Positions 1-64,000 of a stretch of DNA of 64,000 nt are shown here, piece by piece; within the stretch, counting starts at the first letter, position 1, and each line of letters begins with the position of its first letter. The translations under genes were made by a program, and so were the position numbers. Below the pieces are notes generated by a model. It saw only the letters and a program-made list of their open reading frames with translations, did not search any database and was not told where the DNA came from. Source of the DNA: Scyliorhinus canicula (taxonomy: Eukaryota); assembly GCF_902713615.1 (NCBI RefSeq), contig NC_052158.1, forward strand, positions 38,369,729-38,433,728, given 5' to 3'.

Positions 1-284
1 ATGAGCCATTCATCCAGTCTGAACAGACAGGCCAGCTTCTTCCCTCTCCGGTAACTGCCGGTCAGCTAACTCTGCCATCCTGACCTGGTCTGACCTCCAT
101 GGGACTCCAGATCCTTATTCATGTGGTTGACTGTTAAATAGCCCAGGACATCACAGTTTAATGGGAATTTGGGATGGGCAATGTGCCGGCTGACATCCTA
201 TGAATGTTTCTTTTTAAAACACGACACCACTCACTCTTGCCAACTTTCTGTCCATTGACAGTTGCCCGATTTACTGTTGTGTAA

Positions 285-328
285 CTAATGTCCACATATT
301 TGCCATATCAGGCCTGGCTGCAGACTTG
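285..328 (-). CDS. Candidate terminal cytoplasmic exon of the class I gene (unverified)
   Basis: Best-looking minus-strand acceptor downstream of the TM exon (cattaactttttattttgtgcacttggcag). The phase-1 frame reads ASLQPGLIWQICGH* and there is an ATTAAA at 157-162. No homology support. Confidence 0.25.
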
Positions 329-734
329 CTGCCAAGTGCACAAAATAAAAAGTTAATGAAATGTGTTAGAGGGCCGGTGGAAAATCGTCCATTTTCCACT
401 GTGACTAAATAGTGAAATTCCCTCATGCGTCCCCCAATCGGCACTATTTACAGATTTCCCGCTCTCGTTTGATTAATGAACTAGATCGACTGAGTCATTA
501 GCTGGCATGTTGCGTTGACAACCAAGATCAATTTCACATCCTGAATCCGTTAATAAAGAATTTAATCGCAAAATCACTGTACAAAGACCACAAAGATTTC
601 AAAATACCCACTTAAACACGGGGCATTCTTCAGCCCCATCAATTCGTACAGCCATGTTTTCTTCAGGTGAGCAAATATTCCTAATCGCATTGACCCCATT
701 CTCATATTCCTTCAACTACTTTTTCCTTCATCAT

Positions 735-1190
735 CTGTCCAATCTAATCTTAAATCACAGGATCACAGAACTGTTATGACACAGAAAGAGGTCATTTGGC
801 CCATTGTGTCTGTACCGGCTCTCCGAATGAGCATTATGACTTAGTGTCATTGCCCTGCCTTTTCTCCGTACCTCTGCACATTGTTTCTATTCAAATAATC
901 ATCTAATGCCCTATTGAATGCCTTGATTGAACCATTCGCTGTGAAAAAGCTTTTTCTCACATCACATTTTCTGCTTTTGCAAATCAGTTTAAATCTGTGC
1001 CCAGTCGTTCTTTATAATTTTAGGAGCGGAAACAGTTTTCCTCTATCTACTCTGTCCAGCCCCCTCATATTTTGAACATCTCTATTAAATCTCCTCTTTG
1101 CCTTCTTCTCTCGAAGGAAAATCTTCGCAAAGTCTCCAATCTAAGCTCATAACTGATTTTTTTCATTCCTGGAGCACTTCTTTAAATGTT
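735..1190 (-). mobile_element. Degraded CR1 LINE 3' fragment
   Basis: Reverse-strand similarity to the CR1 3' ends elsewhere in the window (for example 48190-49130). Confidence 0.6.
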
Positions 1191-1628
1191 GGCAGAGGCC
1201 CTGGCTGAAGTTCTTTCACTCCTCGTCTCTGTCTAAATAATTTTACCTGTTGTGACTTAAGACAGTGCACACCATTTGGTAGACATTATCTGAGTGAATC
1301 CTGTCTGTCACTTTCCTGAAGCTCAATGTGCCCCTGCCATGGGAAGTTCAACACTGCAAACAGTGTTCTTACTGAGCTCATATTAAGCTGACACGCAGGT
1401 TCATCATTGCTTCTTGACTTTCATATTCTACATTTCTTTGGATGAAACCCAGGATCCCACCAGGAAACAGTTCCATGATGAAATTGCAGTTCTTACTCAA
1501 TTTAAGCCATGAGCTAATTGACTGCTATAACTAATATTCACAAATAAAATATAACCATGGGTCCAGGTGAGAAAATATGTTGTGCAGGGTTGCTGTGCAA
1601 TATTTATTTTTAAATGCCCTCGTCTTAC

Positions 1629-1733
1629 CTCTTTGCCTTCTCCATTTTAGATATATTAGAATAATGATTGCCAATGACACCACTACACCCGCGACAATCA
1701 GCCCCACGTGTTCGTCTTTCTTCGTCTTTCCTT
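1629..1733 (-). CDS. MHC class I connecting peptide/transmembrane exon ([35 protein letters not shown])
   Basis: Acceptor gttgcag|AA, donor AG|GTAAGA, 105 bp, phase 1. A hydrophobic run of about 20 aa is followed by the basic stop-transfer sequence KWRRQR. Confidence 0.85.
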
Positions 1734-4700
1734 CTGCAACATATTGCAAAGAGGGTTTCATTTTAGATTTACAGGTTAGGTGGATTGGCAATGCTAAAAT
1801 TTGTGTCTTAGTATCCAAAGATATGCAGGTTAATTGGGGTTACAGGAATAGGGTGCAGGAGAGGACCTAGATAGGGTGCTCTTTCAGAGGGTCGGTGCAA
1901 ATTCGATGGGCCGAATGGCCTCCTTTTGCTCTGTAGATATTCTATGGACATACAGATACGCATTCCTTTATGACACCTAATGCCATACGTTGATACATGG
2001 TTTAATGTGAATGGTATTCCATCACTATATGGTGCATTGGGTATTATTGTACCTTATTGTATTTGATGGAAGATCAAATTCAAGAGCGGACTATATGGTC
2101 AATGGAAGCGTCCTGGGAAAAATTGATGTACAGAGAGATCTGGGAGTTCAGGTCCATTGTACCCTGAAGGTGGCAACGCAGGTTGATAGGGTGGTCAAGA
2201 AGGCATACAGCATGCTTGCCTTCATGGGACGGGGTATTGAGTACAAGAGTCGGCAGGTCATGTTACAGTTGTATCGGACTTTGGTTAGGCCACATTTGGA
2301 ATACTGTGTGCAGTTCTGGTCGCCACTTTATCAGAAGGATGTGGATGCTTTGGAGAGGGTGCAGAGGAGGTTCACCAGGATGTTGCCTGGTATGGAAGGT
2401 GCTAGCTATGAAGAAAGGTTGAGTAGATTAGGATTGTTTTCGTTGGAAAGACGGAGGTTGAGGGGGGACCTGATTGAGGTATACAAAATTATGAGAGGTA
2501 TGGACAGGGTGGATAGCAACAAGCTTTTTCCAAGAGTGGGGGTGTCAGTTACAAGGGGTCACGATTTCAAGGTGAGAGGGGGAAAGTTTAAGGGAGATGT
2601 GCGTGGAAAGTTTTTACACAGAGGGTGGTGGGTGCCTGGAACGCTTTACCAGCGGAGGTGGTAGAGGCGGGCACGATAGCATCATTTAAGAGGCATCTAG
2701 ACAGGTATATGAACGGGCGGCAACAGAGGGAAGTAGACCTTGGAAAATAGGAGACATGTTTAGATAAAGGATCTGGATCGGCGCAGGCTGGGAGGGCCGA
2801 AGGGCCTGTTCCTGTGCTGTAATTTTCTTTGTTCTTTGTTCTTTATTATTGTATTCAGGAAGTAGGATGGAGGGAAGGGAAAACGGGGACATGTGTGGAG
2901 AAAAAGGGCCAGCAAAAGAGGAAACAAGTCAGAGAGAGGCAGCAAGATGAGTGGAACATTATAGGAAGGATGCGATTGCACTAGAGAGGGTGCAGAGGAG
3001 ATTTGCCAGGACGCTGCCTGGGCTGGACGATTTGGGCTATGAGGAAAGATTGGAAAGGCTGGGACTGTTTACCTTCTATCGGCTAAAGTTTAGAGTGAAA
3101 CTGATAGAGCTGTATGAGATGATGAGGGACATAGATGTGATGGGCAGTAAAGACACTTAGTCCGGGCAGCACGGTGGCACAGTGGTTAGCATTGCTGCCT
3201 ACGGCGCTGAGGACCCGGGTTCGAATCCCGGCCCTGGGTCACTGTCTGTGTGGAGTTTGCACATTCTCCCCGTGCCTGCGTGGGTTTCACCCCCACAACC
3301 CAAAAAGATGTGCAGGTTAGGTGGATTGGCCACGCTAAATTGCCCCTTAATTGGAAAAAAATAATTGGGTACGCTAAATTTATAAAAAAAAAAAGACACT
3401 TAGTCCAATAATAGAGGGGCCAGTAACCAGGGGTTTAGATTTAAGGTAAGCGGTAGAAGGCTGACTTCAGGTGGCAGCCACGGAGTGAGTTGTCTCACAA
3501 TTGATGGCTCCTTTTCGAGGTGGAATTGTTTGGTCCCTTTCACCCGATATAGGGATGTTTGCTGGTGAAAAGTGCATGAACAGTGAGATATAGGATTTCT
3601 CCTCCAGTAGGAGAATCATGGCTTTTCGAACGAGAAGTGTATCAAACAAGAGGCAGCAGTCTGGCCAAGAGGACGTTCGAAGTGCGATAGAGGGAAAGAT
3701 GGCAGAGAGTTATCTTTGCCTGTCCAGTGGTCTACCGAGCAATTGGTGGATTTTTTGATGACAAGTTCCAACAGCAGAGGCAACAGGCTTTGGAGAACCT
3801 GGCTAAGGTGACAGAGCCAATCAGGGTGCCTATTGAGAGAGTGGAGCAAAGTTTGGAGGTGCAGAGTTCGGCATTCCAGAAGGTGGAGGAGTTGGTGGTG
3901 GATCACGAGGTCCCGTTGGCCTCCCCCAGTGGTACGCGTGGCAGCGGACCCGAAGCGGTTGAGGGAGAAGGAGAAGGACTTGGAGAATCGCTCCAGGAGG
4001 CAGAATTTCCAGATTGTGTGGCTGCCTGAAGGGATTGAGGGAATGCAGGCCAGAACATAACATAAGAACTAGGAGCAGGAGTAGGCCATCTGGCCCCTCG
4101 AGCCTGCTCCGCCATTCAATGAGATCATGGCTGATCTTTTGTGGACTCAGCTCCACTTTCCGGCCCGAACACCATAACCCTTAATCCCTTTATTCTTCAA
4201 AAAACTATCTATCTTTACCTTAAAAACATGTAATGAAGGAGCCTCAACTGCTTCACTGGGCAAGGAATTCCATAGATTCACAACCCTTTGGGTGAAGAAG
4301 TTCCTCCTAAACTCAGTTCTAAATCTACTTCCCCTTATTTTGAGGCTATGCCCCTAGTTCTGCTGTCACCCGCCAGTGGAAACAACCTGCCCGCATCTAT
4401 CCTATCTATTCCCTTCATAATTTTAAATGTTTCTATAAGATCCCCCCTCATCCTTCTAAATTCCAACGAGTACAGTCCCAGTCTACTCAACCTCTCCTCA
4501 TAATCCAACCCCTTCAGCTCTGGGATTAACCTAGTGAATCTCCTCTGCACACCCTCCAGCGCCAGTACGTCCTTTCTCAAGTAAGGAGACCAAAACTGAA
4601 CACAATACTCCAGGTGTGGCCGCACTAACACCTTATACAATTGCAACATAACCTCCCTAGTCTTAAACTCCATCCCTCTAGCAATGAAGGACAAAATTCC

Positions 4701-7700
4701 ATTTGCCTTCTTAATCACCTGTTGCACTTGTAAACCAACCTTCTGTGACTCATGCACTAGCACACCCAAGTCTCTCTGAACAGCGGCATGCTTTAATATT
4801 TTATCGTTTAAATAATAATCCCGTTTGCTGTTATTCCTACCAAAATGGATAACCTCACATTTGTCAACATTGTATTCCATCTGCCAGACCCGAGCCCATT
4901 CACTTAACCTATCCAAATCCCTCTGCAGACTTCCAGTATCCTCTGCACTTTTCGCTTTACCACTCATCTTAGTGTCATCTGCAAACTTGGACACATTGCC
5001 CTTGGTCCCCAACTCCAAATCATCAATGTAAATTGTGAACAATTGTGGGCCCAACACGGATCCCTGAGGGACACCACTAGCTACTGATTGCCAACCAGAG
5101 AAACACCCATTTATCCCAACTCTTTGCTTTCTATTAATTAACCACTCCTCTATCCATGCTACTACTTTACCCTTAATGCCATGCATCTTTATCTTATGCA
5201 GCAACCTTTTGTGTGGCACCTTGTCAAAGGCTTTCTGGAAATCCAGATATACCACATCCATCGGCTCCCCGTTATCTACTGCACTGGTAATGTCCTCAAA
5301 AAATTCCACTAAATTAGTTAGGCACGACCTGCCTTTTACGAACCCATGCTGCGTCTGCCCAATGGGACAATTTCTATCCAGATGCCTCGCAATTTCTTCC
5401 TTGATGATAGATTCCAGCATCTTCCCTATTACCGAAGTTAAACTCACTGGCCTATAATTTCCTGCTTTCTGCCTACCTCCTTTTTTAAACAGTGGCGTCA
5501 CGTTTGCTAATTTCCAATCCACCGGGACCACCCCAGAGTCTAGTGAATTTCGGTAAATTATCACTAGTGCATCTGCAATTTCCCTAGCCATCTCTTTTAG
5601 CACTCTGGGATGCATTCCATCAGGGCCAGGAGACTTGTCTACCTTTAGCCCCATTAGCTTGCCCATCACTCCCTCCTTAGTGATAACGTCTCAAGGTCCT
5701 CACCTGTCATAGCCTCATTTCTATCAGTCACTGGCATGTTATTTGTGTCTTCCACTGTGAAGACCGACCCAAAAAACCTGTTCAGTTCCTCAGCCATTTC
5801 CTCATTTCCCATTATTAAAACTCCCTTCTCATCCTCTAAAGGACCAATATTTACCTTAGCCACTCTTTTTTGTCTTATATATTTGTAAAAACTTTTACTG
5901 TCTGTTTTTATATTCTGAGCAAGTTTACTCTCATACTCTATCTTACTCTTCTTTATAGCTTTTTTAGTAGCTTTCTGTTGCCCCCTAAAGATTTCCCAGT
6001 CCTCTAATCTCCCAGCAATCTTTGCCACTTTATATGCTTTTTCCTTCAATTTGATACTCTCCCTTATTTCCTTAGATATCCACGGTCGATTTTCCCTCTT
6101 TCTTCCGTCCTTCCTTTTTGTTGGTATAAAAAGTATGTGACAAATATGTTTGAGAAGTTGGTGGGTGAGGGTGTCTTTGACCATCCTCCTGAGGCAGTTC
6201 AAGGACGAGGCCAAAAGCAGGGGAGCAACCGTGGGTGATGGTGGTCTTGTCTGGACAAAGTGGAGATTCTGCGGTAGGTCAAGGAGATTAGAGGCTGTAA
6301 CTGTGAAGGAAACATGGTGCGTATCTACCAGGACTTGGCTGCGGAGTTCGCCAAGTGGCAGGCTAGGTTCAACAGGGTCAAGGTGGCTTTCAACAAGAAA
6401 GGAATGAATTTCGGGGTATTGTATCCTCCTCATCTTTGGGTCACGCACCAGAATCAGGAATTTTATTTGATGCACCAGAGGAGGCGAGTAAAATTATCAG
6501 ACACCATGGACTGGGAGACTTGAGGACATTGAACTTTGGATCTGCCAGTATGGGGAATGCAGGTGTGTGTGCCACATGGGTTGATGTATATACAGTGTTT
6601 GGGTGTGGATTGGGTAACTGGGTTCAACTGTTTTTGGAGAATTGCAGGTGAGGGGTAGTGGGGGAAAGGGTTAGGCGGTTGCCTCCTGTGGGGGTCACCA
6701 TACTAGCAGGTAGTCTAGTTAATGGGAGTGAAGTGGGGGAATGATCTGTGGAGGGAGTGGGAAGGGTGATGGTGATGGTTAGTTGTCTTTCTCTTTGCTT
6801 ATGGGGGTATTGATCAGGTGGAACATTCAGGGTTTGAATGGGCCAGATACAGAGGTCTCGCATTTTTGCACATTGAAGTAGTTTGAGGGTGGACTTAGTG
6901 TTTCTTCACGTGACGCATTTGAAGGAGGGGGACCAGACGAGATTGAGGAAGGGCTGGGTGGGGCAGGTATTTCATTTGGGGTTGGATATGAAGATGACAG
7001 AATGGCTGTGTTGATCAATAAGAGGGTGGCTTTTGAGGTGGGGGGCTACGGGTATATTTGTGGTGGTGAGTGGAGGTTGGAAGGGATACCCATGGGGCTG
7101 GTGAATGTGTATGCCCTAAATTGGGATGATGCGGAGCTTGAGGTGGGTTTTGGTAAAAATTCCAGACCTGGACAACTCCGGCTGATTATGAGGGCGGGGT
7201 TAATGCGGTGCTAGACCATAGGTTGGACTGGTCATCGACCAAGAAAAGGAGGTGCTTGGGTTTATGGAATGAATGGGAAGGACAGACACATGGCGGTTTG
7301 AGAGGCCGAAGGAGAAGGAATTTTTGTACTTCTCATATGTCCACCAGGTGTACTCCTGGGTGACTTCTCTGTCCTGGAGAAGGCGCTGTTGGTGGGGGAT
7401 TGGATTGGAGTATCTGGCGTTTGTGGTGTCTGACCCTGTGCCGCACTGTGTAGATTTACGAGTCCCCAAAGACCACAGAAGGGGTCAGAAGTGGGGTTAT
7501 TGGCGTATAAGGAGGTTTGCGAAAAGATAAGGGTGGCTAGCCAGAACCATGGAGCAGCACAATATGAGGGATGTTGTGGGAGAGGCTGAAGGCAGTGGTA
7601 AGGAGAGAGTTTATCTCAATCCGGGCTCTCAAGGAGAGGAAAGAGTAGGCTGAGCAATTGAGGCTGGTGGCAGCCATTCTGAGGGTTGACCAGAGGTATG

Positions 7701-10700
7701 TAGCAGTACCTGAGGAGACACTGTTGAAGAAGAGACAGAAGCTGCAGATGGAGATGGGCTCATGTCCACAGGAAAGAAAGTGGTAACTGTGCAAGGCCAG
7801 GGGCAGTATATGAAAATGGGGAGAAAGCCGGCAAGGTGCTTGTGCATCAGCTGAGGAGGCAGGCTGTGGCAGAGGAAATTGGGAGGATGTGAGATGGCGG
7901 GGATACTGTGTTAATGGATCTGGAGGAGGTAAATGGGGTGCTCAAGGCTTTTTACTGGGAATTGTATAGTTCAGAGCCTCTGGTGGAGCATGAGGGTATG
8001 AGACGGTTTTGGATGGACTGGAGTTCCCAAGGATGGTGGAAGTGAAGGTGCAGAGACTGGGGGCCCCGATCGGGCGTAGGAAGGTAAGGCATTGCATAGA
8101 GTTGATGCAGTTGTGGAAGGCCCCAGGTCCAGATGGATTCCTAGCCAAGTTCTGCAAGAAATTTGGGTTGGAACTGAGGCCCGTGCTAGTTGAAATATAT
8201 ACTGAGTTGATGGTGAGGGGAGAGCTCCACCATGCCCGTGTCCCCACACATGTTGTTGCAGCCTTCAATACTGTATCACTCATTTTAAAGAAAGACAATG
8301 ACCCAGAATAGTATGATTCGTATCACCCAATTTCACTTTTGAATGTGGATGCAAAGCTATTGGCGACATGGAGAGACAATATAGTGTACCGGGGGTGATA
8401 CGTGAGGACAAGAAAGATTTTGTGAAGGGACGACAGTTGTCAATGATTTTCCTGAGGTTACTGAATGTAATAATGATGCCCTTGGAGGGATGCAAAGTGT
8501 AATTGATGGTGGTGATGGAGAGGAGATAGTTTTCATTGAGTGGGCATACTTATTCGAGGTGCTGGGGCAGTTTGCGTTTTGACAGGGATTCGTGGACTGG
8601 GTCCGTTGTTGTATTGGGCATCTAAGGCGAGTGTTCGGACTAACAGGTTCAGCTTGGAGTATTTCTTGGTTACACTGGGGGACAAAGACAGGGGTGTCTG
8701 CTCTTCCTGCTGCTCTTTGCCCCAGCAATTGGGCCATTGGGAATGGCACTTAGTGTCTCAAGGGGGTGGAGGGGTTTTGAGCGGGGGGAGGGGGGGGGGC
8801 AGAGCACCTAGTTTCTTTGTACGGGGATGATTTCCTGTTGTGTAGTTCGGACCCGGTCGGGAGCTTTGACAGGACCAAGGAGATTTTGGAGGAGTTTGGT
8901 CTCCTTTCAGGGTATAAGCTCAACATGGGGAAATATTAGATATTCCCAATTAAGGAGCTTGCTGCTTCGGCTGGTAGAGGTGTGGAAAATTTATCCTGGA
9001 ATAAAAGTGGTGTGTAGTTTGGCCCAGCTACATAGGTTGAATTTTGCGCGGTTGGCAGACTTTTAGATGAGGGATATGCTGCCACTGTCATTGGCTGGTC
9101 GGATCCAGACAGTAAAGATGAGATGTTGCTGATGCATTTGTTTGTGTTTCAGAACCTCCTGATCTTTGTGCCCAAGTCATTTTTTAGGAAATTTAATGGG
9201 ACGATTTTGAGGTTCGCGTGGATGGGTAAGGATCGGTCAGCGGGAGGGTGTTCTTGGAGAGGGATATTTGGGGAGAGGGGGTTAGCATTGCCCAATTTGT
9301 AAGACTATTAGTGGGATGCAAACATTGCAATGGTTAGGAAATAGGCAGTGCAGTCGGTGGCACCCCTTCCGTTATCACCAGCCAGGTACTCCATGAGCCC
9401 ATTGGTGTCAGTGTCGAGGGCGAGGAACCAGTGCAGGTAGTTTTTCAAATGGAAGCATTCGTAACATTTACAAATCATACAAAATCATTTAGATATTCAC
9501 TTGCACTGCCACAATTTCCAGGGTTGTCGGCCAATCGCTGGAAAATGGGATTAGTGTAGTTGATCTTTGTTGACTGGAGTGGACAGGATGGGCCAAATGG
9601 CCTCTTTCTGTGCTGTAACGTCCATGAACCTGTCTATGAATCCGTAGGAGGGAGCAGGGGAAGATGGCTAGAAGGGAGGGAGATAGGAAAGGGAAGATTG
9701 AATTGATCAGGAAATATTTCTCTACTCAGTGCTGGGACATGGTCAGCTTAAGTCATCCACAGCTCTGTTCAGTCTGCACAGTATAGTGTCACAGTGGTAG
9801 CACTGTTGCCTCACAGCGTTAAGGAGCCGGGTTCAATTCCAGCCCTGGGTGACTGTGTGGAGTTTGCACATTCTCCCTGTACCTGCGTGGGTTTCCTCCA
9901 TGTGCTCCAGTTTCCTCCCACAGGCCAAGGATGTGAAGATTAGGTGGATTGGCCATGCTAAATTAACCCTTAGTGTCCAAAGATGTGCAGTTTAGGTGAA
10001 TTGACCATGCTATTTGGCCCTTAGTGTACAAGGTGGGCACCTAATGTTACATCACAGAACAAAGCGACTATTAGTATTATGTTGAATGTCAGTACAATAC
10101 AGAACAGCAACTCTGACCCGCCTCCTGCATCTATCAGTGTTAAGTGCATTGGCCATACTAAATTGCTCTTTAGTGTCCAATGGTGTGCAGGTTAGGTAAA
10201 TTGGCCACGCTAAAATTGTTCCATAAGAGTCCAGAGATGTGCAAACCTGCTTGGTGGCTCTGGTTACTTTGGGGACACGGAGGGGTTGGGGTAGGTGCAG
10301 GGAGCTAGTCAGTTTTGTGTTGTTCAACGTTGTACTAAAATAGCCATGATGTGGAGATGCCGGCGTTGGACTGGGGTGAGCACAGTAAGAAGTCTTACAA
10401 CACCAGGTTAAAGTCCAACAGGTTTGTTTCAAACACGAACTCACCTGAAGAAGGAGCCGTGCTCCGAAAGCTCGTGTTTGAAACAAACCTGTTGGACTTT
10501 AACCTGGTGTTGTAAGACTTCTTACTGTACTAAAATAGAACATAATGCTAAAAGTCATTTTCTGCTGTGATGCAACATTAGGTGGCCACCTTATCGCAAT
10601 CTGTCACAATAATGTTATGTTCACTATTTGGTGCAGCAATTATGAAATCGTGACTGCGCTCCCCATTTTTAAGATAGGGTGACAGACATGCGGAAATAAA

Positions 10701-13700
10701 GATAAAAGTGTGGGGGAAGCAGCTCAATGAGCAGCTCTCATGGGCAGCTCTTTAATGAGCCGGTGAATGGCAGTACTTGATGAAAGGGTTGGGGGCCTGG
10801 GAGTGCAGGCATTTTAGCAACTTTCACAAGGAACATTCATCGCGACAGCCTAAAGGCGACCGGAGAACAAGGTTTCCGAGAATCAGAAGATATTCCAGAC
10901 TGTAAATGGGATGCCAGTGCATTTAGAAAGGTGGCGAGGTGGACAAAGTGCTCCATGTGTTAGTCATGGGCCTCGCTGTTGAGGGTACAGTATTATGTTG
11001 TCCAGGAACTTTTCAAAATTGCCTTGCCCAAGAAAGAGTAAGATCAACTCGCAGACATGCCTGACAGTTTGTTTTATTCCATAACCTTATCCAACTGTTC
11101 GTGAATTATCAGGGGTGTTGACTGTTCATGGTTTATGGGAAAAGTTGTTTCATATGGGAAAAGTTGCTTATTTGATGATAAAACTTGTATACCCAAGACA
11201 TAAAGTAATATATCCAACAACAACAACAACAAAGAAACAAGTGAGTCTGGCATATGCTGGACTACAACATTAGGAAATTGCTCTTACCCCAAGGGACAGT
11301 CTTCCCATTCGGCAAGCTGCTGTGCTCAATGTGGCAAGAATACTGCTTCCCGTCATACGGGTCAAATTGGAGGACTGTCGTCAGTTGATAGGTCCCATTT
11401 TCATTGGGCAGCAAGCCAGTCGATCTGGTCTCAGGAACGTGTTCCCCATTCTTCAGCCAGGTCACATCGATGGACTGTGGGTAAAATCCACGCACGGTGC
11501 ACTGGAGACACCAACCTGACCCATCCCTGGCACTGACTGAGACCTCGGGAATAACTGGATGGCATAATGACAGTTAGTTTCACGGTCAACGCAAATCATG
11601 GTTATAAAGCCATGAGGGAAGCATAGCTTTTTGCCGCAAGTTTATCCCAGGCAGCAACGAATCAGCCCAGTTAAAGGGATTCGAGCACGAAAAGGCCTCC
11701 AACAGAATCAGGGCCAATGTATGGAACCATTGCATTCTTTACGACAAGCTTGAAAATAACCTCTACATTGTCCTCAACTTACCTTTCCTGGTGAGGGATG
11801 TGTTTCCAATAGCATAGTACGTCCACCATAGATTCACACAGTCATTTTCTAGCAGGCTCTTGAAATAACGGTTCATCTTTGTTTCTCTATTCCACTTCTC
11901 TTTCATTTCCTGAGCAATTTGTTGATGTGCAGTCCAAACCAATGTGTTTTTATCAAAGCTCAGAACATAAATCCCATCGTAAGCTAACTTCAGAATCCCG
12001 CCGCTAGGTTTGGTACCATTCAGCTCACAGCCAAACAGTCCTTGTACGAAATGGGTACCTGAAATATCAATTTAGTCCATGAAAGTTTTGACATTTACCT
12101 CATCTATTCACAGCAAATTTGAGAATTTCTCTTTGCTTCAACCTCCCATTGAATCCATTCATTGCTGTCGGTAGAATTTAAGCAAAGTGCAGAAAACACA
12201 TCTCAATAAATGGGGAGGTTGAATTTACAGAACAGATCTTACGATCACTGGACCAGACCCCAATAGTGGTTAGGACACTGAACATAAATCCCAAAGTGTA
12301 ATTTTAATTTAGTTAAGATAAAACGGTAAGTCACCAGAGTCCCAGATGACCATAGGCTGCTTGCATCTTTTACAGGGAGAACTGACTGATGGTGATTTAA
12401 CCTGAGGTTCACTACCTCAGGAGAGGGGCAAGCTTCATGAATATCCTTAGGCGGTATGGGAATCGAACCGGCGCTCCTGGCCCTGCTTTACATCATGAAA
12501 CAGCTGTCCAGCCAGCTGAACTAAACTAATCAAAACAGTAGCAAAATAATCCCTCACTGCTGTCTATGTTTCCACTCAAACAACAAAAAAACCATCCTAG
12601 CTCTCAATCCACTTTCAAATACAATTAACATTCAGGAATACCCGCTGTAGAGATATCTGGAGATGCGGGCAGGTTGTTTCCACTGGCAGGTGAAAGCAGA
12701 ACTAGGGGACATAGCCTCAAAATAAGGGGAAGTAGATTTAGGACTGAGTTTAGGAGGAACTTCTTCACCCAAAGGGTTGTGAATCTATGGAATTCCTTGC
12801 CCAGTGAAGCAGTTGAGGCTCCTTCATTACATGTTTTTAAGGTAAAGATAGATAGTTTTTTGAAGAATAAAGGGATTAAGGGTTATGGTGTTCGGGCCGG
12901 AAAGTGGAGCTGAGTCCACAAAAGATCAGCCATGATCTCATTGAATGGCGGAGCAGGCTCGAGGGGCCAGATGGCCTACTCCTGCTCCTAGTTCTTATGT
13001 TCTTATGTTCTACTTCGAGAAACAGATGAAATGAAAAATGAAATGAATGAATGAAGATTTTAAAAATGTAACCATGGAATACCTACTGTGCAGATGGGGA
13101 CATCTCAGCCCATTGAGTCTGCACCGATCCAATGAAAAAGCACCCTACCTCAGCCCATGTCCCTAACCTATTCCAATAACCGTACCTATTTTTTTAAGGT
13201 AATAAGGGAGAATATAGCATGGCCAATCCACCTAAACTGCTCATCTTTGAACTGTGGGGGGAAACTGGAGCACCCGCAGGAAACATACGCAGACAACGGG
13301 AGGATGTAAGACTCCCCACAGGCAGTCATCCAAGACTCAAATCGAACCTGGGTCCCGGGCACTGTGAGGCAGAAGTGCTAACCACTGTGCCATTGTGACA
13401 CTGCTTTAAAGAAAAGACCTGAATCATGTCAGAACCACACTCAAGAGTTAGAAAGGTGGTGCTACAGAGGGGAAGTCAGGCAGGGGGTTTGGGACTTCCG
13501 AACCTGATGGGGTTGATTCCCAATGGGTCAGAATGGAGGAGAGTTTGTGCAGGAGGTCGGGATTGAAGGTGCTAGCAACAGCGCCACTCCTGATGGCCCT
13601 GGGGAAACACTCAGGGAGTCCGGTAACAATAGCTTACTTGAGAATTTGGAGGCAGTTTCGCCAACACTTCGGGTTGGGGGCAGGGTCAAGGGAAATGCCG

Positions 13701-16700
13701 ATTCAGGGGAACCACAGATTTGAGCCAGGGAAGTGGGACAGAAAGGACTAAAAGATTTGTTTCTTGGGTTTGCAGGATTGAAGGAGCTGGAAGCAACTTA
13801 TGGGCTGGAGCAGAGGGACATGTTTAGATACATGCATGTTCGAAATTTTGTCAGGGAGGAGTTACAGATCTTCCCGAAGGAGCCGGCCTCCACATTGCTG
13901 GAGGAGGTACTGACGACAGGGGGACTGGAGAAGGTGGTAGTGTCAGTGATTTACGGGGCTATTTTAAAGAGGAGAAAGCACCACTGGAAGGGATCAAAAC
14001 AAAGTGGGAGGAAGAGTTGGGAGAGGGTATGGAGGAGGGGTTCTGGTGTGAGGTGCTCTGAAGAGTGAACGCCTCCACCTCGTGCATGAGGTTGGGGCTG
14101 ATACAGCTAAAGATGGTATGTGAGCACAACTCACAAGGGCAAAGATGAGCCGATTCTTTGAGGGGGTAGAAGATGTGTGTGAATGTTACGGAGGGCCGCA
14201 AATCACGTTCATATGTTTTGGTCCTGTCCAAAGCTAGAGGATTACTGGAAGGTGGTTTTTAGGGTAATCGCTAAAGTGGTGCACGTGAAACTGGACTCGG
14301 GCCCTCGGGAGGCCATATTTGGGGTGTCGGACCAGCCGGGGTTGGAAACGGGTGAGGAGACTGATGTATCCTTTGCCTCATTGATCTCCCAAAGGCGGAT
14401 GCTGTTGGGATGGAGAGCAACCTCTCCACCCTGTACCGTGGCGGGGGGACCTTTTGGAATGCTTGACTCTTGAGAAGGTTAAGTTTGAACTGAGGGGAAG
14501 GATGGAGGGGTTCTACAATTCATGGGCATTATTCATTATACAATTTCAAGAATTGGATAACAGCGAACATTAGTTGGAGGGGGATTGGGAGGGTTGGGGT
14601 GAGGGGGACTGTGAGTGTTAATGGTTCCCTTTTGTCATTGTTAGCATGCGGCACTTGTTTGGGGGTTGGTGGGAGGATGGGATTGTTGTTATTGATATGG
14701 GGATTATATTCGCTACCGCTTATTTTTTATTGCTGGTGGGTGCAAAGTTGGGAGAAAATGTGAAAAAGTAGAATAAAAATATTTTTAAAAGAAAAATGCC
14801 AGAACCACACAGTAATTCTGGCTGTATTTTTATCAGAAGCTACTTCACGGCTTGTTTTACCTCACCTTCCAATCACACAATTCTGAACTGTTTATAAAGA
14901 AACTGGTCATCCGTCTGCAGACATATCTTTAACCGAACTGATGCGAGCAGATGTTTGACCTCTGCTGACCTCTCAATCTAAAACTCAACTGAAACAGTTT
15001 TTCTACAAAGTGCCTGATCTTAGCTCCTCTCAGTAATTACATCATCTTACAAAGCTGAAATCTAGTTACCTCCACAGGGATCCCCTTAATCCAAACAAAA
15101 TTCCGTTAGCCCACACTGCTTATGATGCTGTCATTGCACCTCTGGCTCCCAAAACCTTTCACACCAGGATTCTTTAAAAACAATTCTGCAGCAGCCATAC
15201 ACACACTAACCCAGGCCTTTAACCCATACTGCACCATGACTGCAGCAGCCATACACACACTAACCCAGGCCTTTAACCCTTACTGCACCATGACTGCAGC
15301 AGCCATACACACACTAACCCAGGCCTTTAACCCTTACTGCACCATGACTGCAGCAACCATACACACACTAACCCAGGCCTTTAACCCTTACTGCACCATG
15401 ACTGCAGCAGCCATACACACACTAACCCAGGCCTTTAACCCTTACTGCACCATGACTGCAGCAGTCATACACACACTAACCCAGGCCTTTAACCCTTACT
15501 GCACCATGACTGCAGCAACCATACACACACCAACCCAGGTCTTTTACCCTTACTACACCATGGCTGCAGCAGCCATACACACACTAACCCAGGCCTTTAA
15601 CCCTTACTGCACCAAGTACCTAGCATACAATATACCCAAAATTCCTACATTTATCACAAGTTAAACTCAAAATCATTGTTGGCTCCAATCATTGTTTCTC
15701 TGCTTATGCTCATTTCATTAGATAATCTTACTTAGGGCAGCACGGCAGCATACTGGTTAGCACAATTGTTTCACAGCTCCAGGATCCCAGGTTCAATTCC
15801 CGGCTTGGGTCGCTGTCTGTGCGGAGTCTGCACATTCTCCCTGATGTGCGTGGGTTTCCTCCGGGGGCTCCGATTTCCTCCCACAGTCCAAAGATGTGCA
15901 GGTTAGGTGGATTGGCCATGCTAAATTGCCCCTTAGTTTCCAAAATTGCCCTTAGTGTTGGGTGGGGTTATGGGGATAGGGTGGGGTGCTCTTGTCAACA
16001 GCCGGTGCAGACTCGATGGGCTGAATGGCCTCCTTCTGCACTGTAAATTCTATTACTTCTCATGTATGCATTGAATTCCATTTTAAAATAAACAGTAATA
16101 AACGGTCCAAAGGTGTGCAGGTTAGGTGGATTGGCCATGCTAAATTGCTCCTTCATGCCCATAATGTTAGGCGGGGTTACTGGGTAACAGGGATAGAGTG
16201 GAGACGCGGACTTAAGTACTGCGCTCATTCCAAGGGCCGGTGCAGACTCGATGGGCCGAATGGCCTCCTCTGCACTGTAAATTCTATGATTCTATAACAT
16301 CGCGGATTATAATGGGAGAAATCCCAATTTCGACCTTTCATTTTCCTGTCGCTCTGTGCCCCTCATTAACAATTCATGGAAAACATTAATTGCTAACACT
16401 CCTTCCCAACTTCAAAAGCCTCTCACGACCTCCATGACCCTTGTCTGTAACTGTAAAAATGTACTATTTTCGAGTCTATTTAATAAATATAAAAGCTCAT
16501 TCTCGTGCATCGCCTTCCGATGGCTATTGAAACTGTAATGGGAACTCGAAACTATAAGTAACGAACACCATCCCAGCCAATGTCTCTCTTAAGGCACCGC
16601 CATATGCAATACCCGTATGTTCGTATGCCCAATTAATGACTGGTGTGTAAAGCAGCGCTCTGTTCAATGGGTGTCTGTATTTCGCTTGCCATCAGTTCTG

Positions 16701-19700
16701 AAAATTTCTCCTGGAATCAAGCTCCAATTCAGTTGGGTTAAAAAACGACGGGTAGGCGGAAACCCATCAGTTATACCCCCAGGGCCATTATGCCTGAAAG
16801 TGAATTTAAATGAAGGTGAGGTACAATGGAAAGAAATGTGAAGTGATTCATTTTCGCAGGAAGAATATGAGGAGACAGTATAAAATAAAGGTAATGACTC
16901 TAAAAGGGGACTGGAGAGTCTGGGTGTAGATGTGAAACAGTTCTTTAAAGGTGGCAGGAAAGTTGGAGAACGCAAGCAGTGTCCTAGGCTTTATTAGTGG
17001 CGGGGGATAGAATAAAAGAGGTTATGGTGAATATGAATATGAAAATGGAACCAGTTCGGCCTCAGCGAGAGCGTCCAGTTCTGGCACCACACTGTGGGCA
17101 GCATTTGATGACATTGGAGAAGGTACAGAAAACATTTACAAGAATAACTTGATGGATGAGGAGCTTCAATTATGAAGGCTGGATGAGTTACAACAGTTCA
17201 CCCAATGAAAAGGGTCGAGTGTAAACTTGATAGAGATATTCCAATTCATGAAGGGCCTGGATGGAGTAGAATAGGGAGACGCCGTTCCCACTGGGACGAA
17301 TACCAAAAGGAGCGGGCACAGATTTAAAGTAATTAGGAAAAGGAGCAAAAGTGATAGGAGAAAAACCTTTCTTCTCAGGCAGCAACTGGCTAGGAGTTGG
17401 AATGCTCTGCCCAAGAGTGTGGTGGAGGCAGGTTCAATAGAATTGTTCAAAAAGGGAATGAGACTGTCTTTTGAAAAGGAAGCAAGTGCAGGGGAGAAGG
17501 CGGGGGATTGGTAATGGATGAGTTGCTCAATCGGAGCGCCAGTGCGGGCAAGATGGCCCAGAGTCTCCTTTCTTACAACAACCATTCTGTGAGAAGCAAA
17601 TGAGGGTGTCTTAACAGCATGGACATTCAGGCAGGGAGTACAATGGGCGGCCCACTCTCCCCAAAAGTTTTTTTAAAAAACATACACTTGTCGCTCACTC
17701 CATTGACTTCAAACTATTTGACTCACTTGCTGTTTGGTTTTCCTTCTGCAGCCATCTATCCAGCTGTCCCTTGATGAGTCCATGGAAACCAGCTGAAGTG
17801 ATGGTGCACTCGCCCCAGTAGTGCTGGTCAAACGCTTCCGCCATCCATGTTTGCCTTGGAACAGTTATGTTCATATTTTTGTCATAATAGTCTGTCTCGC
17901 AGCCATCCAAAACTCCCATGACACTGTACTCTGGGAGATCCGCAACCCCATGGTTCAGGATGTACTGATAGAGGAGCGAATGAGACACTAGGACAAATAT
18001 ATATTTTTTAAAAGGACACAATTATCATTGACAGATCAAACACTAGAAACATCAGCTTGAGGGTCAACTTGGGAAAGAGCTTCAAATGAGTCAAATCTGA
18101 ATAATTTACACCAAAAAAATGTCTGCACTCGCGTGAAGAGTCAATGTATTAACGGCCCGGATATAGAAAAGTCTACCCACTTTCAATAATATTTACATTT
18201 CTGAGATAACAACGATAAATACGATGGTTCGAATAAGTTATGACAGTCCAATTTGTTTACCTCAGATATGGGGAGCTTCTATTGACTTCGAGCGGCAATG
18301 CGCCCAGTTTTATCATACTAAGCCATAGAGCAGGAGTTCCAAACTGGGGTACATGAAGGATCTCCAAAGGGGTGGGCGAGGCTGGAGGCCGCCATGTGGA
18401 CGCCAACGCCGGTTCGAAAGCTCAAAGTTTCAAAATCGGCCGTTCACCTGAGGAAAGAGCTGTGTTCCGAAAGCTGGTGATTCGAAACAACTCTGTTGGA
18501 CTTTAACCTGGTGTTGTAAGACTTCTTACTGTACTTTAAAAATCAGGGCACTGGATGCCGATAGGCAAGTATTAATCTTCTCCTTCATTCGCCCACAATT
18601 GCAATGATTTATTTTTCTGTTCTTTCCTCTGCGCTGTGTTTATTTCCAGCTCAGTCCCCCCAATCACTACACTTACTGGCCCGCTGTTCTGGTTCCCTGT
18701 TCACAATGTGGTCTACTCTATATCGGAGAGACCAAATGCAGACTGTGGGTGATCAATCTACATAATTTGCTCAGTCTGCAGAGATAACCTGACCTTCTGG
18801 CCCCTTGCCATTTCAGATCATCATCTTGCTCTCATGCTCACATTTCTGTCCTTGACCTGCTCCGTTTCAGCTAAACCGAACACAAACTGTGGGCACAGCA
18901 CCGCACCTTCCAGTGAAGCATTTTACAGCCTCCCAGATTCAATAGCGAATTTAACAACTTCAGACTGTGAACTCTATCTCCCATTTTTAAATGTGTTGTG
19001 GCCCTGCCTTCTGGAGCTGTAGTGCCCAGAATTGATTGCATTACTACAAACCTAATGTACCCAATAGAACTGTGGCATGATAATGACTTGCAAAAGCAAA
19101 ACACTGAAGACGTTGGAAATCTGAAATTAAAAGAAATTGCTGGAAATAATCAACAGGGAGGCAGCAACAAATCTGAAGAAAGGTTATGGACCTGATAAAT
19201 TAAACCTGTTCATTTCTCAAGCATTTTAACAATCTCTTTGTTTTCCATGTTTATCATGTTCTTTGTTTATCATGACACAAAGGTCCAGTAACCTCTTTTA
19301 ATTATTATTTATGTATCATTTATTAGTAATTTATGTACTTCTCATGCTACTTTCTAATTCTCTCTATTGTGCTCAGATACAGCTACTTGCCATTTCACAC
19401 TGTTCTATGTCCCAGGTGGATAACCACATACTTCCTCGCATTCATAAAATCATAGAATTCTTACAGTGCAGAAGGAGGTCATTTGGCCCATCGAGCCTGC
19501 ATCAAAAGAGCACCCCCCCAGGCCCAATCCCCCACTCTAGCCTCATAAAGCTGTAATCCCACCCAACCTTTGGGCACTAAGGAGCATTGTTTTTAAACAT
19601 TGGTCTACCTGCCATAGATCTGCACTTTCGCTTAGTTTATCAATGTCTTTTAATAACTTTATGTTCCTATTTACTAAACAGACCACCCCCAAAATGGAGT

Positions 19701-22700
19701 AATTGGAAAATGCATTGATGTATAATTCTAGTCATTTAGTTTAAGCTATTAAAGAGTTTAGCTTCCACTCATCATGTCCTTGGCGATTTGTAAGATTTCT
19801 CTATTGGCTGATTCCCACCTCCTCACTAATTTGCTGCACAATCCTCCAATTGTTTGCAATCTGCAAGGTTTCGTTTTCTGTTAATGGCCTCCTACATGGA
19901 ACTATCCTAGCACCTTCTGGAAGTCAGTGTAAGTAACATTCATAGAAAATCCCTTCTTGGCCATGTCAGTAACTTCCTCACATTAATTTTTATGACATTA
20001 GTGAGAGTTCTCTGGAGGCTGTTCTCGAAATATCACCAAGAAAGCAATTCACTGCATAAGGATGCGTGTTAATCACAAGAACTACCATCAAACCATACAA
20101 TCTTCATAAGAAGGTGGCCGTCCACATCATCATTAGATCCAGCAGAGGGCAGCAGAGCAGAGCTACTGATCAGCTGTACTGGGGAAATTTGCATACGTGC
20201 AGTGCGGTCAGCCTAAGTTGAAGGTGAATCTGCGAAGGAGACCCGAGGAATTTGAGTGAAGGCAATCATCCAGCAGAGGGCAGCAGAGCAGAGCTACTGA
20301 TCAGCTGTTCTGGGGAAATTTGCATACGTGCAGTGCGGTCAGCCTAAGTTGAAGGTGGTTTGTGGAGAGGCTGTTGGCAAGTGACAGTTAAACCCGAAAC
20401 ACTTCGTGAGTGTTTCCCACCCCACGGTGGTTGGGAAGCGGGAGCAGGGGCCTGTCGTGAAGGTGAGTGAGTGAGTGCCTTTAAATTTGCTTACCTTTCA
20501 GCGGGAGTAGGGTTTGAGGTAATATCAGGTAAGCTCTTCCTTTCTTTTTCTTTTTCTTGTTTTTTTTTTTTAATCTAGAGGTGATGTCAGGGAAGGCAGT
20601 ACAATGCTCCTCCTGCAGAATGTTTGAGGTGAGGGACGCCGTCAGTGTCCCTGCTGATTTCATCTGTGGGAAGTGCACCCAACTCCAGCTCCTCAAAAAC
20701 CGTGTTAGGGACCTGGAGCTTGAGCTGGATGAACTTCGGATCATTCGGGAGGCAGAAGGGGTCATAGATAGGAGCTTCAGGGAAGTAGTTACACCAAAGA
20801 CTGGAGATAGATGGGTAACTGTAAGAGGGACTGGGAAGAAGCAGTCAGTGCAGGGACCCCCTGCGGTCGTTCCCCTGAGTAACAAGTATACCGTTTTGGA
20901 TACTTGTGGGGGGGGGACTTACCAGGGGTAAGCCATGGGGTACGGGCCTCTGGCACGGAGTCTGTCCCTGTTGCTCAGAAGGGAAGGGGGGAAAGGAGTA
21001 GAACATTAGTAATTGGGGACTCAATAGTCAGGGGCACAGATAGGAGATTTTGTGGGAGCGAGAGAGACTCACGTTTGGTATGTTGCCTCCCAGGTGCAAG
21101 GGTACGTGATGTCTCGGATCGTGTTTTCCGGGTCCTTAAGGGGGAGGGGGAGCAGCCCCAAGTCGTAGTCCACATTGGCACTAACGACACAGGTAGGAAA
21201 GGGTACAAGGATGTCAGGCAGGCCTTTAGGGAGCTAGGATGGAAGCTCAGAGCGAGAACAAACAGAGTTGTTATCTCTGGGTTGTTGCCCGTGCCACGTG
21301 ATAGTGAGATGAGGAATAGGGAGAGAGCAATTAAACATGTGGCTACAGGGATGGTGCAGGCGGGAGGGATTCAGATTTCTGGATAACTGGGGCTCTTTCT
21401 GGGGAAGGTGGGACCTCTATAGACAGGATGGTCTACATCTGAACCTGAGGGGCACCAATATCCTGGGGGGGAGATTTGTTAGTGCTCTTTGGGGGGGTTC
21501 AAACTAATTCAGCAGGGGCATGGGAACCTGGATTGTAGTTTTGGGGTACGGGAGATTGAGAGTATAGAGGTCAGGAGCACAGATTTGACTTCGAAGGAGG
21601 GTGCCAGTGTTCAGGTAGGTGGTTTGAAGTGTGTCTACTTCAATGCCAGGAGTATACGAAATAAGGTAGGGGAACTGGCAGCATGGGTTGGTACCTGGGA
21701 CTTCGATGTTGTGGCCATTTCAGAGACATGGATAGAGCAGGGACAGGAATGGTTGTTGCAGGTTCCGGGATTTAGGTGTTTTAGTAAGCTCAGAGAAGGG
21801 GGCAAAAGAGGGGCAAGTGTGGCGCTGCTAGTCAAGGACAGTATTACGGTGGCGGAAAGGATGCTAGATGGGGACTCTTCTTCTGAGGTAGTATGGGCGG
21901 AGGTTAGAAACAGGAAAGGAGAGGTCACCCTGTTGGGAGTTTTCTATAGGCCACCTAATAGTTCTAGGGATGTAGAGGAAAGGATGGCGAAGATGATTCT
22001 GGAAAAGAGCGAAAGTAACAGGGTAGTTGTTATGGGAGACTTTAACTTTCCAAATATTGACTGGAAAAGATATAGTTCGAGTACATTAGATGGGTCGTTC
22101 TTTGTACAATGTGTGCAGGAGGGTTTCCTGACACAATATGTTGACAGTCCAACAAGAGGCGAGGCCACATTGGATTTGGTTTTGGGTAATGAACCAGGCC
22201 AGGTGTTAGATCTGGAGGTAGGTGAGCACTTTGGAAACAGTGACCACAATTCGGTGACCTTTACGTTAGTGATGGAAAGGGATAAGTATACCCCGCAGGG
22301 CAAGAGTTATAGCTGGGGTAAGGGCAATTATGATGCCATTAGACATGACTTAGGATGTGTTGGTTGGAGAAGTAGGCTGCAAGGGTTGGGCACACTGGAT
22401 ATGTGGAGCTTGTTCAAGGAACAGCTATTGCATGTTCTTGATAAGTACGTACCAGTCAGGCAGGGAGGAAGGGGTCGAGCGAGGGAACCATGGTTTACCA
22501 AAGAAGTGGAATCTCTTGTTAAGAGGAAGAAGGAGGCCTATGTGAAGATGAGGCGTGAAGTTTCAGTTGGGGCGCTTGATAGTTACAAGGAAGCGAGGAA
22601 GGATCTAAAGAGAGAGCTGAGACGAGCAAGGAGGGGGCATGAGAAGTCTTTGGCAGGTAGGATCAAGGAAAACCCAAAAGCTTTCTATAGGTATGTCAGG

Positions 22701-25700
22701 AATAAAAGAATGACTAGGGTAAGAGTAGGGCCAGTCAAGGACAGTGGTGGGAAGTTGTGTGTAGAGGCTGAGGAGATAAGCGAGATACTAAATGAATACT
22801 TTTCGTCAGTATTCACTCAAGAAAAAGATAATATTGTGGAGGAGAATGCTGAGACCCAGGCTATTAGAATAGATGGCATTGAGGTGCGTAGGGAAGAAGT
22901 GTTGGCAATTCTGGACAAGGTGAAAATAGATAAGTCCCCGGGGCCGGATGGGATTTATCCTAGGATTCTCTGGGAAGCCAGGGAAGAGATTGCTGAGCCT
23001 TTGGCTTTGATTTTTAGGTCATCATTGGCTACAGGAATAGTGCCAGAGGACTGGAGGATAGCAAATGTGGTCCCTTTGTTCAAGAAGGGGAGTAGAGATA
23101 ACCCCGGTAACTATAGGCCGGTGAGCCTAACGTCTGTGGTGGGTAAAGTCTTGGAGAGGATTATAAAAGATACGATTTATAATCATCTAGATAGGAATAA
23201 TATGATTAGGGACAGTCAGCATGGTTTTGTGAAGGGTAGGTCATGCCTCACAAACCTTATCGAGTTCTTTGAGAAGGTGACTGAACAGGTAGACGAGGGT
23301 AGAGCAGTTGATGTGGTGTATATGGATTTCAGTAAAGCGTTTGATAAGGTTCCCCACGGTCAGCTATTGCAGAAAATACGGAGGCTGGGGATTGAGGGTG
23401 ATTTAGAGATGTGGATCAGAAATTGGCTAGTTGAAAGAAGACAGAGAGTGGTAGTTGATGGGAAATGTTCAGAATGGAGTTCAGTTACGAGTGGCGTACC
23501 ACAAGGATCTGTTCTGGGGCCGTTGCTGTTTGTCATTTTTATAAATGACCTAGAGGAGGGCGCAGAAGGATGGGTGAGTAAATTTGCAGACGGCACTAAA
23601 GTCGGTGGAGTTGTAGACAGTGCGGAAGGATGTTGCAGGTTACAGAGGGACATAGATAAGCTGCAGAGCTGGGCTGAGAGGTGGCAAATGGAGTTTAATG
23701 TGGAGAAGTGTGAGGTGATTCACTTTGGAAAGAATAACAGGAATGCGGAATATTTGGCTAATGGTAAAATTCTTGGTAGTGTGGATGAGCAGAGGGATCT
23801 CGGTGTCCATGTACATAGATCCCTGAAAGTTGCCACCCAGGTTGATAGGGTTGTGAAGAAAGCCTATGGTGTGTTGGCCTTTATTGGTAGAGGGATTGAG
23901 TTCCGGAGCCATGAGGTCATGTTGCAGTTGTACAAAACTCTAGTACGACCGCATTTGGAGTATTGCGTACAGTTCTGGTCGCCTCATTATAGGAAGGACG
24001 TGGAAGCTTTGGAACGGGTGCAGAGGAGATTTACCAGGATGTTGCCTGGTATGGAGGGAAAATCTTATGAGGAAAGGCTGATGGACTTGAGGTTGTTTTC
24101 GTTAGAGAGAAGAAGGTTAAGAGGTGACTTAATAGAGGCATACAAAATGATCAGAGGGTTAGATAGGGTGGACAGCGAGAGCCTTCTCCCGCGGATGGAG
24201 GTGGCTAGCACGAGGGGACATAGCCTTAAATTGAGGGGTAATAGATATAGGACAGAGGTCAGAGGTGGGTTTTTTACGCAAAGAGTGGTGAGGCCGTGGA
24301 ATGCCCTACCTGCAACAGTAGTGAACACACCAACATTGAGGGCATTTAAAAATTTATTGGATAAGCATATGGATGATAAGGGCATAGTGTAGGTTAGATG
24401 GCCTTTAGATTTTTTCCATGTCGGTGCAACATCGAGGGCCGAAGGGCCTGTACTGCGCTGTATCGTTCTATGTTCTATGTTCTATGTTCTATCTCGACGT
24501 TGATTCATTTGCCACCTTGTATTCTTGAACCAGCGCCTGACCATCCATATAGTCTGTGGTGAATGTATAATGCGTATAATTCACACTGTGTATCACTGTG
24601 TCCCTGTGGGCCGTTGCATGTGAAGTTAAAACTCACCACTATTCTTAGAATTCCCCCTATACCAAAAGAAAAGGTTGATATTCTAAATGGTGAACAGGGA
24701 TTCTCACTCCCTGACTCCAATGCTGGCTTCTGTGGGTGCTATTCAGGTCAAACTATCTTTTCAAGTTATCCCCCGGTATAACCCATACCCATAGGGGCTG
24801 GTTTAGCTCACAAGGCTAATCGCTGGCTTTTAAAGCAGACCAAGCAGGCCAGCAGCACGGTTCGATTCCCTTACCAGCCTCCCCGGACAGGCGCCGGAAT
24901 GTGGCGACTAGGGACTTTTCACAGTAACTTCATTGAAGCCTACTCGTGACAATAAGCGATTTTCATTTCATTTTCATACCTTCACCGAAGAATTTTACCT
25001 ACTTACCCCTTAATAGCATTGATGTCCTGGGTCCTGCGTTATTAAGGAAGTGAAGTAAGCTAATAACCACTTTTTCAGGTTAAGTTATTTTTATTATTAT
25101 ATTTTTTCTTTTAAAAGCTGCAAACACTTTCTTTACAGAAAGGAAAAAAGATCTTGCTTCTGGCTGCTGGTTGCTTCAGGCCCACCTTGGCAATCGATCT
25201 TCTTAAAATCTGATCTTCTTGAGTTGTATTCGCTGGTGAACTCGGTTGCTGTGTCCTGTTCTTCCCATGCACCGAGCTGTGAGAGCTGGCTCTGCTAGCT
25301 ATCTCTAAGCTGACTCTGACTCCTGTTTAAATTCTAGTCTTCCTTAGATGTATAACTGTTTAAACTCGGCTGCTTGCCTTGTCTTTCCCATGACCGAGCT
25401 CTCTCTCTCTCTCTGAGTTCTCCTCCCCTCCTCTCCTGTTGCTGGTTGCTGTTGCTCTGTCCTCTGCTCCCTGGGTTTATATTCTCTTTCTGAGAGTTAT
25501 TAAGTTTTAACGACTTTATTGTAAATGGGCTTGTTTCACTTTGATAGTTTAAAAGTATCTTTGATGTAAGCATCTTACTACAACTAATTATTCATTTTGG
25601 GCATATCGTCTCCTCTCAGATCTGATTTAAAAAATGCTTTGGTTTCAATAGTTAACTTTTATTTCTGTGATTTCGAATCGTTTAATTTTCCAATTGTCCC

Positions 25701-40700: not shown

Positions 40701-41813
40701 GTCGATGACAATCTCCTTTGTTTTGTTGACATTGAGGGAGAGATTATTGTCATCGCACCAGTTCACCAGATTCTCCATCTCATTTCTATACTCTTTCTCG
40801 TCATTGTTTGAAATCCAAACCACTACGGTGGTGTCATCAGCAAATTTGAAAATCGAGTTGGAGGGGAATTTGGCCACACATTCATAGGTGTATAAGGACT
40901 ATAGTAGGGGGCTGAGGAAACAGCCTTGTGGGGCACCAGTGTTGAGGATGATCGGGGAGGTGGTGTTGTTGCCTATCTTTACTGATTGTGGCCTGTGGGT
41001 TAGAAAGTTCAGGATCCAGTCGCAGAGGGAGGAGCCGAGGCCAAGGCCACGGAATTTGGAGATGAGTTTCGTAGGAGTGATGGTGTTGAAGGCTGAGCTG
41101 CAGTTGATAAATAGGAGGCTGACATGGTGTCTTTGTTATCTAGGTGTTTCAGGGTAGAGTGCAGGGCCATGGAGATGGTGTCTGCTGTGGACCTGTTGCA
41201 GCGGTAGGCGAACTGTAGTGGATCAAGGCAATCTGGGAGGCTGGAGTTGATTCGTGCCATGACTGACCTTACACGAAACTCCAGCAGTTGTCTAGCGAGT
41301 GTCCTATACAGTCTCACCATTACATCTCTACTTGTGTGTTCAATACCTCATCTAACAAAGGAAAGCTTCCATGTGCTTTCCTGCCCATGTTGTCGACCTG
41401 CCCTGCCACCTTCAAGGACTTGTGGACATGCATTTCCTCAGCATCTTCCCATTTACTCAGTATTCCTCTGCTTTGTTTGCCCCCCTAAATACATAACAAA
41501 GCGCTTTTTCTGGATCAAATTACATTAGTCACTGCTCTGCTCACTCAACCAAAACCCATTGATATCATACTGGAAACGACAGCTATCTTTTTCACTATCA
41601 GCTTACAGTTTGTGTGTCATCTGCAAATTTTCCAATCTAGCCACCCATGTGTACTTGATGTTAAATGTGTGCCTCAGGTTTAGTGACCAACACAGTCGGG
41701 GAAATGCCCATTCTGATGACACTGAAAGTTAAGCAAACATCTAATTGGAGTTTCTGCCAGTCGACCTGCTGCATGTATGCTTGCTGGCAGCCACCCAGAG
41801 AATGCAGAAAACC

Positions 41814-41845
<32 letters not shown>

Positions 41846-44800
41846 ATAAATGGGGCCTCTCTCTATGCATTCTGCTGGCTACCACAGATCTCGAGAAATC
41901 CCTGTAATTCAGTACTGCTTCCCTCAAAGCTGGTTGCCACAGCGATAGTTAGTCAGGCCCACAGTTTCTTATCTGCCTTTGTGCCTCGCTACCATTGTGA
42001 CACAGGATCAACGATGAATGATTAGACCACAGTTTTACGGTATGTCTCTGCACCTCTACTGAAGATGATAATTTTGACAGAATCATTCCCATACAATTCC
42101 GAAAGTACAGAAGGAGCATTTGGCCATCAAATCTGTACCAAGCGTCGGAAAGAGCACCCTTTCCAGGCCACTCCCCCGCTCTAGCCCCATAACCCCCCCC
42201 CAAACTGCACATCTTTCGACACCAAGGAGCAATTGATCACAGCCAGTCCACCTAACCCACACACCTTTGGTACAAAGAGTAATTGATAATGACCAGTCCA
42301 CCCAACCTGCACACCTTTGGAGTGTGGGAGGAAACCAGAGCATCCGGAGGAAACCCATGCAGACACGGGGAGAAAGGGCAAACTCCAAAAAGACAGGCAG
42401 CCAAGGCTGGCATTGCTGGGCCCCTTTGTTGTAAGGCTGCTGTGCTAACCACTGTTGAACAATGGAAACTTGTAGTTGAGGCTAGATACAGATCACACCC
42501 ACATACTTTTTTTAAATATTTGTATTGAGATTTTTGTGGGTCTTTTTACAGAGTTTTCAAAAGGACCATACATTTACATCGGAATAGCCCTCTACCCCCT
42601 CCCCCAACCAATGTCGAATAACACCCCCACCCTGTCCTGACTATTTGTCCTCGCGAAATGCACAACAAATCGCTTTCTCTGGATTAAATTATATTAGCCA
42701 CTTCCCTGCCCACTCAATCAAAACCCACTGATATCACACTTCCTTTCCTCTGCAGGACCTTTTTGGAGATACTTGGATTCTCCTCTCCCCACCCCCCCTC
42801 CCTCCCTCCCCGCCACCTCCAGTCACCATGATCATTTTGTTAACTGTGTTGAAGGCGGCCTTCGGCATGTAGATTGATATTGATCAAAGAGGAACCTGGG
42901 CAGAACGTTCATCTTGATCATCGGCACCCTCCCTGCTACGGAGTGGGTCCCACCTCTGCAGGAATTTTTTTTACTTCCTCCACTAGATTGATCAGGTTCC
43001 ATTTGCAGATCTGTATCCAGCGTGTGCAATTTGGGTCCCCAGATAGCATCATCTGCATAGAGTGAAAATCGGATCTCTCTGGATTCCCTTTCAATTTGTT
43101 GCTGTTCTGAGGGCGATCAAAGTGGCTCAATTGTCTGGGTGAATAGGAGCGGGGATAGCAGGTATCCCTGCCTTGTGCTTCTGTGCAGCGGGAAGTATTC
43201 AGTGATGGTGGTGTTGGTCCGCACGCTCGCCATGTGGGCATTGTACAGGAGTTACACCCACGAGGTGAACCCTGCTCCCAGCGCAAATGGCTCTAGTAAC
43301 TCAATGAGGTACTTCCACTCAACTCTGTCACAGGCCTTTTCTGCATCCAGAGAAATAATCAACTCTAGTGTTCTCTCCCCGGGTGGGGGCATTATCGCAT
43401 TCAGCAGGTGCCTGTTGTTCGCTGTTAACTGTGTACCCTTGAGAAAGCCCGAATGATGTTCTTCAACCACTTCTAGTGCGCAGTTCTCCAGTCGCCTGAA
43501 TTTTTATGAGTACTTTTGCATCTACATTGAGCAGTGAGACAGGTCCGTAGGATCTACATTCGGTTGACTCGTTGTCTTACTTGTGTATCAGCAATATAGT
43601 GGCTTGTAAAGTGGCGTGTGCTAGCATTGGAGGCAAGGTGCCTCTTGCTAGCGAATGTGCAAACATCTCCCGCAGCTGTGGGGCCATTTCTGCCACATAT
43701 GTTTTGTAGAAGTCTGCCGGCAATCCATTTGGTCCCTGTGGCTTTGCCTCCTGCATGGAGCTGATGTTCTCCATGACATCTCCCAGTTCTAGCAGTGCTT
43801 ACAGCCCCATCCTCCTATATTCCTCCACCACTAGCATGTCTACTCCATTGAGGAATCCACGTCAGGGGGTTCAGAGACGTTCAGCCCTTGGTAAAAGGCG
43901 TTGAATGCTTCATTGACCTTTTTGGTTCGGCTACTAGTCTGCCGCATTAATCTAACCTGCGCTATTTCCCTTCTATCTGCCTGCTTTCTCAGCTGGTGAG
44001 CCAGCAGGCGGCTGGCTTTTCCTCTGTGCTCATAGAAGGTCCTCGTGTCTGCCAGAGTTGGTGGACAGCAGGTTAAATTCCATTTGTAGCTTTTTCCTCT
44101 CCACCTCAGAATACCACCTACCTCTCTCCAATATGGTGTCAATCAGTTGTTACCTAGCCGCCCTCTCTTCCCTGTCCCGGCACACTTTGTAAGTGATAAT
44201 CTCACCCCTGATCACAGACTTCAGCGCATCCCTAAACGTGGAGGATGAGACCTCTCTGCTCTGGTTGTTAGCTGTGTACATCTATGGCCTGTGATATTTT
44301 CTGGCAAAAGACCTTGTCGACCAGGAGAGCCGTGTCCAACCTCCATGGGGGGGGGGGGGGGGGGGGGGTCATTGGGCATGGCTCATCTCCAACCTCACTT
44401 CCATGCAGTGTGGAACGTGGTCGGAGATGGTGATCATGGAATATTCCATTCTTACTATTCCTGGAAGCACGATTTCCCCACCGCAAAGAAGTTAAAAAGG
44501 GTATAGACCCTCTCTACCTGTCAGAAGAATGAGAACTTCTTCTCCCTGGGTGCATGAATCTCCATAGATCCACTGCCCCCATCTGCACCATAAATGTCCC
44601 TAGTTCTCTTGCCACATTTACCGTCTTCACCTTTTTGGGGTTTCACCAGTCTGTTGGCGGGTCCTGTATACAGTTAAAGTCCACCCCATTCCATGATTAG
44701 TCTATGGATCTTTTTATGTTGGGGATTTCCGCCATGGTCATCTTTATAAATTCTGTGTTGTCCCAGTTGGGCACATACACATTCACCAGGACCGTGCTAA

Positions 44801-46941
44801 TCACGACGCACCGTTCACCCTGCTCTGTAACCATCCTCATCTTGGTAAATGCCGTACTCTTTACAAAGCAGTATGGCTACCCCACTAGCTCTCGTCCCAA
44901 TGCATGAATGGTACGTCTGTCCCACCAGCCCTTTCTGAAGGGCAGTCAATCCTTCTCCCTCAGGTGTGTCTCTTGGAGGAAGACTTTTCAGGTGGGCAAA
45001 GAATCTGGATATTTGTACTGGGCCATTAAGTCCTCTGACATTCCAGGTGACTATTATGATGGAGGAGGGGGTATGTTTCCCCTCTCCCCCCCCCCCCCCC
45101 CCTTGCGGGATCAAGCATACTTTCCCTGAGGATGCACCCCTCCATTCCGGTATTTCCATTTTTTAGGGGGCCACCCAAAATGGCCATGGTCACCGTACTC
45201 ACCATGAGGCTACACCTCTGCGCTCCAGGGTTTCCCTTTGTCCATGGGCCACCCAACATGGCTACCACCTATATGTATGCCATGTGGGTGAACCCCTGAA
45301 CTCCAGGCTTTCCCTTTTTTAATGGGCCATCCAAAACAGCCACGGCCACCGTACTCACCATGAGCCCAGTCCCTTGGCTTTGGGAGTTTTCTTTGTCCAG
45401 GAGCCATCCAACAAGGCCATGTGTATGTCATGTGGTTGAACCCCTGCACTCCAGATTTTCCCTTTGTTTGGGGATCCTCCAAAGTGGCTGTTTGTGGAGC
45501 CATTTTGTTACCTCTGTGGCCTTTGTAGCCAGCCTAGAACCCTTCCCCTTTGTCACTTTGATCTCCCCACAGTCCTGCTTCTCTCCCATTCTGCTAGCCC
45601 CACTTCCCTAATGTTGTCCCCCCTCTATTCTCCTACCCATCTGCCCCCCTAATTTTCCCCCTATTGGTGATGTACCTCTCTGCCTCCACCATGTCAGGCC
45701 CTCCTCCCTGATGGGAGATGCACCACTCCCCCTGCCTCATTCATACCCCCTGACACTAGCTTTCCTGCTAGTGTGGTGACCCCCGTCCTGGGATTGACCC
45801 AACTCCCTCTTCCACCCACTGCCTTAATTTCCGCTCTGTCTCCTCCTCACCCTCTCCTGTGCTTTGCTGTCGTCGCCCCTTCCTTTCCGTGTACTGGTTC
45901 CCGGTTTCAGAGTGAGGCGGTACAGACCACGCAAATTGTCCTTTATCGTTCTTCGTCTTTCAGGCGTCTGCCTCTGCTGCTGTTGGCCATTCTTTTGGAT
46001 GAACTCATCTGCGTACGCAGGGGTGGTAAAATAATGTTCCCTGCCTTGGTACGTGACCCAAAATCTGGTTTGGTACAACATCCCGAACTTCACTTCGCTC
46101 ATGTTCTGGGCCAACTTTATTAAATTCTGCCCCCTGCTTTTCCCGCTGGGAAGGTGCGCTCTCCACAAGGGCTCCAAGAATCATTGTACCCGGCGATGTC
46201 CTCGGATTTAAAATCACAGGCAACCCGCACCCCGAAATGCAAAAAAACACGACGTCAACCATGAGACTATCTGGTTGTTAGTGCATTGTTATTACTGGGT
46301 CTATTCCTACTGCCTGCCTTATAGCACAACAGCGAGTGCATTTCAATAACACGCCATTGGCTGTTAAAGGGCACACACTCCGTGGGTCAACGCACACCAA
46401 GGGGTTACACCGAAGTTAAACCTCTTTGAGCGCGGATGCACCACAAGTGTTGGAGATGACATTTAAATACACATTATAAACATCACCTGAAATGGCAAGA
46501 GTGGTGCGGTACCCACTGGATTCAGAGAAAGCATGGCAAATCCTGCAATGTCAAATTTGAACCGTTCTGTAACGTACTATTTCATATTTTCAGTATAATG
46601 TATATTGCGGGTCCGAAGCTTTGGGACGTCCGAGAAAGGCCCTATGTAAATGCAAGTTTTACAATGGAGCAAGGGTAAACTTTGCACCATCACACGCGAT
46701 CGGAATCTGGGGAAAATACAATAAAAAGGCAGGGTTAATCACTTCACTTGCACAGAAAGTATTCCGTTCCTCAAACTGAAAACATCAGCCAGCTGCAGTC
46801 TATAATCCGGTAAAACGAGTCTTGTGCGTGTCGACGTTAAATAAAGCGGCCGGAACAAGAGGACTTACCAGCCAGGGCTGTTTGCACCCGATTGAAACAC
46901 AGCAAAAGTGCCAGAAACACGCCTGGGTCTCCACATGCCAT
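1629..46941 (-). CDS. Nonclassical MHC class I heavy chain gene, spliced: join(46869-46941, 17727-17987, 11783-12058, 11288-11554, 1629-1733, + unresolved cytoplasmic exon)
   Basis: Five exons (73+261+276+267+105 = 982 bp) with canonical AG/GT sites, all phase 1, join into one open frame: signal peptide, alpha1 (SHSLLY...YW...NQT), alpha2 (GCE...AYDG...KW...C), C1-set alpha3 (C..GFYP....W...Y.C...H) and a TM helix. This is the standard class I exon layout. Confidence 0.92.
1772..1946 (+). mobile_element. HE1-like SINE, 3' partial
   Basis: caggttaggtggattggc...gatgggccgaatggcctcc is shared with the full copies. Confidence 0.75.
2075..2845 (+). mobile_element. CR1 LINE 3' fragment (RT C-terminus and 3' tail)
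   Basis: ORF 2011-2664 contains [15 protein letters not shown]...[10 protein letters not shown], homologous to ORF2 at 21489; simple-repeat tail gttcttt. Confidence 0.9.
2950..3455 (+). mobile_element. Old CR1 fragment interrupted by a SINE; its 3' end probably resumes at about 9530-9630 after an L1 insertion
   Basis: The peptide [16 protein letters not shown]...[10 protein letters not shown] is encoded here. The sequence continues across the SINE target-site duplication. Confidence 0.7.
3164..3391 (+). mobile_element. tRNA-derived SINE (HE1-type head) with poly(A) tail and 15-bp TSD
   Basis: A box TGGCACAGTGG, B box GGTTCGAATCC, A-tail, and the direct repeat aaagacacttagtcc at 3149-3163 and 3392-3406. 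Confidence 0.92.
3456..9430 (+). mobile_element. Degraded near-full-length L1/Tx1-clade LINE, split by a CR1 insertion at 4052-6125
   Basis: ORF1-like [21 protein letters not shown] before the insertion and YQDLAAEF...FGVLYP after it. ORF2 remnants ([21 protein letters not shown]) lie at 6850-9400 with many stops and frameshifts. Confidence 0.8.
4052..6125 (-). mobile_element. Young 5'-truncated CR1 LINE (RT domain, FADD intact, two frameshifts)
   Basis: ORFs 4335-5669 and 5666-6475 contain [26 protein letters not shown] and KFADD. Frameshifts lie near 5690 and 4350. The tail is (cataagaa)-like at 4052. Confidence 0.95.
9782..10255 (+). mobile_element. Degraded HE1-like SINE with partial tandem body copies
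   Basis: Head cacagtggtagcactgttgcctcacagc...gggttcaattcc, then a repeated ggtgaattggccatgctaaatt motif. Confidence 0.7.
10348..10528. mobile_element. Penelope-like pseudo-LTR fragment arranged as an inverted repeat, with a minimal hammerhead motif in the loop
   Basis: 57-bp perfect inverted arms at 10382-10438 and 10472-10528. The spacer and arm junction carry CAC-CTGAAGA-A-GGAGC-CGT-GCTCC-GAAA-GC-TC-GTG. Related copies are at 18445-18532 and 50010-50155. Confidence 0.7.
10442..10476 (+). ncRNA. Minimal type I hammerhead ribozyme-like motif
   Basis: CUGANGA core, stem II GGAGC/GCUCC, GAAA, palindromic mini stem III (AGCU), UC cleavage site and 3-bp stem I CAC/GUG. It has one extra A before stem II. 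Confidence 0.55.
11288..11554 (-). CDS. MHC class I alpha3 exon, Ig C1-set ([89 protein letters not shown])
   Basis: Acceptor gccatccag|TT, donor G|GTAAGA, 267 bp. C1-set motifs [18 protein letters not shown] and YSCHIEH. Confidence 0.95.
11783..12058 (-). CDS. MHC class I alpha2 exon ([92 protein letters not shown])
   Basis: Hand-translated because it is absent from the ORF track. Acceptor atatttcag|G, donor G|GTAAGT, 276 bp, no stops. Contains the C101/C164 pair, Q96, AYDG, W133 and K146-W147. Confidence 0.93.
12661..13008 (+). mobile_element. Young CR1 3' end, nearly identical to the reverse complement of 4052-4400
   Basis: About 4 differences in roughly 335 bp by eye; (gttcttat) tail. 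Confidence 0.92.
13070..13400 (-). mobile_element. Diverged HE1-like SINE
   Basis: Reverse complement of the SINE body and head (ggccaatccacctaa...cgaacctgggtccc...tgctaaccactgtgcc). Confidence 0.75.
13440..14795 (+). mobile_element. L1/Tx1 3' fragment
   Basis: C-terminal [15 protein letters not shown] motif, G-rich 3' UTR, AATAAA and A-rich tail. Confidence 0.8.
15186..15615. repeat. 54-bp minisatellite, about 8 copies
   Basis: Unit ctgcagcagccatacacacactaacccaggcctttaacccttactgcaccatga; it translates as an 18-aa periodicity in ORF 15122-15664. Confidence 0.95.
15735..16295 (+). mobile_element. HE1-like SINE (15735-16053) plus a second partial copy (about 16105-16295)
   Basis: Head gggcagcacgg, B box ggttcaattcc, CR1-like tail gggccgaatggcctcc...ctgtaaattctat. 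Confidence 0.88.
16790..17590 (+). mobile_element. Old CR1 3' fragment
   Basis: Degenerate match to the CR1 RT C-terminus (aaatgtgaagtgattcatttt...cagttctggcaccacac...). Confidence 0.65.
17727..17987 (-). CDS. MHC class I alpha1 exon ([87 protein letters not shown])
   Basis: Acceptor tttgtcctag|TG, donor A|GTGAGT, 261 bp. SHS, Y7, LDG, PR..W, Y59-W60 and the N86 sequon NQT match class I alpha1. Confidence 0.93.
18445..18870 (+). mobile_element. Penelope-like remnants: hammerhead-type pseudo-LTR (18445-18532) and GIY-YIG endonuclease fragment (about 18704-18860)
   Basis: 18704-18745 translates to [14 protein letters not shown], a GIY-YIG YIGET motif, and is frameshifted downstream. Confidence 0.65.
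20584..21386 (+). pseudogene. CR1 ORF1 (zinc finger + SGNH esterase), frameshifted
   Basis: Split across ORFs 20557-20931 and 20904-21386 by a slip in the G run near 20907-20917, with a second shift near 21330. Confidence 0.85.
21489..24392 (+). CDS. CR1 ORF2, APE endonuclease + reverse transcriptase (967 aa) with the catalytic motif mutated to FADG
   Basis: YFNARSI, ISETW, MGDFN and SDHN endonuclease motifs; RT motifs QGSVLGP and KFADG (codon GGC at 23592-23594). Confidence 0.95.
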   Translation: MGGFKLIQQGHGNLDCSFGVREIESIEVRSTDLTSKEGASVQVGGLKCVYFNARSIRNKVGELAAWVGTWDFDVVAISETWIEQGQEWLLQVPGFRCFSKLREGGKRGASVALLVKDSITVAERMLDGDSSSEVVWAEVRNRKGEVTLLGVFYRPPNSSRDVEERMAKMILEKSESNRVVVMGDFNFPNIDWKRYSSSTLDGSFFVQCVQEGFLTQYVDSPTRGEATLDLVLGNEPGQVLDLEVGEHFGNSDHNSVTFTLVMERDKYTPQGKSYSWGKGNYDAIRHDLGCVGWRSRLQGLGTLDMWSLFKEQLLHVLDKYVPVRQGGRGRAREPWFTKEVESLVKRKKEAYVKMRREVSVGALDSYKEARKDLKRELRRARRGHEKSLAGRIKENPKAFYRYVRNKRMTRVRVGPVKDSGGKLCVEAEEISEILNEYFSSVFTQEKDNIVEENAETQAIRIDGIEVRREEVLAILDKVKIDKSPGPDGIYPRILWEAREEIAEPLALIFRSSLATGIVPEDWRIANVVPLFKKGSRDNPGNYRPVSLTSVVGKVLERIIKDTIYNHLDRNNMIRDSQHGFVKGRSCLTNLIEFFEKVTEQVDEGRAVDVVYMDFSKAFDKVPHGQLLQKIRRLGIEGDLEMWIRNWLVERRQRVVVDGKCSEWSSVTSGVPQGSVLGPLLFVIFINDLEEGAEGWVSKFADGTKVGGVVDSAEGCCRLQRDIDKLQSWAERWQMEFNVEKCEVIHFGKNNRNAEYLANGKILGSVDEQRDLGVHVHRSLKVATQVDRVVKKAYGVLAFIGRGIEFRSHEVMLQLYKTLVRPHLEYCVQFWSPHYRKDVEALERVQRRFTRMLPGMEGKSYEERLMDLRLFSLERRRLRGDLIEAYKMIRGLDRVDSESLLPRMEVASTRGHSLKLRGNRYRTEVRGGFFTQRVVRPWNALPATVVNTPTLRAFKNLLDKHMDDKGIV
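24794..24977 (+). mobile_element. Second tRNA-derived SINE family (ggggctggtttagctca head, (tttca)n tail)
   Basis: A/B-box-like motifs. Near-identical copies at 31503-31689 (-), 33194-33300 (-, partial), 51504-51693 (+) and 54696-54880 (-). Confidence 0.88.
25020..25930 (-). mobile_element. Probable solo LTR
   Basis: On the minus strand it ends ...GGACATCA with AATAAA about 70 bp before the end; LTR-like composition. The 5' boundary is uncertain. Confidence 0.4.
26218..26442 (+). mobile_element. Short Gypsy-type solo LTR
   Basis: TATAAA, then ATTAAA, ending ggtcgcatca. The 5' boundary and TSD were not resolved. Confidence 0.5.
26470..27540 (-). mobile_element. Old CR1 and CR1/L2-clade LINE fragments
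   Basis: Reverse similarity to the CR1 3' ends and to 50600-52440. Confidence 0.55.
27998..28750 (-). mobile_element. Solo LTR-like element
   Basis: The minus strand begins TGTGATAAATG and ends ...GTTGTCATA. A homologous fragmented copy lies at 12240-15660. Confidence 0.55.
28775..29862 (+). mobile_element. L1/Tx1 3' fragment with GA-rich 3' UTR
   Basis: Homologous to 14200-14500; ends aataaaaacattctttgaaaaaaa. Confidence 0.75.
30066..30255 (+). mobile_element. Short A-tailed HE1-head SINE variant
   Basis: Same structure as 3164-3391; another copy lies at 56362-56575. Confidence 0.75.
30540..31000 (-). mobile_element. CR1/L2-clade LINE 3' fragment
   Basis: Same family as 35540-36060 (+), 47540-47810 and 50600-52440 (-). 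Confidence 0.7.
31503..31689 (-). mobile_element. Second-family tRNA-derived SINE
   Basis: Reverse complement of 24794-24977. Confidence 0.88.
31734..32972. mobile_element. Solo LTR-like element bounded by TGT...ACA
   Basis: Starts tgttatgac and ends ttgttaca (short terminal inverted motif). No clear TSD. Confidence 0.5.
32975..33120. repeat. Degenerate (TG)n microsatellite; a similar tract lies at 33870-33990
   Basis: Seen directly in the sequence. Confidence 0.8.
33120..33625 (+). mobile_element. CR1 3' fragment with an internal SINE fragment
   Basis: Homologous to CR1 3' ends; second-family SINE piece at 33194-33300. Confidence 0.7.
34102..34796. mobile_element. GC-rich non-autonomous DNA transposon (MITE), probably PIF/Harbinger
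   Basis: TIRs gggcggcattctcc / ggagaattttgccc and an apparent 3-bp TSD CAT (34099-34101, 34797-34799). Internal 26-bp perfect palindrome arms. Confidence 0.7.
35050..35393 (+). mobile_element. Young full-length HE1-like SINE
   Basis: Complete head, body and CR1-like tail. Confidence 0.92.
35540..36060 (+). mobile_element. CR1/L2-clade LINE 3' fragment
   Basis: Ends with gggcaataaatgctggcc, the family tail seen in other copies. Confidence 0.7.
36104..36448 (-). mobile_element. Young full-length HE1-like SINE
   Basis: Reverse complement of 35050-35393 with few differences. Confidence 0.92.
36790..37450. promoter_or_regulatory. Candidate intronic immune enhancer (NF-kB, Ets and IRF motifs)
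   Basis: Perfect GGGAAATTCC at 36802-36811, GAGGAAG just 3' of it, and GAAGTGAAAGT (minus) at 37437-37447, in one of the few apparently non-repeat stretches of intron 1. Motif match only. Confidence 0.3.
38310..38800 (+). mobile_element. CR1 3' fragment
   Basis: ORF 38558-38740 [18 protein letters not shown] matches the CR1 C-terminus. Confidence 0.8.
38906..39568. mobile_element. GC-rich MITE related to 34102-34796, in the opposite orientation
   Basis: TIRs gggcgggattct / agaaatcctgccc; internal gggcccgcgatcggggccc is the reverse complement of about 34460-34490. Confidence 0.65.
40018..41262 (-). mobile_element. Rex1/Babar-type LINE 3' fragment
   Basis: [28 protein letters not shown] and [19 protein letters not shown] are typical of Rex1/Babar RT; frameshifted. 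Confidence 0.8.
42100..42455 (-). mobile_element. Diverged SINE (HE1-like body)
   Basis: ccacctaaccc...ggaggaaaccagagca...gtgctaaccactg. Confidence 0.65.
42490..46215 (-). mobile_element. Degraded L1/Tx1-clade LINE (ORF1 3' part, spacer with about 90-bp repeats, ORF2 remnants)
   Basis: [17 protein letters not shown] (ORF1), WNVRGLNGP (endonuclease), [13 protein letters not shown] and [13 protein letters not shown] (RT). Confidence 0.82.
46869..46941 (-). CDS. MHC class I exon 1 (signal peptide) [24 protein letters not shown]
   Basis: ATG at 46941 in a strong Kozak context (gggATGG), hydrophobic core VFLALLLCF, small-residue cleavage motif ALA, then donor G|GTAAGT in phase 1. G+TG gives Val1 of alpha1. 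This frame is not in the ORF track. Confidence 0.78.
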
Positions 46942-47150
46942 CCCTTCCAGCGACCGATTAAACTCGAGTAAACTTGGACTCCTTCAAAGAAGCTGAGCTG
47001 AGCTGAGCTTCCCTCACAAGCGGTCAATGAGAGTCCCTGTCGTCCAATTGCAATCAAAAGCTGCTGAGCCGTCACTGGTTTCGCTTCCGAAGCTGGTTCA
47101 CAGTCCAATGTCTGCCCTGCAATCCAGCAGTGGACATCCTGGGGCGGGTG
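46942..47150 (-). promoter_or_regulatory. Putative class I promoter: ISRE/EICE-like site, CRE half-site, two inverted CCAAT (Y-box-like) sites, GC box
   Basis: On the minus strand: GGAAGCGAAACC (47077-47088), TGACG (47070-47074), ATTGG at 47044-47048 and 47105-47109, GGGGCGGG at 47141-47148. This is CpG-containing non-repeat sequence directly upstream of the leader ATG. Confidence 0.55.
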
Positions 47151-48189
47151 GCCTTCGGCGTTAAAGCTTTTTCAAAGAAGTGTTTTTTTAAAAATCAACT
47201 GGTTGAAGCATCAAATGCAGTCTACAACTGGCGTTCAGATCACGGCAATTGTCATCCGAAAGGGCAATTTTAGCCTACCCCAAATTCAACCCAACGATTT
47301 AAAAATGAAGAGTTCTAAATAGCAGAGTTCTGAACAGTGTGCTGGTATAGAGTGGCCTGGAAGTGTCGGTGCATCCACTTTCAATGTGCCGTGGCATTTT
47401 GCGCAATTTCTGCAAAATATGCGGAATCTTGGGCTTCATTACTAAAGGAATTGAGTACACAAGCAGGGAGGTTATACTGAATCTTTATGAAGCTTAGGTT
47501 AGGCTACAGCTAGGCAGCAGCTTCCAAACTCAGCGCCAAACAGATTGGACACGGGCAGCAGATCGGTGGGAATACCACCACCTGGAAGTTCCCTTCCAAG
47601 TTTCAGTATCCTGACTTGGAATTATATCGCTGTTCCTTCACTGTAGCTGCGTCAGAATCCTGGAGCTCCCACCCTAACAGCACATGGGGTGTGCCTGCAC
47701 CACATGGACTGCAGCGGTTCAAGGTGGCAGCTCACGCCACCTAATCAAAGACAATGAATGCTGCTTACCTTGTCAGTGATGCCCGTATCTTGTAAGTGTA
47801 TTTAAAACCTAGTGTCCAGTTCTGGTCACCACATCAAGAAGGATGTGATGGACCTTTGAGAGGGTGAAGAGGAGATTCACTGGGCTCCTTCCAGTTTTAG
47901 TGAAAAGGTTAGAGTGGAAAAACTGTTGTTCTGCTTGGAGCAAAGGGGATTGAGGGAAGATTTAATATTCATGCACAATATTATGACAGGTTTAGATAAG
48001 GTACACAACGAAAAGCCATTCCCACCAGCTGGTGTTACAAAGTCTTGGGGACACAGATATAAGGGCCTATGTAATGTACTCCAAGATCTGGAGCGTTTCT
48101 CCCTTCACCGAGCCTATAATGGCATGCGATGCCATTGGGTGCCATTTACAACATCATCATGCCAATTTCCGATAAGAGAGTCACGGAAT

Positions 48190-49130
48190 TGTTACGGAGC
48201 AGAAGGAGGCCATTCGGCCCATCATGTCTGTACCAGCTCCCAAATGAGCATCATACCTTATTCGTTTTCCCCTCTACCCTGTACATTGTTTCAATTCAAA
48301 TCATCATCTCATGCCCTGTTGAATGCTTTTTTTTCATAGAATTTACAGTGCAGAAGGAGGCAATTCGGCCTATCGAGTCTGCACCAGCTCCTGGAAAGAG
48401 CACCCTACCCAAGGCCAACACCTCCACCCTATCCCCATAACCCAGTAACCCCACCCAACACTAAGGGCAATTTATCATGTCCAATCCACCTAACTTGCAC
48501 ATCTTTGGACTGTGGGAGGAAACCGGAGCACCCGGAGGAAACCCACGCACACACGGGGAGGATGTGCAGACTCCGCACAGACAGTGACCCAAGCCGGAAT
48601 CGAACCTGGGACCCTGGAGCTGTGAAGCCATTGTGCTATCCACAATGCTACCATGCTGCCCTTTGATTGACCTGCCACATTTCCAGATCCGAACCATTGA
48701 CTGTGTGAGAAAGTTTTTTCTCACATCACATTTCCTTCTTTTACAAATCACTTTAAGTACATGCCATTAAGTTCTTGATCCTTTTACTAACGGGAACAAT
48801 TTCTGCCTGTCTACTCTGTCCAGTCCCCTCATGATTTTGAACATTTCTATCAAATCTCCTCTTAGCCTTCTACTCTCCAAGGAAGACAGACCTGACCTCT
48901 CCAATCTATCCTCATAACCAAAGTTTCTCATCCCTGTAACTATTCCTGTGAACCTTGTCTGCACTCTCTCCAGTGTGTTTACATCCTTCCTGTAGTGTGG
49001 CACCCAGAACTATGAATAATATTCCAGCTGAGGTCTAACTAGTGTCTTGCATAAGTTTAGCATAACCCCCTTTGCCTTTGCCTTTGCCAATAAAGCTTTA
49101 TTAATTCTCTCTCCACCTGTTTGGCCACCT
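48190..49130 (-). mobile_element. CR1 3' fragment with a nested young HE1-like SINE (48335-48661)
   Basis: ORF 48767-49003 is the CR1 C-terminus; the SINE is near-identical to 36104-36448. Confidence 0.85.
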
Positions 49131-49199
49131 TAACTGATCACTGCACATATACACCCAGCATTAACCTCTGTACATGGCCTTCTCCAATCTCGTAAAGGC

Positions 49200-49570
49200 A
49201 TTCAACTCTGTCAACTATGAGGGATAGTGGAACATCCTCCTCAAATACTGCGAAATTCGACACCATTCTCTGTCTGCTCCATGATGACATGCAAACCATG
49301 ATCCTCACCAATGGAACCATCACAGACCCAATACATGTTCAAACAGGGGCCAAGCAGGGCTATGTTATTGCACCAAAGCTATTCGCCATATTCCTTGCAG
49401 CAAAACTCTACCCTGTCACCTTAAAGCTCTCTGCTACAGTGGAGCTAACCTACTGGACAAGCAGGAAACTGTTCAACCTCCCACACTTCCAGGTCAGAAC
49501 CAAGACCATCCCAACATCTGTCATTGAGCTGCAGTATGCAGATGACATCTATGTGTGTGCACATTCATAG
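49200..49570 (+). mobile_element. RTE-clade LINE RT fragment
   Basis: TGAKQGYVIAPKLFAIFL...LFNL...ELQYADD. Confidence 0.75.
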
Positions 49571-50009
49571 GTAGAAACGCTGAGGTATGAGCAAAGGGTG
49601 GAAATTGGGAAGGGACGAGAGAAAGGCCCCTTGAATGAATGATTGAGGAACCAGTTTTGTGAATACACAAAACATGAAATCAAACAGAAATAGAATAAAA
49701 CTGACAAACATTCAATAAGAAAAGATGTCTGGTGGCAATGACATTGTAAACAGTGCTTTCTAAAGCTTCATCCGGCTTTTGTATTTAATATACTGTAGTA
49801 ACCCTGACACTTTACTCCCAGAGCCTAACCAGTAATCCCAACCACTAATCCAATTCACACCAGTAATCCAAGTAAACAAACAGGCTTCAAGCAATGGGAA
49901 TGGGAGTTCCAGATTAGGTTAGTCCAACATGTGGTCCATAGGTTGATTGCAGCCCTCGAAGCCCCTGTATGTGGCTCCCGAGGCCATTTTCCAAAATGTT
50001 GGTCTAACA

Positions 50010-50155
50010 GGTAAGAAGCCTTACAACACCAGGTTAAAGTCCTGATTCACCCGAGGAAGGAGCAGTGCTCTGAAAGCTAGTGTTTGAAACAAACCTGGTG
50101 TTGTAAGACTTCTTACCGTGCTCACCTCAGTCCAACGCCGGCATCTCCACATCAG
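50010..50155. mobile_element. Penelope-like pseudo-LTR fragment, partly inverted, with a degenerate hammerhead core
   Basis: Same family as 10348-10528; the core reads CCGAGGA...GAAAGCTAGTG. Confidence 0.6.
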
Positions 50156-50599
50156 GTCTAACAGGTAGGTTTGAATGGAATAATCCGCATGGAGTGTTTA
50201 GTGTTTCTCTCCCACATTTACTACTGCTCAAAAGCCAGTCAACAGCAAACACAGGAAAGAAACAGCCTGTGATTGGAGCAGCAGCAAATACCAGAGGCCC
50301 TGAGTTCAGGGCCTGGGGAGCTGCGGACCAGGGGGCCAAGAAACATGACTGGGGGACTGAAGGCTGGGGAGCAAAGGAGTAGAGCCCAGGGAGCCGAGGG
50401 CTGGGTTCAGGGCCCAGGGAGGAGGTGTACAAAGGCATGTGGCCCAGGGAGCAGTGATTCTGGGGTGCCCAGGTGCCATGGAGCAGGACTCCGATGTCCG
50501 AAGTTGAAAAGGAGGCAGCAGGAGCAGGGACACCTGTCATCTGACTGAGCAAGTCTGCAGACTGTGTGAAAGAGAGAGAAAGAGAGAGAGAGTGAGTAG

Positions 50600-52440
50600 G
50601 GATATCGAGGTTTTTTTATTTATTCAAGGGATGTGGACTTTGTTGGCTGAGCCAGCATTAATCGCCCATCCATAGTTGCCCTTGAGAAGGTGGTGGTGAA
50701 CTGACTTAAGAACCGTTGCAGTCCATGTGGTGTAGGTACACCCACTGTGCTGTTGGTTCGGAGGTCCAGGAGTTGACCCAGTGATAGTGAAGGAACAGCG
50801 ATATATTTCCCAATCAGGACGGTGAGTAGCTTGGAGGCCAACATCCAGGTGGTGTTCCTATGTGAATGCTGCCTTTTCTTTGAAGATGGAAGTGGTTGTG
50901 GATTTGGAAGATGCTTCTAAGGAACCTCAGTCTGTTCTTGCAGTACATCTTGTAGATGGTACACATGGCTGCTACTGAGCGTCAATGTTGGAGGGACTGA
51001 ATGTTTGTGGATGGGGCATCAATCAAATGGGCTGCTTTGCCCTGGATGGTATTAAGCTTCTTGAGTGTTGTTGGAGCTGCACTTATCCAGGAAAGTGGAG
51101 GGTATTCCATTACGTTCCTGACTTGTGACTTCTAGATTGTGGACAGGCTTTGGGGAGTCAAGAGATGAGTTACCCGCCGCAGGAGTTCTAGCTGCTGACC
51201 TTCTCTTCAATGCATATTGTTTATATGATTAGGCCAGTTTAATTTCTGGTCAATGGTAACCACCCCTGGATGTTAATCATGGAAAATCCAATGCTGGTAA
51301 TGTTATTAAATGTCAAGGGGAGATGGTTAGATTATCTTTTGTTCAATATGGTCATTACCTGGCATTTGTGTGGTGCAAATATTACTTGCCACTTGTCAGC
51401 CCAAACATGCATATTGTCCAGGTCTTGTTGATTTAGGCATGGACTGCTTCAGTGCCTAAAGTGTCATGACCAGTGCAGACATTGTGCAATCAATGGCTGT
51501 TTAGGGGCTGTTTAGCTCACTGGGCTAAATCGCAGGCTTTGAAAGCAGACCAAGGCAAGCCAGCACGGTTCGATTCCCGTAACAGTCTCCCCGAACAGGC
51601 GCCGGAATGTGGCGACTAGGGGCTTTTCACAGTAACTTCATTGAAGCCTACTCGTGACAATAAGCGATTTTCATTTTCATTTTTTCATTTTCATCTTCAG
51701 CAAACATCGTCATTCTGACCTGACGACGGAACGATGGTTATTGATGAAGCAGCTAAAGGTGGTTGGACCGAGAACAATACACTGAAGAACTTCTCCAGTG
51801 ATGCCCTGGTGCTGAGATAACTGATCTCCGCCAAGCACAACCATCTTCCTTTGTGCCAGGTTCACTCCAACCATCAACGGATTTTACCACTGATTTCCAT
51901 TGACTTCAGTTTTGTTGGGGCTCCTTGATACTCGGTCAAATGCTGCCTTGATTTCATGAGCAGTCACTCTCTCTATGTCTCTGGAGTTCAGCTTTTATAC
52001 ATTTTTGATCCTAGGCTGTAGACTGATGGGGCAGTAATTGGTTGGGTTGCATTGGTCATGCTTTTTGTATACAGGACACACCTGGGCAATTCTTCACATT
52101 GTCGGGTAGATGCCAGTGTTGTAGCTGTACTGGATCAGCTTGGCTAGGGGTGCAGCAAGTTCTGAAGCACAAGTCTTTAGTCCTATTGCTAGAATATTGT
52201 CAGGGCCTATAGCCTTTGCAGTATCCAGTGCCTTCAGCCGTTTCTTGATATCCTGTGGAGTGAATCATATTGGCTGAAAATTGGCATCTGTGATGTTGGG
52301 GACCTCAGGAGGAGGCCGAGATGGTTCATCCACTCGGCACTTCTGGCTGAAGATTATTGCGAATGATTCAACCTTATCTTTTGCACAGGTGTGCTGGGCT
52401 CCTCCATCATTGAGGATGGAGATATTCATGGAATTCCTGG
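50600..52440 (-). mobile_element. Degraded CR1/L2-clade LINE with an inserted second-family SINE (51504-51693)
   Basis: Same family as 30540-31000 and 56890-57300. Confidence 0.7.
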
Positions 52441-52639
52441 CAGGTAGATAGAAAGAGGGTCAGAAGGACGGATGAATCAATAGACAGAAAAACAAACAGA
52501 CAGAGAGTGAGAGACAGATAGATTCCTATGTACTGACATTGCTGTCTTTTCCAAAATTGCATATTATATGCCTCATTATTATCCTGGTTCCCTAGCATCA
52601 CATTTAGAGAGTACCTCAATGGTATACTGGCAAATCACT

Positions 52640-53560
52640 CCCAGAGCTTCCCAGGTATGTGTTTACCCGGCAATTGTCCAGAAGTCCTAACTTCCTCTAA
52701 GTAATTGCGCTAGGTTGTGAATCATCCATCAGAAGTGAGTAAAATTGCTGACTTCGGATGGTTCTGTCAGTTTTACCCTGGTAGTTACTCTGAAAGAGTT
52801 AGAAAAAAAAGTACTTCTAACTCCAGAGAAGCTATCTGAACAACCAGACCCAGCCTCACATACAACAAACCGCACCACCCACCCACCAGTGGATTGACCA
52901 CATCACCCCTACCTTGGTCCGACCCCAGCCGTTCTGAACCCACCTCCCATCCCAGACTGAGCCCCCCCCCCCTCCATCCCTCCCCGCCCGACTTCTGGTC
53001 CGGACCCTCTATTCCCTCCAATCCAACTCATCCCCTCCTGTACCGACACCCCCCACCCACCTCTGGTCCGACCCCACATTCTTGTCAGAACACCCCCCCC
53101 CCCCCCCCTCCTCCCTGATCCAGCAAACTCCCCCACCTCCCGGACTGACCCTCACCATCTCGGACTGACCCTACTATCACCCCTTGGTCTGACCACCCCC
53201 CTCCGGTCCAATGTGCCCATCCGGTTAACCCCCCCCCCCCAACTCCAGTCCAGTCCAACCAGTCCCCATGGGTTTGACACTCCCCCAGCCTGATTGAATT
53301 TACACCCCCATCCATTCTGACCTGACAACCCCCCCCCCCCCCCACCCCCCAAATCCCCCTCAATCCTCCCATCTGGCCTGACGCAACTTCTTCCTCCCCC
53401 ACTACCTCCCCATCCAGCCGTGTCCGACATCCCCTCTGGCCAAAGCCTTCTCAGACTTGACGGAAACACTTATCTTTAAAGTTAACTCCCCCTTTAAATT
53501 GACCTTTAACCACCTCCTTTATAAAGATAGTGCTGTAAAAAGGGTGCGTTCCTTTCTTCC
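52640..53560. repeat. C-rich, strongly strand-skewed repeat of unknown class
   Basis: Multiple poly-C runs and short internal repeats (ccgacc, ggactgaccc). No termini were identified. Confidence 0.35.
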
Positions 53561-53829
53561 CTGCACTTCAGTTACTCCATGCCAATAGGCCGATGCAGCT
53601 GGGGGCACACTTCACTGCTCCTTTCCCAGGCCTGAGTGAGGAAAGTTTGGCAAGACTGTGGCTTTGGAATATCAACGTAGGTAAGTCTGTCGAGAATGCA
53701 ATCTGCTGGAGATTGTCACTTGAGGAAGTTACAGGCCATTTATGCAACAGCTGTACATCCACGACTTTATTCCAAAATTGAAAACCAGTAAACAATAACG
53801 ATGGACTTAATTTAATCTAGCTTACAGTC

Positions 53830-54173
53830 GGGCAGCATGGTAGCATAGTGGTTAGCACAGTTACTTCACAGCTCCAGGGTCCCAGGTTCGATTCCTGGCT
53901 GGGTCACTGTCTGTGCGGAGTCTGCATGTTCTCCCCGTGTATGCAGGGGTTTAGTCCGGGTGCTCCGGTTCCCTCCCACAATCCAAAAGTGTGCGGGTCA
54001 GGTGGATTGGCCATGCTAAATTGGCCTTAGCATCCAAAAAAAGGTTAAGTGGGGGTTACTGGGTTACGGGGATAGGGGAGATACATGGGCTTGAGTAGGG
54101 TGCTCTTGTAAGGGCCGGAGCAGACTTGATGAGCTGAATGGCCTCCTTCTGCACTATAAATTCTATGATTCTA
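53830..54173 (+). mobile_element. Full-length HE1-like SINE
   Basis: Complete head, body and tail. Confidence 0.9.
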
Positions 54174-54695
54174 TTACTCTATCACAATGTTGCTTGATTG
54201 TAAATTATGCATAAAATCACCCAGCAGCAATTGCAGTAGCACACATATTACAGCATGCAAGCCATATTACATCTTATAATGTGTATTTCAAATCATAAGA
54301 TCTCTACAGTGCAGAAAAAGATGATTTGGTCCTTCAAGTCTGCACTGACCCTCAGAAAGAACATCCTACCTCGACCCAATACCCTTCCTTAACCCCTAAC
54401 CCCACCGAACCTGGATCAGCCAGGGTCCTAGCACGCATGCAATGGCCTTGCATGTGATTAGTGAAACCAATAAGTTGTGAATATGAACAACGATCGTTCA
54501 AAATTATTAATTTAAAACCTTGCTTTGGATTTTTCCTTTCAAACCAAGTAGAAAGTGCCCCTTTGATCCCTGCTAAGTGGTTCCTTCCACCCAAGGATGA
54601 TCAATTAGAATTAGTCCCTGTCTACGCATCCGAGGTACCAACTACCAGACCTGAGCCTTCCGTCATAGAAGCTCCTCATGTGCTGATGTGGATTG

Positions 54696-54880
54696 AATGA
54701 AATGAAATGAAAATCGCTTATTGTCACGAGCAGGCTTCAATGAAGTTACTGTGAAAAGCCCCTAGTCGCCACATTCCGGTGCCTGTCCGAGGAGGCTGAT
54801 ACGGGAATCGAACCGTGCTGCTGGCCTGCTTGGTCTGCTTTAAAAGCCAGCGATTTAACCCAGTGAGCTAAATCAGCCCC
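54696..54880 (-). mobile_element. Second-family tRNA-derived SINE
   Basis: Reverse complement of 24794-24977. Confidence 0.88.
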
Positions 54881-55159
54881 TGGTTTACAGTGGACTATCC
54901 CTGCTGATTCTGACGGCCTGAGCTCACATCTGGGAAGAGGCTCTGTTGGCGATATGTGAAAGGTCAGGGCACCTGCAGAGTTTCAACCCTACCTCACAAG
55001 CTCCCTCCTCGAAAGAATGGTGGGGTCAAAAAACAAGAGGGGAAATTCAAGAGAAAGTATAAACACTTAACCAGTCTGACAAAACCTCTCTCAGTAATTG
55101 TTTGACTGCTTTTAAATATGTTGGGCATCTGGCTTGTCTCCCTTCCCTTACCCTTCCCT

Positions 55160-55470
55160 GTGGGTGGCATGGTGGCACAACGGTTAGCACTGCTGCCTCA
55201 CAGCGCCAGGGGCCCGGATTCGATTCCAGCCTTGGGTGACTGCGTGGAGTTTGCATGTTCTCCCCGTGTCTGTGTGGGTTTCTTCCACACACTCTGGTTT
55301 CCTCCCACAGTCTAAAGATGTGCAGGTTAGGTGAATTGTCCATGCTAAATTGCCCCTCAGTTTCCAAAGGTTAGTTCGGGCTATGGGGATAAGGCGGTGG
55401 AGTGGGTTGAGGTAGGGCTGGTGCAGACCCGATGGGCTGAATGCCCTCCTTTTTCCCTGTAAGGATTCTT
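55160..55470 (+). mobile_element. Diverged HE1-like SINE
   Basis: Head, B box and body are recognisable. Confidence 0.75.
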
Positions 55471-56361
55471 TGGATATATGCACATATTCCTGTGGTAAAA
55501 TCAACATTTTGTCTATGCATGGGTCTGTAGGTTAAGGCATCAGCATTTTCTGACACGTTTTCAAGTGTGAGACATAGGTTTTGTGGCTCAGCAGTGACAC
55601 TGGGCTGTGAGTATGACATACTCCTGGAGGTTGTTCCCCTTTGCAATCTCACTTCCTCTGAAACTATTCATAGTGCATTTATAGAAGAGTGAAAGGTTTC
55701 ACGTAACCTTCCAGTTCCTTTGGTTTACAACAATTGTTTAACAATCATTTGAAACTGAAAGGTGTGTTTTTACTGTTCTGTGAATGTACATTCTTGCAGT
55801 AATAAATTGGCACCAAGTGAATAAAATTATTCTTCCCATGTAAAGACTGGCATGGCTCAAGCAAGTTTCTTTGTCGGTTTTGTCTGAACCAGTTACACAG
55901 AAGTATGTGCAGCGTGGAACCATCAACACAAGAGCATATCACTTGGCTGACTGGCCTATCTGTGGCTCTTCCCCCACCGGGTTCCTGTTCCAAATCTATT
56001 TATTCTTCCTACCCTGCCCCTTATCCCTCCATTCCCTTCTCCCTCTGATATGCAATCAGCTCATTCCAAAATGTGGCCAAGTTATTAGCTTCAAATATTC
56101 CGCATGGCAGTGACTTCCACATTCTCGTTACTTGATGCAAAGGGACCACAGTGCTCCAAGAAATGTACCACCGTTAATCTATATAAGTGTGACATAATAT
56201 CACTGTTATTCTATTAATCTATGGATTAAATACCATAATTTGCCACACCATTTATGGTCTCCCATTTTCAAGTTCATTTAGTTTCTTAACTGCCAAAGAA
56301 TAAGTTACACTATTATTTCTCCTCCAGAAGCTGTAAATTTGTCTAGGTTTGTCCTGTACAG

Positions 56362-56575
56362 GGTGGCAGCGTGGCACAGTGGTTAGCACCGCTGCATCAC
56401 TGCGCCATGGACCCAACTTCGGTCCTGGTCCCGAGTCACTGCCCGTGTGGAGTTTGCACATTCTCCCCCTGTCTGTCGGTATCACCTCCACAACCCAAAG
56501 ATGTACAGGATAGGTGAATTGGCCACACTAAATTGCCCCTGATTGGAAAACTTAAAAATTTAAATTTAAAAAAAA
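56362..56575 (+). mobile_element. Short A-tailed HE1-head SINE variant
   Basis: Same structure as 3164-3391. Confidence 0.75.
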
Positions 56576-56889
56576 TGTTTTAAAAGATTTGCTCTGTCCA
56601 TGATAGTCAGGGTGACAGGACCAATGATCGCTCCATCGGCAAAACAATGGAAAGCATCATTGACAGTCCAATCGAGCAGCTCACCGATCCTCAGATTGGG
56701 TTCCATTCTATGGAACTATTCACAGTGCATTTATAGAAGTGAAAGGTTTCACGTAACCTTCCAGTTCCATTGGTTCACAACAACTGTTTAACAATCATTT
56801 TAAACTATAAGGTGTGTCTGGTAAATGTCAAGTGACCTTTGCATCACAAAAGTTCTCGATAATGACGCCCTCCATTAATTGCAGCATTG

Positions 56890-57340
56890 GACAGAAGAGT
56901 TGAGGTTTGAGTGACTTCCCTTGATGGCAAGGCGGTTTTTGATCAAATGCAGTCCAATGGAACCCTATTAAAACAGCAGTCAATGGGAATCAGGGGGAAA
57001 AGTCTCCGCTGGTCTGAGTCATTCCTGGCACAAAGAAGGTGGGTTGTGATTGCTGGAGGCCAATCATCTCAGCTCCAGGATATCACTGCAGGAATTCCTC
57101 AGGATAGTGTCTTAGGCCCAACCATCTTCAGTTCCTACTCCAATGACCTTCCTTCCATCATAAGGTCAGAAGTGAAGCTGTCTGCTGAAGATTACACATC
57201 GTTCAGTACAATCTGAAGCTCCTCGGTTACAGAAACAGCCCGTGTCCAGCAAGGCCTGGACAACATTCAGGTTTGGTCTGGTAAATGTCAAGTGAACTTT
57301 GCATCACAAGTTCTAGATAATGACGCCCTCCATTAAGAGA
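56890..57340 (+). mobile_element. CR1/L2-clade RT fragment
   Basis: GIPQDSVLGPTIFSSYSNDLP...SAED is a degenerate version of QGSVLGP...FADD. Confidence 0.7.
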
Positions 57341-57739
57341 GAATCAGGTGGCCTCTCAGTGACACTTAATAGTGTTCCGGATCGGTATATCCTTCAGTTG
57401 TAATATCATAGCTGTTATACCTTTTTGTACTTCATCCTCCTGTTTTTTTGGATTATGTAGCTCAGAGCTTTCACCCTGCTCCAAGCATGGTGTAGTAGAC
57501 ATTCTGCACAAGTTTCACCTACCTCCCTGCTTGTAAAATCCATCCCTCTAGAAATTAATGTGTTAATGGGATATAGGGAACATTTAGGGAGGTGGATTTG
57601 AGACCAGGACTAGATCAGTCATGATCTGATTTAATGGCAGAGCAGGCTCAAAGGGCTGCATTGCCTACTTCTGCTCCTAACTCTTCTTATGTTCCTAAGA
57701 CCTCCATCATTTTAGCAGTTGCCAATTTTCTGACCCTAA

Positions 57740-58850
57740 CCATTTCATAGATCATAGATCATAGAATTTACAGTGCAGAGCAAGGCCATTCAGCCCATCG
57801 AGTCTGCACTGGTCCTTGGAAAGAGCACCCTACCTAAGCCCACACATCCACCCTATTCCCGTAACCCAGTAACCCCAACTAACATTTGTGGACACTAAGG
57901 GCAATCCACCTAACCTGCACATCTGACTGTGGGAGGAAACCGAAAGCCTACTTGTGACAATAAAGATTATTATTATTAAATTAGCTCAAGAGGTAGGAAC
58001 ATAGCGTGGAACAAAGGGAACATAAAACAGGAGTAGTCCATTGAGCCCATCGAGCCTGCTCCGCAATTCAATACGATCATGGCTGATCGGATACTTCAAT
58101 GTCTTTTCCACCCACTATCCCCATAACCCTTTACCTTATTGTTAATCAGAAATCCATCAATCTCTGTTTTAAACGCACTCAATGACTGAGCTCCCATAAG
58201 CTCCCTGACGTAGAGCATTTCAAAGCTTCAGAACCCTGTGTGAAGACATTTCTCCTTATCTCGATAACTAACATTCCCCTTACTTTGAAATTGTGTCCCT
58301 TGGTTTTAGACTCCCCGACCAGAGAGTATACGTTGGGCTGGATTCTCCAGTCCCCCAGCTGTGTATTTCACGGGAGTGCAGCGTTAGCTGGCGGCAGGAT
58401 TCTATCTTCCTACTGCTTGTCAATGGGATTTCCCATTGAAACCACCCCATGCCACCAGGAAACCTGTGGGCAGGGATGTGCTGCCTGACGGAAATGTGAC
58501 TTGCAATGACCGGAGAATTCCAGTCTTTGGAATCATACAGTGCAGAAGGAGGTCATTTAGCCCATTGCGTCAGCAGCGACCCTCCGAAAGAGTACTCTAA
58601 CCTCGGCCCAGCCCCCATAACCCCGTTGGACATTAAGGGACAATTCAGCATAGCCAATCCGCCTTACATACATTGTTGGAGGAAACCAGAGCACTCGGAG
58701 GAAACCCACGAAGACTCAGGGAGAACGTTCAAACTCCACACAGTCACCCAAGGCCGGAATTGAACCCGGGTCCCTGGCGCTGTAAGACAGCAGTGTTAAC
58801 CACAGTGCCACCGGTCCACCCCTTACCTGTATCTACCCTGTCTAATCCTC
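57740..58850 (-). mobile_element. Cluster: SINE (57740-57980), CR1 3' fragment (57990-58330, resuming about 58815), nested MITE (58335-58525) and SINE (58530-58810)
   Basis: Each piece is homologous to other copies in the window. MITE TIRs are gggctggattctcc / ggagaattccagtc. Confidence 0.7.
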
Positions 58851-59669
58851 TGCTTGCGCTTTCCTGGTAACCTGGGTTGTAATTAGTTTCATGCAGATCT
58901 CAAGGTTTAAAGGTTCAGCAGTGCATTTTAAAAATGAAAGTTGTACCCAGCAACATTTAAACTTTAGTTTGCATCGGCATTAATACTGCCCTGATTCATG
59001 GCCTCTGGCTGTTTGTTTCCCCGCGGCGTTAGACTGTGCTCCAAGTACAGTGGTGCACCAGTGCCTGGTTTGACAACAGAGAGTAAAGGTGGTTTCAGAG
59101 GCAGGTCATACTAGGGTCACTGTGTATTGTGCCACAGCAGTTCCCTTGTGTAGCGGATGCTGGCAAAACCTCTGAAACTTTCAAACCACGCTACTTATTT
59201 TTCTGTCAGCTTCATGACAGGATGTATGGCCTTTCCAAAACACCGCACCAAGCAAGTGTTTATGTGACATAATTTATTTTAGATCGTACCTGCTGCATCT
59301 TTTTATTGTGATGTGTCATGGAGTAAACCTCTAAGTGGCTGCGAATGCAATACGTTGACTAACAGTTGGATTAGTCCCCAACCTCCCAAATTGTCACCAA
59401 ACAGCAATTCAGCCTATTGGAGCCTGTGCAGTGTGTGCAGACAGGTGATTGGTGGAGACCTGAAGTAGTGATAATCCAGAAAACGAATGGTCCAATTTTA
59501 GCTTTTTTTAAATTCATTCATGATATGTGGCCAACATTGGTTGGGACAGAATTTATTGTCCATTCCTTATTGCCTTTGAACTGAGGCCACTTCGGAGAGC
59601 AGTCAAGAGTCAAACATTGCTATGGATCTGGCTCTCTGCTTATGGGATGGCTGTTAACTTTAACTACAA

Positions 59670-60310
59670 ACGGGGTGACAAGGTACCACACTGATTAGCA
59701 CTGTTGCTTCACAGCGCCAGGGACCCGGGTTTGATTCCCTCTTGAACACTGTGTGGAGTCTGCACGTTCCCCCCGTGTTTTCATAGAATTTACAGTGCAG
59801 AAGGAGGCCATTCGGCCCATCAAGTCTGCACCGGCTCTTGGAAAGAGCACCCTACCCAAGGTCAACACCTCCACCCGATCCCATAACCCAGTAACCCCAC
59901 CCAACACTAAGGGCAATTTTGGACATCAAGGGCAATTTAGCGTGGCCAATCCACCTAATCTGCACATCTTTAGACTGTGGGAGGAAACCGGAGCACCGGA
60001 GGAAACCCACGCACACACTGGGAGGATGTACAGACTCCGCACAGACAGTGGCCCAAGTCGGAATCAAACCTGGGACCCTGGAGCTGTGAAGCAATTGTGC
60101 TATCCACAATGCTACCGTGTCTGTGTGGGTTTCCTCCGGGTGCTCCGGTTTCCTCCCACAAGCCCCGAAAGACGTGCTGTTAGGTGAATTGGACATTCTG
60201 AATTCTCCCTCAGTGTACCCGAACACTGTAGTGTGGTGACTAGGGAATTTTCACGGTAACTTCATTGCAGTGTTCATGCAAGCCTACGTATGTCACTAAT
60301 AAAGATTATT
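59670..60310. mobile_element. SINE cluster: + head fragment, - full copy (about 59780-60115), + copy with a different tail
   Basis: Homologous to HE1-like copies. The tail of the last copy resembles the second SINE family (gactaggg...ttttcac.gtaacttcattg). Confidence 0.8.
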
Positions 60311-60439
60311 TTAAAAAACAGTTTTTTTTTAATTAACTTTTAATTCCAGATATTTACTGAATTCAAATTTCAACACCTGCCCTGGTGGGCTATGAACCTG
60401 GATCCCCAGCATGTTACCACAGGAACTAGTAATCCAGTG

Positions 60440-61545
60440 AAAACATCACCAGCCCTCGATGGGCCCAGATGCTGCTCAGGTGTCCCAGGTGGCGTGGTTC
60501 TGCCCGCTGCCCACCAGATGCGGCACGGACATGAAGGGGGGAGTCTGAGGTGCTGCGGTGTTCCGGCACTTTCCCTACGGGAGTCACCAGCACAAGCTCC
60601 ATCATTTCCTTCTCCCTCAGGGTGCCCGATGGCCACTAGGCTACTCCTTGGGACGGGGGTGTGAGCGGAGTTAACCCTTGAGGTTCCCTCACCATCTGGC
60701 GCTGCCAGTCCTGGATGCCCACTCTGGTCTCAACCAGCGTCTGCATGCTCCCCGCTATGGAGCACAGAGAGTGGACCATTTTTGTCTGGGACTGTGCCAC
60801 ATCACCCTTTGACTGTGCCACCACCTTCCGGGTATGTGTCACATCAGCCAGTAACTGCACCATCTCCCTCTAGGAATCAGCCACCTTCCTCCGCGCCACT
60901 TCGGCCAGCAGCTGGGCAATGCCGCCGATATTCCCAGCCATGGCCTGCAGTGACTGGGCCACGCTCAGGAGCAATGCTGCGATTTCCAGGTGGCTCTGGC
61001 ACATGGCTGCCTGTGAGATGGCACCTCTGACCTGGGCCTTGGCCAGCATCTGCACAGAATGCCCCAGGCCTTGGACATGCTGATGCACAGCCAGAAATGT
61101 CGGCCCCAATGCCTCCAGTGCAGACGCCACCCGTGTGGTGTTGACCTGGATTGTACGCAAGGTCAGCACCGCCTCCTGCTGCTGCATGCATTTGGACCCT
61201 TCCAACTGCACCTGCAGGTGCTGGATGCTCAACAACACACCCTCATGTTGCCCCTGACTCTGCAACCACATCTTCATGACCAATAGGATTTCCAGAAGCC
61301 CAAACCCCTCTGGACGGCAGCTAGTCACTGAGGTCGCCTGGCCGTCCAATCATCCACCCCTTAGGTGTTCTTACCACCAGCTGCTGTACCGGATCAGCAG
61401 TGTGGTGCACACCAGAATGTTCCAGAAGCCTCTTCACTAACATGCCCAACCGAGGTGATTGTCTCTGGGATGGTGGAGGTGTTGGAGACAGCTGTGACAG
61501 GAAATCTGTGTCATCCACAGACTCGAGGTCTGGGGTGTCTTGCGT
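60440..61545 (-). pseudogene. Degraded coding remnant, possibly the accessory (Myb/SANT-associated) gene of a Harbinger-type transposon
   Basis: ORF 60870-61349 is Ala/Gln/Leu-rich with a coiled-coil-like pattern, preceded by a Ser/Thr/Pro-rich segment. The family assignment is from recollection of similar shark sequences and is not verified. Confidence 0.35.
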
Positions 61546-64000
61546 CTCAGGTGGAGGGCTGGTGTCTGAGGTGGAGGGCTGGTGTCTGAGGTGGAGGGCT
61601 GGTGTCTGAGGTGGAGGGCTGGTGTCTGAGTTGGAGGGCTGGTGTCTGAGGTGGAGGGCTGGTGTCTCAGGTGGAGGGCTGGTGTGTGAGGTGGAGGGCT
61701 GGTGTGTGAGGTGGACTGGTGTGTGAGGTGGAGGGCTGGCATCTGAGGTGGAGGGAAGGTGTCTGAGGTGGAGGGCTGGTGTCTGAGTTGGAGGGCTGGT
61801 GTCTGAGGTGGAGGGCTGGTGTCTCAGGTGGAGAGCTGGTGTCTGAGGTGGAGGGCTGGTGTCTCAGGTGGAGGGCTGGCGTCTCAGGTGGAGGGCTGGC
61901 GTCTCAGGTGGAGGGCTGGCGTCTGATGTGGAAGGCTGGTGTCTCAGGTGGAGGGCTGCTGTCTGAGGTGGAGGACTAGTGTCTCAGTTGGAGGGCTGGT
62001 GTCGGAGTTGGAGGGCTGGTGTCTGAGTGGGAGGGCTGGTGTCTGAGTTGGAGGGCTGGTGTCTGAGTGGGAGGGCTGGTGTCTGAGGTGGAGGGCTGGT
62101 GTCTCAGCTGGAGGGCTGCTGTTTGAGGTGGAGGGCTGGTGTCTCAGGTGGAGGGCTGGTGTCTCAGGTGGAGGGCTGGTGTCTCAGGTGGAGGGCTGGT
62201 GTGTGAGGTGGAGGGCTGGTGTCTCAGGTGGAGGGCTGGTGTGTGAGGTGGAGGGCTGGTGTGTGAGGTGGAGGGCTGGTGTCTCAGGTAGAGGGCTGGT
62301 GTCTCAGGTGGAGGGCTGGTGTCTCAGGTGGAGGGCTGGTGTCTCAGGTGGAGGGCTGGTGTGTGAGGTGGAGGGCTGGTGTCTGAGCTGTGGAGCTGGC
62401 GTCTGAGGTGGAGGGCTGGTGTCTCAGGTGGAGGGCTGGTGTCTGAGGTGGAGGGCTGGTGTCTGAGTTGGAGGGCTGGTGTGTGAGGTGGAGGGCTGGT
62501 GTGTGAGGTGGAGGGCTGGTGTCTGAGGTGGAGGGCTGGTGTCTCAGGGGGTGCTATGTCTTTTCGTCCGACGTCATTTCGTCCACCGACACTTCGTCCA
62601 CGTCTTTTGGTCCAACGTCTTTTTGTCCGCCCGTCTTTTGGTCCAACGTCACTTCGTCCAATTATCCAATTACAAATAGTTTAATTTAGTTTTTCAATGT
62701 TACTGCTCAAGGATCCTCTCCACCTATTTCGCCTCTTGAGGTTGAGTTCTGCATTTGTGCTGCTTGATCTCCAGACATTATTAATTGGATATTGGATATT
62801 GGATATTGGACATTATTGCAGGATATTCACCCATGTATGCTCCAGCGTGATGAGAGCCATTGTATCTGATGGAATATTTGATCATTTCAGACCTGTAATG
62901 TCAGAACCCACTGCCAACCAGAGGTTTTAATCACTCGACGAAAATCGAGTTTAAACCTGCTTCTTTCAGAACTGCACTCATTGTCTAAATCCAATTAGAC
63001 TCCCACTTATATCTGTGTCTGTCGGAATTGTAGAATATCAAATCATCTTGTCCTCTCCCCATTATTCTCTCTCGGGTACAGTTCTGGAAATCTAACTTTT
63101 AGGGAATTTCGGGAATTTACAATTTACATCAATTTTATGTAATTTCGGGAATTTTAAGTAATTAGTAAACTTTTAGATTTTTAAACTGCATTTTTAGATT
63201 TTTTAACTTTTTAACTGCATTTTTCAACTTGCATTTTACTTGCATTTTATCAATTACTTGCATTTTAGCAATTAAATTCACTTGCTGTATTGTACTTGCA
63301 TTTTATCAATTAAATGGTTTTATACGGAGTTAATTTGTAATTGGATAATTGGACGAAGTGACGTTGGACCAAAAGACGGGCGGACAAAAAGACGTTGGAC
63401 CAAAAGACGTGGACGAAGTGTCGTTGGACGAAGTGACGTCGGACGAAAAGACGCGACACGGTCTCAGGGAGGGCTGGTGTCTGAGGTGGAGGGCTGGTGT
63501 CTCAGCTGGAGGGCTGGCATCTGAGCTGTGGGGCTGGCGTCTGAGGTGGAGGGCTGGTGTCTGAGGTGGAGTGCTGGTGCCTGAGCTGTGGGGCTGGCGT
63601 CTGAGGTGGAGGGCTGGTGTCTCAGGTGGAGGGCTGGTGTCTCAGGTGGAGGGCTGGTGTGTGAGGTGGAGGGCTGGTGTCTCAGGTGGAGGGCTGGTGT
63701 CTGAGTTGGAGGGCTGGTGTCTGAGTTGGAGGGCTGGTGTCTGAGTTGGAGGGCTGGTGTCTGAGTTGGAGGGCTGGTGTCTCAGGTGGAGGGCTGGTGT
63801 CTCAGGTGGAGGGCTGGTGTCTCAGCTGGAGGGCTGGTGTCTCAGCTGGAGGGCTGGCATCTGAGCTGTGGGGCTGGCGTCTGAGGTGGAGGGCTGGTGT
63901 CTGAGGTGGAGGGCTGGTGTCTGAGCTGTGGGGCTGGCGTCTGAGGTGGAGGGCTGGTGTCTCAGGTGGAGGGCTGGTGTCTCAGGTGGAGGGCTGGTGT
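61546..64000. repeat. 20-bp G-rich tandem repeat (GTGGAGGGCTGGTGTCTSAG)n, interrupted at 62550-63460 and running off the window end
   Basis: About 50 units before and about 27 after the insertion, with variant units. Confidence 0.96.
62550..63460. mobile_element. 911-bp non-autonomous foldback-type DNA transposon, probably Mutator/MULE superfamily
   Basis: 128-bp TIRs (62550-62677, 63333-63460) built from short gtccaacgtc/ttcgtcc subrepeats, 7 mismatches by eye. 9-bp TSD gtctcaggg at 62541-62549 and 63461-63469. AT-rich interior. Confidence 0.82.

What the first reader, a model, noticed from the sequence alone, without database searches (positions are those of the whole stretch)
11288..17987. 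Intact but strongly nonclassical shark MHC class I with a hydrophobic, CD1-like groove profile
Seen in sequence: the spliced alpha1-alpha3 frame is open. By-eye alignment to HLA-A2 numbering shows Y7, Y59, K146, W147 and Y171 kept, but Y/R84 is K, Y/F123 is V, T143 is M, Y159 is L, W167 is L and E63 is C. Groove-facing positions are mostly apolar (Y9, V24, F70, L73, I74, W81, V95, G97, F99, L114, L116, M152, F156). Established knowledge: classical peptide-presenting class I molecules, including shark UAA, keep the terminal anchors nearly invariant, while lipid presenters such as CD1 have apolar grooves; several nonclassical cartilaginous-fish lineages (UBA to UFA) are described. Inference: this gene binds a non-peptide or hydrophobic ligand and belongs either to a CD1-like lineage or to an unnamed one.
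Basis: partly seen in the sequence, partly recalled or inferred. Interest (0 to 1): 0.8.

Follow-up and report, generated by a model that had tools for sequence, protein, structure and literature searches.

The report
Catshark UGA, a CD1-like MHC gene

Summary
Three minus-strand exons (alpha1 17987-17727, alpha2 12058-11783, alpha3 11554-11288) are open and have canonical splice sites.

Its leader exon lies 29 kb upstream (46941-46869), its transmembrane exon 9.5 kb downstream (1733-1629), and its last small exon lies beyond the window. The five exons translate exactly to residues 1-327 of Scyliorhinus canicula RefSeq XP_038671856.1 (332 aa).

Contigs that behave like spliced RNA, from four studies, carry alpha1 cut exactly at the predicted exon ends, with 0-4 nucleotide differences.

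The protein sits in a strongly supported clade of 17 shark and ray proteins, apart from classical UAA. That clade contains PDB 9CH4, titled "shark nonclassical MHC class I, UGA" (released March 2026). UFA (PDB 8GM8) is a different lineage.

The 36 pocket positions are more hydrophobic than in classical UAA (mean hydropathy +0.77 against -0.10), and the anchor substitutions are conserved across the family. The short tail ends in a YxxPhi sorting motif (YNIV), as I recall for CD1.

Published remarks describe UFA and UGA as CD1-like lipid binders. The scan has not noted this gene on other DNA.

The parts
47040..47090 (-). Putative proximal promoter. It holds an ISRE-like GGAAGCGAAACC, a TGACG half-site and an inverted CCAAT (ATTGG), just upstream of the transcribed 5' end.
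   Evidence: Read by eye. The resemblance to class I ISRE/X2/Y boxes is from memory and untested. RNA-like runs hold words across 46869-47007.
46869..46941 (-). Leader exon coding part ([24 protein letters not shown] plus 1 base), phase-1 donor G|GTAAGT. Intron 1 is about 28.9 kb.
   Evidence: tblastn with orthologue leaders; sequence; identical to residues 1-24 of RefSeq XP_038671856.1 = P0167; words held by RNA-like runs of 7 studies.
17727..17987 (-). Alpha1 exon (86 full codons plus split codons).
   Evidence: PDB 9CH4 E 1e-43. Contigs of 966-2786 nt in four runs align exactly to 17725-17987 (three runs) or 17725-17931 (one contig that starts inside the exon), with 0-4 differences.
11783..12058 (-). 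Alpha2 exon (C101-C164 disulfide pair present).
   Evidence: Pfam MHC_I 7e-14. 9CH4 E 3e-38. Depth over 11988-12058 matches that of the alpha1 contigs.
11288..11554 (-). Alpha3 exon (Ig C1-set domain).
   Evidence: Pfam C1-set 2e-19. 9CH4 E 1e-37. Runs hold about 0.63 of the words of 11288-12058, which is the exon share without the 228-nt intron.
1629..1733 (-). Connecting-peptide/transmembrane exon (105 nt: [35 protein letters not shown]). Intron 4 is about 9.5 kb and holds LINE fragments.
   Evidence: tblastn with orthologue tails, E 8e-9; sequence and AG/GT; identical to P0167 residues 293-327.
1..1628 (-). Start of the last intron. The final exon (codes D-Y-N-I-V-stop) is not in the window.
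   Evidence: No match in the window. P0167 ends in DYNIV. The annotated gene spans 62.9 kb, which reaches about 16 kb past the window start.

Best explanation
This is the Scyliorhinus canicula orthologue of UGA, a single- or low-copy nonclassical MHC class I (MHC-Ib) lineage shared by sharks and rays. It is an intact, spliced and transcribed six-exon gene of about 63 kb. Five of its exons lie in this window.

It encodes a type I membrane heavy chain with the usual alpha1/alpha2 platform, an Ig C1 alpha3 domain, a transmembrane segment and a very short tail.

Most likely mechanism:
- The platform forms a deep, largely apolar groove. Gly at 97, Phe at 99 and 156, Leu at 114, 116, 159 and 167, Ile at 74 and Trp at 81 replace the polar or bulky residues that classical molecules use to hold peptide termini and side chains.
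- This groove carries alkyl chains of lipids or other hydrophobic non-peptide ligands.
- The C-terminal YNIV (YxxPhi) motif routes the molecule through endosomes to load them, as I recall it does for CD1.

Shown here: gene structure, transcription, clade membership, groove composition and its conservation, low variability, and the tail motif.

Taken from others: that UGA binds lipids (a PDB title plus statements in two papers).

Inferred: endosomal trafficking and presentation to T cells.
For: - Gene model. The five window exons equal residues 1-327 of RefSeq XP_038671856.1 (P0167), with 0 differences. The record is GCA_902713615.2.
- Transcription. Contigs of 966-2786 nt in four runs from four studies carry alpha1 bounded exactly at the splice sites. 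Alpha2/alpha3 words are held at the exon-only share in 8 studies. The leader is held in 7 studies.
- Family. 9CH4_A is by far the best solved relative for all three domains (E 1e-43, 3e-38, 1e-37). Its title is 'Crystal structure of shark nonclassical MHC CLASS I, UGA'. There are 18 family proteins from 8 shark and 5 ray or skate species, mostly one gene each. The ectodomain alignment is almost gap-free at 53-96% identity.
- Tree. The window protein falls in a 17-row clade (SH-aLRT 99) whose branching largely follows the species tree. It is separate from Triakis and Mobula UAA.
- Groove. Over 36 pocket positions, mean Kyte-Doolittle hydropathy is 0.71 (window) and 0.77 (family), against -0.10 in 13 Triakis UAA alleles. 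Non-groove positions are equal (-0.84 against -0.91). Substitutions at 97, 99, 114, 156 and 159 are fixed in 16-17 of 17 members.
- Low variability. Alpha1 shows 0-4 nucleotide differences among four runs, of which one of the three listed is nonsynonymous. There are 3 of 86 alpha1 differences between S. canicula and S. torazame, against a mean of 10.8 of 86 between Triakis UAA alleles.
- Tail. A YxxPhi motif follows the stop-transfer residues in 11 of 17 members. It is absent from Triakis UAA and the Acipenser classical tail.
- Literature. PMC10751288 calls UFA CD1-like and places it in an MHC-Ib cluster. PMC12562908 says crystal structure and mass spectrometry suggest that UFA and UGA bind lipids comparable to those of human CD1d.
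Against: - No ligand was seen here. The lipid claim rests on a review that cites a personal communication and on a PDB title. No primary paper was found in the library.
- Three of the four A-pocket tyrosines (7, 59, 171) and K146/W147 are retained, which fits some peptide-like or acylated ligand.
- K84 is a conservative replacement of the R84 of non-mammalian classical molecules, although position 84 varies within the family (Q7 K6 E2 R2).
- Groove positions are not significantly more conserved than other alpha1/alpha2 positions (0.775 against 0.745, p = 0.19).
- The AlphaFold model was poor in alpha1 (pLDDT 35-45), so no pocket geometry was obtained.
- The YxxPhi motif is missing from 6 of 17 predicted proteins. 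These may be mispredicted 3' ends, which was not checked.
- CD1 sequences were not in the tree.
Confidence: 0.8

Rival explanations
1. UGA presents lipopeptides or N-acylated or very hydrophobic peptides rather than pure lipids. The retained A-pocket tyrosines and K146/W147 would hold a polar head or a peptide end, while the apolar floor takes an acyl chain. Chicken YF1*7.1 works this way.
For: Y7, Y59, Y171, K146 and W147 are kept and nearly invariant in the family. PDB holds YF1*7.1 entries that present N-myristoylated or N-palmitoylated amino acids and a myristoylated peptide (titles).
Against: Y159, T143, W167 and Y/F123 are replaced by L, M/F/L, L and A/I/V throughout the family. The review says the bound lipids are comparable to those of human CD1d (PMC12562908).
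Confidence: 0.12
2. UGA is a non-presenting class I-like molecule (in the manner of ZAG, FcRn, HFE or MIC). Its platform would serve another function, with the groove empty, closed, or binding a fatty acid without T-cell recognition.
For: The alpha2 exon matches zinc-alpha2-glycoprotein at E 6e-10, as strongly as many class I chains. No T-cell or receptor data exist for catshark.
Against: It has a membrane-anchored heavy chain with a C1-set alpha3 domain. The central parts of both helices are nearly invariant across sharks and rays, which suggests a conserved partner that reads the top face. The review treats it as an antigen-presenting CD1 analogue.
Confidence: 0.05
3. UGA is an MR1-like presenter of small metabolites. 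NCBI names several orthologues 'MHC class I-related gene protein-like'.
For: Automatic names. MR1 chains score among the better PDB matches for alpha2, at about 2e-9.
Against: There is no lysine where I recall MR1 having its Schiff-base K43; the window protein reads N-I-T-V-P-R there. The groove is aliphatic rather than an aromatic cradle. The names are automatic similarity labels.
Confidence: 0.02
4. It is a classical or classical-derived peptide presenter (UAA/UBA-like), or a decaying pseudogene.
For: None beyond the shared fold and the five retained anchor residues.
Against: It is separated from UAA on the tree by starred branches. Five of ten anchor-type positions are changed. Variability is low. 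The frame is open, the gene is spliced and expressed, and it is conserved in at least 13 species.
Confidence: 0.01

Closest known systems
Shark UGA (PDB 9CH4, 'Crystal structure of shark nonclassical MHC CLASS I, UGA', released 2026-03-18)
   Same: It is the best match for all three domains (E 1e-43, 3e-38, 1e-37) at 66% overall identity, with no gaps. It shares the conserved motifs (AGFHGxIKGQ, KMNxYFKxLLExDC) and the same anchor substitutions. Its printed sequence is closest to the orectolobiform members, so it is probably nurse shark (my inference).
   Different: It comes from a different shark order. The window protein is the carcharhiniform (catshark) orthologue. The ligand in 9CH4 could not be read with these tools.
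Shark UFA (PDB 8GM8, 'Crystal structure of shark nonclassical MHC CLASS I, UFA', released 2024-11-27)
   Same: It is another elasmobranch nonclassical lineage said to be CD1-like. It is the second-best PDB hit for alpha1 (7.7e-10). On the tree its relative P0031 groups loosely with the UGA clade (SH-aLRT 92, unstarred, long branch).
   Different: P0031 is only about 32% identical to the window protein. 8GM8 is not among the top 60 PDB hits for alpha2. It is a separate lineage, so the window gene is not UFA.
CD1 (tetrapod lipid-presenting class I-like molecules)
   Same: Both have an apolar groove, have lost several peptide-terminus anchors, have low polymorphism, and have a short cytoplasmic tail ending in YxxPhi. 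The CD1 tail motif is from memory.
   Different: There is no detectable alpha1 sequence similarity to CD1 at E up to 1 (complete list). UGA keeps Y7, Y59, Y171, K146 and W147 and the N86 glycan site, so by sequence it looks like a modified class I. Orthology to CD1 is untested and is called 'challenging to assess' in PMC10751288.
Classical shark class I, UAA (Triakis scyllium alleles; PDB 6LUP)
   Same: It has the same domain plan and exon phases, a gap-free alpha1/alpha2 alignment, and the disulfides and N86 sequon.
   Different: Identity is about 34%. UAA has R84, T143, Y159, W167, R97, D116 and R156, where UGA has K/Q, M/F, L, L, G, L/F and F. UAA alleles differ by a mean of 10.8 of 86 alpha1 residues, whereas two Scyliorhinus species differ by 3 in UGA.

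Membership tests
UGA lineage (elasmobranch MHC-Ib) | Sequence groups with the molecule deposited as shark UGA, apart from other class I lineages. | tested here: met
   9CH4 is the top hit for each domain and its title names UGA. The 17-row clade has SH-aLRT 99 and is separate from UAA.
UGA lineage (elasmobranch MHC-Ib) | Single or low copy number per genome, present in both sharks and rays. | tested here: met
   There is one copy in the window and one S. canicula protein in the family cluster. Most species have one gene; Pristiophorus and Pristis have three each. Rays and sharks are both represented.
UGA lineage (elasmobranch MHC-Ib) | Linked to the MHC. | tested here: inconclusive
   The window holds no other MHC gene, and there are no neighbours within 10 kb. 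Unchecked scan notes place other class I loci 2.6 Mb and 5.9 Mb away on the same sequence.
UGA lineage (elasmobranch MHC-Ib) | Binds lipids. | not testable with these tools
   Only indirect support is available: the apolar pocket positions and the statement in PMC12562908.
CD1 | Sequence homology or orthology with CD1 alpha1/alpha2. | tested here: not met
   No CD1 chain is among the 52 PDB sequences that match alpha1 at E up to 1, nor among the top 60 for alpha2. CD1 appears only through alpha3/beta2m fusion constructs. CD1 was not in the tree.
CD1 | Hydrophobic antigen groove. | tested here: met
   21 of 36 pocket positions are A/V/L/I/M/F/W/C, against 16 in UAA. Mean hydropathy is +0.71 against -0.10.
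CD1 | Tyrosine-based endosomal sorting motif in a short tail. | tested here: met
   P0167 ends in ...KWRRQRDYNIV. YxxPhi is present in 11 of 17 family members. Its function was not tested.
Classical class I (UAA) | Near-invariant peptide-terminus anchors (Y7, Y59, Y/R84, T143, K146, W147, Y159, Y171). | tested here: not met
   Positions 84, 143 and 159 are changed, as are 123 and 167. Positions 7, 59, 146, 147 and 171 are kept.
Classical class I (UAA) | High allelic polymorphism concentrated in alpha1/alpha2. | tested here: not met
   Alpha1 shows 0-4 nucleotide differences in contigs of four runs. Alpha2/alpha3 words are held at the full exon share in many runs. The sample is small and contigs drop rare variants.
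MR1 | Schiff-base lysine (K43) and aromatic cradle. | tested here: not met
   The corresponding stretch reads NITVPRQ and has no lysine. The position mapping is from memory.

The most novel reading that the evidence does not exclude
UGA keeps the class I A-pocket tyrosines (7, 59, 171) and K146/W147 while the rest of the groove has turned aliphatic. It also carries a CD1-type YxxPhi tail that is conserved from sharks to rays. The most novel reading left open is that UGA is an endosome-sampling presenter of acylated (lipopeptide-like) ligands. That would make it a surviving intermediate between peptide and lipid presentation, rather than a plain analogue of CD1d.
Probability: 0.12. Interest if true: 0.65.

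Novelty: already known. Interest (0 to 1): 0.3.

Why it matters
A lipid-presenting class I molecule in sharks and rays pushes lipid antigen presentation back to the earliest jawed vertebrates. It also bears on whether CD1-type function is as old as peptide presentation. Others have already raised that point: two crystal structures are deposited, and two papers mention UFA/UGA.

This window adds detail for one model species:
- the complete catshark gene model, with its very long TE-filled introns;
- evidence that it is transcribed and varies little;
- a quantified, family-wide hydrophobic groove signature;
- a conserved YxxPhi tail that predicts endosomal trafficking.

RefSeq still labels the gene only 'class I histocompatibility antigen, F10 alpha chain-like', so the correct name is useful for annotation.

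Tried and rejected
- A hydrophobicity and donor scan for a leader within 14 kb upstream of alpha1 found nothing convincing. The real leader is 29 kb upstream and was found only with orthologue sequences.
- Searches for the last exon (D-Y-N-x-V-stop) in the window were negative. It lies outside the window.
- Literature searches for 9CH4, 8GM8 and UFA/UGA found no primary paper. The two J Immunol papers on UDA/UEA are not held. The supplement of PMC10751288 does not label UFA or UGA.
- The AlphaFold2 model of the window ectodomain, built with the 17-row alignment, had mean pLDDT 64.7 and only 35-45 in alpha1. Its TM-scores and Z ranks (chicken CD1-2 tied with 9CH4 and class II chains) therefore carry no weight. 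I used the fold searches only for entry titles and sequence identities.
- The single-sequence model of P0031 was unusable (pLDDT 34.5). It served only to retrieve the 8GM8 title.
- Groove positions are not significantly more conserved than the rest of alpha1/alpha2 (p = 0.19), so I make no claim of special constraint on the groove.
- HLA-A2 was not aligned directly, because no tool-given sequence was available. HLA numbers were mapped through classical shark, sturgeon and lizard alignments plus memory.
- The alpha1-alpha2 joint was not among the 15 joints printed, where TE noise filled the list. It is inferred from exact piece ends and matching depth.


Full report
**What is in the sequence.** The finding's coordinates run from the alpha3 donor (11288) to the alpha1 acceptor (17987) of a gene on the minus strand. 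The three exons are alpha1 17987-17727, alpha2 12058-11783 and alpha3 11554-11288. Each starts in phase 1, each is flanked by AG and GT, and together they give an uninterrupted frame. Pfam recognises alpha2 as MHC_I (7e-14) and alpha3 as C1-set (2e-19). It recognises nothing in alpha1, a first sign of a divergent lineage. A tblastn of the joined protein against the window finds no second class I gene. The rest of the window is mostly retrotransposon sequence.

**The full gene.** With orthologue sequences as probes I found two more exons. A leader exon lies at 46941-46869 ([24 protein letters not shown], donor G|GTAAGT). A connecting-peptide/transmembrane exon lies at 1733-1629. Intron 1 is about 28.9 kb and intron 4 about 9.5 kb.

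The five exons translate to a sequence identical to residues 1-327 of P0167. P0167 is RefSeq XP_038671856.1 of Scyliorhinus canicula, 332 aa, annotated only as 'class I histocompatibility antigen, F10 alpha chain-like'. The last five residues (DYNIV) are coded outside the window. The annotated gene spans 62.9 kb in GCA_902713615.2.

**Expression and variability.** About 15 runs from 8 studies hold 0.5-0.65 of the sampled words of 11288-12058. This is what alpha2 plus alpha3 without the 228-nt intron would give.

I laid contigs of four runs from four studies on 11988-17987. Each run has one long contig (966, 1456, 1789 and 2786 nt) whose matching piece ends exactly at 17725 and, where the contig reaches that far, at 17987. 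These are the alpha1 exon limits. The contigs continue on both sides with sequence not in the intron. Depth over the first 71 nt of alpha2 matches these contigs. So the mRNA is spliced as modelled.

The leader and 5' UTR words are held by runs of the same studies.

Alpha1 differs by 0, 0, 2 and 4 nucleotides in the four runs. By my codon count, 17782 and 17932 are synonymous and 17793 changes Ala65 to Thr. The fourth difference, in X15, was not among the rows shown.

Between S. canicula and S. torazame, alpha1 differs at 3 of 86 residues. The 13 Triakis scyllium classical UAA alleles differ by 10.8 of 86 on average, with a maximum of 20.

**What family it is.** In the PDB, one chain stands far above all others for every domain: 9CH4_A, with E values of 1e-43, 3e-38 and 1e-37. 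Foldseek and VIA-align give its title as 'Crystal structure of shark nonclassical MHC CLASS I, UGA', released 2026-03-18. The second-best alpha1 match, 8GM8, is 'shark nonclassical MHC CLASS I, UFA', released 2024-11-27. It belongs to a different lineage, whose relative P0031 is about 32% identical to the window protein.

An exhaustive profile-free search with alpha1 found only three 50%-identity clusters close to it. A search with a full-length relative found 18 proteins from eight shark and five ray or skate species, mostly one per species. Their ectodomains align almost without gaps at 53-96% identity.

In a maximum-likelihood tree of 57 class I ectodomains, the window protein sits next to S. 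torazame, then Mustelus, then Cetorhinus. All lie inside a 17-row clade (SH-aLRT 99) in which the batoids form their own supported group. Classical UAA (Triakis, Mobula) forms a separate supported clade. This is the pattern of an orthologous lineage older than the shark-ray split.

**The groove.** Alpha1 and alpha2 align without gaps to classical Triakis UAA and to a sturgeon classical molecule. They also align to 6LUP and to Anolis 7CPO. I mapped 36 pocket positions, using HLA-A2 numbers from memory through these alignments.
- Kept: Y7, Y59, K146, W147, Y171.
- Changed relative to shark UAA: 84 R to K, 143 T to M, 159 Y to L, 167 W to L, 97 R to G, 99 Y to F, 114 F to L, 116 D to L, 156 R to F, 155 Q to Y, 74 G to I, 81 L to W. 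Position 123 is V.
- Most of these changes are fixed or nearly fixed in all 17 family members: G97 in 16, F99 in 17, L114 in 17, F156 in 17, L159 in 17.
- Mean hydropathy of the pocket set is +0.71 (window) and +0.77 (family), against -0.10 for UAA. All other alpha1/alpha2 positions are alike (-0.84 against -0.91).

So the hydrophobic shift is specific to the groove and is old. Groove positions are not significantly more conserved than the rest of the platform. The three domains are about equally conserved (64%, 65% and 69% mean pairwise identity). That differs from classical genes, in which alpha1 is the variable domain.

**A further CD1-like trait.** The cytoplasmic tail is very short and ends, right after the basic stop-transfer residues, in a Y-x-x-hydrophobic motif. 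The motif is YNIV in the catshark; YNTV, YNVV, YNAV and YNVI in other sharks; and YQTI, YENI and YESI in rays. It is present in 11 of 17 predicted proteins and absent from classical Triakis and sturgeon tails. From memory, this is the type of motif that sends CD1b, CD1c and CD1d through endosomes. Its function here is an inference.

**Literature.** Verissimo et al. 2023 (PMC10751288) mention an unpublished elasmobranch lineage, UFA. [quoted passage not shown] A 2025 review (PMC12562908) cites a personal communication. [quoted passage not shown] I found no primary paper.

**Verdict.** The interpretation (nonclassical, hydrophobic non-peptide groove, CD1-like) is supported. The lineage is not unnamed: it is UGA, already identified and crystallised by others. 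So this is a correct rediscovery rather than a new thing.

By sequence the protein is a modified class I, not a CD1 family member; no CD1 hit appears for alpha1 at E up to 1. 'Works like CD1' is therefore much better supported than 'is a CD1'.

Open points are the ligand itself, the role of the retained A-pocket tyrosines, MHC linkage in this assembly, and whether the tail motif acts as predicted.

Noticed in passing
window 20481-24392 (+), inside intron 1: A LINE with an uninterrupted 967-aa ORF2 (endonuclease 1.3e-17, reverse transcriptase 2.7e-34). It is preceded by an ORF with a weak GDSL-esterase match (8.9e-6), the ORF1 type I recall for CR1/L2-like elements. It lies antisense to the gene and may be a recently active copy.
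   Followed up: partly
window 4335-6475 (-) and 2011-2664 (+), inside intron 4: Truncated reverse-transcriptase ORFs of related LINEs (RVT_1 4.6e-34). One is in the same orientation as the gene. They account for much of the 9.5 kb between alpha3 and the transmembrane exon.
   Followed up: partly
window 15186-15614, intron 2: A 54-bp minisatellite of 7.9 copies at 95% match. It produces a spurious 180-aa ORF on the plus strand.
   Followed up: yes
window 15588-16387 and 12588-12987, intron 2: Repeat copies here attract enormous summed contig depth in the RNA-like runs (up to about 1e6) and hundreds of joints. They are abundant transcribed transposon families, not part of the gene's mRNA.
   Followed up: no
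window 47040-47090 (-): Just upstream of the transcribed 5' end lie GGAAGCGAAACC (9 of 12 matches to the class I ISRE AGAAGTGAAACT as I recall it), a TGACG half-site and an ATTGG box about 20 bp further on. The order recalls the ISRE and X2-Y modules of MHC promoters. Untested.
   Followed up: no
P0168 (XP_072331300.1, a Scyliorhinus species); corresponds to window exon 1733-1629: A predicted isoform joins alpha3 directly to the last exon (…TVPW-DYNTV). The transmembrane exon is 105 nt, so skipping it keeps the frame and would give a secreted UGA. I did not check whether S. canicula makes this form.
   Followed up: no
P0008 (Leucoraja erinacea XP_055486430.1, partial): This skate class I-like protein is 42% identical to the window protein, and its best solved relative is also 9CH4 (2.9e-60). 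It lies outside the UGA clade on the tree. It may be a further UGA-related lineage in skates.
   Followed up: partly
window protein, mature positions 29, 60, 194: There are extra cysteines beyond the two canonical disulfide pairs. C29 (alpha1 floor) is nearly invariant in the family. C60 (HLA position 63, on the alpha1 helix) is present in only 5 of 17 members. C194 precedes the canonical C197 in alpha3 (WCLQC). Their pairing is unknown.
   Followed up: no
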